A DNA stretch of 53,844 nt, from positions 1-53,844 of the forward strand of contig JBBDWJ010000014.1 of NCBI GenBank assembly GCA_040902925.1. Direction: 5' to 3'. This stretch comes from Bryobacterales bacterium. Its GTDB lineage: Bacteria; Acidobacteriota; Terriglobia; Bryobacterales; UBA6623. How positions within the stretch are numbered: the first letter of the stretch is position 1; every line of letters begins with the position of its first letter. The position numbers and the translations under genes were made by a program. Below, in pieces: positions 1 to 53,844 of the stretch. Under the pieces are notes generated by a model. The model saw nothing but the letters and a program-made list of their open reading frames with translations, was not told the origin of the DNA and made no database searches.

Positions 1-65
1 CATCATGCTTGCCTGGCAACTCTCCGCGTGCCAAGGATTTAGAATCGTTTAGCCGGTTCGGTAGG

Positions 66-114
66 CAGCCCTGAAAAGGCTGGCGGCGGCGGTTCGATTC
101 CGTCCCTGGCCACC
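66..114 (+). pseudogene. 3' fragment of tRNA-Phe(GAA), anticodon arm to acceptor 3' strand; probable att-site remnant
   Basis: Anticodon arm cagcc-CTGAAAA-ggctg (66-82), T-arm ggcgg-TTCGATT-ccgtc (88-104), acceptor strand cctggcc-acc. The complementary 5' ggccagg and a D-arm are absent upstream. Confidence 0.75.
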
Positions 115-200
115 GCAACGTAAGTTACCCAAGGCTCCGGTTAAACCGAAGACTGTTGACCGGACAATGACTCCTTCCAGCAGCGTCATTGCACGGAGAG

Positions 201-240
201 CCGTATCAAAACCGTATCAAAACCCTATCAAAACCCTATC
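201..240 (+). repeat. 11-bp tandem direct repeat, about 3.6 copies (CC[G/C]TATCAAAA)
   Basis: ccgtatcaaaa (201), ccgtatcaaaa (212), ccctatcaaaa (223), ccctatc (234), read directly. Confidence 0.9.
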
Positions 241-285
241 TGATGCAGGGGTTGGGGATGCTGATTGAGCGAAGAGCAGATTCCC

Positions 286-298
286 CAAGTTGTTGAAA
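286..298 (-). promoter_or_regulatory. IHF-like binding box
   Basis: Reverse complement TTTCAACAACTTG versus consensus WATCAANNNNTTR (one mismatch). A weaker copy TTTCAATAGGCTA lies at 400-412 on +. Confidence 0.4.
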
Positions 299-349
299 GG
301 AATCAGGACGGGATAGAAAACAGGGAACCCAAGAAAACGTACCGGTCGC

Positions 350-394
350 CTTCTAAGCAGAGGGTCGCTGGTTCGAGTCCAGCCGCGCCTACCA
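350..394 (+). pseudogene. 3' fragment of tRNA-Arg(TCT), anticodon loop to CCA; probable att core
   Basis: CTTCTAA loop, gcaga, T-arm gctgg-TTCGAGT-ccagc, then cgcgcct-ACCA. Upstream bases (gtcgc) do not complete the anticodon stem and there is no 5' half. Confidence 0.8.
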
Positions 395-549
395 CTTCTT
401 TTCAATAGGCTACTACCGATTCCGACCAGCCCTCGAAAAGACGACTGTAGACGATTTTGTGGACGGCGGTTTCCTCCAAGATCAACAAATCTCAACACCC
501 AATAGGTCCGGCAAAGGGCTTTTGGAACGAGCCGTCGACTTGTGACCGC

Positions 550-792
550 CGACTGGCGTTCTCGAAAAGTCAATCTGCCAGTGGTCTGCGGTGGAACTAT
601 ACGGGCATTGAAGGAGCGCATTTGAAGTTCCCGCACCGGGTGCCGTGCGTTCAACGCGGTTTCGCCAGTCGCGTCTTTCGAGATGGAGTAGTCGTCGGAA
701 CAACGGGCACACTCAACGCCATTGCCCTCTAATCCCTGCCGCTAGCTCCACCGCACACCACTGGCCGATTGACTTTCCAGGAACAACAGTCG
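550..792. repeat. ~243-bp element bounded by 50-bp imperfect inverted repeats (MITE-like or long hairpin)
   Basis: 550-599 versus the reverse complement of 743-792: 42/50 identical by manual alignment. Also visible as SQSASGLRW / SQSASGVRW in opposite-strand ORFs. Confidence 0.75.
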
Positions 793-1028
793 ATAGGCTT
801 GCTGATTTGTCGGAACTTGAGAATCAATTCCCGGGTGTAGGTGCACTACGCCACTGAGGCCGCGCGGTCGGACTTCGGATTCACGCATCCTCTCTCCACA
901 GCCTGAAGTAGGTGATCCGTCATTCGGTTCGCCATGGATCGTGGGATCCCGACGTTGATTTCTCTTTGGCCCTGCGCCGCAAGAGTTGCCGAATCTCCGC
1001 ATCAACACTTGGTCCGCAAGCCACGCTT

Positions 1029-3764
1029 CTACAGGATGAACTCGGCCTTGACTAAGCGCTCGTTCACGTCGTAGCTGAGTCGGAAGTCCAGGCGCTCGCA
1101 GACTCGCTGCATCGCGTAGTTGCTTGGCAGGATCGCGGCCGTGATACGGAGCAGCTTCTCGTCGCGGCCCACCTGCACCAAGCGGCGGACAAGCTCCTCG
1201 CCGAGCCGATGCCGCTGGAAGCGGTCGCTCACCACGACTGCCCACTCAGCCTCGTTCGTGCCATGCAGCTTGATCAGCCGGCCGACCGCGGAGATCTCCG
1301 CCACGCCCGTGGCTGGGTCGCGGTGTTCGGCGACCAGCGCCATCTCGCGATCGTAGTCGATGAAGCAGATGCGCGTAAGCCGCTCATGCCTCACGCGCTC
1401 GCTCAGTTGTATGGGACGGAAATAGCGGAGGTAGACGCTTTGGTCGGAAAGGCCTTCGTGGAATTTCACCATCATTGGCTCGTCCTCGGGTCGGATGGGA
1501 CGGATCGTGACCGTCACGCCGTCCTTCATCGTCCACGGAGCGACATACTGGGCCGGATACGAGCGAATAGCGGGCGTGGGCAGATCCTGCTCCCTCACGT
1601 CTTGGCCATGGAGGATGACTCGGGCGTCAAGAGCCAGGAATCCTTCAGCGGAAGCCAGCAGCGGGTTGACATCGATTTCCCGCACCCAGCGCTGCTCGAC
1701 GACGAGTCGTCCGAATCGAACCAGCAGTTGTTCGAGCGCCGCCATGTCAACCGGCCGGTGTCCGCGCACGCCCTGCAAGGCCGAGTAAATCCTGGTCTGT
1801 TCCATCATGCGTCGCGCCAGCGTGGTGTTGAGCGGCGGCAGAGCCAGCGCGCGGTCCTGCAAGACCTCGACCAACTGCCCGCCGGCGCCAAACAGCAATA
1901 CCGGACCGAACTGGGGATCGACGCTGCTGCCAAGGATCAGTTCGTAGCCCTCCCGCCGCATCATTGGCTGCACGCTGACACCCTGGAATTGCTCAATGCC
2001 GGCGTGTCGTCGCACAGCGGTCTCAATGGCGGCATAGGCGCGGCGTACGGCGCCCGCATCGCTGAGGTTCAACTGGACGCCGCCCACGTCCGACTTGTGG
2101 GTTATGGTTTCCGAGAGTAGTTTGAGAACCACCGGGTAGCCGATGTCGCCGGAGAGCCGAACGGCTTCCTCGGCGCTGCGAGCCGAGAGCGTCGGAACCG
2201 CTGGGATATCGTAGGCCGCCAGTAACTGTTTGGACTCCACTTCGGTGAGGATGGTTCTCCCGGACGCTCGTACGGCTTGCACGATGCTCTCGGCTGCCTG
2301 CCGGCCCGCGGATGATTGCTCGTCATCGGCCGCGATGGGGGTTTCATACAAGCCGCGCAGGTTATAGCTGTAACGCCACATGTAGCAAAAGGCGCGAGCG
2401 GCTGAATCGGGGTAGGGGAATGTGGGGATGCCGGCGCGCGCAAGGATGCTATCTCCCGCTTCGACATCGCCGCCACCCATCCAGCTCGCGAGAACCGGGC
2501 GGTCCTTTAGCCGTGCGAGAGGTTTTAGTCCCTCAGCGGTTTGGGTCGGGTCGGTCATCGCTTGGGGAGCGAGAATCGCCAGCAGTCCATCACTTTGGGG
2601 ATCGCGAGCGGCGATCTCGACCGCCTTGGAATAGCGATCGGGAGAGGCGTCGCCTAGAACGTCGATGGGATTGTTGTGGCTCCAATGAGGCGGCAGGAGC
2701 CGGTTGAGCTCTTCGACCGTCTCAGACGACAACGGGGCCAATTCCCCGCCGGCAGCAATCAGGGCGTCGGTCGCGAGAACCGCCGGGCCCCCCGCGTTGG
2801 TCAGAATCGTCAGGCGCGGCCCGCGCGGCCGGGGCTGCTTGGCGAGCACCTCGGCCATGTTGAATAAGTCGGCGATGGAGTGAACCCGCAGTACACCGCA
2901 GCGGCGGAAGGCAGCCTCCAGCACCGCGTCGCGCCCCGCGAGCGAGCCTGTATGGGAGGCTGCTGCGCGGGCCGCGGCATCGCTGCGGCCAGCCTTGAGA
3001 ACGATGATCGGCTTGGCCAGCGCCGCCTCGCGGGCCGCCGAGAGGAACGAGCGCGCATCGCCGATGGATTCCATGTAGATGACGATGCTATGGGTGCTCG
3101 GATCGTCGGCAAAATAGTCAATGAGGTCGCCCCAGCCCACATCGAGCATCGAGCCGATGGAGACGAAGGCGCTAAAACCGACCTGCTCGCGGAGGCTCCA
3201 GTCGAGGATCGCCGTGCAGAGCGCCCCGCTCTGGCTAATGAATCCGACGCTGCCGGGAAGAGCCATGGCCCCGGCAAAAGTGGCGTTCAAACCCGTCGCC
3301 GGACTCATGACGCCAAGGCAGTTGGGGCCGATGATCCGGAGGCCCGTGCGGCGCGCTTCGGCCAACACCTGGCGCTCCAGCTCTGCACCCGCCGCACCGA
3401 CTTCCTTGAACCCAGCCGAGATCACAATCGCCGCCTTGACGCCAGACTCCGTGCACTGGCGAATCACTGCCGGAATTGCCGGAGCCGGCGTTGCCACGAC
3501 AACCAAGTCAACCTTCTCAGGAATCTGGCCGATCTCTCGATACGCTTTGATCCCCAGCACGCTGGGCCGCTTCAGGCTGACAGGGTAAACCGTTCCGCCG
3601 AAGGAACGATCGACAAGATTGGTCAAAATCCGGCGGCCAACGCTGCCGGCGGCTTCAGTGGCGCCGATCAGAGCCACGGTCTTCGGGGCGAAAAAGACGT
3701 CGAGCGGCCCACGCCGGCCCGCGCCGTCGTAGGGAGGTTCCCTCGACGGCTGGGAAGTTGTCAT
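1029..3764 (-). CDS. Bifunctional ADP-forming acetate-CoA ligase family / GNAT N-acetyltransferase (Pat/PatZ-type architecture)
   Basis: CoA-binding N-terminus (GPNCLG, SQSGA), [11 protein letters not shown]-grasp HKSDVGGV and EIDVNPL, C-terminal GNAT (IRPIRPED...[11 protein letters not shown]). Confidence 0.92.
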
Positions 3765-4120
3765 TCCTGGCTCCAGGGGATATTCAGGTTCTTTCTACGG
3801 CAGCCCACCCACACATTCTCTCTATCGCTTATTGACTGTTGCAATTTCGCGCCCACGGTCATCTGAACTCTCAGGATGAAACTCATAAGATAGGAGCGCG
3901 ACATGCGAACCGTTCCCGGCACTAGCCAAAGCACAATGCCCGGAGTTTGGCGTCCCAGCAACCAAAGGTATCGTGCCGTGCGAATTGGCGCTGGCAGACA
4001 ACTTGCAAGACAGATTGTGAGAATCCGGTGCTCTTCAGTGGTCATGTACAAAGAAGTCGTTGGCGCCGGAGGGTAGTGACAACAGGGAGGGAACACGAGC
4101 TTCCGGGAGGAAGGTGCCAC

Positions 4121-4561
4121 ATGCAAAAGACTCTTGAGTGTTTGGTCGCCGTTCTCGTTTTTGGGATGTTAGCCGGGTGCGGCGGTCGCCATTCGGCCGC
4201 GGGATTCCGGCTGCCGGAAAACGGTAGCGTGGAGCGCGGCAAGGCCGCTTTTGTCGAGTTACAGTGCACCCGCTGCCACACCGTCGCGGGAGTCGATCTA
4301 CCGTCGCCGACTATGGTTGGCTTCGAGATCCCGCTGGGCGGGGAAGTCTATGAGGCGCGTACGGACGGCTACCTGGTAACGTCGATCATTCACCCGTCGT
4401 ACCGGCTCGCACGGGGCTCCCAAACAGAGGGGACCGCTCCCGAAGATCTATCGCGCATGCCGGACTACACACGCGGAATGAGCGTACGGCAGTTAGTCGA
4501 TCTGGTCGCGTTCATGCAGTCGACCTACGAGATCGTAGAGCCGCCACCGACTATGTTCTGA
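4121..4561 (+). CDS. Monohaem c-type cytochrome, probable lipoprotein
   Basis: CTRCH haem motif, lipobox-like MLAGC, distal Met (SRMP). Purine-rich RBS before ATG 4121; start trimmed from the track ORF. Confidence 0.85.
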   Translation: MQKTLECLVAVLVFGMLAGCGGRHSAAGFRLPENGSVERGKAAFVELQCTRCHTVAGVDLPSPTMVGFEIPLGGEVYEARTDGYLVTSIIHPSYRLARGSQTEGTAPEDLSRMPDYTRGMSVRQLVDLVAFMQSTYEIVEPPPTMF

Positions 4562-4779
4562 GGCCGGCAGCATCCGGCGGTTGAGCACCGCATGCTGGCG
4601 CGGCGGGACGCTTGGGAAGATTGGATCACGGCGAATGGCGCAGGGGTGCGCGAGTCCGCTCCGCGAAACCCCTGCTACTCCGAATGCAACGTGTTCCGCT
4701 TCAGGGGGCTTTGGACGAATACGTGCTATTGATTGAGACGAAGGCGGGTTCTAGCGCTCGCCTTGCAGGAGGAAATCTG

Positions 4780-5256
4780 ATGCCACTCACAAAGGTCAGA
4801 GAATTACTGGATAGCCACCATGTCAGGTACATTGTGATCGGACATTCACCGGCTTACACAGCCCAGGAGATCGCCTCGCTGGCGCATATCTCAGGCAAGG
4901 AAATGGCGAAGACGGTGATCGTGAAAGTTGACGGCAAGATGGCGATGGCGGTATTGCCGGCGTCCTACAACGTCGACTTTGAGAGCCTTGGACAGAGTTT
5001 GGGCGCAACGAAGGTGGAACTGGCGCACGAGTGGGAGTTCAAGCACTTGTTTCCCGACTGCGAAGTCGGAGCCATGCCCCCCTTCGGCAACCTCTACCAC
5101 ATGCCCGTCTTTGTGGCAGAGCCACTCACCAAGGATAAGCAGATTGCCTTCAATTCCGGCACGCTGACAGAACTGTTCATGATGGAATACAAGGATTTCA
5201 AGGAGTTGGTTCGACCGAAGGTCATTCAATTCGCCGTGGCCAGCAAGGCTGCGTAG
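4780..5256 (+). CDS. YbaK/EbsC family aminoacyl-tRNA deacylase-like protein
   Basis: HSPAYTAQE, MAKTVIV, GAMPPFG motifs. AGGAGG RBS before ATG 4780. Confidence 0.88.
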   Translation: MPLTKVRELLDSHHVRYIVIGHSPAYTAQEIASLAHISGKEMAKTVIVKVDGKMAMAVLPASYNVDFESLGQSLGATKVELAHEWEFKHLFPDCEVGAMPPFGNLYHMPVFVAEPLTKDKQIAFNSGTLTELFMMEYKDFKELVRPKVIQFAVASKAA

Positions 5257-5822
5257 CCGCTTGGGAGTGGACAATACGAAGGCGGTCAAAGAGCGCCCTG
5301 GCAGCGCTTCACGGGGCGCTATAACCGATGGCGTCGCCTTACGGCCGTCGGCACTTGCGATGGGGCCACCGACGGTGAGACGGCCCACCGTTGTCCCGGC
5401 GGCGAGTTGATCCCAGGTCCATCTCGAAAATTGAAATAAGGCCAAAGTTGTAATAAGGCCACTTTCTGATGCTCGGACGGCCTGCCGGCACATGCAGGAC
5501 CGCGGCGGTAGCCACCTAGCGACGGCACTTTCCCAACGAGAGCCGGCGTGATAAACCCGCCCCATCAGGTAGGGAGAAATCCCCGCCAAAACCGCCGCGA
5601 TGAACTCAGTATTCCAGGCTACTGTTGGGTTATAGCGCCCACTACGACCACCGGAACCCGCAGTCGAGAGTCGAGACCGTAGCGGCGCAGCCCCTTGCCG
5701 GCGCTTAACGTGTTCCGTGTGAATGGGATTCGTTGAGCACGAACATTCGAGGCTTTTGGCTCTGCGGTTGCTGGTCTTCTCAATGGGCAACAGTGAGTTC
5801 GAATGAAACAGGGAGGTGCGCG

Positions 5823-6296
5823 ATGCTTTCAACAAGGCTTGTGGAACTAATGGCAACCCGCTCAAACGAAATTGCCGCGGCAGTTCTGGAGGCAACGCAC
5901 AACGATCGGCACTTGCCGGCTTTCGGCAAGTTGCCCGACAGCGACCTGTTGATGCGCTTCGAAGACGCGTGCAAGAAGCTAAGCTTGGCGCTGTCCGAGG
6001 GCGACGAAGCCATGCTAGCCAGGCACTACGAGAGCTTGAGCTTGCTTCGTCACCTCGAGGGAATCCCCTTGCACGAAGTGATTTGGGCCGCGCTGCTCTT
6101 CAAACAGCAATTGCTTCGCTATGCCCAAGAGCACTGCTGCGAGCAAACGGCGTACGACCTTTACACGGAGGTGGAATTGGAGCGCCTTGTGAACGGCGTT
6201 TTCGACAAGGTTGTGTTTTACCTTGTTCGCGGATACGAGCGTGCGCTGGAACGGGAATCCACTCAAGAGCGTTGGAAGGTTGCTGCGACTCTTTGA
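5823..6296 (+). CDS. All-helical protein resembling the RsbRD N-terminal (globin-like) domain
   Basis: GGAGG RBS before ATG 5823. Pattern 'RHLEGIPLHEVIWA...FDKVVFYLVRGYE' is typical of this helical family; recognition only. Confidence 0.6.
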   Translation: MLSTRLVELMATRSNEIAAAVLEATHNDRHLPAFGKLPDSDLLMRFEDACKKLSLALSEGDEAMLARHYESLSLLRHLEGIPLHEVIWAALLFKQQLLRYAQEHCCEQTAYDLYTEVELERLVNGVFDKVVFYLVRGYERALERESTQERWKVAATL

Positions 6297-6326
6297 AGTA
6301 GCGTCTGCAAAGGCGGGAGGTGCCCA

Positions 6327-6437
6327 ATGTTTGAGACATCCGTTCAAGACCAGGACCCGGGAGCGCCTTGGGCTATTCTGGGAGCTTTTCTTTTCTTCGT
6401 TCTGTTGATCCTGGTGGGTTACCTCTGGGTGACCTGA
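6327..6437 (+). CDS. Small single-pass membrane protein (36 aa), below the ORF-track cutoff
   Basis: GGGAGG RBS, then ATG 6327: MFETSVQDQDPGAPWAILGAFLFFVLLILVGYLWVT*. One clear hydrophobic helix; same strand as neighbours. Confidence 0.6.
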   Translation: MFETSVQDQDPGAPWAILGAFLFFVLLILVGYLWVT

Positions 6438-6528
6438 AGTCCGGTTGAGGGTGGAGCCCGGCAGTGGCTCTACCCTTGCCCAAGCCTAAGTTTGCGGTAA
6501 AGGTTGCGTGAACACAGAGACACCCTGA

Positions 6529-7119
6529 ATGAACGCCACAAAAGTTGAGCTACGGCGACGGATGCAGGCGTTCGAACGCGAGTTCGAGAACGCGCTGGAT
6601 GACAAGCAGAACGCTTTCCGCTACTACTGGTCCAAAGGGAAGGCCCGTTTCTCGAAAGAACTGCGGCGCGAGCACAAGAAGTTCAAGAAATACCTGCCTG
6701 CCTATGTGTTTCAAGCCAGGCCGTTGGTATTTCTGGCCGTGCCGGTTATCTACCTGGGAGTCGTTCCGTTCTTACTGCTGGACCTTTTTCTGACGCTCTA
6801 TCAGACAATCTGCTTTCCGATCTTTGGAATCCCGAAGGTTGAGCGTGGTGTGTATCTGGTGTTTGACCGCGGGCGTCTCGCCTATCTCAACCTGCTGGAA
6901 AGACTGAACTGCGTCTACTGCTCCTACGCCAACGGACTCTTCGCTTACGCCACCGAAATCGGGGCGCGCACGGAACAACATTGGTGCCCTATCAAACACG
7001 CCAGGCGCCTTGATGCCCCGCACTCGCGCTACTGGCAGTTTCTGGATTACGGGGACGCCAAGAGCTACCGCCAGCAGATTGATGCAACACGCCGCGACTT
7101 TACAGACCTACACCAGTGA
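6529..7119 (+). CDS. Hypothetical membrane-associated protein with Cys motifs
   Basis: 196-aa ORF with a hydrophobic segment and CVYCSYANG and WCPIKH motifs. Confidence 0.75.
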   Translation: MNATKVELRRRMQAFEREFENALDDKQNAFRYYWSKGKARFSKELRREHKKFKKYLPAYVFQARPLVFLAVPVIYLGVVPFLLLDLFLTLYQTICFPIFGIPKVERGVYLVFDRGRLAYLNLLERLNCVYCSYANGLFAYATEIGARTEQHWCPIKHARRLDAPHSRYWQFLDYGDAKSYRQQIDATRRDFTDLHQ

Positions 7120-7212
7120 AGTGATCGGCCGTGTACTTTGAAGCGGCGTACCCGGAAAACTGCAGCCGCGTCTTCTTGGAGCACTAATCTGGCGGGCCGG
7201 GCAAGCCGGGGC

Positions 7213-7243
7213 GCGGCCAAACCCCACAATAGGGCTTGGCCGC
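7213..7243. terminator. Stem-loop between convergent genes, possible terminator
   Basis: gcggccaa(a)ccc-cacaata-ggg(c)ttggccgc just past the Hsp20 stop; no strong U-tract. Confidence 0.45.
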
Positions 7244-7250
7244 TTTCGCT

Positions 7251-7757
7251 TCAGGTTCCCGCGGCAACGGAGATCGTCTTCTTCGGAACCGCAGCCGCTT
7301 TGGCCGCTGTGATTCGCAGCATGCCGTTCTCCAGTGTTGCTTTCACCTGCTCAACATCGATCCCAGCCGGCATTTCGAATCGCCGGAAGAGCTTCTTCTC
7401 GCTGAATTCCGAGAAGTGGATTTTCCCTTCCTTCTTTTCTTCCTTGTGGCTGGTTTCGCCCTGCACGATAATTGCGTCAGGCAGGGCGGAGACCTGGACG
7501 TCCTTCGCTTCCATGGCGGGGACCGCCATCGTCATCTGGAACTCCTTGTCGGTCTCGACGAGCTCCGACTCGGGCGCCCAGACCAGGTCACGTTCCGCCC
7601 GGAACCAGTCATCGAGGTCCAAACCGTTCATTGCGCCACGCCGCTGGAACAGGTCGAAGGCTCTGTTGCGTACGTTGTCGAACAGCTTGTCCATCGACTC
7701 GAACAGCGTTGGCGCTGTTTCCGGCTTGTTTACTTTTTGAACCGCAATGGTGGACAT
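7251..7757 (-). CDS. Hsp20/alpha-crystallin small heat-shock protein with an N-terminal DUF2934-like segment
   Basis: C-terminal KATLENGMLRIT alpha-crystallin signature, I-S-V tail, N-terminal RAFDLFQRRG...DLDDWFRAE. GGAGG RBS. Confidence 0.9.
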   Translation of the reverse strand: MSTIAVQKVNKPETAPTLFESMDKLFDNVRNRAFDLFQRRGAMNGLDLDDWFRAERDLVWAPESELVETDKEFQMTMAVPAMEAKDVQVSALPDAIIVQGETSHKEEKKEGKIHFSEFSEKKLFRRFEMPAGIDVEQVKATLENGMLRITAAKAAAVPKKTISVAAGT

Positions 7758-7798
7758 GGTTTCACCTCCTTACGTGGGATAGGAGCCGGCGGGCCGCT

Positions 7799-8896
7799 TT
7801 AGGCGACCCGCACGGCGATCTTCAAAACGCTATCGCTTCTCGACCCAAACAACTCATAGGCCTCGCCAATTCGATCAAGGGTGTAGGTGTGCGTCAGCAG
7901 CGGCGTCAAATCGATGCGGTGAGCCTCGACCAGCCGCATCAACCGGTACATGCGCTCCTTGCCGCCCGGGCACAGCGTTGTCACGATCTTGTGGTCCGAA
8001 AGGCCCGCCCCAAAGGGTTCGAGAGGGATTTGCAAATGGCCTGAGTAGACGCCGACGCTCGACAATGTTCCTCCGGGACGCAGCACGCGGAGCGCGTTTT
8101 CAAACGTCTGCTGCAAACCCAAAGCCTCAATAGCGACATCGACGCCGCGGCCCGCGGTCGCATCCCGAATCGCTTCGATGGGGTTCTGATCAGCGAACAA
8201 GGTGGTTGTGGCGCCGAACTGCGCCGACATTTTCAGACGGTTCGTATCCATGTCGACGGTGAAGATTCTTCCCGCGCCCATCAGCTTGGCGCCGAGCGTG
8301 GCGCACAGCCCGATCGGGCCTTGGGCAAACACCGCCACGGAATCTCCCAACCGAACATGGCCGCTTTCCGCCGCCGAGAAGCCGGTGGAGGCGATATCGC
8401 TCAACAGCAACACAGCCTCGTCCGTCAAGCCCTTGGGGATCACCGCCAGGTTGGCTTGCGCAAACGGAACCTTGACGTATTCGGCCTGCACGCCATCGAT
8501 CGTGTTACCAAAGCGCCAACCGCCCAGCGCTCCGCCGCACTGCGACAGATGGCCGGAAAGGCACGGCTCGCACTGGCCGCAGGGCGTGATCGCGCCGACC
8601 AGCACACGCTGGCCAATTTCGTAACCGGTCAAGCCCGGTCCCAACTCGTGAATCACTCCGACGGCCTCGTGGCCGATTGTCAGCCCGGGGGCAACAGGGT
8701 ACTCGCCGCGGATGATGTGGATGTCGGTGCCACAGACAGTGGTCAGGCCGACTTTGATGATTGCCTCGCCAAAGCCCGCCCTGGGAATGGGCTTTTCTTC
8801 AAGTCCAAACCTGCCCGGGGCGCGAAAGACATTCGCTTTCATCACTCCGGATCTGACGGCTCGCGGGGGTTTTGTTCCTTCGGCCAAGACAGCCAT
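7799..8896 (-). CDS. Zinc-dependent alcohol dehydrogenase (MDR family)
   Basis: CGTDIH, GHE, structural Zn CGQCEPC...C, QGPIG NAD-binding motif. Start codon uncertain (8896 chosen). Confidence 0.93.
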   Translation of the reverse strand: MAVLAEGTKPPRAVRSGVMKANVFRAPGRFGLEEKPIPRAGFGEAIIKVGLTTVCGTDIHIIRGEYPVAPGLTIGHEAVGVIHELGPGLTGYEIGQRVLVGAITPCGQCEPCLSGHLSQCGGALGGWRFGNTIDGVQAEYVKVPFAQANLAVIPKGLTDEAVLLLSDIASTGFSAAESGHVRLGDSVAVFAQGPIGLCATLGAKLMGAGRIFTVDMDTNRLKMSAQFGATTTLFADQNPIEAIRDATAGRGVDVAIEALGLQQTFENALRVLRPGGTLSSVGVYSGHLQIPLEPFGAGLSDHKIVTTLCPGGKERMYRLMRLVEAHRIDLTPLLTHTYTLDRIGEAYELFGSRSDSVLKIAVRVA

Positions 8897-8956
8897 GGCA
8901 AATCTCCTTCGCCTTGGAAGATGCACGTTTTCTGCCAATCCGAGACACCATTTTGG

Positions 8957-9862
8957 CTAGGTTTTCGCGGCGTGCCGGGTCAACGAACCCAGGTGCTGCG
9001 GGGCTACAGACCCAGGGGTCGGGATCGCGCCGGGGAGCTTGCACTCGTGGCGGAGAAGAGCCTGCCGTTCCTGTTGGGAATAGGCGCGATTCCGCCGCGC
9101 CAGATCCTCAAAGTCGACCTGGTGAGCGTCAAACTCTGGTCCTTCAACACAGGCGAACCGCGTGACGCCTCCCACGGCGACGCGGCAGCCGCCACACATG
9201 CCGATGCCGTCGATCATGATGGGGTTCAGACTCGCGACGGTGGGGACCTGCCAATCGCGGGTGACCTCAGCGGCAGCCTGCATCATGCGCACCGGGCCGA
9301 CCAGGTGAACCAGGTCGGGTGGAGAGTATTGCGCCTGATACCAGGCTTGCATCAACTCGACGACGTTGCCGTGGAAGCCAAACGATCCATCCTCTGTCGC
9401 CCAAGCCGACTCGCTTGTTGAAGACTCGATCTCCCCGCGCAGAATGATGGACCGTTGAGAGCGCGCGCCGCACAGCGCCGTCCCTTTGTTCCCGGCAGCC
9501 TGCATGGCTCGAATCACCGGCAGAAGGGCGGCAACGCCGATTCCTCCCGCCACGCCGAGGACGTGCCCCACCTTCTCAACCCGAGTCGGCTCGCCCAGCG
9601 GTCCGAGAACGTCGAGAATGAGATCGCCGTCCGCCAGACTGGCAATTGTCTGCGTTGTCTTGCCGGCGGCCTGCACCACGAGGGTGATGACTCCCCGGTT
9701 GCGATCCGCATCAACGATGGTCAGCGGAATTCTTTCGCTATGCGCCGTGGGCCGTAGGATGACGAATTGGCCTGCCTTACAGCGCGCCGCGATTCCTGCC
9801 GCCTCGACTTCCAACAGAATCGTGCCCGGAGCCAACACCTTTGTCGCCAGGAGGCGGTTCAT
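8957..9862 (-). CDS. nfnA: NfnA/SudB-like FAD/NAD-binding [2Fe-2S] subunit
   Basis: GQFVIL, ERIPLTI, DVLGPLG, GGIGVA, MIDGIGMCGGCRV...CVEGPEF (Asp + 3 Cys [2Fe-2S]). Overlaps the upstream gene by 4 bp. Confidence 0.85.
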   Translation of the reverse strand: MNRLLATKVLAPGTILLEVEAAGIAARCKAGQFVILRPTAHSERIPLTIVDADRNRGVITLVVQAAGKTTQTIASLADGDLILDVLGPLGEPTRVEKVGHVLGVAGGIGVAALLPVIRAMQAAGNKGTALCGARSQRSIILRGEIESSTSESAWATEDGSFGFHGNVVELMQAWYQAQYSPPDLVHLVGPVRMMQAAAEVTRDWQVPTVASLNPIMIDGIGMCGGCRVAVGGVTRFACVEGPEFDAHQVDFEDLARRNRAYSQQERQALLRHECKLPGAIPTPGSVAPQHLGSLTRHAAKT

Positions 9863-11307
9863 CGTTGCTTCTCCTCGGGCTGCTCGGCGATGGCTTTCCC
9901 ATGGCCGGGTTCACAACGCAAGGCCCGATCGATCGCCAGGGCAGCCGCATGCCCGTCGAGCATCGCCAGAACCACCGTCGAGCCGCCTCGAACGACGTCT
10001 CCGCCCGCGTAGACGCCGGGCAGATTGGTTTTGCCCAGTTCATCGACGACGATTCGGCCGTTCCGCGTGAGCAGTTGCGGCGTGGCACGCTGGAGTGTTG
10101 GGTTCGGCGCCTGCCCGACCGCAACGATTGCCGTGTCCACAGGGATTCGGTACTCCGATGCGGCAATCGGGACGGGGGAAGGCCTCCCGGAACCGTCCGG
10201 CTTGTCGAGGCGCATTCGAATGCATTCGACTTCGCGGATTCGCCCTTCGGCGTCGCCCAGGAACCTTACTGGCGCGGCCAGGAACTCAAAGCGAACACCC
10301 TCCTGCTCGGCCAGCTCGACCTCCTCCGCCCGGGCGCGCAGTTCGGCGCGTCCACGGCGAAACACGACCGTGGTTTCGCTGCCAAAGCGGCGCGCCCAGC
10401 GGGCGGCGTCCAGCGCCGAATTTCCGCCGCCGATGACGATTGTCCGATTGCCCACAATGACTGGCGTTCCCTCCACCGGAAAATCGTAGGCGCGCATCAG
10501 GTTCGTCCGCGTCAGGAACTCGTTCGCCGTGTAGACGCCGACAAGGTTCTCTCCCGGGATCTTCAGCAAGTAAGGTAGCCCCGCTCCGGCGCCGAGAAAC
10601 ACGGCCTTATATCCTTGGTCGAAAAGCTCGTCAATCGTGGCGGTGTTCCCAACCAGGAAGTTCGTGGCGAACTCGACGCCAAGTTGGTCCAGGCGCGCAA
10701 TCTCCCCCTCGATAACATCCGGTGGCAGTCGAAATGGAGGGATGCCGTAGGAAAGCACGCCGCCCAACCGGTGAAGCGCTTCGAAAACGGTGACCCGATA
10801 GCCCAGCCGGTTCAACTCATAGGCGGCCATCAGAGAGGCGGGGCCGCTGCCGACCAGAGCGACGCGCGGCCCTTCCGGAAGACGCCGGGCGTGCTCCATC
10901 GGACCGCTGGGCGACGGCTGGTGATCGGCGACGAAGCGCTCCAGTAGACCGATCGCGACCGGCTCGCGTTTCTTCCCCAACAGGCACGCCTTTTCGCAGA
11001 ACACTTCGTGCTGGCAGACTCGCCCGCAGATCCCGGGAAAAGGGTTACTTCGGGTGATGGACTGGAAAGCCGTCATGAGATCACCCTCGGTCAGCGACGC
11101 GATGAAACCCTTGATATCCACGTGCAGAGGGCAGGCGTCCACGCAGGCCGCATGCTTGCAGTTCAAGCAGCGCAGGGCTTCTGTTTCAACCTGCTCCAGC
11201 GTCAGGCCCTGGCAGACCTCGTCGTGACACGCCAGCCGCGTTTCCATCGGGAGCAGCCCCGGCCGTTGCCGGGGCGCTTTCGGGTTTCTCTTGACTGTCT
11301 GTTTCAT
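9859..11307 (-). CDS. nfnB: NfnB/SudA-like GltD-family flavoprotein with two [4Fe-4S] clusters
   Basis: RCLNCKHAACVDACP, GRVCQHEVFCEKAC, GSGPA and GGGNSALDAAR Rossmann motifs, YAGGD. Start trimmed to ATG 11307 (uncertain). Confidence 0.85.
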   Translation of the reverse strand: MKQTVKRNPKAPRQRPGLLPMETRLACHDEVCQGLTLEQVETEALRCLNCKHAACVDACPLHVDIKGFIASLTEGDLMTAFQSITRSNPFPGICGRVCQHEVFCEKACLLGKKREPVAIGLLERFVADHQPSPSGPMEHARRLPEGPRVALVGSGPASLMAAYELNRLGYRVTVFEALHRLGGVLSYGIPPFRLPPDVIEGEIARLDQLGVEFATNFLVGNTATIDELFDQGYKAVFLGAGAGLPYLLKIPGENLVGVYTANEFLTRTNLMRAYDFPVEGTPVIVGNRTIVIGGGNSALDAARWARRFGSETTVVFRRGRAELRARAEEVELAEQEGVRFEFLAAPVRFLGDAEGRIREVECIRMRLDKPDGSGRPSPVPIAASEYRIPVDTAIVAVGQAPNPTLQRATPQLLTRNGRIVVDELGKTNLPGVYAGGDVVRGGSTVVLAMLDGHAAALAIDRALRCEPGHGKAIAEQPEEKQR

Positions 11308-11686
11308 TGCCGGACCGGCAGGAACGCCTTTCCGTCTCATCCAGGTTGATGCACTCCGCATGCCAACGCAGGTTCTTGTATAGGGACTGTCGTTGGTCTC
11401 GGAACGCCATCGCCCAACATCTTGGCGGTCCGGAAAGATGGGTGATGTCACCCAGGTGAACCCGGCTTGGCAGGGCGCTGGTGACGCCGCGAAGCGATCA
11501 GGCCTGATTCGCCTGAGTTTTGCGCCCGGAACGGGTCGTTTGCATCCTACGTGCAACCTGACTTGACGGACATAGCCCGTTTTCCAACAACGGGATCAGC
11601 CTCCTGTTCACACAGTGGGGAACCGTTGCGGGGAGTTGCTTCGCCGGCCCAAAGCCCGCTGGCGACTGACCATGGTGGCCTGAGAA

Positions 11687-14416
11687 ATGGGAGCGACAGC
11701 GAGCTATCAGCTAAGCCCAACCGAAGCCCTGGCGGAGTTGCGGAGCTTTCCGGAAGGTCTTTCGGATTCGGAAGCATCCGAGCGCCTGGCGATCCACGGC
11801 CCGAACGAGCTGCGGGAATTTCGCGCAACCAGCGTGTGGAAGATCGTCTGGCGGCAACTCAGTTCCATACTGCTGGTGGTCCTCATCGCGGCGGCAGCCA
11901 TTTCCGCTGCGTTGGGAGACCACGCGGATGCGCTGGCGATCGGTGCGATCGTGCTTCTCAACGTTTGCCTGGGTGCCCGTCAGGAGTACCGCGCCGAGAA
12001 AGCCATGGCGGCATTGCGAAAGCTGGCCGTCCCCACGGTGCGGGTTCGCCGCGGCGGCCACGTACGCGAGATATCCGCCCGCGATCTGGTGCCGGGTGAT
12101 GTGATTCTGATCGAAGCCGGCAACCGCATTCCCGCGGATGGGCGCCTGATCGAGAGCGCCAGTCTCCGCGTGCAGGAAGCCGCCCTGACCGGTGAGTCCG
12201 ACTCCGTCGAAAAGGCCGCCGAGGTCACCTGTCCCAAAGAAACGGAACTGGGGGACCGCCGCAACATGGTGTATGCGGGCACCACTGCTGTTTACGGCAG
12301 AGGGACTGCTGTCGTCATCGCGACCAGCATGCAGACCGAGCTGGGGCGCATCGCTCACCTGCTCCAAACTGTCGAACAGGAACCAACACCGCTCCAACGC
12401 CGGCTCGACCAACTGGGGAAGATGCTGGCGGCGGCGGCGCTGCTGATTGTGGCGGTGATTTTTCTTGTCGGGCTGTGGCGCGGCGAGGATCTGAAGGTGA
12501 TGCTTCTGACGGCGGTCAGCCTCGCCGTTGCCGCCGTGCCGGAGGGTTTGCCGGCGGTGGTGACAATCGCGTTGGCGCTCGGGTCGCAGCGAATGCTCAA
12601 GCGCCATGCGCTCATTCGCAAGCTCCCGGCGGTGGAGACGCTGGGCTCGGTTACCGTGATCTGCTCCGATAAGACGGGCACCCTTACCCAGAACCAGATG
12701 CGGGCCGAGATGCTGCACGTCGATGGGACGCGGCATCCTCTCACGTCCACTGAACCAGGAACCATCGAGGGAGCCCAGCAGAACGGCGCCGGCGCAAACC
12801 TTCCATCCTCCGCCGCGCTGCTTCTCTCCGCTGCCGCTCTTTGTAACGACGCGATCGCTGAGGAGGATCAACCCTCGGTGGGCGACCCTACGGAAGTGGC
12901 ATTGGTGGTGGCAGCCAACAGGCAGGGACTACTGAAAAATACGCTGGAACAAATGCTGCCGCGCGTGGCGGAGGCGCCTTTTGATTCTGACCGCAAGCGA
13001 ATGACAACCGTACACGCGTTGGCGGGCTCGACGGCTCCGCCTAACTGGCTTCGCGACGCTCTCAACGCGTTCGGCGAGCGCTCTGTCTCGCGTATAGCGT
13101 TCACCAAAGGCGCCACGGACGGCCTGCTGGAAGTTTCCAGCCATATTTGGCGGGAAGGCCGGGCGGAACTTCTCAGCAGCGAATGGAGGCGGCGGATCGA
13201 GGAAGACCACGACCGTCTGGCTCAAGAGGGCATGCGCATTCTGGGCGTCGCTTTCCGTCCCGTGGCTGAGGATGTTTGCGGCCCGGATGGGATCGAGCAG
13301 GGACTCATCTTTGTGGGACTGGTTGGGTTGCTCGACCCCGCCCGCCCCGAAGCGCGCGGCGCGGTCGAGGTCTGCCAGAATGCCGGCATCCGGGTGGTCA
13401 TGATCACCGGTGATCATCCTTTGACAGCGCGTCAGATTGGCAGGGAGTTGGGTATCGCCTCGGATGGCACTTTGCTGACCGGGCGGGACATCGAACGGTT
13501 GTCCGCCGCGGAACTGGAGAAAGTCGCCGCGACAACCGCCGTCTACGCCCGCGTACAGCCCGAGCATAAATTGCGAATCGTCGAGGCGCTGCAAAGCCAG
13601 GGCCAGGTCGTGGCGATGACGGGAGATGGAGTGAACGACGCCCCGGCCTTGAAACGAGCGGACATCGGCGTCGCCATGGGCATCACCGGGACCGACGTTG
13701 CGAAAGAGGCTTCCGGCATGGTTCTGCAGGACGACAACTTTGCTACCGTCGTGGCGGCTATTGAAGAGGGCAGAATCATCTTCGACAACATTCGCAAATT
13801 CATCCGGTACATGCTTTCGGCAAACTCAGGCGAGCTGTGGGTCATGCTCGCCGGGCCGTCCCTGGGGATGCCGCTGCCGCTGCTGCCGCTGCAGATCCTC
13901 TGGATGAACCTGGTGACCGATGGTCCGCCGGCTCTGGCGCTCGGCGTCGAGCGCGCCGAGCGTGGTACGATGCGCCGGCCCCCTCACCCGCCAGGGGAAA
14001 GCGTATTCAGCCGGGGTCTCGGAGCGGATATCCTTTGGATCGGCCTGCTGATGGGTGCGACGTCGCTGCTGGTAGGCTTTCTGCCATGGCGCGAAGGCCA
14101 TGCGGCCTGGCAAACCATGATCTTCTCGACCCTCACGTTCTCGCAGATGAGTCTGGCCCTCGCCGTGCGCTCCGAGCGGGATTCGTTTTTTTCGATTGGC
14201 CCGTTCACGAACAGAACCTTGTTGGTCGCGGTTCTGTTGTCGACGCTGTTGCAGATCGCCGTCATCTATGTCCCGTTCTTGCAGCAGATCTTTCGGACGA
14301 CAGCGCTCTCCGCGCGAGAACTGACGATCACCCTCGCGGCCGGCACGGTTGTCTTCTGGGCCGTGGAGTTGAGGAAGTGGCGTCTCCGCCAGCGGCAAGC
14401 ACCGCCGGTAACTTGA
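11687..14416 (+). CDS. Cation-translocating P-type ATPase (P2A, Ca2+-type)
   Basis: DKTGTLT phosphorylation site, [25 protein letters not shown]. Confidence 0.95.
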
Positions 14417-14632
14417 GCGGCCACTTAGGCTCGACTACCGCGGCATGGATCGGAACCAGGAAATTTCATCCCTTGACGTACTCGCTCAGTGACGGCACTC
14501 GAAGCGTGTATTTCGAATACGTGTGGTCCGCAAACATTCCGTTCCGGGTCGTGACTGGGCTCCTGCCGTCTACGCTAATGTGCACACTTGCCAAGCACGG
14601 CGCGCAATCGTCCGACATGGTGGAGGTACACT

Positions 14633-15472
14633 ATGCCAATGCAGATGACACGCCGGCACTGGGCCCAGATCGCCGCCGCCGCGGCCGTATCGGGCTGCGC
14701 AACTTCTCAGGAGACGTCCATGCTGATCGACAGCCCCAAGGGCAACTTTCAATTCCTCAGGGGCAGCGGGCCTTATTCGTCGGGGGCCATCGCCTCGACG
14801 GGGTTCGAAGTCGTCCACGCGATCTTCAATCCCTTGCCGAAGCTGTGGGACGCCTTCGAGATCATTGAGAAATACCTGGCGGCAGCGGGACGGCCGATCG
14901 AGGCGCTGTGCGGCATGGAATTGCGCATTCCCCAAGCGCTTTCGGTCGAGGCATTCAATGAATTCAATGCGCCCTATATCGAGCGCTTGAAGCAATGGGG
15001 AACGCATGTGGACGGGCTGAACCCGGTGGCTCGCACCAACGTTTCGTTAGAGGTGAACCCTGTGGCGGAGCCCTCGGTCTATGGATTCTGCTACACGGCG
15101 CCTTCGGACTTCACGGGCAAGACCTTTGTCATTGCCGGCGCCGGGGAACTCCGGTCTTCCGCTCTTGCGGCAGAGGAAATCGTGAGCAGGGGGGATGTCA
15201 GCGCCGAAGGTCTCAAGGCAAAAACCGAGCGCGTTCTCGGCATCATGACGGAACGCCTTCAAGGCCTGAACCTGGCTTGGAGCGACGTTACGCAGTCGAA
15301 CATTTACACGGTGCACAACATTTGTCCGTTGATGGAGCCGACCATCATGCCGGCGCTCCACGAGGGCGGACGGCACGGGGTTCGCTGGCACTTTTCCCGC
15401 CCGCCGGTGCTCGAGATCGAATTCGAGATGGACTTGCGGGGCGTTCAGCGAGAGATCACTGTAAGCACTTAA
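14633..15472 (+). CDS. CnbZ-like (2-amino-5-chloromuconate deaminase / RidA-related) protein with possible Tat-lipoprotein leader
   Basis: PYSSG, LCGMELRIP, NPVARTNV, RPPVLEIEFEMD motifs. N-terminal TRR...AVSGC. GGAGG RBS before 14633; alternative start at 14720. Confidence 0.75.
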   Translation: MPMQMTRRHWAQIAAAAAVSGCATSQETSMLIDSPKGNFQFLRGSGPYSSGAIASTGFEVVHAIFNPLPKLWDAFEIIEKYLAAAGRPIEALCGMELRIPQALSVEAFNEFNAPYIERLKQWGTHVDGLNPVARTNVSLEVNPVAEPSVYGFCYTAPSDFTGKTFVIAGAGELRSSALAAEEIVSRGDVSAEGLKAKTERVLGIMTERLQGLNLAWSDVTQSNIYTVHNICPLMEPTIMPALHEGGRHGVRWHFSRPPVLEIEFEMDLRGVQREITVST

Positions 15473-15503
15473 ACCGAAACTTGGCCCACGGGAAATACCT
15501 GAG

Positions 15504-17123
15504 TTATGGATTGGGCTGCAGCAACGCGAACGCCACCACGTTCGACCCCGCCGCTACCGCCACATACTGCTTGCCGCGCACTGCATACGTAATCGGAGAA
15601 GCGCTGATGCGGGCGCCGTTGTTGAAATGCCAGAGCGGCTTGCCCGTGGCGGCGTCGAGCGCTGTCAGGAATCCCTGGTCGTCGCCGGCAAAGATCAGCC
15701 CTCCCGCGGTCGAGACCAGTCCGGCTCCGTAATGCCGCGAGCCGACCTGCTCGTACTCCCACTGCATCTTGCCCGTGGCCGGGTCGAGCGCGCGCACGAA
15801 CATGCGCCAGGGGTCGGCCGGGCTCTCCACATACCCCGTGCCCATGAATCCAAACCCGCCGGGCCGGAACTCCTGTTTGGCCTTGTAGCTGATGCCGCAG
15901 CCTTCCTTCACAGCCAGATAAAACCAGCCCGTAGCCGGGTTGTACGCGGGCGACATCCAGTTGGTGGCGCCCGAAGTCGAGGGGCACACCAGGTTGCCCT
16001 GAATGGTCGGCTCGACGCCGGGCACGCGAATCGGACGCCCCTCGGCCGTCAGCCCCGTCGCCCAGTTCAGCTTGTCGATGAACGGGCTGCCGTGCAGGAA
16101 CTCGCCGGTGACGCGGTCGAGCACGTAGTAGAAACCGTTGCGGTCGGCATGCAGCAGAAGCTTACGCGGCTTACCATCGAACGGCGCATCGATCAGCACG
16201 GGGATCTCGACGGAATCCCAATCGTGAACATCGTGCGGCGTGAACTGAAAATACCATTTCAGCTTGCCCGTATCCGCGTCGAGAGCGACCACCGACTCGG
16301 TGTACAGGTTGTCGCCCAGGCGCGCGTCGCCATCGAAGTCCGGCGCGGGGTTGCCGATGCCCCAGTAGAGCAGGTTGAGCTGCGGATCGAAGCTGCCACT
16401 CAGCCAGGTGCCGCCGCCGCCGGTTTTCCACGAGTCGCCCGCCCAGCTTTCGTGACCGGGCTCGCCAGGCCGGGGGATGCTTTCCCAACGCCAGATGCGC
16501 TCGCCGGTCTTGGCGTCGTAGGCGTCGAGCCAGCCGTTGAGGCCATAGTCACCGGCCGCAACGCCCATCAGGATCTTGCCGTTGATAGCGAACGGCGCCG
16601 CCGGCGAGTAGTAGCCGTCTTCGACCTCGGCAACTTTCGCCTGCCAGACTTGGGCACCCGTCCTGGCGTCGAGCGCGACGAGATGGGCGTCGGGCGTGCC
16701 CACGTAGACAAGGTCGCCCAGCACGGCGACGCCGCGGTTCGGCCCGCGCTCGATGACGACGTTCTGCGGGGGCGCGGACTCACGCGACCAACGCCAGATG
16801 CTGCGGCCCGTGCGCGCGTCGATTGCATGGACCTCGTTCGGCTCACTGATATACATGACACCGTCGACCACCAGCGGAACGGTCTCGAGCCTACTGCCGC
16901 TGGGCACCGCGAAAATCCAGGCCGGCGCCAGCCCGGCGACGTTGCCGTGGTCGATCTGGTGAAGCGGGCTGTGGCGCTGTGAGTCGTAGGTGCGGCCGTA
17001 GGTCAGCCAGTTCTGGTCCGGGGGATCGAGCAAATCGTTGTACGCTACCTGCCCGCTCGCGGCGGTGCACCACAGAGCCGCCGCTACGATCACCTCGAGG
17101 AGTTTTGGGTTTGGATTTCGCAT
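15504..17123 (-). CDS. Periplasmic PQQ-type alcohol dehydrogenase-like quinoprotein (acidobacterial type)
   Basis: Signal peptide, NWLTYG...QRHSPL.QI, Trp-docking propeller repeats (ALDARTG..W), GDNLYT, FQFTPHDVHDWD, TNW.SPAY. Confidence 0.92.
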   Translation of the reverse strand: MRNPNPKLLEVIVAAALWCTAASGQVAYNDLLDPPDQNWLTYGRTYDSQRHSPLHQIDHGNVAGLAPAWIFAVPSGSRLETVPLVVDGVMYISEPNEVHAIDARTGRSIWRWSRESAPPQNVVIERGPNRGVAVLGDLVYVGTPDAHLVALDARTGAQVWQAKVAEVEDGYYSPAAPFAINGKILMGVAAGDYGLNGWLDAYDAKTGERIWRWESIPRPGEPGHESWAGDSWKTGGGGTWLSGSFDPQLNLLYWGIGNPAPDFDGDARLGDNLYTESVVALDADTGKLKWYFQFTPHDVHDWDSVEIPVLIDAPFDGKPRKLLLHADRNGFYYVLDRVTGEFLHGSPFIDKLNWATGLTAEGRPIRVPGVEPTIQGNLVCPSTSGATNWMSPAYNPATGWFYLAVKEGCGISYKAKQEFRPGGFGFMGTGYVESPADPWRMFVRALDPATGKMQWEYEQVGSRHYGAGLVSTAGGLIFAGDDQGFLTALDAATGKPLWHFNNGARISASPITYAVRGKQYVAVAAGSNVVAFALLQPNP

Positions 17124-17132
17124 CGTCGAGAT

Positions 17133-17936
17133 CTAACGCGCAAGCCGTGTCAAATACGCCAGCAGGTCACGAAACTCCAGCGCCGAGAGACGGCGATCGT
17201 AGTCCGCGGGCATCAGCGAGCGGTCCGCGATTTCCACCCGCGCGACCTCAGCGACGCTTAACATGTGCAGCCGCCCTTCTTCGCTCAAGAGCTGATAGGA
17301 GAAGTTGTGCCGGTTCTTGAGCACACCGCTAATCCGTTCTCCTCCGTTGGTCGTGATCGTGGCCGGTTCATATCCCTTCGGAGGATGCGGCTTCGGCACG
17401 GTTAACGCCTCGCGCAACGCCCGCAGCGACAGCTTTGCCGCCACATCCGACAGATCTGGACCGAGCAGTCCGCCTCGTCCGTGGACCATGTGGCAGCGGC
17501 CGCACTCCGCTGGCCCCCAGAACAGCGCGGCGCCGTTTTTGCGGTCGCCATCCGTCGGCAAGTCGGCGGCCCTGGCCCGCAGGCTCCGGACGTAGGCGAC
17601 AATTCGCCAAACGTCGTCCTCGGCGAGGCCCGTCGGTGGCATGCCCGTGCCGGGAATGCCGTTGCGCACCGCGTCGAACAGCTCGGCGTCGGTACGCCGA
17701 ACATAGGAGCGCGCCGCGCCCAGAGCCGGTGCGCGATCGCCGACCGCGCCATCCACTCCATGACACACGGTGCAGGTTTCGTTGTAGAGGTCACGTCCGC
17801 GACTTACGACCTCGGCTCCCGCGCCGAGCGGATTGTTTTCGGCGCCGTACGTGGAAACGCCGCCGGCACTCAAGCAGAGCAGTCCCGCAAGAGAGAGGAC
17901 AGCGATCCTTCGGCGTTGTCGATTGAGCACCAGCAT
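17133..17936 (-). CDS. Dihaem c-type cytochrome with putative haem-binding C-terminal domain
   Basis: CTVCH and CGRCH, GIPGTGMP, GPDLS, SLMP. Signal peptide after ATG 17936; ends 9 bp before the quinoprotein gene. Confidence 0.88.
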   Translation of the reverse strand: MLVLNRQRRRIAVLSLAGLLCLSAGGVSTYGAENNPLGAGAEVVSRGRDLYNETCTVCHGVDGAVGDRAPALGAARSYVRRTDAELFDAVRNGIPGTGMPPTGLAEDDVWRIVAYVRSLRARAADLPTDGDRKNGAALFWGPAECGRCHMVHGRGGLLGPDLSDVAAKLSLRALREALTVPKPHPPKGYEPATITTNGGERISGVLKNRHNFSYQLLSEEGRLHMLSVAEVARVEIADRSLMPADYDRRLSALEFRDLLAYLTRLAR

Positions 17937-18037
17937 GTCTCCGCTACCGGAGATTATGCCAGGGTTGGTCCCTCGAGGCTTTCCTCGAAGGGACCGGCCC
18001 TCGTTTTGGACAGTACGACGCCGCCTAGTGGCACAAC

Positions 18038-21000
18038 TCAAAAACGGTACTTCAGAGCGAACTGAATGATGCGGGCGTCGCCGGCCATGCCAGCCGCTCC
18101 TTGACTGCTGGTGCGGATCACACCGAATGTGTTCGGTGCGGTGATCGCGATCCCCGGAGCCCCCAGGTTCACGTGATTGAACAGATTGAAGAACTCGGCG
18201 CGGAACTGCAAGGCGTTCGACTCCGAGAAGCGAAACTCCTTATTCGCCGAGAAGTCCACCTGGGCCAAGCCCGGCAGATAGATCGGCATTCGCGAAGCGT
18301 TGCCAAACCGGCCGTCGGGCGGGCGCGTGAATGCGGCCGTGTTGAACCAGCGATCTCGCGAGCGGTCTCCACGCGAAAGCTGCGCTTGCTGGCCCGCGAC
18401 CACGTCGGGGCGCGAGCTGACGCCCGTGACGGTGATGTCTCCAACGCCGGAGAGCGTCGTGGCGAAGCCGGTCTGCAAGGTTGTGATCGTCGATACCTGC
18501 CAGCCGCCCAGCAGGGCTCGCGTCACCGCGGATGTTGCGCCGCGGAAAAACGGAATGTCGTAGATCATCGATACCGACATGCGGTGAGCGATGTCGAATG
18601 TGGCCGGCGCTTTCTCGGCCGAGAGATTGAAGAAATCCTGCAATCCGCCAAGAAACGTGCCGCCGCCCACCGAGCTGATATCGGCGTTGCTGAGGGCCTT
18701 CGACCAGGTGTAAGCGCCGAGGAACGACAGGCCGCGGCCCACGCGCCGCTCGGCTTTGAGTTGCAGCGAATGGTAGATCGAGTGGCCGATCGCCTTGGTC
18801 ACGCCAATGCGATCGAAGCCCTGAAAGGGCCGCCGCGAGGCCAGCGACGGCGCGCCAGCCGGCACGATCGGCTCCAGCGGACGGTTGCCGTCAAACGTCA
18901 TCGTCAGGCCGGTGCCTTTCGATCCGACGTAGCCGAGATCGACGAGCACGTCGAGCGGCAGCTTTTTCTGCAGGGTCAGGTTCCACTGCTGCGTGTATGA
19001 CGTGTGCTGGTCAGGGTCGAATCCCCCTGCGCCGAACAAGCCCGCGCGGGTCTGCCCGCTGCCCTGAAAGGCGGTTTCGACATCGATGGGGTTGTTGAAC
19101 GTTCCCGTGAAGGAGAACGTCTTGACGATCGGCGGGTTCAGCGTCAGCGTGGTCCAGGTGTTGGTGATCTCCGGCGTGAAATAGACGCCGTAGCCGCCGC
19201 GCACTACGAAATCCTGCGACCAGGGCGTCTTGTAAGCGAAGCCGAACCGCGGGCCGAAGTCGTTCTTGTCGCTGTTGACCAGGTTGGTGGGGACGCCCGT
19301 GGTATCGGCGATATCGGGGAAGCCTTTGAACCATTGCGCCGACGGCGTGAAGCCCGGAACGGCGCCATTGAGGCCGAAGTTCACCGCGGTCCCTCGTTGG
19401 GACGGCGCCGTGAAGTACTCATACCGCAGGCCCCAGTTGAGCGTCAGGTTCGGCGTTGCCTTCCAGTCATCCTGGAAATAGTAGGCGTGCCAGAAGTTGT
19501 TCATGCGCGTGGCGAACGGTTCGACGCTGACTTCGGCGCTGGTGGCCAGGCCCAGCAGGAAGGTGGCGAACTGGTGCTCGCGGACCTGCGCGGCGCCGCC
19601 CGACGCAGTCCGGCCATCGAAAGTGAAGCTGCCGCGCGGATTCACCGATTCGTCGAAGGTCCAGTTGCGGCGGGCGAACAATCCCCCGAATTTGAACGAA
19701 TGGCTGCCGCGAATCCAGGTCAGGTTGTCGCTGAACTGCCAGAGCTGATTGAGCCGGTCACGCGGGCCGATGCCGCGCACGGTCGGCAACGTATAGCCCG
19801 CGCCGAAGCCCGGAGCGCCGAAATTGCGGGGGTCAGTCGAAACGCCCGGGATGCCGATCTTGTTAGCGATATCGAGTTCGGGGTTGTCTGTGGTGCCGAA
19901 AAACTCGTGCTCAAAAAACCGGTGCCAGCCGATGCGCGCTTCATTGATCAGCGTGGATGAGAAGATATGCACGTCGGCCAGGCTTAGGTTTTGCGCCCGG
20001 CCTGTATTGCCGCGCGTGTCCCAAGTGAAGTTAGGCACCGTGTCGTCGCTTTGTTCGTTGTACATATAGCTGCCGTACATCGAGTTCTTCTCGGTGAACC
20101 GGTAGTCGGCGCGGCTGATGTACTGGTCCTGGTCGATCGGCGCCGAGGCAGCCGGCGGACGATAATTCACCGCAGCTTCATTGGCGTTCGGTGCGGGCAC
20201 GTAGTCGCGCAAAAAAGTGCTGGCGTAGTTCCTGATGCGGGAGCCGGGAATCTGGTTGTTGGCAAATGGCTGCCCTGTGGCCGGGTCGAAAATCGTGCCC
20301 GAAAAGGCGGAGAAATCGCCTGTGCGGTAGGCCGTGGGCGGAATGAACAGGTTCTGCTGCCCTTGGCCGGCGATGAGGCGGCCTGATTCCCAGTTGAAGA
20401 AAAAGAATGCCTTCTCCTTCACGATGGGGCCGCCGAGGTTCGCGCCATACTGATTGCGGTTCAGCCTCGCTGGTTTGGCGTCTGGAGAATACGGCGTGAA
20501 CGCAGCAACCGCCGAGAACGCATCATTGCGATTGAACCACCAGGCGCCGCCGTGAAAGGCGTTCGTGCCAGCTTTCGTCATCAGGTTGACCTGTCCGCCG
20601 GGAGCTCCACCTACGTCGGAAGAATAGGTAGACGACTGCACTTTGAACTGTTCGATGGCGTCGATCGAGGGCGAGAAGCTAAAACTATAGCTGTCGAGAT
20701 CCATCGCCTCGATGCCGTCATAGTAGAAGCGGTTCTGCGTGTCACGCGCGCCGTTGGCCGACATGCCGACGGCCTGCCCCACCGAGCCGCGCAAGCGCCG
20801 CACGGTGATCGAGCCGGGCGTGCCGGGGTTGACTCCCGGCGTCAGCAGCGCAAGCTGCACGAAGGACCGGCCATTGAGCGGCAGCTCGACGACCTTCTGG
20901 CTGTCGATGACGGTGCCGACCGTGGCGTCTTCGGTCTGCAGGTTCAACGCGCCCGCCTCCACCGAGATCGTCTCGGTTACCTCGCCCACTCGGAGCACGA

Positions 21001-21331
21001 TATTCAGGCGCAGCACCTGATCGACATTGAGCGCGAAGTTCGTCACCTCGGATTTCTGGAACCCGGCGGCTTCGACCGCGAGCCGGTACGTGCCGATCGC
21101 CAGGAACGGGAACTCGTAGTGGCCGACCTCGTTGGTCGTCGTTGTGCGCGTCTGGTTCGTCTGGACGCTAGTAATCGTTACGTTCGCAGCGGCGACGACC
21201 GCTTCGGTCGGGTCGGTGACCGTTCCGACTACTTTGGCCGTGATCGCCTGCGAATAGGTTCTCGCGGGGATCAGGACAACAAGCATGGCCAACACCATGC
21301 ATAGGAGCAATACATACTTCCTGTTTATCAT
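18038..21331 (-). CDS. TonB-dependent receptor with N-terminal carboxypeptidase-regulatory-like domain (Oar-like)
   Basis: Signal peptide, GTVTDPT..V, LPLNGRSF.QL, FQDDWKATPNLTLNWGLRYEY, DFGPRFGFAY, C-terminal RIIQFALKYRF. Confidence 0.95.
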   Translation of the reverse strand: MINRKYVLLLCMVLAMLVVLIPARTYSQAITAKVVGTVTDPTEAVVAAANVTITSVQTNQTRTTTTNEVGHYEFPFLAIGTYRLAVEAAGFQKSEVTNFALNVDQVLRLNIVLRVGEVTETISVEAGALNLQTEDATVGTVIDSQKVVELPLNGRSFVQLALLTPGVNPGTPGSITVRRLRGSVGQAVGMSANGARDTQNRFYYDGIEAMDLDSYSFSFSPSIDAIEQFKVQSSTYSSDVGGAPGGQVNLMTKAGTNAFHGGAWWFNRNDAFSAVAAFTPYSPDAKPARLNRNQYGANLGGPIVKEKAFFFFNWESGRLIAGQGQQNLFIPPTAYRTGDFSAFSGTIFDPATGQPFANNQIPGSRIRNYASTFLRDYVPAPNANEAAVNYRPPAASAPIDQDQYISRADYRFTEKNSMYGSYMYNEQSDDTVPNFTWDTRGNTGRAQNLSLADVHIFSSTLINEARIGWHRFFEHEFFGTTDNPELDIANKIGIPGVSTDPRNFGAPGFGAGYTLPTVRGIGPRDRLNQLWQFSDNLTWIRGSHSFKFGGLFARRNWTFDESVNPRGSFTFDGRTASGGAAQVREHQFATFLLGLATSAEVSVEPFATRMNNFWHAYYFQDDWKATPNLTLNWGLRYEYFTAPSQRGTAVNFGLNGAVPGFTPSAQWFKGFPDIADTTGVPTNLVNSDKNDFGPRFGFAYKTPWSQDFVVRGGYGVYFTPEITNTWTTLTLNPPIVKTFSFTGTFNNPIDVETAFQGSGQTRAGLFGAGGFDPDQHTSYTQQWNLTLQKKLPLDVLVDLGYVGSKGTGLTMTFDGNRPLEPIVPAGAPSLASRRPFQGFDRIGVTKAIGHSIYHSLQLKAERRVGRGLSFLGAYTWSKALSNADISSVGGGTFLGGLQDFFNLSAEKAPATFDIAHRMSVSMIYDIPFFRGATSAVTRALLGGWQVSTITTLQTGFATTLSGVGDITVTGVSSRPDVVAGQQAQLSRGDRSRDRWFNTAAFTRPPDGRFGNASRMPIYLPGLAQVDFSANKEFRFSESNALQFRAEFFNLFNHVNLGAPGIAITAPNTFGVIRTSSQGAAGMAGDARIIQFALKYRF

Positions 21332-21785
21332 CTACTTTTACCTCGCAACCAAAAGACCCAAAACAACGACCCTCCCCGGAGGGCGGAGTCAGTTCCCGAT
21401 CGTTAGAGCGGGACGCAGGAGACCAATCCGGAACCCCTGATGAAGCTTCAAGCCCTGTCGAATGCTGAGAACAGCCAAGGCCGCAAGATTCCTCAGCGAT
21501 CGGAGAGCTATCCCGGTACAATCCGCCCTAAAGACGTCGTTGCGGATAACCGGGCTTCGTGATTTTTGACGGTGAAAGTTCTGGGTTCAGCGCGGCAGAG
21601 CGGTACTGAGCTCGGCCTGAATGAAGTGTGGCGCGAACCGCATTCTGCCTCCTTTCGCGTCTCAAAGGAAGCCGCTCGAAGGGCGTCTGCAGTCCGTAAT
21701 AAATCCAGTCTATACCGCCCTGGAGCTCAAGCGTCAAGACAAAATGGGCGGTTTAACCCGTAAGGCGGATGTCCCAATATCGGGA

Positions 21786-22760
21786 TTAACGTGGTGTGTC
21801 GCCGGTCAAGGGGGCGGCTTGCGCGGCAGGCCGGGCATGTTCGCGGATGTGCTCTGGCAGACCAGTGGCGCGGCCCAGGTAGTTGAACTCCTCGGCATGG
21901 CGCAACCCGTGCTTGAGTCCCACCGCGGCGGCGAGGTCTTCGAGGTAAGCGCGAATCAGTTGGACGGTGGAGTTCTCGTTGAGCTCGCGCAGCAGCTCAT
22001 GCGGCCTGCCTGCGAGATCGAGACGCTGGCGCGTTTGAAGCGCATAACGACTGTTCGAAGTCTTGAGTTCCAGTATGGCCCGCACCTTGCGGTCGAACGT
22101 CGAACCGATGTCCATATGCCGCAATTGGGCCTGCCCTTCGCCGCCCTCTCGCGGCCGGTAAGGGCGATGAGGAATGTAGAAATAATATTCGCGAGCAGCA
22201 TACCCGCCATAGCCGATGTAGGTCATCTCCTGAACGAAATAGCCGCCTCCGCCGTAAGGCGCCTCTTCCGCCATGCGGCCCACGCGGTAAACGTCGTCGT
22301 CATTGAGGTAATGCGCATACCAATCAGGGAAAAACATCGTCTGCGGCTTATAGAATCGCACCATCGTCATGACCTGATTTCGCATCTCGCTGCTGGAGAT
22401 GTAGGCCAGCTCGCCGCTCTTGTGCCCGAGGTTGAGCACTTCCTTGACGCCGAGCTGCCGCGCGGCGCGTTCACCCTCCTCATTGTTGGCCAGGCGCGTG
22501 GCGGCTGGTCCAAGCCCGGTCGAGTCCTTCTCGTCGTTGCCGAACTGCAGGACATAAACGGGCCGGCCTTGCTCGATCATTTTTGCCAGCGTGCCGCCGG
22601 CGCCGAAAAGGTAGTCGCGGGCCGAAGCGGTAATGACCAGCACGGCATTCGGCTCGGGTTTTTCCGCGGCCGCTGCCGCCGGCGCGAAGACGCCAAGCGC
22701 GGCCAGAGCGCTCAACAGTCCTCGCCGCAGGGTGTAGGTGCTCATTTGCCATCCACTCAT
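21786..22760 (-). CDS. PIG-L/LmbE deacetylase-fold protein A, metal-binding motifs degenerate; Tat-like leader
   Basis: VLVITASARDY (in place of HxDD), GGTLAKM, NDEKD, E..RAA..LG, K...I, AEEF. LRRGLL leader. ATGA overlap with the upstream paralog. Confidence 0.8.
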   Translation of the reverse strand: MSGWQMSTYTLRRGLLSALAALGVFAPAAAAAEKPEPNAVLVITASARDYLFGAGGTLAKMIEQGRPVYVLQFGNDEKDSTGLGPAATRLANNEEGERAARQLGVKEVLNLGHKSGELAYISSSEMRNQVMTMVRFYKPQTMFFPDWYAHYLNDDDVYRVGRMAEEAPYGGGGYFVQEMTYIGYGGYAAREYYFYIPHRPYRPREGGEGQAQLRHMDIGSTFDRKVRAILELKTSNSRYALQTRQRLDLAGRPHELLRELNENSTVQLIRAYLEDLAAAVGLKHGLRHAEEFNYLGRATGLPEHIREHARPAAQAAPLTGDTPR

Positions 22761-23689
22761 AACTTGGGCACGGCTCGCTCGAGAGCGTGAGGCGGAACGG
22801 CCTCACCGGGACCAACGTAGTTGAACTCTTCGCCGTGCTGGAAACCGTGCTTCTCACCCATCGTCGCCGCAAGTTGATGGACCCAGGCGCGCGCCAGGGC
22901 CTGAACCAGCTTCTCGTCGAGCGGCTCCAGAAGCTCGCTCGATCGTACGGCGGCGTTCAAACGCGCGCGCAGGACCTGCGCCCGAAACCGGTTGCGCGTG
23001 CGCAGCATCGCCAGAGCCGTGGCCTTGGCGTCGAGCACGCTGCCGATATAGACGCCGAGAAGGCGCGCGCTCTGCTCGCCGCCTTCCGCGCGGCGGTAAG
23101 GCCGGTCCACTGGATAGTAGTAGACTTCCGGAACGCTGTGAGGCGTCAGATCCATGCGCGCCAGCTCGACTGCGAAAGTAGAGGCGCCGCTGTACCCCCA
23201 AGCCTCCTCGGCCATGCGGCCCACAAAATAAATGTCCCAGTCGGGCTGAAAGTGAACGTAGGGGTCAGGAATGAAAATCTTCTTCGGGCGCAGGTGGCGG
23301 ATCAGGGCGAACAGTTGGTTCCGCATTTCCGTGCTCGAAACGTAGCCGATCTCACCCGACTTATGCTCCATGTAGACCGCGTCGGCGAAACCCAGGTACT
23401 CAGCGGCAGCCTTGCCTTCCTGAATGTTGGCCCGTCGGGTCTCGGCGGGTGACAGTCCCGCGGATTCCTTTTCGTCGTTGCCGAAATGAGCAATGTGAAT
23501 TTCGTATCCATCCAGCGCCATTTGGGCCAGGGTCCCGCCGGCGCCGATCAGGTAGCCGGCTGAATCGGCGGTAACCACGAGAACTTTCGCGGGGACCGCG
23601 GTTTCGGCGCGAAGCGGCGCCGGACTCGGCAGCATCATGAGCCCAAGCAGTGCCGCGCCGTGCAGCAACGTCGGTCGAAGGTCGGTCAT
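22757..23689 (-). CDS. PIG-L/LmbE deacetylase-fold protein B, metal-binding motifs degenerate; signal peptide
   Basis: VLVVTADSAGY, GGTLAQM, NDEKE, EGKAAAEYLG, PDPY, GEEF. Clearly paralogous to A. Confidence 0.8.
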   Translation of the reverse strand: MTDLRPTLLHGAALLGLMMLPSPAPLRAETAVPAKVLVVTADSAGYLIGAGGTLAQMALDGYEIHIAHFGNDEKESAGLSPAETRRANIQEGKAAAEYLGFADAVYMEHKSGEIGYVSSTEMRNQLFALIRHLRPKKIFIPDPYVHFQPDWDIYFVGRMAEEAWGYSGASTFAVELARMDLTPHSVPEVYYYPVDRPYRRAEGGEQSARLLGVYIGSVLDAKATALAMLRTRNRFRAQVLRARLNAAVRSSELLEPLDEKLVQALARAWVHQLAATMGEKHGFQHGEEFNYVGPGEAVPPHALERAVPKL

Positions 23690-23788
23690 TGCGTCACCGG
23701 ATTCTCTGCCAACTCTACGCTATCCGTCCAAGTCAGGCATTGTTTCATCCGGACCCTTTGATAGTCTAGGATAGCTGGCATTGCGTAG

Positions 23789-24733
23789 ATGACGACCCGG
23801 CCGATCAACAGAAATCGTTGGATCGCAGCGCTTGTACTCTGCGGCAGCGTTTGCGCTGTTGCCGCGCCGTTGCCCTTGGGAGACATTCCGCCGGGGAAAG
23901 CATTCCTGGTCATCCAGCCGCATCACGATGATCACACCTGGCAGTATGGGTTCGGCGGTCTGATTGCAAAGATGGCCGACGCCGGCTGGCGCGGAACCTA
24001 TGTACGCGTGACGAACGACGAGAAGGACGGCCCGCACGGTTGGGCCAAGAATGACCTCGTCAACGAGGCCGAAACTCTCGAAGCCACCAAAAACCTCGGC
24101 ATCGAGCGGGTCGTCAGCCTCAACTGGCGGAACGATCACATGGACTCGGTCCCCATCAACGAGCTGCGGGCGCAGCTCATCCTCTTGATTCGTCAGTTAC
24201 GGCCCGACGCCGTGATGGCCTACAACCCCTGGGGACACTATGACCGCAACCCTGACCACCGGATCGTCGCTCGCGCGGTGGGGGAAGCCGTATGGCTGGC
24301 AGGTTACGCCAATGCCTACCCCGAGCATTTCAAGCTCGGGCTGGAGCCGCATCGCGTGCCTTATCGCTACTACTCGCAGCGCGGCGACTACGGCAAAGGT
24401 TACGAGCCCAACATTGCGATCGAGCTGAACGAGAGCCAGGTGGCGCGTAAAGCAAAATCCTATTGGCTGCATCGCAACGTGCGGCTGAGGCCCGAAACCG
24501 CGCGCGGCATCCGTCAGGCGCTCGAACAGCGCGGCCTGACAATCCCTGAGTTGGAAGCACTTGACGATGAGCAAGCGACCCAGAAACTGCAGGAATGGTC
24601 CATGGAATGGATCTCCGCGAAGCGGGGTAGTGAAAACGGCGTGAAGTACGCCGAGGTCTTTTATTTCATGGACGAGTGGCACGATCTGCCGGGGCTGCGC
24701 GAGTACCTGGATAAAAACGCGGTGGCGAAATGA
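23789..24733 (+). CDS. PIG-L/LmbE family deacetylase C, metal ligands retained; signal peptide
   Basis: IQPHHDDH, GGLIAKM, TNDEKD, RPDAV, NPDH, YAEVF. Confidence 0.88.
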   Translation: MTTRPINRNRWIAALVLCGSVCAVAAPLPLGDIPPGKAFLVIQPHHDDHTWQYGFGGLIAKMADAGWRGTYVRVTNDEKDGPHGWAKNDLVNEAETLEATKNLGIERVVSLNWRNDHMDSVPINELRAQLILLIRQLRPDAVMAYNPWGHYDRNPDHRIVARAVGEAVWLAGYANAYPEHFKLGLEPHRVPYRYYSQRGDYGKGYEPNIAIELNESQVARKAKSYWLHRNVRLRPETARGIRQALEQRGLTIPELEALDDEQATQKLQEWSMEWISAKRGSENGVKYAEVFYFMDEWHDLPGLREYLDKNAVAK

Positions 24734-25734
24734 AAGGGCATCGTCGCTTCTGCCGTGCCGCGAATCTCTCCGGAAGGTCTATCCGTCTTCGCCTGACCTT
24801 GTTCCGGCTCGGCATTTGCGCCGCTGCTCTACTCGCCATGTTCGTCGTTCCTGGCATACACGCCGAGGCCCTGCCGCTCGCAAAGCTTCCCCGCGGCAAG
24901 GTCTTCATGGTCATCGAGCCTCACCACGACGACCACACGACCGATTACGGAATGGGCGGCTTGATCGCGCGCCTCATCGACGAAGGCTATACCGGCTATT
25001 ACGTACGAGCGTCGAACGACGAGAAGGATGGCCGTCATGGCTACCCGCTGAACGACATGATCAACCTCAAGGAGAGCCGGGCGGCTACGAAGATTCTGGG
25101 CATCGACGAGGTGATCAGCCTGAACTGGCGCAACGACTATATGGATCCGATTCCGCTGCAGGAGTTGCGCGGCCAGTTGATACTGCTGATCCGCAAATAC
25201 CGGCCCGATGTCGTGCTGGGTCACGATCCCTGGGCGCATTACGACCGCAACCCGGATCATCGCAAGGTAGCGCGGGCGCTGGCGGAGGCTTTTTGGATGG
25301 CTGGTCAAGCCAACGTCCACCTCGAGCACCTGCGTTTAGGATTGAAGCCGCACCGCGTGCCCTACCTTTTCCTCAAGGCGCGCGTGGATTACGGACGCGG
25401 TCATTGGCCCAATGTGGCGGTCGAACTGACCGAATCGCAGGTACGCCGTAAGCAGAGAGCGTATTCCGCGCATCGCAACGTCTACGCCAACCCCGCCACC
25501 GCGGGTGCGGTGCGGCGCCAGTTGGCCGGCGAGAACCTGGTTGTGCCCGAGATCGAGGGTCTCAGCGACCAGGCGGCCGCCGTGCTGTTTGAGGAATGGC
25601 ACATGGACTGGATCTCGGGCAAACGCGGCGCCGAAAACGGCGTTCGTTACGCCGAGGTGTACTGGTTCCGCGATGAATTCGATCATCTGCCGGGGCTGGA
25701 GGAATACATCCGGCGGAATGCGGTTCAACAATGA
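24730..25734 (+). CDS. PIG-L/LmbE family deacetylase D, metal ligands retained; signal peptide
   Basis: IEPHHDDH, SNDEKD, RPDVV, NPDH, YAEVY. ATGA-coupled to C and very similar to it. Confidence 0.88.
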   Translation: MKGHRRFCRAANLSGRSIRLRLTLFRLGICAAALLAMFVVPGIHAEALPLAKLPRGKVFMVIEPHHDDHTTDYGMGGLIARLIDEGYTGYYVRASNDEKDGRHGYPLNDMINLKESRAATKILGIDEVISLNWRNDYMDPIPLQELRGQLILLIRKYRPDVVLGHDPWAHYDRNPDHRKVARALAEAFWMAGQANVHLEHLRLGLKPHRVPYLFLKARVDYGRGHWPNVAVELTESQVRRKQRAYSAHRNVYANPATAGAVRRQLAGENLVVPEIEGLSDQAAAVLFEEWHMDWISGKRGAENGVRYAEVYWFRDEFDHLPGLEEYIRRNAVQQ

Positions 25735-25766
25735 GGGTCAAGTCGACGATGCTCGCTGGAGGCCAA

Positions 25767-26678
25767 ATGATAACGAGGCTCGCCGCAATGTGTTTGGCGG
25801 CTATTGTGCTAGCGGCCGGTCTCTGCGCTCAGCCGCAGCCGTCGAGTGGGAACCGCGTCGTCCTTGTGATCACCGCGGACGCGAGCGACTACATTCTGTC
25901 CGCCGGCGGGGCCATCGCCTCCATGATCGAAGACGGCGCGACGGCATATCTCATCCGCACCACGAACGATGAGAAAGACTCCTGGGAGTTGTCTCCGGAA
26001 GAAACGGCGCGCCGCTACAGTGACGAGAGCGAGCAGGCCGCCAAAATCCTTGGCATCCAGGAAGTGATCTCGCTTGGCTACCGCGCGGGCGAGCTCGCTG
26101 CGGTCTCCCACACCGAGCTGCGAGACCGGCTGATGTTCTACGTCCGGCTTTACAAGCCCGCAGTGCTATTCCTTCCGAATCCCCATGCGGAGTACGTGGA
26201 AGTCCTCGACCGGTTTTACACGGGCAAAGCCGCCGAAGAGGCGCAGCGCGTGGCCGCGCTCGAAAACTTTCAGCCGCCGTTTTCGGAGGTCGGGCTGACG
26301 ACACACATCATCGGGGAACTGTACTACTACGCTCAGCCGTTCGACCCGCGCCGGCGCGAGCCGGAAAGCACTCCGACGTTTGTTCCTCAGCCGAAGACCG
26401 TCGGCATTTCAGCAGCGTTCGATAAAAAACTGCGCGCCGCTCGGGCCCTCTACACCGCGAACTACAGCATGGCGATGAACATCAAGAAGCGTCTCGACAA
26501 CACCGGCCGACGGCTGCCGCTACTGGACGCCGTCGACAGCGAGTCGGTTAATCAACTTGTGGAGATCAATCTTAGGAAGCTAGCAGAGATCGCCGCCCGC
26601 GACACATCCTACGAGCTGGCCGAGGAGTTTCACTACGCCGGGGTGGAATACCAGATCCCGTCGAGCTATTTGAAATAG
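25767..26678 (+). CDS. PIG-L/LmbE deacetylase-fold protein E, metal-binding motifs degenerate; signal peptide
   Basis: VLVITADASDY, GGAIASM, TNDEKD, ESEQAAKILG, AEEF. GGAGG RBS before ATG 25767; the track start 25731 is also possible. Confidence 0.8.
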   Translation: MITRLAAMCLAAIVLAAGLCAQPQPSSGNRVVLVITADASDYILSAGGAIASMIEDGATAYLIRTTNDEKDSWELSPEETARRYSDESEQAAKILGIQEVISLGYRAGELAAVSHTELRDRLMFYVRLYKPAVLFLPNPHAEYVEVLDRFYTGKAAEEAQRVAALENFQPPFSEVGLTTHIIGELYYYAQPFDPRRREPESTPTFVPQPKTVGISAAFDKKLRAARALYTANYSMAMNIKKRLDNTGRRLPLLDAVDSESVNQLVEINLRKLAEIAARDTSYELAEEFHYAGVEYQIPSSYLK

Positions 26679-26694
26679 GTCGAGCTATCTGAAA
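26660..26694 (+). repeat. 16-bp direct repeat duplicating the 3' end of PIG-L gene E
   Basis: gtcgagctatttgaaa (26660-26675) and gtcgagctatctgaaa (26679-26694). Confidence 0.7.
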
Positions 26695-26817
26695 GCCAGG
26701 AGGCGCCGAATGACCCACGAGGTTTTCGCGTCAGGAGAGCCATGTCGAGGCGGCCCAAGACGGCGCCGGAGGCCGCTGCCGCATCAACAACGCCTGCTGC
26801 TCGACCTCACGCCCAGT

Positions 26818-28212
26818 TCAGCGAGTTGACCCCGCGCCTACAGGCACTTGAATGTATCGCTCCGCCGGCGGCGCGAAGAAGACGAGTACCCGGCCGGCGA
26901 GCTTTTCTCGACTGTCCGGTGACCCTGCCAGATGAAACGATGTTTGGGCCAGAAAATGGGTGGCTCCCCGGGGAACGTGATAGTGAAGCAGTGATGGCGC
27001 CGGGATCTCCATCATCGCGTCTTGTTCACTCCAGTCATCAGGCGATGCAAGCGCGCCGGCAGACCCCACGAAATGAGCGGGCCTTTCCTCAGAAAGCGAA
27101 GCCTCGTTTCCTGGCTCTCCACGAAATCGCGGCTTTCGCCAGCGGATCCTGCCGTTTCCCCGCAGCGAAGAATCCGTCTCGAAGACGAAGTAGATATGCC
27201 GGTATCTCTGCGGTGGAATCGCCACTTCGAGATGGAACGGCTGCGCGGCATCCAGAGTGATCGGGCCAGTATCGTATACAGGTTCCGCGTTTCCCTGAAC
27301 GCTGAGGCCGCTTTGCTGCTCCCAATTGGCGGGCTTATCGAAATCCTGATTTGCAGCGATCTCTTCCCAGCTCGGTCTTGACGATTCCACGCCCTCTGGA
27401 GGGACTTCCAGGCCGGCAACCCACGCCACTCCGTTCAGCAACGCCTTTCGGAAGTTGTCATCGCGATAGTTGTGATGGGAATGAGCGCCGGAAAAGCCAA
27501 AGCCGCGCCCACCAGCCGGGCGTTCGTAGGCCCACGCGAGCGTGTGAAGGTCACCACGAAGGACGCTTTCGCGAACGCCGGGATTACCGGAGCTAGGGCC
27601 GTCCGCGCGGAGCAAAACGGTCAGCGGAGGCCGCGCCTGGAGGATCGGAGTGACGCCCTTCAAACCGGGCGCGAAACGCATATTGAAATACCACTCATCG
27701 TAGACCGAGAATGGCTGCAGACCGTTTGCCGCTGCATGAACGGGAAAATTCGCGAACTCGGGAGCCCAATCCGGGTTTACCGACAGTCCCCTTTCGTAAA
27801 CCCCGCCGATCCACTCCCTGACTGCGTCCGCGGCGCGACCCGGAGGCGGTTCGAGGGCGAAGTGAATCAGGGCGATACCCACTCCACGATTGGCTAGGGC
27901 GCTTACTTGATCGAGATGATCAAGAGCGGCATGAGCGCTGCCATCGCAATCGATGACCAGGGCATCGGCATCCGCGAAAGTATCCGCATCGGGCCAGCCT
28001 TTGTCGGCGATGACGGTTTCGAGTTGAGGCCATTGTTGCTTGAGGGACCGGGCCAGCAGCAGGAGTCCGGCCCTGTGTTCGTGCATCCCATAGCCGTGAC
28101 TAGGAGTGCCCGGGATGAAAATGATCTTCGTGGGGCCCGCGGCGACAAGTGGCACGGTCAGCCACAACAGAATCGTGAAGCGCAAAAACACGATGCCTCT
28201 CAGAATCCTCAT
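26818..28212 (-). CDS. Secreted ThuA-like (class I glutamine amidotransferase-like fold) protein with a C-terminal beta-rich domain
   Basis: GTPSHGYGMHEH, GVGIALIHFA, DEWYFNM, AWAYERPAGGRGFGFSGAH..N.R..LLNGVAW. Signal peptide from ATG 28212. Confidence 0.8.
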   Translation of the reverse strand: MRILRGIVFLRFTILLWLTVPLVAAGPTKIIFIPGTPSHGYGMHEHRAGLLLLARSLKQQWPQLETVIADKGWPDADTFADADALVIDCDGSAHAALDHLDQVSALANRGVGIALIHFALEPPPGRAADAVREWIGGVYERGLSVNPDWAPEFANFPVHAAANGLQPFSVYDEWYFNMRFAPGLKGVTPILQARPPLTVLLRADGPSSGNPGVRESVLRGDLHTLAWAYERPAGGRGFGFSGAHSHHNYRDDNFRKALLNGVAWVAGLEVPPEGVESSRPSWEEIAANQDFDKPANWEQQSGLSVQGNAEPVYDTGPITLDAAQPFHLEVAIPPQRYRHIYFVFETDSSLRGNGRIRWRKPRFRGEPGNEASLSEERPAHFVGSAGALASPDDWSEQDAMMEIPAPSLLHYHVPRGATHFLAQTSFHLAGSPDSREKLAGRVLVFFAPPAERYIQVPVGAGSTR

Positions 28213-28475
28213 CAACGGTTCTCCGAAGGTTCCAGCCGAGCTGCTGATGATCCTATCACGGTTTCTGAATGAGCCAGATCTCGTCCGCACGCCGAAGCCG
28301 TCGCTGGCAAACCGCTCAAGATCTGGTCTGTCCGTTCTAGAATCGCCCCCTGCCGCAGCGCTGGTTGGGAGATCAGCGGCCGCGCCATGGTGGGACGAGG
28401 AAACTGCTTGATAAGGCGATTCGACGGCCGTACCGCAGACTAGAGGGTGGCCGCGCCGTTTCCGCGGGATCTAAT

Positions 28476-30302
28476 CTAGCCGTGTGCTGCCGATCGCTCA
28501 AGTTCATCCGCCTCGGAGATGCTGTGACTGGTTCGGGGCGCGGACTGAACTTGTTGCAGCAGGCTTTTGAATCGAGCGTGCTCTCGGACTCTGTCGAAAC
28601 GCGGGTCCACGGCTATGGCAATCATGTCGAAGCAACAAATGGATGCTGCCTTCCGAAACCATTCGATGGCGATTTCGATCTCGCCCATACCCGCATAAAC
28701 ATACCCGGTCTCGAACGGCGACACATAACGCGTCATGGCCAGCTCTGCTAATCCGTCAATCACCTTCTGGGCAGATTCGCGATCATTCGCGAGCCCGTAG
28801 ACGTGACCAAGCGCTCCCTGGATGCGCGGGCTGCCGCCAGAGAGGGAAAGTCCTTGACGGAACGCGGCGATAGCTTCCTCGAACCGCGACTGCGCCTGAT
28901 AGGCAAGCCCGAGAACCCAGTAGGCGCCCCAAAATTTTGCGTTCAGCTCAAGGGTCTGCTGGCACTGCTGGATCACGCGGTCGTACTCGCGGCGGTAGTA
29001 CATGATCACCGCGGCATCGCGGTTGATGGAAACGGAGGCGGGGTCGAGGGCCTGGGCTTCCTGGATGCGCGAGATCGCTTCACCCAATAGTCCCATCGGC
29101 GAAAGGGAAGTGACCGCGGACCAGTGATAGGCGGTAGCATAACCTGGGTTGAGCGCCAGCGCCCGCTCGTATTGCCGTTCCGCCTCGGCCCAGTTCCAGT
29201 CGTAGGTCGCGATGACATGCCCCACGGAAGCGTGAGCTTCCGCCAGTGTGCGATCAATCTCGACCGATCGCAGGGCGGCTGCCCTGGCCTTGGGCCTCAC
29301 CTCGCTCGCCGGCAACGCCCCGTAGTTGCCCAACAGCGTATAGGCGTCGGACAAGCCCGCGAACGCGAGTGCGTAGTTCGGTTCGCGCTCGATTGCATTT
29401 TCGAAGTGCTCGACGGCGGCCTTGAGGTCGCGCTCCGACCGTCTGTTCCAGTAGTAGCGGCCCTTCAAGTACAGCTTGTATGCCGAAAGGTTGTTCGTGG
29501 CGCGTTCGGCGCTCTTTTGCGCCGGGCCGATCGCCAACCGCACCTTGAGTGTGTCGACGATCGCCGAGGATATCTCGTCCTGAATTACGAAGATGTCCTG
29601 CAGCTTGCGGTCGTATATCTCTGACCAGAGGTAGCTGCGGTCCGCCACCCGAATCAAATGCGCCGCGATACGCAGCCGGTTGTCTTCTCTACGGACGCTG
29701 CCTTCCACCACGATATCGATGTGCAGCTTCTCCCCGATGGTCAGGAAATCGCCATAGCCCTGCTGAAACTGGCGGTCCGTTTTCCAGGCAACCACACGCA
29801 ACCGGTCGACCTTCGTCAGAGCGGCGATCAGCTCCTCAGTGATTCCGTTGCAGAAGTACTCCTGGTCGCGATTCGCACTGTGGTCTTCGAACTTCAACAC
29901 CGCCAGTGCGATTTTAGGCTGCTCCATGGCCGCGGGCGGCTCTTGAGGCGCTGAGCGCGGCGATCCAGGCTGGACTCTGGAAAAGCGAGGAGTGTAGCTG
30001 CCTTTGGGCAACTCGATCAGGACCGCGTTGTGTGGGGCAACCGCGTAGTATTGCTGCAACTTTGAGCGAAGCCGCCCAGCATGCACTCGAACCGTAGCGT
30101 CGGTTCGCGGGTCGAACGAATCCGTCTTGTCGAAGACTTCGATACCGACGACAAATTCCTTGAGTTGGTCCCCGCGGCCCTGCAGCGTCTCTTCGACGAC
30201 GAATTGCAGGAAGGACCGCAGCCGCTCCGCCTGTGCAAAGATCGGGCTCGCGACAATCGCCGCGAATTGCTCGCGGACCGACCTTTCGTCGATGACTTCC
30301 AT
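28476..30302 (-). CDS. Putative regulator: N-terminal HTH-like domain + TolB-N-like domain + TPR repeats
   Basis: FLQFVVEE..G...LKE..G.EVF...FDP..D..VRV.A.RLR.KL..YY; LAVLKF...EYF..GITEELI..L; multiple TPRs. Confidence 0.85.
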   Translation of the reverse strand: MEVIDERSVREQFAAIVASPIFAQAERLRSFLQFVVEETLQGRGDQLKEFVVGIEVFDKTDSFDPRTDATVRVHAGRLRSKLQQYYAVAPHNAVLIELPKGSYTPRFSRVQPGSPRSAPQEPPAAMEQPKIALAVLKFEDHSANRDQEYFCNGITEELIAALTKVDRLRVVAWKTDRQFQQGYGDFLTIGEKLHIDIVVEGSVRREDNRLRIAAHLIRVADRSYLWSEIYDRKLQDIFVIQDEISSAIVDTLKVRLAIGPAQKSAERATNNLSAYKLYLKGRYYWNRRSERDLKAAVEHFENAIEREPNYALAFAGLSDAYTLLGNYGALPASEVRPKARAAALRSVEIDRTLAEAHASVGHVIATYDWNWAEAERQYERALALNPGYATAYHWSAVTSLSPMGLLGEAISRIQEAQALDPASVSINRDAAVIMYYRREYDRVIQQCQQTLELNAKFWGAYWVLGLAYQAQSRFEEAIAAFRQGLSLSGGSPRIQGALGHVYGLANDRESAQKVIDGLAELAMTRYVSPFETGYVYAGMGEIEIAIEWFRKAASICCFDMIAIAVDPRFDRVREHARFKSLLQQVQSAPRTSHSISEADELERSAAHG

Positions 30303-30628
30303 GGTACGGGCGCCCTAGTCACCACTCGGAAATCCTGCCCTCTGATCTCCAGTCGTCGAGGATGCGCCTCGAAACCGCTGCTGTAGGCGCTGTTACAAAC
30401 GGCTTAACGTTAGCATAGCTACGCGGTCATCTCAAGTATGGGTTTCGATCCGCGGGTCGCTCGCTCCCGGCTGCGGCAGGCCGCCCGCGTTTCGAATGCC
30501 GCGGCAACCGTATATTCCCGCGTTCCAATGGTTTACGGACATTCAGGGACCCAGCCGGGGACCTTCGAAAATACTCCCCGCCAAACGTGTTGGAAAGGGC
30601 GGCGCGCGCGCCCGTGGCGCGTTGTTGA

Positions 30629-30647
30629 TAACGGAATGAAACCGTTA
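30629..30647. promoter_or_regulatory. Inverted repeat TAACGG-N7-CCGTTA, candidate operator in the divergent promoter region
   Basis: Direct read. Related half-sites at 30508 (ccgta) and 30532 (tttacgg). Confidence 0.35.
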
Positions 30648-30787
30648 CGTTACGTCGTCAACACCGTGTTCCGGTGCTAGACTCGTGACCCAACAGCGGA
30701 GCAAGCCGAGCGTTCGGCCCAGTCGATTCCGTTGATTGAGCCCCAGTTCGTACTTGGGCGGGTACGCCGAATGAAGGTCAGATCGGG

Positions 30788-32335
30788 ATGACGACAGGCA
30801 TCCCCACGCAGTGGGACCGGGAAACCGACGTGGCGGTGATCGGCGGCGGCGGCGCAGGTCTCGCGGCGGCGCTCGAAGCCGCACAGCACGGAGCCAAGGT
30901 GATGCTCCTCGAAAAATGCCCTCGCCTCGGCGGCACCACGGGAATCGCGGTCGGGTCGTTTACCGCCGCGGGGACGTCGCTGCAGCGCGCCGCGCACATC
31001 CAGGACGATCCTGATTCTCACTCCGAGGACATGGGCAAGTTCGCCGGTCACCGGGATGCCAGCAACAATCATGCGCTACGCTCCCTGCTGGCCCGCAACG
31101 CGGCCGACACTCTCGAATGGCTGATCAACCTCGGGGTTGCGTTTCACGGCCCTTTTCCGGAACCCCCGAACCGCCTGCCTCGAATGCACAATGTTGTGCC
31201 GAATGGAAAAGCCTGCATCGCTGTCCTGCAAAACAAGGTTCTACGGCTGGGCTCTGAAGTCTTGGTCAACCACCGCGTGGAACGGCTGTTTCGCGAAACC
31301 GACGGTGCGGTGATCGGTCTCGAAGCGATCCACGGCGGAGTATCCGTGCGTGTGCGGAGCCGTCACGGAGTTGTTCTGGCGGCAGGGGACTATTCGAGCG
31401 GCAACGGCATCAAGTCCCGCTATCTTCCACTCGATGTCGCGGCGGTGGAAGGCGTCAACCCGAACTCGACGGGCGACGGTCACCGGCTCGCCGAGTCGGT
31501 CGGCGCCAGTCTCGTCAACATGCAACTCGTCTATGGCCCGGAGATTCGTTTCGTTCCCCCGCCACGGCCGCCGTTCGCCCAGTTGCTGCCGGGTAACCCG
31601 CGGTTGGCGAGGGTCCTGGGACGATGCGTAGACCTGCTGCCAAAAGCGGTGCTGCATCGGATCATCCGCGGCCTTCTCGTCACCTGGCAGCACCCCGAGA
31701 AAAGCTTGTTTACCAAAGGCGCGGTGCTGATCAACCGCAACGGGCAGAGGTTCATCGACGAGTGCGCGGAACCCGAACTGGCCGTCTGGCGACAGCCTGA
31801 AAAACTGGCCTATTGCATTCTTGACGGGACGCTGATGGAGTCGTTTTCGCGGTGGCCGAACTACATTTCGACGGCCCCGGGAATCGCCTACGCCTACATC
31901 CAGGACTACAAACGCCTGCGGCCCGACATCTATGCCGAGGCCCCAACCCTTGCCGCGCTCGCGCGCCGGATCGACGTGAGTCCGGCTGCGCTTGAAGCAT
32001 CGATCGGCGATTACAACCGTGCAGTGCAAGGCGCTGCGCCGGATCAATTTGGCCGCCGCTGCTTTGGTCCGCCGCTGACAAAGGCGCCCTACTGCGCGTT
32101 GGGTCCGGCCAAGAGTTGGCTCGTCACGACCGAAGGCGGCGTCCGAATCAACCAGAGCATGCAGGCGCTGGATTCGGAAGACCGCGTCATTCCCGGCCTT
32201 TACGCCGCTGGTTCCAATGGAATGGGCGGTGTCGTCGCTTGGGGGCACGGGCTTCATTTGGCATGGGCATTCACCAGCGGGAGGATCGCTGGCAGGAGCG
32301 CCGCGACGGCGTATGGGGCGGCCGCGGTGAATTGA
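30788..32335 (+). CDS. FAD-dependent oxidoreductase, FAD_binding_2 family (fumarate reductase / 3-ketosteroid dehydrogenase-like)
   Basis: IGGGGAGLAAA, LEK...GGTT, NSTGDG, G.RFIDE, TEGGVRIN, GLYAAG, AFTSGRIAG. No signal peptide. Confidence 0.88.
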   Translation: MTTGIPTQWDRETDVAVIGGGGAGLAAALEAAQHGAKVMLLEKCPRLGGTTGIAVGSFTAAGTSLQRAAHIQDDPDSHSEDMGKFAGHRDASNNHALRSLLARNAADTLEWLINLGVAFHGPFPEPPNRLPRMHNVVPNGKACIAVLQNKVLRLGSEVLVNHRVERLFRETDGAVIGLEAIHGGVSVRVRSRHGVVLAAGDYSSGNGIKSRYLPLDVAAVEGVNPNSTGDGHRLAESVGASLVNMQLVYGPEIRFVPPPRPPFAQLLPGNPRLARVLGRCVDLLPKAVLHRIIRGLLVTWQHPEKSLFTKGAVLINRNGQRFIDECAEPELAVWRQPEKLAYCILDGTLMESFSRWPNYISTAPGIAYAYIQDYKRLRPDIYAEAPTLAALARRIDVSPAALEASIGDYNRAVQGAAPDQFGRRCFGPPLTKAPYCALGPAKSWLVTTEGGVRINQSMQALDSEDRVIPGLYAAGSNGMGGVVAWGHGLHLAWAFTSGRIAGRSAATAYGAAAVN

Positions 32336-32390
32336 AGTTGAGAGTTCGCTTCGTTTCAAGGTGGGGATACCCACAGAGAGAGGGTCAAAG

Positions 32391-35300
32391 ATGATCTACG
32401 GAATCGTTAGGAGATGTTTGGAGTTTGCGTTGCTTTTCGCCATTGCCGCCACTGCAGCATTCGGCCAAATCAACACGGCCGCTATCGTCGGAAGTGTTTC
32501 GGATCAGTCGGGCGCGATGATCCCGGACGCGTCCATCATACTGGAAAACGTCGCCACGCAAGCCCGGCGCACGACGGCATCGGACGCGACAGGCAGCTAC
32601 AGCTTCCAAGTTCTGCCGGTCGGCGCCTATCGCATGATGGTCGAGGCGCCGGGGTTTAAGCGCGCGGAGCGTGCCGGCATTCGCCTGGAAGCTAGCGACT
32701 ACCCGCGCATCAACATCGTGCTCGAGCTCGGAGAAGTCAGCGAAAGCGTAACGGTCACCGAAGGGATCTCACTCGTCAACACACAGAAGGTAGAGGGCGG
32801 CACCGTGATCCTCAACCAGCAGGTGGTCGATATGCCCCTCAACGGCCGTGACTTCAGCCAACTGATACAGCTCGAACCGGGCGCGGTGTTTAATTCGGGC
32901 AGGGTCTTTTTCAACGGGCTTACCAGCGACGGAGTCAACATCAGCATCGACGGCACCGACGCCAATCAACCGGACCGGCCTTCCACCAACTACACAGGAA
33001 GCTTCGGTGGAACGTCGCAGTTGAGCATTTTGAGTATTGAATTCATTGAAGAATTCAAGACAACCAATGGCGTCTTTTCGGCGGAAGTTGGCCGCGCCGC
33101 GGCCGGCGGGGTCAACATCATTACCAAGTCCGGCACGAACGAACTCCACGGTAGCGTGTTTGAGTTCCTTCGCAACGACCACCTCGACGCACGAAACTTC
33201 TTTGCCAGCAGGAAAGACTCTCTGCGAATCAACCAGTATGGAGTCGCGGTCGGCGGCCCGATTGTCCGCAACCGGATATTCTTCTTCGGCGGCTGGGAGG
33301 GCGCCCGTGTCCGGCGCGGCGTTCAAATCTTCGGAAATGTTCCTACCGTGAGCATGCGCGAGCAAATGTTGCAAACTACACCGGCTTACGGCCACAGGGT
33401 TGTAGGGCCTGTCGGCGAGGCTCCATCGATGCTTGACCTGCTGCCGCTCCCGAATGTGCCCGGCGGCAATGAGTTCCTGGGATCCCACCGGCGCTCGGAG
33501 AGCCGCACGGAAGATCAGGACGTGTTCCTCGCGCGCCTGGACTTTCATATCAGCGACAACGACACCGTCTCGGTGCGATACAACATTATGGATTCGGAAA
33601 ACTTCATCCCGGATATCTCGCCGATCAACGGCACGGTCTATCCTCCGCAGGACCGCTATGGAACGCTATCCTGGTCGCACTTGTTCGGAGCGACCATGCT
33701 CAACGAGTTGCGCCTTGGCGTCGTGAAAACGGACCTGCCACGCCGCCAACAGGCGTTCATTGACGGAACGCAATCGCCCGGCGCCATCCAAGGAGTATTC
33801 AGCCATGACCGGCAGGAACTGCTCCAGGCGAACGGCGGCAGTGTCACGTTTGCTGACAATCTTTCTGTCTCGAAGGGAGCCCATTCGCTGAAGTTCGGCG
33901 TCGAGGACAGGGAGTTTCACTATGGGCGGTGGAACTTTGAGAATCCGCACTACCGCTTCAATAACGTGCAGCAGGTCATCGCCGGCACCCCGGAGAGCGT
34001 GTTCATCACGGTCGGAAACCCCCTGCGCCGTTACGAATCGAGTCAGTGGGGCGCGTATATCCAGGATGACTGGAGAATCCGTCCTAACCTGACGCTCAAC
34101 ATCGGTTTGCGATATGAATACTACTCGCCGCCGGACGAAACAATCGGCGGGTATATGTGGAATGTTGTGGACAGTCCGTTTGGAGCGTTTGCACCCCAAG
34201 GCACGCGTCCGTGGGAGCCTGACCGCAACGATTTCGGACCGCGCTTCGGGCTGGCATGGGATATCAACGGAGACGCCAAGACCGTTGTTCGCGCGGGGAT
34301 TGGAGTTTTCTACGCTCCGAACACCTTCCGGGAATTGACGATCCTGGGCAACCCCCCGGAACTGCCGTATGACGTCACTGTTTTTCGTACTGCGTTTCCC
34401 AATCTTTCGTATCCCACGAATATTCTTGACGGTAGCTTTGATCCCAGAAACGTTCCGGGCGGCGTGAGCCGGCAAACCTTCGACCGTTTTCAACGAACGA
34501 CCTATTCGGAACAGTGGACGCTGAACGTGCAGCGCGAAATCGTACGGGACCTGGCGTTCGAGGTCGGCTACGTTGGCAATCGGGGACTGAAGATTCTTGC
34601 CACGCATTTCTTCAACGAAATCGAGCCCGAACTGCCTGGTCCCGAGTTCCAGCGCGCCCCCGAGCTAGGACGAATCTCCTACCAGGAGCATTCCGCGAAC
34701 TCAACTTTCCATTCCCTGCAAGCTTCACTCAAGAAGCGCATGAGCCGGGATTTCATGTTCAATGCTCACTACACCTGGGGCCATGGAGTCTCCTACGGCG
34801 GAATCGATCAGGGCACTGCTTTTGGGAACGCTCAGATGCAAAACATGCAAGATTGGGCGGGCTCGCGGGGACGGTCGGCCTTCGATATCCGGCACAATTT
34901 TACGCTGAACTTCGCCTGGGACATGGCGTTCGACCGCTGGCTTGGCGCCGACTCAGGGTTCGCGCGGAAGCTTCTCAACGGCTGGCAATTCAACACCATT
35001 GTCTCGATGCGCACAGGCACACCGATCCGCATCCAGTCAGGCCGCGACAACCGCGGCAACAACGACACCGGTCCGCAGCGGCCTGATTACGTGGGTGGAG
35101 AAGTCCTTCTGGACAACTACCGGGAGAGCTTAAGGTATTTGAACAGAGATGCCTTTGCGCAACCTTGTGCCGCGCGCGGCTTAACCGCTCCGTGTGGCCT
35201 GTTCGGGAATTTCGGTACGAATGCTGTCAGCGCGCCGGGGACACAGGTGTTCGATTTGTCCCTCTTCAAGACGACGCAAATAACCGAGCGGGTCCGGCTG

Positions 35301-35453
35301 CAGTTTCGGACGGAGATGTTTAACGCCTTCAACCGTGCCAATTTCTCGAGTCCGTCCGGTTCGCGGGTGCAAATCACCGACAGCCAGTTTGGCGCCATCA
35401 CGGCGGCCGGCCTGGCACGCGAGATCCAGTTCGGATTGAAGTTGCTTTTCTAA
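32391..35453 (+). CDS. TonB-dependent receptor with N-terminal carboxypeptidase-regulatory-like domain
   Basis: Signal peptide, GSVSDQSGA, MPLNGRDF.QL, TKSGTNELHG, QDDWRIRPNLTLNIGLRYEY, terminal REIQFGLKLLF. Confidence 0.95.
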   Translation: MIYGIVRRCLEFALLFAIAATAAFGQINTAAIVGSVSDQSGAMIPDASIILENVATQARRTTASDATGSYSFQVLPVGAYRMMVEAPGFKRAERAGIRLEASDYPRINIVLELGEVSESVTVTEGISLVNTQKVEGGTVILNQQVVDMPLNGRDFSQLIQLEPGAVFNSGRVFFNGLTSDGVNISIDGTDANQPDRPSTNYTGSFGGTSQLSILSIEFIEEFKTTNGVFSAEVGRAAAGGVNIITKSGTNELHGSVFEFLRNDHLDARNFFASRKDSLRINQYGVAVGGPIVRNRIFFFGGWEGARVRRGVQIFGNVPTVSMREQMLQTTPAYGHRVVGPVGEAPSMLDLLPLPNVPGGNEFLGSHRRSESRTEDQDVFLARLDFHISDNDTVSVRYNIMDSENFIPDISPINGTVYPPQDRYGTLSWSHLFGATMLNELRLGVVKTDLPRRQQAFIDGTQSPGAIQGVFSHDRQELLQANGGSVTFADNLSVSKGAHSLKFGVEDREFHYGRWNFENPHYRFNNVQQVIAGTPESVFITVGNPLRRYESSQWGAYIQDDWRIRPNLTLNIGLRYEYYSPPDETIGGYMWNVVDSPFGAFAPQGTRPWEPDRNDFGPRFGLAWDINGDAKTVVRAGIGVFYAPNTFRELTILGNPPELPYDVTVFRTAFPNLSYPTNILDGSFDPRNVPGGVSRQTFDRFQRTTYSEQWTLNVQREIVRDLAFEVGYVGNRGLKILATHFFNEIEPELPGPEFQRAPELGRISYQEHSANSTFHSLQASLKKRMSRDFMFNAHYTWGHGVSYGGIDQGTAFGNAQMQNMQDWAGSRGRSAFDIRHNFTLNFAWDMAFDRWLGADSGFARKLLNGWQFNTIVSMRTGTPIRIQSGRDNRGNNDTGPQRPDYVGGEVLLDNYRESLRYLNRDAFAQPCAARGLTAPCGLFGNFGTNAVSAPGTQVFDLSLFKTTQITERVRLQFRTEMFNAFNRANFSSPSGSRVQITDSQFGAITAAGLAREIQFGLKLLF

Positions 35454-35459
35454 ACCCCG

Positions 35460-35501
35460 CCAGGGTGGCGTCGCGCCCCTCGACGCCACCCTGGATCTTT
35501 T
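35460..35501 (+). terminator. Intrinsic terminator / stabilising hairpin after the TonB receptor
   Basis: Perfect 14-bp stem ccagggtggcgtcg / cgacgccaccctgg, 7-nt loop, followed by atctttt. Confidence 0.75.
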
Positions 35502-35589
35502 GGCCCGGCCTGGGAATCGTCCGGGACAACCCGGCGCGGCGGCGCAGCGGATGCGTGCATCGTGCCACAGTTGGAGAAGAGGTGCTTTG

Positions 35590-36654
35590 GTGAAACGAAT
35601 CAACCGCCGCCGGTTTCTGGCCACCGCCACCGCGGGCGCGTCCTGGGCGGCTTCGGTTGCCCACGCGAAAGAAAAACCCATTCGCACCGGGCTTCTCAGC
35701 ACGCAACACGGCCACCTCAACGGCAAGCTCAAGGCGATGCTCGATTCGCCGCACTATGAGGTCATCGCCGCGTGCGAACCGGACGAAGCGCAGAGGACGA
35801 AGCGCCAGAGCGAGCCGCTATTCGCCGGCCTGCGCTGGGTTTCGCAGGACGAACTACTTGGCGACTCTTCGATCGACCTGGTTGTCGTTGAATGCCGCGT
35901 CTGGGACGCGATCCCTTTTGGCAAGGCCGTGATTGCCGCCAACAAGCATCTGCATCTCGAGAAGCCCCCTACCGAGAAGATGGAACCATTCCGCCATCTC
36001 GTGGAAGAGGCTCGGAAAAAGAAGCTGCTGCTGCAAATGGGCTATCTCTGGCGCTTTCACGAGGGCAGTATGCGGGCTCGCGAGGCAATGCGGCAGGGCT
36101 GGCTGGGCGAGGTGTACATGGTCCGCGGGACGATCAACACCAATCTCGACGACGAGTCGCGAGCCACGATTGGCCGCTACAGCGGCGGCATCATGTTTGA
36201 GCTCGGCTGTCATATGGTAGACCGGGTTGTGGACTTTCTGGGCCGTCCGCAGGCAACAAAAAGCTGGATTCGGCATGACACAAGCCGGCCCGACAAACTG
36301 GCCGACAACACGCTGGCGGTTTTCGAATATGAAAACGCTTTGGGCCTGATTGTCTCCTCCGCCCTGATGCCGAATCAGACCGAACACCGCTCGCTGGAAA
36401 TCATTGGCTCCGATGGCTCCATCATGATTCAGCCGATGGAGCCGGTGCCGCAGATGCGAGTCAACATGCGGCGGGCGCGCGGTCCTTACAAAGAGGGTTG
36501 GCAGGATATCCCTTTGCCGCCGCAGCCTCGATACGTCGCTGATTTCAAGGAGCTGGCGAGAGCGCTGCAGACGGGTACGCCGCTCCAATACTCGTACGAC
36601 TACGAATTGATGCTGCACGAGTCGGTGCTGCGCGCCTCAGGTGAGTTGGCGTGA
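35590..36654 (+). CDS. Tat-exported Gfo/Idh/MocA family oxidoreductase
   Basis: NRRRFL twin-arginine leader, HLHLEKP, QMGY..RF, ELGCHMVD. GTG start 35590 with GAGG RBS. Confidence 0.9.
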   Translation: MKRINRRRFLATATAGASWAASVAHAKEKPIRTGLLSTQHGHLNGKLKAMLDSPHYEVIAACEPDEAQRTKRQSEPLFAGLRWVSQDELLGDSSIDLVVVECRVWDAIPFGKAVIAANKHLHLEKPPTEKMEPFRHLVEEARKKKLLLQMGYLWRFHEGSMRAREAMRQGWLGEVYMVRGTINTNLDDESRATIGRYSGGIMFELGCHMVDRVVDFLGRPQATKSWIRHDTSRPDKLADNTLAVFEYENALGLIVSSALMPNQTEHRSLEIIGSDGSIMIQPMEPVPQMRVNMRRARGPYKEGWQDIPLPPQPRYVADFKELARALQTGTPLQYSYDYELMLHESVLRASGELA

Positions 36655-36729
36655 GTTTCGACTTCAGAGCACGGGCCCAAAGCGCCGCGCCGGTGGGCGG
36701 CTGTTTCACCACGCCCGTCAATCGCGAAT

Positions 36730-37128
36730 GTGGAGGCGCAATTGGAAGCCCAAGTAATCCGGTATAGCGATATCGCTCCGATGATCTTTCCTACCAGCCG
36801 GGAAACGCGCGTCTACGCCGGCGCCCGCGGCCTGCCGGCCCAGCGATTCACGATGGGATACGTTGTCGTCGAGCCTGACGGCTCCGTTCCACTTCACCAT
36901 CACGATCAAGAGGAAGTCTACTTCCTTCTCGACGGTGTAGGGGAGATTGATATCGACGGCAAAAGGTTTCGGATGGAGCCGCTTTCGGCCGTGTACATCC
37001 CCTCGCAAAAACCACACCAGTTCCGCAATGTGGGCCAGTCGCCGATGCGGTTTCTGTTTGTATACGCGCCGGCGGAAGAGGTTTCCCACTGGGCGGAGGA
37101 ATCGGCTCGCGGCCGCAGCTCTACTTGA
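36730..37128 (+). CDS. Cupin domain protein
   Basis: PLHHHDQEEVY and YIPSQKPH.F.N cupin motifs. Confidence 0.85.
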   Translation: MEAQLEAQVIRYSDIAPMIFPTSRETRVYAGARGLPAQRFTMGYVVVEPDGSVPLHHHDQEEVYFLLDGVGEIDIDGKRFRMEPLSAVYIPSQKPHQFRNVGQSPMRFLFVYAPAEEVSHWAEESARGRSST

Positions 37129-37210
37129 AGGAAGACCCATCACCAACCGGCCAATGCGGGTCTTTGCGGAGACGATCACAATCAATATCTGACGACACGG
37201 AGGCAATAGC

Positions 37211-38353
37211 ATGGAAGGTAAACAGCGCGTTATCTCAAGGCGAACTCTCATGAAAGCCGCAACGGTCGTGCCGTTTGCAGCAGTCCGCGGCACGGCGGCC
37301 AATTCAGCGGTTAAGGTTGGCCTGCTTGGGGCCGGCGGCCGGGGCTCTCGTGTATCGAGCTTCGTAGTTACGGACAAGCGCGCGCGATTGGTGGCGCTGT
37401 GTGATCTTTTCGACGAACCGATCGCCAAGGCCAAGCAGCGGATTCCTGTCGAGAATCCGACGGTTTACAAAGACCTCAACGAGATGCTGGCCAGCGACAT
37501 TGATGCCGTCATCATCGCCACACCGGTGTTTCTCCATCCGGAGCATCTCGAAGCGGCGGTCAAGGCCGGCAAACACATCTACATAGAAAAACCAGCCGGC
37601 GTGGACGTCGCGGGCTGCAAGCGCGTGATGAAAGCAGCCGATTCGGCCAAACCCGGTATAAATATCACATTCGGATTCCAACAGCGCTATGGCACAACCT
37701 ACCGCAAAGCCAAGGCCGTTCTTGATTCCCCCTCCTTTGGGCCCATTCGCATGGCTCAGGCGCACTTTCTCAAAGGGCCGATTACCGGCGACGAGCCAAT
37801 GAGACCGAAGCCGCGGACCGAGATCGAAAAAATCAAGAACTGGAAGGACTGGCGGGAACTCTACGGGGACGTCGTCGTCGAGACTTACTGTCATTCGATC
37901 GACGCTCTGAACTGGTTCTTGGGCGATAAACATCCGTCAAAAGCCGTTGGCAGCGGTGGCCGCACGATCGTGAAAGCGGGCGACATGATGGATCACTGCA
38001 CCGTTGTATTCGACTACGAGAACAATGTCCAGGCCACGCTCATCGGGACCCAGATTGCGCCGCCCTTCTTCCGCGAAGTCTTTGAGCGCATTTATGGAGC
38101 GAATGAGGCGGTCGAGATGGCGCGTGAATACTGGAAGCACTACCGGTCCAAAGATGACGTGCTCCACGAGCCCGCGCCGCGTCCGATTGACCAGGATTCC
38201 GTGGAAGCTTTTGTTACGCGTGTGCTGGAAGGCAAGACGGAGAATGTCGGCGTCCGGGGCGCGGAAAGTACCTTGACGGCGATTATGGGCCGCATGGCGA
38301 TCGACCAGCGCCGCGAGGTGACCTGGGAAGAGATGATGAGATCGGGTGCTTGA
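37211..38353 (+). CDS. Tat-exported Gfo/Idh/MocA family oxidoreductase
   Basis: SRRTLMK leader, GLLGAGGRG, IIATP..LH, KHIYIEKP, GFQQRY, CHSID. Confidence 0.92.
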   Translation: MEGKQRVISRRTLMKAATVVPFAAVRGTAANSAVKVGLLGAGGRGSRVSSFVVTDKRARLVALCDLFDEPIAKAKQRIPVENPTVYKDLNEMLASDIDAVIIATPVFLHPEHLEAAVKAGKHIYIEKPAGVDVAGCKRVMKAADSAKPGINITFGFQQRYGTTYRKAKAVLDSPSFGPIRMAQAHFLKGPITGDEPMRPKPRTEIEKIKNWKDWRELYGDVVVETYCHSIDALNWFLGDKHPSKAVGSGGRTIVKAGDMMDHCTVVFDYENNVQATLIGTQIAPPFFREVFERIYGANEAVEMAREYWKHYRSKDDVLHEPAPRPIDQDSVEAFVTRVLEGKTENVGVRGAESTLTAIMGRMAIDQRREVTWEEMMRSGA

Positions 38354-38361
38354 GTAAGTCC

Positions 38362-39015
38362 ATGAAAAAAACACTGCCTCTTTTGCTGTTTGCGCTCGCG
38401 TTGGCGTTCGGTGCTGACAGTGCATCGAACCGCCTTACCCCGGAAGAGAAGGCGGAAGGGTATGTCCTGCTCTTCAACGGGAAAGACCTGAGCGGGTGGA
38501 CGGGCGAACCGGCGTTGTGGTCGGTCAGCGGAGACGCCATCGTGGGGTCGAGCGACGGGAAAAAGATTGACCACAATACTTTTCTCTATACCGAGAAGTC
38601 CTATTCCGACTTTGTTCTCAAAGCGGAAATCCGGCTGCGCAACGGGAACTCAGGAATCCATTTTCGCAGCAAGGCGTTTCCAGATTGGGTAGTGAAGGGC
38701 TACCAGGCCGACGCCTCTTATGCCGGCGAACGCTCGGCATGGGGCAACTTCTATGAGGAGAAGGGACGCGGCCGCAACGTCATGAAAACGACTGACGAGG
38801 GCTGGCTGAAGGCAAAGGATATTCTCCGAGAGGGCGACTGGAACGACTACGAGATTCTAGCGCAGGGGTCCCGTATACGTCTAACCTTTAATGGTCGTGT
38901 CACGATTGATACCGAAGACACCGAGTCCCCGAGTGGCATCATTGGTTTTCAGTTGCACACTGGCGACCCAATGAAAGTCGAGTTTCGGAACATCAAACTG
39001 AAACCGCTAAGATAG
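38362..39015 (+). CDS. DUF1080 (3-keto-disaccharide hydrolase-like) secreted protein
   Basis: LLFNGKDLSGW, GNSGIHFR, GDWNDYEI, GIIGFQLH, VEFRNIK. Confidence 0.9.
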   Translation: MKKTLPLLLFALALAFGADSASNRLTPEEKAEGYVLLFNGKDLSGWTGEPALWSVSGDAIVGSSDGKKIDHNTFLYTEKSYSDFVLKAEIRLRNGNSGIHFRSKAFPDWVVKGYQADASYAGERSAWGNFYEEKGRGRNVMKTTDEGWLKAKDILREGDWNDYEILAQGSRIRLTFNGRVTIDTEDTESPSGIIGFQLHTGDPMKVEFRNIKLKPLR

Positions 39016-39094
39016 CCCTCGCCAGGCGCTCTCCCACTGGGATTTGCCGGATGATGAGTCGGGAAAGAAGACGGGTGCTGTATTGCTACGGTTC

Positions 39095-40531
39095 ATGAAG
39101 CCTTTGGGGATATCGGTCTTAGTCAGCGTCATCGCCAGTTTGGCCGCCGACTTCGCCCGTGGTGACTGGTCCCGCTTTCGCGGGGATAATGGCAGTGGAG
39201 TTTCCGATGCCACGGGTTTGCCGCTGATATTCGGTCCTGACCAAAACCTGATTTGGAAAGTGCCTCTGCCGCCCGGCCATTCGTCACCAGTGATCGCGGG
39301 TGACCGGCTTTTTTTGACAGCCAATACCGAGGACACCCTCTTTACCTATTGCCTGGAGATCGAGAGTGGCAAGATCTTATGGCGCCGCGAGGCTCCCCGT
39401 CCGCGGAAGGAACCGTTTCACGAGATGCACGGTCCTGCTTCGCCTAGCCCCGTCACCGACGGCAGTAACGTTTATGTGTTTTTTGGAGATTTTGGACTTC
39501 TCTCTTATGGGCCTGACGGCAATGAGCGCTGGCGGCTTCCTCTGGGTCCCTTCAAGACCCCCAATGGCCACGGCACGTCTCCCATTCTTGTGGAGGGGCT
39601 GCTCATTCTGCTCAACGACCAGGACACGGCTGCCTGTCTACTTGCGATCGACACGGATAGCGGATCCATTGTGTGGAGAGCGGAGCGGCCCGAAGCGGCT
39701 CACGGGTATTCGACGCCAACGGTGTATCGCCCACAGGGCGGGCCCGCGCAGATTGTCGTGGCGGGTTCATACCAACTGACCTCCTATTCCATCGAGAAGG
39801 GTGAAAAGTTGTGGTGGGTGCGAGGACTCACATGGCAGCTCAAGCCGTCACCGGTAGTCGAGCGTGACACCATTTTCGTAACCGGATGGGCTCCGGGCGC
39901 CGATGATATCGAGCGCCTTTCGCTTCCCGCGTTCCAGGAAGCGATTGCGGCGGGAGACGCCGATCAAGATAAGAAGATCTCTGAGCCGGAGGCCATTGAT
40001 CATAACTGGAGACACAAGGGCGGCTGGGGGCTCGTGGATATGGACGGCGACGGTTCGCTAGACGAAAGAGAATGGAACTTCCTGAAGGCGAGGCTCTCCG
40101 CCCATAACGTTACGATGGCGATCCAGCCGGGGAGTAGCCGGGGCGACCTTACCCAATCGGCGATCTCATGGACGTATACCCGAGCGGTTCCCGTGGTGTC
40201 TTCCCCTCTTTACTATCAGGGGATCCTTTACACGATCAAAGACGGTGGAATCCTCACGTCATTTAACGCGCAGACAGGAGAAATGCTCAAACAAGGGCGG
40301 CTCTCCGGGGCCATCGAAAAATACTTGGCGTCGCCGGTGGCTGGTGACAACAAGATCTATATCGCCAGCGAGACTGGCAAGATTGTGGTTATCTCGCCGG
40401 GTGCACAGTGGGAGGTGCTGCAAATCAATGATCTCGGGGCGTCCGTTTACGCCACGCCAGCCATAGGAGACAGGCGCCTTTTTGTGCGAACCGTGGATGC
40501 CTTATTCGCCTTCGGTTCGTCGAGCGATTGA
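39095..40531 (+). CDS. PQQ-like (BamB-type) beta-propeller protein with an inserted EF-hand pair
   Basis: DWSRFRG.NGSG, GHSSPV, repeated SP motifs. EF-hand-like loops DADQDKKISEPE and DMDGDGSLDERE. Confidence 0.85.
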   Translation: MKPLGISVLVSVIASLAADFARGDWSRFRGDNGSGVSDATGLPLIFGPDQNLIWKVPLPPGHSSPVIAGDRLFLTANTEDTLFTYCLEIESGKILWRREAPRPRKEPFHEMHGPASPSPVTDGSNVYVFFGDFGLLSYGPDGNERWRLPLGPFKTPNGHGTSPILVEGLLILLNDQDTAACLLAIDTDSGSIVWRAERPEAAHGYSTPTVYRPQGGPAQIVVAGSYQLTSYSIEKGEKLWWVRGLTWQLKPSPVVERDTIFVTGWAPGADDIERLSLPAFQEAIAAGDADQDKKISEPEAIDHNWRHKGGWGLVDMDGDGSLDEREWNFLKARLSAHNVTMAIQPGSSRGDLTQSAISWTYTRAVPVVSSPLYYQGILYTIKDGGILTSFNAQTGEMLKQGRLSGAIEKYLASPVAGDNKIYIASETGKIVVISPGAQWEVLQINDLGASVYATPAIGDRRLFVRTVDALFAFGSSSD

Positions 40532-40654
40532 GGCGCTTCGCAAACCAGCCGCTGCAAAAGAGGCCGCCGGATGACAGAAATTCCTCCCGATTACCCTGGC
40601 ATATTGGAACGTAAGGGGGACGCGAACGTTCCCAATCATGAGGAGTCTACTTCA

Positions 40655-41020
40655 TTGTCCAACTACATGATTACTCAACTCGACACGATTGAACCCGTCC
40701 CGTGCCCATGCGGATTCGCGCGACGCGCCTTTGGAGGCGACGCGGTAGCGAGCCTGCACCTGGTGGAAATTTCCGTGGACTCAAAGGCCCACTACCACAA
40801 GAAATTGACGGAAATGTATCTTGTCCTCGAAGGCAACGGCCACATAGAACTTGACGGGAAACTGTTTCCGGTCAAGCCCATGACCGCAATCTTGATCAAG
40901 CCGGGCTGCCGTCACCGGGCCATCGGCAAGCTTCGCATTGTGAACGTTCCCGTACCAGCCTTCGACGCTACCGACGAGTGGTTCGACGACGAAGATGCGG
41001 CTGACTCGGGATCAGTATGA
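40655..41020 (+). CDS. Cupin domain protein (CPCG N-terminal motif)
   Basis: HYHKKLTEMY.VLEG.G, IKPGCRHRA. AGGAG RBS before TTG 40655 (start uncertain). Confidence 0.82.
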   Translation: MSNYMITQLDTIEPVPCPCGFARRAFGGDAVASLHLVEISVDSKAHYHKKLTEMYLVLEGNGHIELDGKLFPVKPMTAILIKPGCRHRAIGKLRIVNVPVPAFDATDEWFDDEDAADSGSV

Positions 41021-41091
41021 CGGGAATCGCGTGTTCGCCGCCCTTGCAAGCGATCATCGCTGTGGTGCGGACAAGAGAGGCAACATCGCAC

Positions 41092-42108
41092 ATGTCGAAC
41101 CTTGAGGTCGGGGGAGAGACAAAATCGGGACGAGCACCAGCCGCTATTGTCTTACTGTTTTTGGGCCTGTCGTTGCTCGCCGGATGTCAGAAACAAGAGT
41201 CTCAGAAGCACGATTCGCATGCGGAGGGCTTCAACGGCCGCTGGAACATTGACGTGACGAACCAAGAGCGGCACAGCCCGTTCTGGATGGAAGTCAAAGG
41301 AGCGGGCACCGATTCTTTTGAGGGGAGGCTCATCGGAGCAACCGGAGGCCGGGCCAGCGCATTTGTTGACCCCGAGATTCAGGACGGCGAATTGCGTTTC
41401 GTCGTTTCCAGGACGTACGCGAACAACCGCGAAGTGCGGGCGAAAACAATAGCGCGACTGATAGACGATCGTCTTGTAGGCGCTACCTGGATTGGCGACG
41501 AGAAGCTTGAGTGGGAGGGCCGCAGACCACCCCTGATCGAGGACCGGGACGACGGGAACTGGTGTGACGGGGCCACGGACGTTCTTTTTAGCGCCGGCGG
41601 CCTGTCCAACTGGCATACGCTCGATTCAGACAGGGATGCGGGCTGGACTATTGACGGCGGCGTCTTGAAAAACGGCGCCGGCCGGGGTGCGCTACTCGTC
41701 TCCAATAAGGAATTTTGGAATTTTCGTTTACAGGTCGAGTATCGAATCCTGCCGGAGAGTAATAGTGGAATCGGCCTCCGAGGCCGCTACGAGGTTCAGA
41801 TTCTCGATGATCATGGTCAGCCGCCCGACGTGCATGGAAATGGCGCCATCTACAGTCTGCTGCGGCCAAAGGTCAACGCCAGCAAACCGGCGGGCGAGTG
41901 GCAGAATTTTGACATTACTTTGATCGGGCGTGATATAGCCATCCTGCTCAACGGCCAAAAGATATTGGACAAGGCTGCCATCGAAGGCCTGTCGACAATC
42001 GGCTCTGATTCCCGCGAAGAAGAGCCGGGTCCCATTCTTCTTCAAGGCGACCACGGTCCTGTCGAATTTCGAAAGATCGCGGTCACATCATTGGCTCGAT
42101 GCCAATGA
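41092..42108 (+). CDS. DUF1080 domain lipoprotein with an N-terminal extra domain
   Basis: LLAGC lipobox, NSGIGLRGRYEVQI, GEWQNFDITL, GPILLQGDHGPVEFRKI. Start uncertain (41017 or 41092). Confidence 0.88.
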   Translation: MSNLEVGGETKSGRAPAAIVLLFLGLSLLAGCQKQESQKHDSHAEGFNGRWNIDVTNQERHSPFWMEVKGAGTDSFEGRLIGATGGRASAFVDPEIQDGELRFVVSRTYANNREVRAKTIARLIDDRLVGATWIGDEKLEWEGRRPPLIEDRDDGNWCDGATDVLFSAGGLSNWHTLDSDRDAGWTIDGGVLKNGAGRGALLVSNKEFWNFRLQVEYRILPESNSGIGLRGRYEVQILDDHGQPPDVHGNGAIYSLLRPKVNASKPAGEWQNFDITLIGRDIAILLNGQKILDKAAIEGLSTIGSDSREEEPGPILLQGDHGPVEFRKIAVTSLARCQ

Positions 42109-42127
42109 GGCCAACAGCTCTCGCGCG

Positions 42128-45100
42128 CTAAGCAGCGATGGGATCCTCGACCGGTTCCACAACCATGGAGCGCGGCACCCTCTCGTGGAGAAGCAGTTCG
42201 ATCGCGGCAACGCTTGGTTCGGCATGAAACCAGCGGACAAAAGCGCTGCCGTGTAACGCATTGCAAATCGCCAGCAGACTCATACCTTGATGGTGCGCCA
42301 TCCACGTGCGCACGGGACGGCCGCTGGCAAGGGGGCCGTCGAACTCCACGGAGTCGTAGAATCCATAGGTGCTGTTCCAGCCGCTCTCCTGCATGAGCCT
42401 GAGGTTCGCCACCGACGCTGCCGGTTCCGCGGAAAGGGCGAGAAACGACGCGTAGGGAGCCGCGGTCCATGCGGCGCTACCTTCAACCGCGCGGGATTCA
42501 CGCAGCGCCAAGCCAGGCAATCCGAACGCGTTGTATTGGTAGAAGCCCCGTTCGTCACGAAGGCTATAGGCGGCTTCGGACACCCCCCAAGGCGTGCCTC
42601 GTTCGTGAGCCGCTTTGCGCTGCGCGTTCACCGCTGCCAAAGCGCTTTTGTCCAGAATAGTATTCGCGAAGGACCGCATCCACAACAGGGGCATCAGATA
42701 TTCAAACAACGTGCCCGTCCAGGATACAAGCACCGATTCGTTTTGATAGAGGACGTGTCCGCGCCCCAGCCGGAACCAACTCTCCTGAGGGACATCGCCC
42801 TTGGCCACGGCCACAAGTGCGGCCATGCGCGCCTCCGAGGCCAGCAGGTCGTAGCAGCTTCGGGCCAGTTGCCGCGTCTCCACGTTGTAGCCGACCGTGA
42901 GTAGTTTTCGCTCCCGATCGAAGAGCAGCCCGAAATCCATCTCTCTAACGAACTGATCGGCGTCAGCCGCCAAGCGGTTGGCATCCTCCACGAGGGCGCT
43001 CACGGCACTGCCTGAAGCAAGCACGGAGTTCACCAGCTCGCGCGACGCTCCGCGTTTTTGGGCCAGCGCGGCGAAAGACTCTGCAAACGCCGGAATGCGA
43101 TCCAAAGGCATATCCACGAACCCTGCCGGAAGCTCCAGGCTGGCAGCGCGAAGTTCGGCCTGAAATTCGGGCGCCAGCCATGGCGCCATAGCGCGAGCGG
43201 CCTCGCGCACGGCTCGGGCGCGCTTTATGATTTCGCGAGTCCAATAAATAGTCTCCGGACGCTCACGCCCCCCGGCGAGGCGGACTTCCAGGCCTGCCAG
43301 GATTTCCATCACCCTGCCCAACGCGGCCATCCGGCTCTCGGGAAGCCGATGCCACTCCCCGGCCATCTGCTGAAGTTCGGCGATTCGCTCCCCTTCGGGC
43401 GCCTCCACTTCTTCGAGCGTTGCGCTTTCCTGCAGCAATCGGATGTGGTCTTCGATCCCGCGCCACACACTCGAGACGATTGCTGACCGCTTTGTAAACT
43501 CGAGAAGGCCCTGCTTGAGCGCCCACAGACAACCGGCCAAGTTGCCATTGTCGACGGTGGAGATAAAGAACGGCGGCAGCGGCGCCAGCGTTTGCGAATC
43601 GTACCAGTTGAGCAGATGCCCGTGGTAACGCTGCAATCGCTGCATGGTGGTCATCGTCGCGGCGATGCCCCGCAGCGCTTCGGGTAGCGTGGAATACCCC
43701 ATCTCCAGCGCGGCCAATCGAGCGTTCAAGATGAGACCGAGATTTGTCGGCGATACTTTGTGCCCAACCAGCGCAGGGTCTTCCTGCACGCTGTCGGGCG
43801 ACAGCCAGTTCTCCGACGGTCCGGAGTTGTCCTGGAAGAAGCGCCACGTGCGCAGGGCCGCGTCGCGGAGAAATGCCGAATCCTGCTTCACCGGCGAGCG
43901 CCGCGCGCCGGCGGGCTGGCCGTTCAGCCATTCGCACATGGGTTTCAGCAAACCCCACAGCAAAAGCACGGGGCCGGCCACCATCAGCGCCTCGGGCCGC
44001 GCCACGGCCAAAAGCACCGCGATGGCCACCGCCACCCAGATGTTCGCATCCAGGTAGCGGTCCACCGGAGTGCGTTTGCGGGCGCCCACCTCGGCTTCGG
44101 CGGCCGTCTCCCACTCCAGCATTTTCTGGCGGGTTACGAACATGCGGCGCATGGTTCGAGAAATTGCATCCAGCAGGACCAGCGTCTGGTGCGGCAGGAA
44201 CGCCAGAAAAAAGAAGACGTGCAACTGATTCGTGACGAAACCTTCGGCCGTGTCGCGCCATAGAGTTGTTCTCTTGCGCGCGAACGGTGTCTTGAGCGCG
44301 GCCACGGCCAGCTCAAAGTATCCGGGCAACAGCAACAAGACCAGCACGGCTACGGTCCAAAACAAAGGACTACCCGGCAGAAACAGCCAACCACACAACA
44401 GCAATACGAAAATCGACGGGTCGAACAGGCTGCGCCGCAGGTTGTCGAAAATTTTCCACCTCGAAATCGTGGAAAGCGGATTCGCGATCAGCCGGCAATC
44501 GATATCGGGAACCTTAGGCAAGGTCCAGCGCATGATCTGCCAGTCCCCGCGAATCCAGCGATGCTTGCGGCGATTGTATGCGCTGAAGTGGGAGGGATAG
44601 TCGTCAATCAACTCGATATCGGAAACCAGGCCCGACCGTGCGTAACTGCCTTCGATGAGGTCGTGACTCAATAGCGCGTTCGTGGGGAACCGCTGGCCCA
44701 GCACCGTCTCGAACGTTTCCAGCTCGTAGGCGCCCTTGCCGGTAAAGCTACCCTCTCCGAAAAGGTCCTGGTAGGTCTCCGATACCGCGCGAGTGTAGAT
44801 GTCGAATCCCGTCTCGCCTGAAAAAATTGCCGCCAGGCGCGACCGCGTCGCCGAATGTACGCTGATGCCAACTCTCGGCTGGATGATCCCGTAGCCCTCC
44901 GTGACCGTGTTCGTGCGTGGATCGACAACCGGGCGGTTGAGCGGATGGGCAAGCGTTCCGATCAAGCGGTTCGCCGCGTCTTTGGGTAACTGCGTGTCGG
45001 AGTCGAGCGTGATCACGTAGCGAATCCGCCGCAGCCAGTCCATATCACCCGCCTTTACGGGGAACGGATCGGCCGTGCCGAGCAAAAACCGATTCAGCTC

Positions 45101-46621
45101 GATCAGCTTTCCGCGTTTGCGCTCCCAACCCATCCAAACCTGTTCGGAAGGATTGTACTGCCGAGCGCGGTGGAACAGGTAAAAACCGCCCTGGCCATCG
45201 CGCGCGTAGCGTTGATTCAGGCCCTCGATGCTAGCCACGCAAAGTTGCGCCAGCGAATCTTTTTCATCGAACTGCCGGGCCGCGTCGGGAGTATCGGTGA
45301 CCAGGCCGAACGCAAGGTTTGCTTGCCGGTTCGCGAGATAGCGTATCTCCAACTGTTCGACCATGTCCTCGACCTGCTTCTCATTGAGAAGCAGAGTCGG
45401 CACCACAACCAGCGTCGCGCACTCCGTCGGAATGCACTCGCTGAAGTCCATCTTAGGAAGCACTCGCGGCGCAAACAACGTCGTCACCAGCCGGTTCACG
45501 ATGCCCAGTGCGGCCTCGGTGGCTGGCAGCAGCAGCATCAACGCCGTGAGCCACAGCGGTTCCAGATTCGTCCCGCCACTGATGACCAGCAGAATCACCG
45601 CGATCGTCGTCAGTTCGATCGATCCGAGGTACCAGCCGGCCGGGCTCCTGAGAACCAATTGCCGAAGGCGGCTGCTCAGGGGCAGGCGGCAACCCAGTTC
45701 GCGCTGCAGTTGTGCGATTCCATCGTCAATCAGGTAATAGCCAACGTGGCTGCGGCGTTCGGTTGCACGCGGATCGGGCAGGGGATTCGCCTTGGCTTCC
45801 GCAGCCAGCGCCACCGCTTTCTCGGCGACGTTGGTCTCATGCCACTTCGAGCATCGCGCAAGGTCCGCGGCGGCGGAGCGGTAGCGGTCGCGCGTCGCGA
45901 AATCCATCCCCGCATAGGCGTTGCCGGGATCGAGCCGCAGAATCCGCTCGGTCTCGCTCAACGCTTCGACGTGCGATTTCCAGTCGGCCTGGTCGATCTC
46001 GCGGAGACTCGACACACAATTGCGAACCTGTTCCGGCGATGGCTCGACCGCCTCTGCGGCCTCTTCCCGGCCGCGGGCGGTGAGGCCCGCCAGACGTTCC
46101 AGGATTACGAACTGCAGCGCGGGTTTGAGCGCCCAAAGCTCGGAGGTTGTCCACGGACACTCCTGCTGGGCGGCGCTAAAGTATATAGTCAGCGATTGTT
46201 TGTCGACGACAAACGATACCGCCTCCAAGAAGGAACTGGCGGCGTCAATGCAGATCAGGTCGGTATCCGAGCCCCGCTTTCTTGCCTTTCGAGACTCCTT
46301 GAAGCCTCGTGACAGGTCCTTGGCCACGGCCCTCAGCAGACGGCCGTTTTCCAGTATCCACAACTGGGATTGATCCAGTTCTTGCTCGGCATGAGCCCGC
46401 GCGCGGATTTCTTGCAGCGTCTGATCCAGCACTTCCTTGGTGCGCCGCATGCGCTGGACAAGAACGCCGAAATCGGAGTTCTTCCAATGCGAGCGATCAC
46501 GCAACGCATGTTCGCGCGCTTGTGCGGGCGAAATCGCCGGCGGGGCCGGGGGCGCCGAGGGCAGAGGTTCGCCGGCGTGTACACGAGCGGGCTGAGTAGC
46601 CGAATCCATTTTTTCGATCAC
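42128..46621 (-). CDS. ndvB: Cyclic beta-1,2-glucan synthase (GT84 + glucoamylase-like cyclisation domain), lacking the C-terminal GH94 domain
   Basis: WMGWERKRGKL, LDSDT, HDLIEG, RRKHRWIRGDWQ, SPTNLG, YDLLASEAR, SW.GT.FEYLMP, WGVSE, MAHHQGMSL. 1497 aa, ending just after the cyclisation domain. Confidence 0.9.
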   Translation of the reverse strand: MIEKMDSATQPARVHAGEPLPSAPPAPPAISPAQAREHALRDRSHWKNSDFGVLVQRMRRTKEVLDQTLQEIRARAHAEQELDQSQLWILENGRLLRAVAKDLSRGFKESRKARKRGSDTDLICIDAASSFLEAVSFVVDKQSLTIYFSAAQQECPWTTSELWALKPALQFVILERLAGLTARGREEAAEAVEPSPEQVRNCVSSLREIDQADWKSHVEALSETERILRLDPGNAYAGMDFATRDRYRSAAADLARCSKWHETNVAEKAVALAAEAKANPLPDPRATERRSHVGYYLIDDGIAQLQRELGCRLPLSSRLRQLVLRSPAGWYLGSIELTTIAVILLVISGGTNLEPLWLTALMLLLPATEAALGIVNRLVTTLFAPRVLPKMDFSECIPTECATLVVVPTLLLNEKQVEDMVEQLEIRYLANRQANLAFGLVTDTPDAARQFDEKDSLAQLCVASIEGLNQRYARDGQGGFYLFHRARQYNPSEQVWMGWERKRGKLIELNRFLLGTADPFPVKAGDMDWLRRIRYVITLDSDTQLPKDAANRLIGTLAHPLNRPVVDPRTNTVTEGYGIIQPRVGISVHSATRSRLAAIFSGETGFDIYTRAVSETYQDLFGEGSFTGKGAYELETFETVLGQRFPTNALLSHDLIEGSYARSGLVSDIELIDDYPSHFSAYNRRKHRWIRGDWQIMRWTLPKVPDIDCRLIANPLSTISRWKIFDNLRRSLFDPSIFVLLLCGWLFLPGSPLFWTVAVLVLLLLPGYFELAVAALKTPFARKRTTLWRDTAEGFVTNQLHVFFFLAFLPHQTLVLLDAISRTMRRMFVTRQKMLEWETAAEAEVGARKRTPVDRYLDANIWVAVAIAVLLAVARPEALMVAGPVLLLWGLLKPMCEWLNGQPAGARRSPVKQDSAFLRDAALRTWRFFQDNSGPSENWLSPDSVQEDPALVGHKVSPTNLGLILNARLAALEMGYSTLPEALRGIAATMTTMQRLQRYHGHLLNWYDSQTLAPLPPFFISTVDNGNLAGCLWALKQGLLEFTKRSAIVSSVWRGIEDHIRLLQESATLEEVEAPEGERIAELQQMAGEWHRLPESRMAALGRVMEILAGLEVRLAGGRERPETIYWTREIIKRARAVREAARAMAPWLAPEFQAELRAASLELPAGFVDMPLDRIPAFAESFAALAQKRGASRELVNSVLASGSAVSALVEDANRLAADADQFVREMDFGLLFDRERKLLTVGYNVETRQLARSCYDLLASEARMAALVAVAKGDVPQESWFRLGRGHVLYQNESVLVSWTGTLFEYLMPLLWMRSFANTILDKSALAAVNAQRKAAHERGTPWGVSEAAYSLRDERGFYQYNAFGLPGLALRESRAVEGSAAWTAAPYASFLALSAEPAASVANLRLMQESGWNSTYGFYDSVEFDGPLASGRPVRTWMAHHQGMSLLAICNALHGSAFVRWFHAEPSVAAIELLLHERVPRSMVVEPVEDPIAA

Positions 46622-46636
46622 CTTGGTGGCGCTCGC

Positions 46637-48472
46637 TTACCGGTAACTGGAGGCCTGCAGTTCGAACATTTCGTTGTACCTGCCGCCTAGAGCCATGAGC
46701 TGATTGTGGGGCCCTCGTTCCGCGATCTTGCCGTTCTCGAGCACCAGAATCTGATCCGCCATGCGGACGGTCGAGAAGCGGTGCGAGATCAACAGAGCCA
46801 TCTTGCCGTCTGTTAACTCTGAAAAACGCCGGAAGACGTCGTACTCGGATCGCGCGTCCAGAGCGGCCGTCGGCTCGTCCAGCACCAGTACCTGCGCATC
46901 GCGTAAATAGGCGCGGGCCAGCGCCACTTTTTGCCACTCGCCTCCCGACAAATCCACGCCGCCCTCGAAGCGGCGGCCCAGCAACTGCTCATAGCCCCTC
47001 GGCAACCGGTCGATCACCTCGGCCGCGCGGCTCTTGCGTGCCGCGAGTTCAATGCTCTGGCTGTCGGCCTCGATTTCGATTCGGCCTACGGCGATGTTCT
47101 CGGAGGCCGTCATTTCGTAGCGCATGAAGTCCTGGAAGATGACGCCGATCTGTTGGCAAAGATCCTCGATGTCGTATTCGCGCAGATCCACTCCGTCAAG
47201 AAGAACGCGGCCTGCCGTTGGATCATAAAGCCGGGTGAGTAGTTTCACGATTGTGGTCTTGCCCTGGCCGTTCTCGCCGATCAAGGCCATGCGCTCCCCG
47301 CGCTCCAGCCGGAAGTCGAGACCATCCAGAATCAATCGCGAATTTCCCGGGTAGGCAAACGACACATTTTCGAACTCAAAGCCCTGGCGGATCGGGCGTG
47401 GAGCGGGCAGTGCTCCTGGTTTGGATGCGATCCGGGGCTCGACGGCGAAAAAGTCCACCAGATCGGTCAGAAATAGCGCCTGGTCGGCAATGCTCGAGAG
47501 CAGCGAGAAAATCCCCTGGATGTTGCTGCTCGCGCCGGCTATCGAGCCGGCAAGCAAGGTCATGTCTCCGATGCTGATTTCTCCCTGGACCGTGCGGTAA
47601 ATGACCCAGGCGTAACAACCGTAGTAGCCCAGGATCGTCAGCATCGACAAAGCCGTGCTGGCCATCAAACGCCTTTTGGCCAGGGCGATGTTCTGGTCAA
47701 AAATGTCATCCGATAGCTGTTTGTACCGCCCGGTCAGATGCGCGCTCAGCCCAAACAGCTTCAGCTCTTTGGCGCTTTCCCTGCTGGCTCCCAACACCCG
47801 GAGATAGTCCAACTGGCGGCGCGCCGGCGTTTGCCGGAAGTTCAGCGAGTAACCCAGGAAGGCGAAATGGCTCTCGCCAAGGAAAGCCGGCAGTACGCAG
47901 GCGATCAGAATCAGCAGCAGCCATGGCGAATAGATCAGAATTGCCGCCGCCAGGCCTACCGTGGTTACGCCTTGCTGCAACAGGCGCCCGATGGCCTGAA
48001 TCATGCCCAGCCGATCCGTCGCCTGAACGCGCGCCCGCTCCAGCTTGTCGTAAAAAACCGGATCCTCGTAGGACGCCAGATCCAGGCGGGATGCATGCGC
48101 CATGATCTTGACGCTCAGGTGGCGGGTAAACTTGTCAGCCAGGACGCTGTCAACGTAGTCGACGCCACGCGCGAGCAAGGCCCCGCCGCCGGCCAGAGCG
48201 AACTCCAGGCCGACCCACCACCACAGTTGCTGGGGGACCGGCTGGCTGTTGGCGGCGACTGCGACGACAATATCGATGATCTGCTTTCCCACGGCCAGGG
48301 CGGCCACGGGTATCAGCGCCCCGACGCAGCGCAAGGCAAGGTTCGCAGTTACGGCTCCCCGGCCGGCTTCCCATAGGATTGCCAGCACCGGGGGCACATT
48401 GCGGAGCGCACGAAGACGGTTCCGCCAACCGCCCCAGAACGACTCCGGGCGAGCGATGGGCTCGTTCGACAT
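46637..48472 (-). CDS. ABC exporter, fused permease/ATPase; candidate cyclic glucan exporter
   Basis: N-terminal TM domain, GENGQGKT, LSGGEWQK, VLDEPT, SHR. Ends 15 bp upstream of the synthase. Confidence 0.9.
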   Translation of the reverse strand: MSNEPIARPESFWGGWRNRLRALRNVPPVLAILWEAGRGAVTANLALRCVGALIPVAALAVGKQIIDIVVAVAANSQPVPQQLWWWVGLEFALAGGGALLARGVDYVDSVLADKFTRHLSVKIMAHASRLDLASYEDPVFYDKLERARVQATDRLGMIQAIGRLLQQGVTTVGLAAAILIYSPWLLLILIACVLPAFLGESHFAFLGYSLNFRQTPARRQLDYLRVLGASRESAKELKLFGLSAHLTGRYKQLSDDIFDQNIALAKRRLMASTALSMLTILGYYGCYAWVIYRTVQGEISIGDMTLLAGSIAGASSNIQGIFSLLSSIADQALFLTDLVDFFAVEPRIASKPGALPAPRPIRQGFEFENVSFAYPGNSRLILDGLDFRLERGERMALIGENGQGKTTIVKLLTRLYDPTAGRVLLDGVDLREYDIEDLCQQIGVIFQDFMRYEMTASENIAVGRIEIEADSQSIELAARKSRAAEVIDRLPRGYEQLLGRRFEGGVDLSGGEWQKVALARAYLRDAQVLVLDEPTAALDARSEYDVFRRFSELTDGKMALLISHRFSTVRMADQILVLENGKIAERGPHNQLMALGGRYNEMFELQASSYR

Positions 48473-48549
48473 AATCTTAAAGAGACGAGAAACGTAGGCC
48501 GGCGTGGGCGTAACCGGTCAGCGACGTTCGAGCACCCGTGTGCAGATGA

Positions 48550-48720
48550 TTATAAGTCGGTTCGCTGCAGCAGAGCGAACGTCACGCCGCCAAAAAACAG
48601 GGGGGGCGCCATCACGAAAAGTGGAAACGCGACAACCGCCCATGCAGCCTGCAAGGCGGCCGGCGAAATCTCGGGGATCAGCAAACTAAGCGAAAGCAGC
48701 GACAGTAGCCATTTCAGCAT
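48550..48720 (-). CDS. Small hydrophobic protein (56 aa), putative
   Basis: MLKWLLSLLSLSLLIPEISPAALQAAWAVVAFPLFVMAPPLFFGGVTFALLQRTDL. GAGG about 10 nt upstream of ATG 48720; same strand as the ABC/cgs genes. Confidence 0.4.
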   Translation of the reverse strand: MLKWLLSLLSLSLLIPEISPAALQAAWAVVAFPLFVMAPPLFFGGVTFALLQRTDL

Positions 48721-49113
48721 TTTCAGATGACCTCGAGAGGATGAGTTTCCCCACCGGGGGTGCGCGAGAAGATATGCATTTAGTATGCCACGGCTAAACC
48801 ACTGATTGGTGGTGCTGTAATATAAATTATATAGCATTTTGAATCAACGAGATACAGACCGGCCACAGCGACTGAACGGTCTGTTTCGTCACGGCACCGT
48901 TACCGAGTTACCTGGTAAAGACTACCGCCCCGGCAGAAATTGGATGGCGCGGAGACGCCTCATCGTTCGCGGGAAGACAGCCCGTCAGACCACTGCACCA
49001 CGGTGCTTCTCTCCGAGTTATATCTAGAGCCCGGTAAGCGTTTCTCGAGCCTGGCACTCGCCTCGTTGTCAGCGAACGGCCTAGGGACACCGGTAGCGGT
49101 GGCCGCTCAGCCG

Positions 49114-50139
49114 TCACTCGAAGCGGAAGCCGGGCCTGAGCTTGCAGCGATACAGCTTGGTCTGATCGGGTGAGAATTCGACCGAGCAATTTGCCCACGA
49201 CAGAATCAGCTTCGGGCCCAGCGGAAAAACAATATCCAGGCCGTTCATCTCGGCTTCGATGCTTGGGCCCTGCGCCCCGGGCGGCAAGGTGAAATTCATG
49301 GACGCGCCGAAAATGACCGGATAGGAATGCCTCACCATGTCACTCACCATGCTGTCCGTTACTTCCGCCTCCACCAAGTAGCTCACGGTGTCGGACCAAT
49401 TGCGAACGCGCACGTTCAATGTGCGGCCGTTGTCGGATAGCTCGTCCTGCTCCACCTCGGAGAACGGACAGGGCCCGGCGATGCACGACACCCTGGCCCG
49501 CCCGAAAGTGTTGCCGTCTCCGGCGTCGAGCGTCACCGAAGCGACCGCCGCCTTCCACTTCCCATCAGGGGAACAGGGCGGCTTCTTGTCGCACGGAATG
49601 TTGCCCGTGTTCACGACGTCGAATGACTTCACGGCGCCGCCCACGTTGACGGTTGTCGTGTTCTTGACGCCGTACCGGACGCGTACGTTGCTGATCGTGT
49701 GTTTCGGTTCCTCTGGCTGCTTCTCGTCCGCGGGGTCCTTGGGCGTTATCCTGACGACATGGATTTTCTCTTCGGCGGGTTCGCTGAATTCAACGGGCTC
49801 GTAGTCAGGATGCCGGAAGCTAAGAGTAACGTCGTCGCCTGGGAACAGCGGCGGATCGAGGCGGAGCTGAAAGAAGCCTGAGCCATCGGAAGTGGTTTCC
49901 GCGGTCGCCGTGCCGGTGGTCGCCGTAACCACGGCGTAGGGCACGGGCAACTGTTCTCGCGCGTCGGCGCCCTCCCGGACGATGGTGCCGGTAACCACCG
50001 AGACGCGTTCGGTTCGCAGCAGCCTGGCGCCCGCCACGGCTGCAAGAATCGCCGCCGTCACGGCCGCCACTGCTACGATCTTCCGCCGGCTCCACGAACT
50101 TGGCGGCGCCAACGGGCTATGCTGTCCTGAGTCCGCCAT
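49114..50139 (-). CDS. Membrane-anchored protein with a carboxypeptidase-regulatory-like beta-sandwich and a Cys-containing C-terminal domain, function unknown
   Basis: N-terminal TM helix, A.V......A.TTSDGSGFF.L...FRHPDY pattern, Cys pairs CDKKPPC, CIAGPC, C...C. Start trimmed to 50139. Confidence 0.75.
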   Translation of the reverse strand: MADSGQHSPLAPPSSWSRRKIVAVAAVTAAILAAVAGARLLRTERVSVVTGTIVREGADAREQLPVPYAVVTATTGTATAETTSDGSGFFQLRLDPPLFPGDDVTLSFRHPDYEPVEFSEPAEEKIHVVRITPKDPADEKQPEEPKHTISNVRVRYGVKNTTTVNVGGAVKSFDVVNTGNIPCDKKPPCSPDGKWKAAVASVTLDAGDGNTFGRARVSCIAGPCPFSEVEQDELSDNGRTLNVRVRNWSDTVSYLVEAEVTDSMVSDMVRHSYPVIFGASMNFTLPPGAQGPSIEAEMNGLDIVFPLGPKLILSWANCSVEFSPDQTKLYRCKLRPGFRFE

Positions 50140-50201
50140 CTGGCACAATACTCCACAGTCGTCTATATCTATAGCTGTATCTGCTGATCGGTGCTCGAAC
50201 C

Positions 50202-51548
50202 ATGCACACTCCATTATCGCGCCGCAGGGCCCTAGCCTCGATGTTCGGGGCGGCGGCCGGCGTTTACTCGGCCCAGTCGGCGGAGCAAGGGTTGCCGTCG
50301 GCGTTCCCCGCCTCGGGTAAACTGGATGATTTCTACGACTCGCAACAGCCGCTGACCGCGGAGGACGACGCTTTTCTGGACGAGCTGGAGAGAGCGAATC
50401 TGCTCTACTTCCTCGAACAGGCCCATCCGCAGACCGGGCTCGTCAAAGACCGCCACAATGTACTCAAGCCCGACGACTACAAGGTCGCCAGCATCGCCGC
50501 TACCGGCTTTGGTTTGACGGCGCTCTGCATCGCTCATGAACGCAAGATTCTGAGTTTTGCCGACGCGACTGAGCGCGTCATCACTACCCTGCGTTTCCTG
50601 TCGGCGACCATGCCGAGCCACCGCGGCTTCTTCTACCACTGGGCCGACTACGGCACCGGCGAGCGCATCTGGGACGCCGAAGTCTCGTCGATCGACACCG
50701 CCATCCTGCTCTGTGGCGTTCTGACTTGCCGGCAGCATTTCCGGCATCGCGAAGTCCGCAGGCTGGCGACCGAGATCTTCGATCGCGTCGATTGGAAATG
50801 GCTCTCCGAGGATACCTCGTTGTTGCCTCACGGCTGGACGCCGGAGCTCGGCTTTCTACGCCACCGCTGGGACTTTTACAGCGAGCTGATGATGATGTAC
50901 CTTTTGGGACTGGGGTCGTCCACTCACCCGCTGCCGGTACAAGCCTGGAATGCCTGGAAGCGGACCACGTTCGAGTACGACGGTTTACGGTATGTCGGTT
51001 CGTACGCTCCTTTGTTTGTGCATCAATATTCCCAGGCCTGGTTTGATTTCCGGGGCAAACGGGACCGCTACGCGGACTACTTTCAGAACTCGATTATCGC
51101 CACCGAAGTGCACCGCCGTTTCTGTCTGGAGCTAGCGGACCAGTTCCCCTACTACAGCAACGATCTGTGGGGCATCACGGCCTCGGACTCGAAAAACGGG
51201 TACGTAGTGTGGGGCGGCCCGCCCGAGATGGGGCCCATCGATGGAACCGTTGTGCCGAGCGCTGCCGCAGGGTCGCTGCCCTTTCTGCCGCGAGAGACCC
51301 TGCGCGTTCTCAAGTACATCAAAGCACAATACGGCGACCATGCCTGGTGCCGCTACGGATTCATCAACGCCTTCAACCCGATGACAAGCTGGTTCGACAG
51401 CGATGTCATTGGCATCGACACGGGAATCACGATGCTGATGGCCGAGAACCTGCGCACCGGCCACGTCTGGAAGACGTTCATGAAGAACCCCGAGGTGCAG
51501 CGTGCTTTGAGTCGGGCCGGATTCGAGAGCACCGGGCGCTATCCCTGA
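50202..51548 (+). CDS. Tat-exported glucoamylase-like family protein (GH144 endo-beta-1,2-glucanase-like)
   Basis: SRRRAL leader, SIAATGFGL, GFFYHW, EVSSIDTA, YSE, PLFVHQYS, WGITASD, DGTV.P.AA.GS, YGF.NAFNP, IGIDTG...M.EN. Confidence 0.85.
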   Translation: MHTPLSRRRALASMFGAAAGVYSAQSAEQGLPSAFPASGKLDDFYDSQQPLTAEDDAFLDELERANLLYFLEQAHPQTGLVKDRHNVLKPDDYKVASIAATGFGLTALCIAHERKILSFADATERVITTLRFLSATMPSHRGFFYHWADYGTGERIWDAEVSSIDTAILLCGVLTCRQHFRHREVRRLATEIFDRVDWKWLSEDTSLLPHGWTPELGFLRHRWDFYSELMMMYLLGLGSSTHPLPVQAWNAWKRTTFEYDGLRYVGSYAPLFVHQYSQAWFDFRGKRDRYADYFQNSIIATEVHRRFCLELADQFPYYSNDLWGITASDSKNGYVVWGGPPEMGPIDGTVVPSAAAGSLPFLPRETLRVLKYIKAQYGDHAWCRYGFINAFNPMTSWFDSDVIGIDTGITMLMAENLRTGHVWKTFMKNPEVQRALSRAGFESTGRYP

Positions 51549-51592
51549 TACCCGTAAGGCCGCAGACGGCCAAAGCTCTCGGTTACCCGCAG

Positions 51593-53470
51593 CTACGGCA
51601 GCGCGAAGGCGACGAGCTTGCCGCTGAACGTCGAATCGTATTTGTTGCCGCCGCCCGCTGCGATCACCACGAACTGCTTGCCGGTTTTGGATCCCTGGTA
51701 GGTTACCGGCGTCGCCATGCCGCTGGCCGGTAGTCTTGTGACCCACAACTCGACTCCCGTGTCTTTGTCGAAGGCCCGGAACTTGCCGTCGTTTGTCGCG
51801 CCGATGAAAACCAGGCCTCCGGCTGTGGCGATGGGGCCTCCGAGGTTTGGCGCTCCCGTTGGCGGGACGCCCTTTTTGGTCAGCTCGTCGAACTCGCCCA
51901 AGGTGACGCGCCAGCGGAACGCGCCGCTGTTGAGATCGATGGCGGTCAAGGTTCCCCAGGGTGGTTTTTGACAGGGGTAGCGGTTGGAGTCCCAGAAGAA
52001 TTCGAACTTGGCGCTGCGCAGCGCGTACGCCAGCTCGGAATCTTCGGGGCGCTCGACAATGCGGAACAAGCCGCCGACATCCATCGAGTTGATGAACAGC
52101 ACGCCGCCGGCGGGATCGAACGCGGCGCCGCCCCAATTGGCTCCTCCGTTCAAGCCCGGGAACAGCACCGTGGGCTTGCCGGTGATCGGAGGAAACAATT
52201 CGGCGGGGAAGACCGCGTCTTCCGTCATCGCGAGACACTCCGCGCGCGACTCGGGCGTGACATCGGTGATTTCTTCGGCGCGCATCGACTGCCGCGCGAA
52301 GGGCGCAGGTCGCACCGGAAACGGCTGCGTCGGCCAGGATTGCTCGCCTGGCGTCGCTACCTTGGGCGCCGGGCGCTCCTCAACCTCGAACAACGGCTCG
52401 CCGGTGAGGCGATGTAGCACGAACACGAACCCCTGCTTGGTGACTTGCGCCACGGCAGGCACTTCTTTGCCTTGGCGTTGAACCGTCGCGAGAACCGGCT
52501 GCGCGGGCAGGTCGTAGTCCCACAGATCGTGATGGACCGTTTGGAAATGCCACTTGCGCTCGCCCGTTTTGCAATCCAGGGCGACGATGCTGTCGCTGAA
52601 CAGGTTGGCCCCTTTGCGGTCCCCGCCGTAAAAGTCGTTCGACGCCGAGGTCAGCGGCACGAAGACGAGGTTGTTTTCGACGTCGACGCTCATCGCCGAC
52701 CAGGCGTTGACCCCGCCGCGGCCTTTCCAGGATCCGCCTTCCCAGGTGTCGTGCCCGAATTCGCCCGGATGGGGCACGGTGTGAAAGCGCCACAGCGCTT
52801 TACCGGTTGCGGCATCGAAGCCGCGAATATCGCCGCTGGGGCCGCGCGGCCTGCCGTCGCTGACCCATCCGCCGACCACTACCGTGCCGCCGCACACGGC
52901 CACGGGCGAGGTCAGGCCGTATCTGCCGTCCGGGAAATCGGCGAGTATGTCCGTGGCCAGGTCAAGCACGCCGTTCTTCGCAAACGACGTATCGAGCGCT
53001 CCGGTCGCGGCGTTGATGGAAAACAGGCGGCCGTTTTGATCTCCCAGGAAGATACGTTTGCGATCGCCATCCTTCCAAAGCGTGACGCCGCGGTTGATGA
53101 AGAGATTCAGCCGCAGCGTGCGGTCAATTTTGGGATCGAAGTCCCACAGCTTCTTGCCCGTTTCGGGATCGAGCGCGAACAGGTGCGCGAACGGCGAGGT
53201 CACGTACATCACGCCGTCTACGACAATCGGCGTCGCCTCGAAGGCGGAGCGTGTCGGGTATTCCTTGCCGTTGCTGAGCTCTTCGGTGTCGAAGGTCCAG
53301 GCGACCTGGAGCCGCTTGACGTTTCTTTTGTTGATCTGGTCGAGCGTGGAGTATTTCAAGCCGCCCGCGTCGCCGCCATAGTGCGGCCACTCTTGCGACG
53401 GACTGGGCAGGGCGAGCCAAGTGAGAAGGCTGGCGGCCAGGGCGGCTTGTTGGAAGCGGGTTGAGGTCAT
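51593..53470 (-). CDS. Periplasmic PQQ-dependent dehydrogenase, glucose/quinate/shikimate family (no membrane anchor)
   Basis: Signal peptide, WPHYGGD.G..KYS.L.QI, FEATP, FQTVHHDLWDYD, GGANWGG, KPPWG.L.AID, TAGGLVFIGAT.DG. Start trimmed to ATG 53470. Confidence 0.92.
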   Translation of the reverse strand: MTSTRFQQAALAASLLTWLALPSPSQEWPHYGGDAGGLKYSTLDQINKRNVKRLQVAWTFDTEELSNGKEYPTRSAFEATPIVVDGVMYVTSPFAHLFALDPETGKKLWDFDPKIDRTLRLNLFINRGVTLWKDGDRKRIFLGDQNGRLFSINAATGALDTSFAKNGVLDLATDILADFPDGRYGLTSPVAVCGGTVVVGGWVSDGRPRGPSGDIRGFDAATGKALWRFHTVPHPGEFGHDTWEGGSWKGRGGVNAWSAMSVDVENNLVFVPLTSASNDFYGGDRKGANLFSDSIVALDCKTGERKWHFQTVHHDLWDYDLPAQPVLATVQRQGKEVPAVAQVTKQGFVFVLHRLTGEPLFEVEERPAPKVATPGEQSWPTQPFPVRPAPFARQSMRAEEITDVTPESRAECLAMTEDAVFPAELFPPITGKPTVLFPGLNGGANWGGAAFDPAGGVLFINSMDVGGLFRIVERPEDSELAYALRSAKFEFFWDSNRYPCQKPPWGTLTAIDLNSGAFRWRVTLGEFDELTKKGVPPTGAPNLGGPIATAGGLVFIGATNDGKFRAFDKDTGVELWVTRLPASGMATPVTYQGSKTGKQFVVIAAGGGNKYDSTFSGKLVAFALP

Positions 53471-53730
53471 GGCGTTTCTTCCGAAGCTGTGAGGGGTGTT
53501 TCGTCTTTTGTTCTCCTGTGGAAGGAGTGTTATCTGTTTTTTATTTCGGTAGATACGTAAGCTCGTCCCGCGATTGGGATTTGGGTTCGTTTGTACAGTT
53601 TTTATTTTGCTGGCCGACGCGGCGTGGACCGAACGGCGGCGCCATCCCACCGATAGTGTAGCTTGGGGCTCCAAATGCGTTTTCGGTCCTTCTGTCGCCC
53701 TTCCAGGGCTAGATACAGGGGGGCCGATAA

Positions 53731-53778
53731 CCCGCGGCTGAAGCCGTGGGCTGGCACAGGCAAGATTGGCTGTGCCAC
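53731..53778. repeat. REP-like double palindrome
   Basis: cccgcggc-tgaa-gccgtggg followed by tggcacag-gcaagattgg-ctgtgcca. Confidence 0.6.
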
Positions 53779-53793
53779 GAAAAGTGCCAAACT

Positions 53794-53844
53794 TGTGCTT
53801 ACGGGCGCATGGGTAACACTTTATACCGGGCGCCTGGGTAACAC
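53794..53844 (+). mobile_element. Probable terminus of an IS481-family insertion sequence, truncated by the window end
   Basis: Starts TGT; contains two 18-bp direct repeats cgggcgc[a/c]tgggtaacac (53802-53819, 53827-53844) with a 25-bp period. No transposase in the window. Confidence 0.55.

Follow-up and report, generated by a model that had tools for sequence, protein, structure and literature searches.

Does the stretch from 14633 to 26678 of this contig from a Bryobacterales bacterium encode a single periplasmic pathway, or several units that happen to lie side by side? The original prediction, made from the 53,844-nucleotide sequence analysed here (the window), described one locus whose products import an N-acylated compound, deacylate it, oxidise it and deaminate it. 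The reading preferred here, to which a probability of roughly two in three is given, is that this 12-kb stretch is a juxtaposition of four separately inherited periplasmic or outer-membrane modules that are neighbours only in this species-level lineage. The four modules would be a CnbZ-family protein, a cytochrome c-quinoprotein couple, a TonB-dependent transporter and a five-gene PIG-L array.

The gene order, strands and protein families predicted around PIG-L B-A were confirmed by profile matches. The CnbZ-like gene (14588..15472, plus strand; likely start near 14633-14639) converges, as predicted, on the minus-strand gene of a periplasmic PQQ-type alcohol dehydrogenase homologue, the quinoprotein (15504..17123), with 31 bp separating the stop codons. 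A gap of 9 bp separates the quinoprotein gene from that of a dihaem cytochrome c (17133..17936, minus strand), and a gap of 101 bp, taking the internal ATG at 17936 as the cytochrome start, separates the latter from the gene of a probable Acidobacteria-type TonB-dependent outer-membrane transporter (18038..21331, minus strand), matching the predicted spacings of about 100 and 9 bp. The cytochrome reading frame is open upstream as far as a TTG at 18041 (17133-18041), and with this start it would overlap the receptor gene by 4 bp. Between the receptor gene and PIG-L A lies an intergenic spacer of 454 bp (21332..21785), which was matched by no Rfam family and contains one hairpin followed by a T-run at 21384-21369; terminator-like sites in the region were not above chance (16 found, 12.9 expected). 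The P-type cation ATPase at 11687-14416 is just outside the stretch, and a gene for a ThuA-like exported protein (26818..28290, minus strand; PF06283, E 3e-10) converges on PIG-L E. The ThuA-like gene had no tblastn match in any of 13 PIG-L A orthologue loci and is thus not a conserved neighbour.

All ten products encoded from 14588 to 28290 carry a K/R-flanked N-terminal hydrophobic stretch, scored as an export signal by a crude rule of our own making, in keeping with the predicted export of every product. Likewise, a Pfam scan found no glycoside hydrolase or inner-membrane transporter inside 14633-26678. The adjacency of the genes is not an artefact of single-sample assembly, since contigs from other samples bridge it. 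Contigs of approximately 93% identity, from a run of another study, bridge the CnbZ-like and quinoprotein genes (15229-16152) and the quinoprotein and cytochrome genes (16974-17932), and span the 454-bp spacer together with PIG-L A and B (21326-23625), while an identical contig from a second sample bridges 21329-22003.

Comparison with relatives in the Bryobacterales, in which PIG-L A loci were scored by tblastn at E<=1e-8, yielded no conserved neighbourhood of the whole set. Cytochrome c, quinoprotein and CnbZ-like genes were found in none of the 13 PIG-L A orthologue loci, eight of which have at least 7 kb of downstream DNA. Neither a quinoprotein nor a TonB-type receptor gene adjoins the CnbZ orthologue at any of 10 loci, and at 11 quinoprotein orthologue loci a receptor beside the pair, a CnbZ gene and a PIG-L gene were each absent (0/11). 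Furthermore, the organism's own genome contains five more cytochrome-quinoprotein pairs (six in all), none with an adjacent receptor (0/5). The parts of the proposed import-deacylate-oxidise-deaminate locus thus occur independently and at separate places in relatives, and the single-locus claim is not upheld. Two units are conserved among relatives, namely the cytochrome c-quinoprotein pair and the five-gene PIG-L array.

The presence of a probable outer-membrane TonB-dependent transporter beside exported genes resembling those of carbohydrate-active enzymes is shared with the polysaccharide utilization loci (SusC/SusD) of Bacteroidota, but the stretch has no SusD-like gene, glycoside hydrolase, sensor or inner-membrane transporter, and its genes are not conserved together. 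Among all genes between 9859 and 30302, a Pfam scan found no SusD family or glycoside hydrolase, and a SusC/SusD-type assignment was rejected.

The quinoprotein scored above the cut-off of TIGR03075, the methanol/ethanol family (511.7 bits, cut-off 480.05), and below that of TIGR04528, the 'acido-empty-quinoprotein group A' (569.1 bits, cut-off 650). Its best PDB match was 6ZCV/6ZCW (E 1e-110), which we take to be PedH. Methanol/ethanol-family PQQ dehydrogenases have a vicinal Cys-Cys disulphide near PQQ. This pair is absent from the quinoprotein, where VVIERGPNRG aligns with PCCDVINRG of 6ZCV, and in the GGEFG stretch of the same alignment the metal-binding Glu is replaced by Asp. The HDWDS of the quinoprotein aligns with HDGWDFDG of 6ZCV (DWD vs DFD), placing an extra lanthanide-type Asp two residues past the catalytic Asp; the role of this additional Asp in lanthanide-dependent PQQ alcohol dehydrogenases is described in PMC10875860. 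The cytochrome c, which comprises a Cytochrom_C and a TIGR02603 haem-binding domain with two CxxCH motifs (CTVCH and CGRCH), is encoded directly upstream of the quinoprotein in 11/11 orthologous loci, bearing out the predicted pairing, and is likely the electron acceptor of the dehydrogenase. Judging from family membership, the quinoprotein would oxidise an alcohol- or sugar-type substrate and pass the electrons to the dihaem cytochrome. The eight-bladed PQQ propeller family, the extra Asp and a c-type cytochrome gene alongside are shared with lanthanide-dependent quinoprotein alcohol dehydrogenases (6ZCV/6ZCW; XoxF with XoxG). In addition to the missing cysteines and the Glu-to-Asp replacement, the window's system differs from these in its dihaem partner with a TIGR02603 domain, its six pairs per genome and the lack of a detected PqqC.

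PqqC, a marker gene of PQQ synthesis, was not found in the organism's genome, so that the host probably scavenges its PQQ; of 41 genomes searched, only two had a match above the cut-off. The receptor matches the PF25183 (OMP_b-brl_4) barrel with 755 bits and CarboxypepD_reg with 76 bits, and its Plug match is weak (16.5 bits vs a cut-off of 23.9, E 0.013). In the plug region it can be aligned with E. coli PqqU (25% over 106 residues, E 3e-4). The genome has 57 loci of this type, the receptor's among them. Lying on the same strand as the cytochrome and quinoprotein genes, with the short gaps given above, the receptor gene is probably co-transcribed with the pair. Receptor genes lie 3' of PIG-L genes in three loci, namely the window, another contig of the same genome (C174) and one relative locus (L006). 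This supports a loose association of PIG-L genes with TonB-type receptors, although the three receptors share only approximately 30% identity.

Among the alternatives to juxtaposition, one that is unlikely yet worth keeping in view is a functional three-gene operon of receptor, cytochrome c and quinoprotein that has no connection with PIG-L. Its receptor would import either the substrate of the dehydrogenase or a cofactor, PQQ or a lanthanide chelate, for which the cell lacks a synthesis of its own. All three genes lie on one strand, the gaps being 101 and 9 bp, and no terminator-like site separates them on it. In a further locus (L033), the same receptor orthogroup (66% identity) precedes a different, paralogous cytochrome-quinoprotein pair. 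The genome encodes at least nine quinoprotein homologues and, along with PqqC, lacks a full-length homologue of E. coli PqqU (YncD), the TonB-dependent PQQ importer that would fill the same need in a PQQ-using organism not making PQQ (PMC12124388). The same paper reports PqqU-type importers within Acidobacteria only in Vicinamibacteria. Against an operon stand the missing receptor at all 11 orthologous quinoprotein loci and beside the five other pairs of the genome, and the lack of a quinoprotein in 4 of 5 informative receptor-orthologue loci. Similarity to PqqU is moreover confined to the plug, and the window's receptor, at 1097 aa, has an extra N-terminal domain.

The PIG-L array consists of five secreted paralogues in the layout B-A | C-D-E, all matching PF02585 with 39.9-75.3 bits (cut-off 28.2): A (21786..22760; E 7e-11) and B (22757..23689; E 7e-10) on the minus strand, and C (23789..24733; E 8e-21), D (24730..25734) and E (25731..26678) on the plus strand. 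The whole array was found in four further loci, spanning at least three genera of two families. According to PMC4101496, two His and D2 of HxD1D2 + H are the metal ligands, D1 acts as general base, and all characterised LmbE-like enzymes use HxDD+H. Paralogues C and D, of which D is 57% identical to C, carry the metal motif (PHHDDH...NPDHR), which is kept in 12/12 of their orthologues (C 6/6, D 6/6). At the corresponding positions A has TASARD...NDDDVY, B TADSAG...PDWDIY and E TADASD...VLDRF; both His are kept in 0/11 orthologues of A, and the His in 0/8 of B and 0/6 of E, so that HxDD+H occurs in 0/25 A/B/E orthologues. The description of the PIG-L proteins as deacylases fits the motif of C and D but is not supported for A, B and E, which share the PIG-L fold and, judged from their motifs, should not be filed as deacetylases.

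The best solved relatives of all five proteins are archaeal N,N'-diacetylchitobiose deacetylases (Dac, CE14; 3WL4, 3WE7, 8BGN), with 3WL4 as the best match of C (E 2e-17) and an E value of 7e-9 for A. The His-Asp-His triad of Dac is kept in C and D. Dac is a cytoplasmic homo-oligomer of one active subunit, whereas the window encodes five secreted paralogues, three without a metal site, which also differ from Dac in their length of approximately 300 residues, a conserved NDEKD motif and extra C-terminal helices.

Several features point to physical association of the PIG-L proteins. The stop of B and the start of A share 4 bp, D has 4-bp overlaps with both of its neighbours, and these stop/start overlaps in B-A and C-D-E recur in relatives. 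Natural fusions were found of B with A (P0001) and of C with E (P0018, P0151 and P0152). Furthermore, a complex of D and E was predicted with an ipSAE of 0.75 (best of three controls 0.00), partner pLDDT of at least 86 and at least 88% of contacts shared between runs; of 157 solved complexes 116 attained this mark, compared with 2 of 215 mismatched pairs. The predicted interface uses the C-terminal tail of D. Related deacetylases were solved as homo-hexamers (PMC9779004), and the D-E prediction may pass merely for this reason.

Taken together, overlaps, fusions and the complex prediction suggest a hetero-oligomer. The array would build a de-N-acetylase with the zinc site on C and D and with A, B and E as non-catalytic subunits, and its substrate may be a GlcNAc-type oligosaccharide or glycoconjugate. 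The role of A, B and E would be to complete the substrate site or to give it its shape, much as adjacent subunits do in the hexameric archaeal enzyme, whose N- and C-terminal extensions reach the neighbour's substrate site (PMC9779004). A full-text search found no CE14 hetero-oligomer with pseudoenzyme subunits in print. It is doubtful that A, B and E are instead active enzymes with a different catalytic arrangement, the array being five independent hydrolases with different substrates. Each type has conserved motifs of its own and orthologues that are 52-73% identical without stops, indicating that A, B and E are under selection, and most of these proteins retain one Asp from each canonical motif; however, none of the 25 orthologues keeps the metal-binding His pair with the general-base Asp that the characterised enzymes share, and fusions and translational coupling argue for association.

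The CnbZ-like protein matched NF049982 (CnbZ, 2-amino-5-chloromuconate deaminase equivalog) above the curated cut-off (273.3 bits vs 220) and over its full length, with residues 52-290 on model positions 1-238 of 239. The N-terminus (TRRHW...AAAAAVSGC) contains a twin-arginine motif and a lipobox-like Cys. Of the predicted Tat/lipoprotein-like leader, the RR motif is kept in 8/8 close orthologues (window included) and the lipobox Cys in 3/8. The structure model (pLDDT 77) found chorismatase (E 1.6e-5), Toblerone-fold amide hydrolases and RidA/AmnE as best PDB folds, and consists of RidA/YjgF-like repeats, as do other aminomuconate deaminases, for example AmnE (6IZH), making imine/enamine deaminase-type chemistry likely. 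CnbZ itself acts in the cytoplasm, in a chloronitrobenzene pathway. The window protein differs in its conserved twin-arginine export signal and in the lack of aromatic-amine genes alongside. No genes for aminophenol/chloronitrobenzene meta-cleavage or aromatic-amine degradation were found in the window or among up to six neighbours at 10 CnbZ-orthologue loci, and given the missing pathway context the function of CnbZ should not be assumed. The gene appears to stand alone, its neighbours differing in 10/10 orthologue loci.

To relate the modules at the level of genomes, co-occurrence was counted over 201 genomes of the order, with 4-11 candidates scored per genome and thresholds set by us after viewing the first 41. 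A CnbZ-family gene, in a count that pools signal-bearing and signal-less paralogues, was present in 27/28 genomes with A-type PIG-L and 12/173 without, and the window's quinoprotein orthogroup in 23/28 and 7/173. The controls, a paralogous quinoprotein (25/28 vs 44/173) and the P-type ATPase (8/28 vs 20/173), were associated far less. An RpoB tree of 80 genomes of our choosing provided just six phylogenetically independent contrasts, of which 4.7 for CnbZ, 3.6 for the quinoprotein, and 2.5 and 2.1 for the controls ran in the same direction and almost none in the opposite one. The co-occurrence is therefore suggestive and non-significant, with sign tests on six pairs (p 0.0625 and 0.125) above 0.05 and controls leaning likewise. 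It favours the original prediction and weighs against the four-module reading, as do the L033 arrangement and the three loci in which a receptor follows PIG-L genes.

These counts bear on an improbable reading in which the PIG-L array, the quinoprotein-cytochrome pair and the Tat-exported CnbZ-like protein form one periplasmic route whose genes are usually scattered and were collected here by chance, de-N-acetylating an imported amino sugar or similar compound, oxidising it and releasing ammonia from the enamine or imine so formed. The strength of the co-occurrence relative to the controls, the direction of the contrasts, the export signals on all products and the RidA-like fold fit such a route, as does a same-genus genome (RpoB 96% identical) that lacks both A-type PIG-L and an orthologue of the quinoprotein and has only the signal-less CnbZ type. 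However, physical linkage was seen in no relative examined, including 0/7 genomes of a second family (the two genes on different contigs or 420 kb apart). Furthermore, two genomes have the array and a CnbZ-family gene without an orthologue of the window quinoprotein, one genus has the quinoprotein without array and CnbZ, and the pooled paralogues and the sign tests detract from the counts. The conjunction of a periplasmic hetero-oligomeric de-N-acetylase with three pseudoenzymes and a genome-dispersed deacetylate-oxidise-deaminate route through the lanthanide-type quinoprotein/cytochrome and the CnbZ homologue, acting without glycoside hydrolase on an imported amino sugar or related compound, is a shade less probable still.

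For annotation, the juxtaposition of four modules implies that adjacency in a single acidobacterial genome can mislead; with dozens of TonB-type receptors and several cytochrome-quinoprotein pairs per genome, chance pathway-like neighbourhoods are to be expected. The findings also sharpen the question of how PQQ enters these cells, which keep many PQQ-type dehydrogenases with PqqC so rarely detected and, in this organism, without a full-length PqqU homologue. In the PIG-L array, two intact CE14 paralogues and three degenerate ones are conserved together, with translational coupling and naturally occurring fusions. If they do form a hetero-oligomer, the array would clearly exemplify pseudoenzyme subunits within a carbohydrate esterase family and would offer a handle on periplasmic processing of N-acetylated glycans by Acidobacteriota abundant in soils and sediments.

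The genome containing the window comprises 6.39 Mb in 383 contigs, the window being one entire contig of 53.8 kb. A gene map was built from an open reading frame listing together with Pfam and NCBIfam scans. A CnbZ-family gene on the plus strand (14588-15472; NF049982, 273 bits, cut-off 220) converges, with stops 31 bp apart, on a PQQ-type dehydrogenase on the minus strand (15504-17123). Next on the minus strand, 9 bp from the dehydrogenase, is a dihaem cytochrome c gene with two candidate 5' ends (17133-17936 or 18041), followed by an Acidobacteria-type TonB-dependent barrel of 1097 amino acids (18038-21331, minus strand), the receptor-cytochrome gap being 101 bp when counted from the internal ATG of the cytochrome. 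A gap of 454 bp separates the receptor from PIG-L A (21786-22760), which together with PIG-L B (22757-23689) is encoded on the minus strand; PIG-L C (23789-24733), D (24730-25734) and E (25731-26678) occupy the plus strand. This agrees with the gene map of the original prediction, the observational part of which is confirmed as a whole. By a crude rule, all ten products between 14588 and 28290 carry a hydrophobic N-terminus flanked by lysine or arginine. Contigs of approximately 93% identity from a run of another study span the CnbZ/quinoprotein and quinoprotein/cytochrome junctions and also cover the 454-bp gap and PIG-L A and B; thus, within this species-level lineage the gene arrangement is genuine. 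No Rfam family was detected within the span of these genes, the sole match in the window being a tRNA at 55-112, and neither the promoter scan (1 found vs 2.8 in shuffles) nor the terminator scan (16 found vs 12.9 in shuffles) yielded matches above chance.

Orthologues of each part were located in 40 relatives, up to 20 kb around each was taken, and every locus was searched with all window proteins. Four of the PIG-L A loci came from a second search. Across 13 distinct PIG-L A loci, at least 7 kb of downstream DNA was available in eight and 5 kb in L006, and sequence ended within 2.2 kb downstream in L007, L009, L041 and L042; cytochrome c, quinoprotein and CnbZ matches were each found in 0/13, and a receptor lay downstream in L006 alone, merely 31% identical to that of the window. 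Neither quinoprotein nor receptor adjoined the CnbZ orthologue in any of ten loci, the nearest cases being a PIG-L paralogue at 1.1 kb and a weak cytochrome-like match at 7 kb in L013, and a receptor fragment 7.8 kb off in L018. Neighbours of the CnbZ orthologue varied by genome and included a low-molecular-weight phosphatase, DUF420 with an ABC-2 transporter, a sugar-phosphate isomerase-like gene, and RidA with a metallo-beta-lactamase. The quinoprotein orthologue (11 loci, 66-76% identity) had cytochrome c immediately upstream in 11/11 and an adjoining receptor in 0/11, with one receptor 7 kb distant in L022; a CnbZ or PIG-L gene anywhere in the locus was likewise seen in 0/11. The receptor-cytochrome-quinoprotein order recurs in one of seven receptor orthologue loci, L033, where the pair is paralogous (37% and 46% identity); in four the neighbours are different, and two end at the receptor. 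Furthermore, the window's own genome holds five further cytochrome-quinoprotein pairs, none with an adjoining receptor, as well as a second CnbZ paralogue devoid of a signal and two additional PIG-L loci, one of which (contig C174) has a receptor downstream, with a single unknown gene in between.

By synteny, the parts of the proposed single import-deacylate-oxidise-deaminate locus are positionally independent in relatives (0/13, 0/10 and 0/11 loci), and that part of the original prediction lacks positional support. The most likely account, held at roughly two chances in three, is a patchwork of separately inherited exported modules. The P-type ATPase and FAD oxidoreductase that flank the block had no matches in the same-genus genome G001, so the absence there extends beyond the block and carries no weight for or against its gain as a single piece. 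A ThuA-like gene was rejected as a partner of the PIG-L array, with 0 matches in any orthologous locus.

A unified pathway is weakly suggested by co-occurrence and is not supported by gene positions. Using cut-offs picked after a first sample had been seen, and with order-level counts resting on some candidates per genome, A-type PIG-L (E<=1e-60) was present in 28 of 201 genomes of the order; a CnbZ-family gene occurred in 27/28 of these carriers vs 12/173 others, and the window's quinoprotein orthogroup in 23/28 vs 7/173, compared with 25/28 vs 44/173 for a control paralogous quinoprotein and 8/28 vs 20/173 for the flanking P-type ATPase. Since kin are not independent, an RpoB tree was built from 715 columns and 80 of the 201 genomes, with at least one per genus among those with a listed RpoB. 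The tree takes in 19 of the 28 carriers; the others are four more of genus g12, genome G146 and four of a third family with no listed RpoB. At least nine state changes of the PIG-L array were placed on this tree, with six contrasts on supported branches. Across these, CnbZ followed in the same direction in 4.7 and the opposite in 0.0 (median p 0.0625), the quinoprotein in 3.6 and 0.1 (p 0.125), and the two controls in the same direction in 2.5 and 2.1 (p 0.5). There is a genuine trend, for which statistical power is too low, and the controls show part of it too. In the second family, PIG-L and CnbZ genes were close together in none of seven carriers.

A twin-arginine motif was present in all eight close CnbZ orthologues, that of the window included, and a lipobox cysteine in three; more distant paralogues had no signal. 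The CnbZ profile found no relative by sequence among solved structures (best E 0.88). An AlphaFold model (pLDDT 77, pTM 0.75) has a fold similar to those of chorismatase, the Toblerone-fold cyclic amide hydrolases and RidA/YjgF proteins of a single domain, among them the aminomuconate deaminase AmnE. TM-scores are modest, at 0.44-0.46 for the query and 0.5-0.64 for the small targets. 'Deaminase-like' is a reasonable label for the possible mode of action of the protein; a function identical to that of CnbZ is putative. At L013 (G008:C1:4839500-4859400), the CnbZ orthologue lies near a metallo-beta-lactamase-fold gene, RidA (L-PSP) and an HpcH-aldolase-like gene, 4 bp after the stop of a 616-aa unknown gene; a canonical PIG-L paralogue is also present, and the five-gene PIG-L array of G008 is 28 kb away.

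Among solved structures, the window dehydrogenase was closest, at E 1e-110, to 6ZCV/6ZCW, a quinoprotein ethanol dehydrogenase. An Asp stands two residues past the catalytic Asp (DWD), a position described as a lanthanide signature (PMC10875860); the vicinal Cys-Cys is missing, and the GGEFG stretch carries Asp instead of Glu. A minority reading is that the receptor beside the pair imports the cofactor. No PqqC was found in the window's own genome (91% complete), and all PqqE-like matches fell well under cut-off; with E. coli PqqU as query, that genome yielded no full-length homologue and plug-domain matches only, the best at E 1e-7 over 143 residues. PqqC scored above cut-off in just 2/41 genomes, which served as the positive control of the search, although strong quinoprotein homologues number 2-23 per genome across the window's genome and 40 relatives. 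A PQQ dehydrogenase of a different type (693 aa, 51593-53674, minus strand; PF01011, 696 bits, full 595-position model) is 29% identical to the dehydrogenase of the pair. Elsewhere in the genome (contig C257, 8793-10261), a quinoprotein paralogue was matched in two abutting pieces meeting at 9104, which may be a frameshift or assembly error; its cytochrome gene comes after the dehydrogenase, not before.

A separate, more PUL-like locus occupies 30788-42108 (plus strand), with a FAD-binding oxidoreductase, a second TonB-type receptor, two Gfo/Idh/MocA oxidoreductases, two cupins, a PQQ_2 beta-propeller and two 3-keto-disaccharide hydrolase (DUF1080) proteins, a gene set that looks like oxidative sugar processing. 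The 'putative glucoamylase' domain PF10091 was detected in proteins of 1497 aa (42128-46621, minus strand) and 448 aa (50202-51548, plus strand).

Within the patchwork, the PIG-L array has the divergent order B-A/C-D-E, complete in L001, L006, L007 and L041 and partial in other loci, with 4-bp stop/start overlaps within C-D-E and B-A in both the window and relatives. At L002 (G012:C1:66000-85900, 13900-18900), the array is split by approximately 5 kb with a HigB-like toxin gene between B and C, with a fragment of an IS1-like transposase on the downstream side of PIG-L A. In genus g7 (L003 in G007, L004 in G016), a lone PIG-L A orthologue directly follows OtsA/OtsB-like genes (trehalose-6-phosphate synthase and phosphatase) and a GH15 gene. 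The nearest solved proteins were archaeal diacetylchitobiose deacetylases. The HxDD+H motif, given as defining for LmbE-like enzymes (PMC4101496), is kept in C and D and in 12/12 of their orthologues; neither His is present in A, B or E or in 25/25 of their orthologues, which retain motifs of their own in its place.

When PIG-L A was searched against 1.84 billion representatives, just 406 matched at E<=1e-3, of which 19 reached E<=1e-30; proteins with two or three domains are among the matches. P0001 is a fusion of B-type and A-type domains, and in P0018, P0151 and P0152 a C-type domain is joined to an E-type one, with Pro-rich linkers replacing the second signal peptide; the E-type domain of P0151 and P0152 retains AHADD...NLDH. 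Two or three tandem PIG-L domains occur per polypeptide in P0010 (713 aa), P0013 and P0014, with the metal motif kept in the first domain and later domains increasingly degenerate.

The predicted complex of mature D with mature E was given a score of 0.75, a mark reached by 116/157 solved complexes and 2/215 mismatched pairs, with partner pLDDT of at least 86 and contact agreement of at least 88%; the best of three controls scored 0.00. The predicted interface involves the C-terminal tail of D, and the archaeal deacetylase hexamer is likewise described as exchanging tails between subunits (PMC9779004), so the D-E score may reflect likeness to solved homo-oligomers. The array would constitute a periplasmic hetero-oligomeric de-N-acetylase, of which we infer the assembly and substrate; two of its subunit types would be catalytic and the other three not. 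It is a new variant within a known enzyme family, and the part of the region most deserving of experiment.

Follow-up and report, generated by a model that had tools for sequence, protein, structure and literature searches.

Within the window, a 53,844-nucleotide stretch of DNA from a soil acidobacterium (Bryobacterales bacterium), five adjacent genes, here called A to E, are arranged in two divergent units. The first, transcribed from B to A, contains A (21786-22760, minus strand, 324 aa) and B (22757-23689, minus strand, 310 aa), and the second contains C (23789-24733, plus strand, 314 aa), D (24730-25734, plus strand, 334 aa), and E (25731-26678, plus strand, 315 aa). A and B overlap by 4 bp, as do C and D as well as D and E, and all five open reading frames are intact. 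Our ORF calls agree with the divergent layout and the 99-bp spacing described in the first-pass annotation. From their sequences, A, B, and E are putative exported PIG-L-fold paralogs without the metal triad, while C and its paralog D are putative exported zinc-type PIG-L/CE14-like deacetylases. The B-C intergenic region (23690-23788, 99 bp) presumably holds the promoters of both units. In this spacer, a promoter scan found no sigma-70 consensus and zero promoter-like sites, no Rfam match was obtained, and alignment showed no conserved element except with the 93%-identical closest relative. In a terminator scan, terminator-like sites were no more frequent than in shuffles.

The first-pass annotation had proposed checking the family assignment with the Pfam PIG-L profile (PF02585). 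All five proteins exceeded its gathering cut-off of 28.2 bits, with 43.1 bits for A, 39.9 for B, 75.3 for C, 68.0 for D, and 47.5 for E, and the corresponding E-values (7e-10 to 8e-21) put family membership far beyond chance. The AF2 model of A (pLDDT 89.4, pTM 0.83) was compared to the PDB with Foldseek. The top match was the deacetylase Dac (8bgn, E 7e-17, TM 0.78, identity about 21-22%), and ranks 1-38 were PIG-L-fold proteins throughout. From their 26-46% identity to A, we infer that B to E share the same LmbE-like Rossmann-type alpha/beta fold. The order of strands and helices is the same in both halves of an AF2-modelled natural B-A fusion (P0010), and GG, NDEK, LG, and AE[EV][FY] are common to all five proteins in the alignment. 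For the NCBIfam equivalogs BshB1, BshB2, MshB, and Mca, the cut-offs lie at 182-277 bits, but the best scores reached just 44-58 bits (for BshB1, 52-58 bits with a cut-off of 182.5), indicating that none of the five is an ortholog of BshB, MshB, or Mca.

Each protein has positive charges at its N-terminus, after which a hydrophobic stretch of 35-58 residues precedes the first strand, and the best 11-residue Kyte-Doolittle mean of the leaders ranges from 1.9 to 2.9 across the five. A to E are thus predicted to be exported. The periplasmic location that had been claimed is in accordance with the leaders found in all five proteins, and it is from these N-terminal leaders that the location itself is read. 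We also considered Tat export of A, but orthologs (L011 sequence) do not keep the RR of this leader, and the idea was dropped.

C and D carry PHHDDH and NPDHR and so have both the catalytic Asp and a complete zinc triad (His-Asp-His). The corresponding residues are H44, D46, D47, and H157 in C. By sequence, the best solved relative of C is again Dac (3wl4, E 2e-17), with which the triad is aligned: His40, Asp43, and His151 of Dac match H44, D47, and H157, and Asp42 matches D46. PHHDDH and NPDH[RK] are invariant in 56 D-type and 12 C-type rows, including H65, H66, D67, D68, and H69 and N174, P175, D176, H177, and R178 of D (56 rows). The two motifs are present as written in the first-pass annotation, with one correction: NPDH keeps the ligand His, and the Asn replaces a His that is not a ligand; C and D therefore have a full triad. 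The HXD1D2 + H motif, in which D1 is the general base and the ligands are two His and one Asp, is found only in these two proteins of the locus, and C and D are predicted to be metal-dependent de-N-acetylases or amidases.

The loss of the metal motif claimed for A, B, and E was borne out by the five-way alignment, in which the triad is absent from all three. Motifs 1 and 2 read TASARDY and DDDVY in A, TADSAGY and DWDIY in B, and TADASDY and VLDRF in E, which puts S/R/D/V, D/A/G/I, and D/S/D/R, respectively, at the positions of ligand 1, general base, ligand 2, and ligand 3. As the HXD1D2 + H motif is missing, A, B, and E are not classed as catalytic members. In A, S46, D49, and V157 stand at the ligand positions and R48 where the general base sits, and conservation of R48-D49 reaches 90% or more in a 69-row alignment, which also includes B and E of the window. 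In B, the former motif 1 differs among orthologs. E retains D50 and D53 and has Arg161 where the second ligand His would be; across 56 rows, 58 columns are invariant, among them those of D50, D53, D160, and R161. Two members of the E clade (P0130 and P0512) keep H..D..H and miss the base Asp, and these half-sites indicate that the clade passes through intermediate states. Moreover, the loops of the former active-site face are better conserved than the remainder of each protein, with mean pairwise identities of 0.71 vs 0.61 in A, 0.69 vs 0.59 in B, and 0.87 vs 0.69 in E, and many invariant polar residues lie on this face in A and E. This conservation fits ligand binding, another chemistry, or an interface alike.

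Next, dN/dS was computed for A, B, and C against near relatives and gave 0.11-0.14 for A, 0.10-0.21 for B, and 0.23-0.26 for C. Together, the dN/dS values of A and B and the invariant columns of E show that the three degenerate copies are retained under purifying selection, as the first-pass annotation had supposed; in A and B, relaxed selection was not seen. E-type and D-type sequences form 327 and 390 clusters at 90% identity (E<=1e-30), with identities of 60-93% for the E-type, and A-type sequences form 133 such clusters at E<=1e-3, also with 60-93% identity. The gene set is abundant in soil metagenomes, where it comes from Bryobacterales-like Acidobacteriota.

To see how the genes are distributed, we looked at 41 related genomes. 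With the thresholds applied, A-, B-, C/D-, and E-type genes were all present in the same 12 and all absent from the other 29, one genome of the same genus having none of them. Among the genomes searched, the set is restricted to two families within a single acidobacterial order, and 300 further genomes from the phylum yielded no E-type gene. Synteny and co-distribution are kept across 9 genera, and the B-A / C-D-E layout is repeated in 3 other genera. B lies immediately upstream of A at 12 of the 13 A loci fetched, and a zinc-type gene lies immediately upstream in 18 of the 19 E-type genes of relatives, while four zinc-type genes stand alone. The conserved neighbourhood of active and inactive copies that the first-pass annotation had suggested looking for was thus found. 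A/B-type genes divergently adjoin C/D/E in 7 of the 12 genomes (G000, G008, G017, G028, G030, G032, and G038); in the other five (G003, G007, G012, G016, and G021), B-A is apart from C-D-E or A is apart from B. The smallest unit seen in relatives pairs a single A/B-type gene with a divergently oriented zinc-type gene, which is followed by an E-type gene, and both the A/B-type and the zinc-type genes are duplicated in the present genome.

The flanks of the locus vary between genomes (rpoC, rpoD/dnaG, S15 peptidase, sulfatase, and TonB-dependent receptor genes, and other unrelated ones such as ABC-F, GT4, SelA-like, and formamidase-like genes), and genomic context therefore gives no substrate. 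An S15 peptidase gene, located 3' of E in three loci (L002, L004, and L005), was considered as a sixth component and rejected: close orthologs are also present where the PIG-L set is missing, and all that G000 carries is a 37% paralog. A TonB-dependent receptor gene lies 3' of A in the window and in two other loci (L002 and L010), but these receptors share just 30-38% identity, which makes the link weak. Since all parts belong to the PIG-L family and no other gene is consistently linked, the "novel system" of the first-pass annotation is too strong a term, and the locus is a new variant within a known family.

Natural fusions were also found. B and A are fused in P0008-P0012 and P0121, and C and E in two clusters (P0122/P0511 and P0499/P0512); in the tree, the fusion halves cluster with B, A, C, and E. 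The cluster of P0010 has 12 members, and P0010 itself occurs on 41 contigs. The B-A fusions consist of two degenerate halves with no zinc-type domain, and P0124 is a single chain of three domains, of which the first kind is intact, another half-degenerate, and the remaining one degenerate. In the AF2 model of P0010 (mean pLDDT 78.8), both domains fold, but the pTM of 0.50 means that their mutual placement is not confident; in the alignment used (A6), single-domain B rows fell on the A half, leaving 6 rows for the N-terminal half. Complex prediction for C, D, and E, with E as the partner, scored 0.20 and 0.16 against a mark of 0.32, and we give it no weight. All five proteins have a C-terminal tail, whose His is conserved to at least 90% in A and to 60-90% in D (H/Y), is H or R in C, and is absent in E. 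The fusions provide ready-made constructs for assembly tests.

Zinc-less copies are conserved, always occur with intact copies, and are sometimes fused to them, and are therefore probably non-catalytic partner subunits. The explanation that we prefer, to which we give slightly less than an even chance, is that the locus encodes an exported de-N-acetylase in which C and D would be catalytic and A, B, and E would be metal-less partner subunits of a hetero-oligomer. The genes would form a set of exported PIG-L/LmbE (CE14-like) paralogs that is specific to the lineage and acts together. A, B, and E derive from a sister clade in which the metal ligands were lost; they would no longer hydrolyse and may serve as structural or substrate-binding subunits in hetero-oligomers with the catalytic copies, the conserved Arg (R48 in A and R161 in E) probably occupying the former metal site. 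The model for such an assembly would be the archaeal Dac hexamer, in which the neighbouring subunit's C-terminal tail contributes a catalytic His and also forms part of the substrate site; the available text of PMC9779004 names His259*, Ile260*, and Gly255* of the neighbouring subunit. The first-pass annotation had also taken the ligand-less copies for non-catalytic partners, and while their maintenance, their co-occurrence with intact copies, and the B-A and C-E fusions fit partner subunits, not all of our observations point the same way. The B-A pair has no intact site, which speaks against the hetero-oligomer; since, in addition, it is apart from C-D-E in some genomes, B-A may be a separate entity. 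That the tail His is not strictly conserved in C or D also counts against the preferred explanation. A stricter version, which we consider possible but doubtful, is that A/B-type, zinc-type, and E-type proteins form an obligate hetero-oligomeric exported deacetylase on the trimer-ring plan of Dac, with dead paralogs completing the sites in trans. In this obligate complex, one or two subunits would be catalytic and two distinct dead paralogs would supply the tail or substrate-binding elements, and P0124 and the two-domain fusions would represent the same architecture within one polypeptide. If true, this would give the LmbE-like superfamily its first pseudoenzyme-containing complex.

Alternatively, A, B, and/or E could function alone, as metal-independent or different-metal enzymes on the PIG-L fold or as soluble binders of the same class of ligands, with steps before or after C/D in a shared pathway instead of a place in a common complex. 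The higher conservation of the pocket-face loops points in this direction, and so do the near-invariant R48, D49, N75, K78, S115, E117, D146, W147, Y148, H150, Y151, and D156 of A and the invariant D50, D53, R118, E121, D160, R161, and R207-R209 of E. The B-A module can sit far from C-D-E, the half-sites of P0130 and P0512 also agree with such a role, and the PIG-L fold can accommodate a chemistry other than deacetylation: GalB, a zinc-dependent 4-carboxy-2-hydroxymuconate hydratase (5cgz, E 6e-12), is among the fold matches of the A model and shows that this fold can switch reaction type. The locus has no aromatic-degradation context. However, the HXDD + H motif is used by every characterised LmbE-like enzyme according to the available text of PMC4101496, motif 1 of B is variable, an Arg in place of a ligand or base, as in A and E, would be typical of a filled dead metal site, and E-type genes are nearly always behind a zinc-type gene or, in the C-E fusions, joined to it. 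We regard standalone function as rather unlikely.

A narrower alternative makes E the only enzyme subunit among the three, B-A being a metal-less heterodimer of its own whose role lies outside deacetylation (for example, a regulator, inhibitor, or chaperone of the C/D/E enzyme, or an envelope-associated binding module). The two degenerate halves of the B-A fusions, the separate transcription units, which are apart in several genomes, and the TonB-dependent receptor genes after A are in accordance with this. Nevertheless, A/B-type genes accompany C/D/E in all 12 positive genomes, in 7 of them as divergent neighbours, the receptors are too different from each other to make a strong link, and we hold this alternative to be improbable. 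Finally, the lost catalytic motif and the variable motif 1 of B could suggest redundant, functionless duplicates drifting to pseudogenes. Yet the ORFs are intact at all loci examined, dN/dS is 0.10-0.21, the A- and E-type sequences form hundreds of 90%-identity clusters, and synteny and co-distribution held over 9 genera, which leaves pseudogene drift hardly credible.

How does the locus compare to known systems? Among solved structures, Dac, the archaeal N,N'-diacetylchitobiose deacetylase (CE14; 3wl4, 3we7, and 8bgn), comes closest both to C in sequence and to the A model in fold. Nevertheless, Dac is a cytoplasmic homo-hexamer made from one gene, whereas the locus has five paralogs with export leaders, three of them without the triad, and Dac has HPDH and a TDGxxG loop where the locus proteins have NPDH and an NDEK loop. 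MshB, Mca, BshB, and TT1542/BC1534 have the Pfam family and fold in common with A to E, and to our knowledge none of them carries an export leader; the HXD1D2 + H motif, which PMC4101496 gives for all characterised members, is also present in C and D but missing from A, B, and E. As in the general concept of pseudoenzyme hetero-oligomers, active and inactive paralogs are neighbours that have fused in certain lineages, and purifying selection acts on the inactive copy. In the literature covered, we found no report on exported or metal-less PIG-L paralogs or on PIG-L pseudoenzymes. All LmbE-like/CE14 proteins characterised to date are metallohydrolases that are encoded by a single gene and use one HXDD + H site, and a conserved exported set of several paralogs, mostly site-less, would bring pseudoenzyme subunits, or else a new chemistry, into the superfamily. 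Given the abundance in soil, the function may be of importance to a common soil lineage, in amino-sugar turnover or in envelope modification. In the available text of PMC13450560, the CE14_4 and CE14_5 clades, labelled as unknown, make up 34% of the CE14 family. As for database names, one homolog of E (P0374) bears the automatic JGI name "4-oxalomesaconate hydratase", which is an annotation only.

Five adjacent open reading frames (ORFs), all present precisely as the first-pass annotation had claimed, form two divergent units in the window. A (21786-22760, 324 aa) and B (22757-23689, 310 aa) lie on the minus strand, and C (23789-24733, 314 aa), D (24730-25734, 334 aa) and E (25731-26678, 315 aa) on the plus strand. 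The pairs A/B, C/D and D/E each overlap by 4 bp, and 99 bp separate the start of B from that of C. All five matched the Pfam PIG-L family (PF02585) with 39.9-75.3 bits against a gathering score of 28.2, and none reached the NCBIfam equivalog cut-offs of BshB, MshB or Mca. Public database names for proteins of these types are all generic ('PIG-L family deacetylase', 'LmbE family N-acetylglucosaminyl deacetylase'). In each of A-E, a leader of 35-58 residues, charged then hydrophobic, precedes the first strand. Among homologs, a similar hydrophobic window lies within the N-terminal 45 residues in 63 of 67 A-type, 50 of 56 E-type and 51 of 56 D-type proteins; we therefore read the five proteins as probably exported. 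An AlphaFold2 model of A, built from 69 alignment rows, reached a pLDDT of 89.4 and a pTM of 0.83. When this model was compared with the PDB by Foldseek, the top match was Dac, the archaeal N,N'-diacetylchitobiose deacetylase (8bgn, E 7e-17, target TM 0.78), followed by LnmX, BC1534, BshB, GalB hydratase, TT1542, and the teicoplanin and MshB enzymes. The confidence of the model and these matches indicate that the predicted PIG-L fold of A is intact. A profile search of 1.84 billion representatives returned 6606 relatives at E<=1e-3 and just 116 at E<=1e-30. The NDEK/NPDH type is a broad, uncharacterised section of the PIG-L family.

Dac was also the closest solved structure to C by sequence (3wl4, E 2e-17). 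Its metal-site residues His40, Asp42, Asp43 and His151, numbered as given in PMC9779004, align with H44, D46, D47 and H157 of C. By this alignment, the Asn of NPDH stands in for the non-ligand His, and C and D retain the full triad and the catalytic Asp. The motifs reported by the first-pass annotation were recovered in our alignment: GG, NDEK, LG and AE[EV][FY] in all five proteins, PHHDDH and NPDHR in C and D, and the replaced motifs TASARDY/DDDVY in A, TADSAGY/DWDIY in B and TADASDY/VLDRF in E. HHDDH and NPDHR showed no variation in 56 D-type and 12 C-type rows. At the positions of ligand 1, base, ligand 2 and ligand 3, the residues are S/R/D/V in A, D/A/G/I in B and D/S/D/R in E. Characterised LmbE-like members are described in PMC4101496 as all using an HXD1D2+H motif, and A, B and E fail this defining motif. 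As far as sequence can tell, C and D possess everything required of a PIG-L hydrolase, and A, B and E do not.

The selection acting on the degenerate copies was measured against two metagenome relatives, L009 (93% identical) and L010 (85% identical). The dN/dS was 0.11-0.14 for A and 0.10-0.21 for B; that of C, taken over its first 169 codons only, was 0.23-0.26. For E-type proteins, 327 clusters were obtained at E<=1e-30, and their 56-row alignment has 58 invariant columns. Mean pairwise identity, taken over one set of six genomes, was compared between the four loops of the former active-site face and the remaining domain. The loops were more alike than the rest in the degenerate copies (A 0.71 vs 0.61, B 0.69 vs 0.59, E 0.87 vs 0.69) and in the zinc-type ones (C 0.87 vs 0.60, D 0.87 vs 0.63). 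Therefore, the former active-site face of A, B and E is still constrained, with a smaller enrichment than in C and D. Among orthologs, motif 1 of B is variable (TADSAGY, TADAQDY, TADGADW, TAGSADY, TANSGDY, TKDSADY), R-D is retained in A, and D..D and LDR are retained in E. The earlier claim that A, B and E are kept and not decaying thus holds, on the dN/dS of A and B, the invariant columns of E and the loop constraint, and decay of these copies is very improbable.

The search of 41 genomes of the same order included the window's own (contig C14 of a 6.39-Mb assembly, 91% complete). A-, B-, C/D- and E-type genes occur in the identical 12 genomes (G000, G003, G007, G008, G012, G016, G017, G021, G028, G030, G032 and G038), covering 9 of 27 genera and 2 of 3 families, a co-distribution that we treat as a pattern and not as a statistic, since related genomes are non-independent samples. 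At the thresholds used, none of these types was found in the remaining 29 genomes, which include the same-genus G001 (94% complete) and three genomes of family f3 that are just 64-88% complete. At 1e-60, no E-type gene was detected in 300 further genomes drawn across the phylum. The exact divergent arrangement of B-A and C-D-E recurs in G008, G017 and G028; the two modules lie apart in G003, G012 and G021, and in G007 and G016 the A and B genes are separated from each other as well. In three f3 genomes (G030:C988, G032:C36, G038:C419), a lone A/B-type gene lies beside and divergent to a zinc-type gene with an E-type gene behind it, and we regard this triad as the minimal unit. B is directly upstream of A at 12 of 13 fetched A loci, the exception being L008 from G007. 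A zinc-type gene stands directly upstream of 18 of 19 E-type genes on the same strand; the single other E-type gene comes from an assembly of 1030 contigs. No E-type gene accompanies four of the zinc-type genes.

The flanks of the set (rpoC, dnaG/rpoD, ABC-F ATPase, GT4 glycosyltransferase, sulfatase, SelA-like PLP enzyme, formamidase-like protein) showed no conservation. In the window and in the fetched loci L002 and L010, the gene after A encodes a TonB-dependent receptor, but these receptors share just 30-38% identity. Linkage to an S15 peptidase was rejected: it follows E in three loci, yet its orthologs are also found in genomes without the PIG-L set. Five relatives contain another module, more divergent than the first, in which one or two zinc-type genes precede an E-type gene 53-56% identical to E (G012:C1:5396223-5399030, G021:C175:51454-54261, G016:C4:2265054-2266897, G003:C12:2298686-2300538, G007:C3:540300-542147). 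Lone A/B-like paralogs, 51-54% identical to A, are also present in relatives. These second modules and lone paralogs indicate that the family expanded repeatedly in the relatives. Around the C-D-E module of G007, three ORFs of equal length (264 aa; L007 893-1687, 5349-6143 and 16897-17691) look like insertion sequence copies.

Natural fusions pair B with A and C with E. B-A fusions (536-549 aa) carry a single leader, then a B-type and an A-type half, and both halves are degenerate; the cluster of P0010 comprises 12 members, and P0010 itself was found on 41 contigs. C-E fusions form two clusters, P0122/P0511 and P0499/P0512, with no second leader. Their C-type half is 64-66% identical to C and carries PHHDDH/NPDHR, and their E-clade half is 42-51% identical to E. 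The E-like half of P0512 retains H..D..H with the base Asp missing, and P0130 is similar. Four more proteins (P0123, P0124, P0132, P0135) mix intact and degenerate motifs over two or three PIG-L domains. A maximum-likelihood tree was built from 62 domain rows, each 215 residues or longer, close A homologs and shorter or incomplete rows being left out. A and B formed one clade (support 100/100) and E-type proteins another (100/99), together making a joint clade of 12 rows (99/95), 11 without the triad and one, P0130, with it. C and D formed a separate clade (100/100), and the fusion halves fell with B, A, C and E, respectively. The tree thus places the loss of the site in a lineage sister to C/D, where it may have happened repeatedly. 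P0124 (713 aa), P0132 (520 aa) and P0135 (565 aa) lie outside both clades, and their domains pass from intact through half-degenerate to degenerate within a single chain; tandem PIG-L arrays that include dead domains may be a broader pattern across this section of the family.

Altogether, A, B and E are conserved and co-inherited with C/D, adjoin intact copies and are fused as B-A and C-E pairs. We tentatively favour a reading of A, B and E as partner subunits of C/D. The five proteins would assemble as hetero-oligomers in which C/D alone hydrolyse. Dac is described in PMC9779004 as a dimer of trimers in which about 20 N-terminal and 13 C-terminal residues per subunit extend into the substrate site of an adjacent one; the catalytic His259* is supplied by the neighbouring subunit. 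After this example, a subunit lacking a metal site of its own could complete the site of its neighbour or lengthen its substrate groove. The tail of A contains P-x-H, whose His is at least 90% conserved, and E terminates in a conserved IPS-x-YL. The vacant metal site may be filled by an Arg, R48 at the former base position in A and the invariant R161 at a former ligand position in E. The relationship to Dac points to a terminal N-acetylated amino sugar as the putative substrate.

That A, B and E instead function independently of C/D seems rather unlikely to us. Weighing against the partner-subunit reading, the polar pocket face of A and E is conserved, which fits ligand binding or a different chemistry, and the hydratase GalB among the fold matches of A shows that the PIG-L fold is able to change reaction type. 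B-A weighs against it too: it has no intact site and can be located elsewhere in the genome, and so may be an entity with a separate role; we hold such a role to be improbable. The set is a variation within the known PIG-L family and not a new kind of system. A literature screen, mostly by title and abstract, returned no exported or metal-less PIG-L/LmbE member and no paper joining PIG-L with pseudoenzyme. Within the LmbE-like superfamily, the set offers a first candidate for an assembly that contains pseudoenzymes, and its natural fusions would make testing straightforward.

Three minus-strand genes lie downstream of A: one for a CarboxypepD_reg/OMP_b-brl_4 TonB-dependent-type receptor at 18038-21331, which shares 4 bp (18038-18041) with a cytochrome c gene at 17133-18041, and, 9 bp from the latter, one for a PQQ beta-propeller dehydrogenase at 15504-17123. 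The stretch 15504-21331 looks like an uptake-plus-periplasmic-oxidation operon. Beyond E, 26818-28290 (minus strand) and 30788-42108 (plus strand) hold many genes typical of 3-keto-sugar routes, none of them conserved beside the PIG-L set in other genomes. This region encodes two GFO/IDH/MocA oxidoreductases, two 3-keto-disaccharide hydrolase (PF06439) proteins, a PQQ_2 propeller, a ThuA-like protein (490 aa), an FAD_binding_2 oxidoreductase and a second TonB-dependent-type receptor. A 1497-aa protein (42128-46621, minus strand) has a C-terminal 'putative glucoamylase' (PF10091) as its sole Pfam match, its first 1250 residues being unannotated, and a second PF10091 protein of 448 aa is encoded at 50202-51548 (plus strand). 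Finally, a 911-aa protein (1029-3764, minus strand) fuses an NDP-forming acyl-CoA synthetase (CoA_binding, Succ_CoA_lig, ATP-grasp_5) to a C-terminal GNAT acetyltransferase domain, an architecture that we take to be that of protein lysine acetyltransferases of the Pat type.
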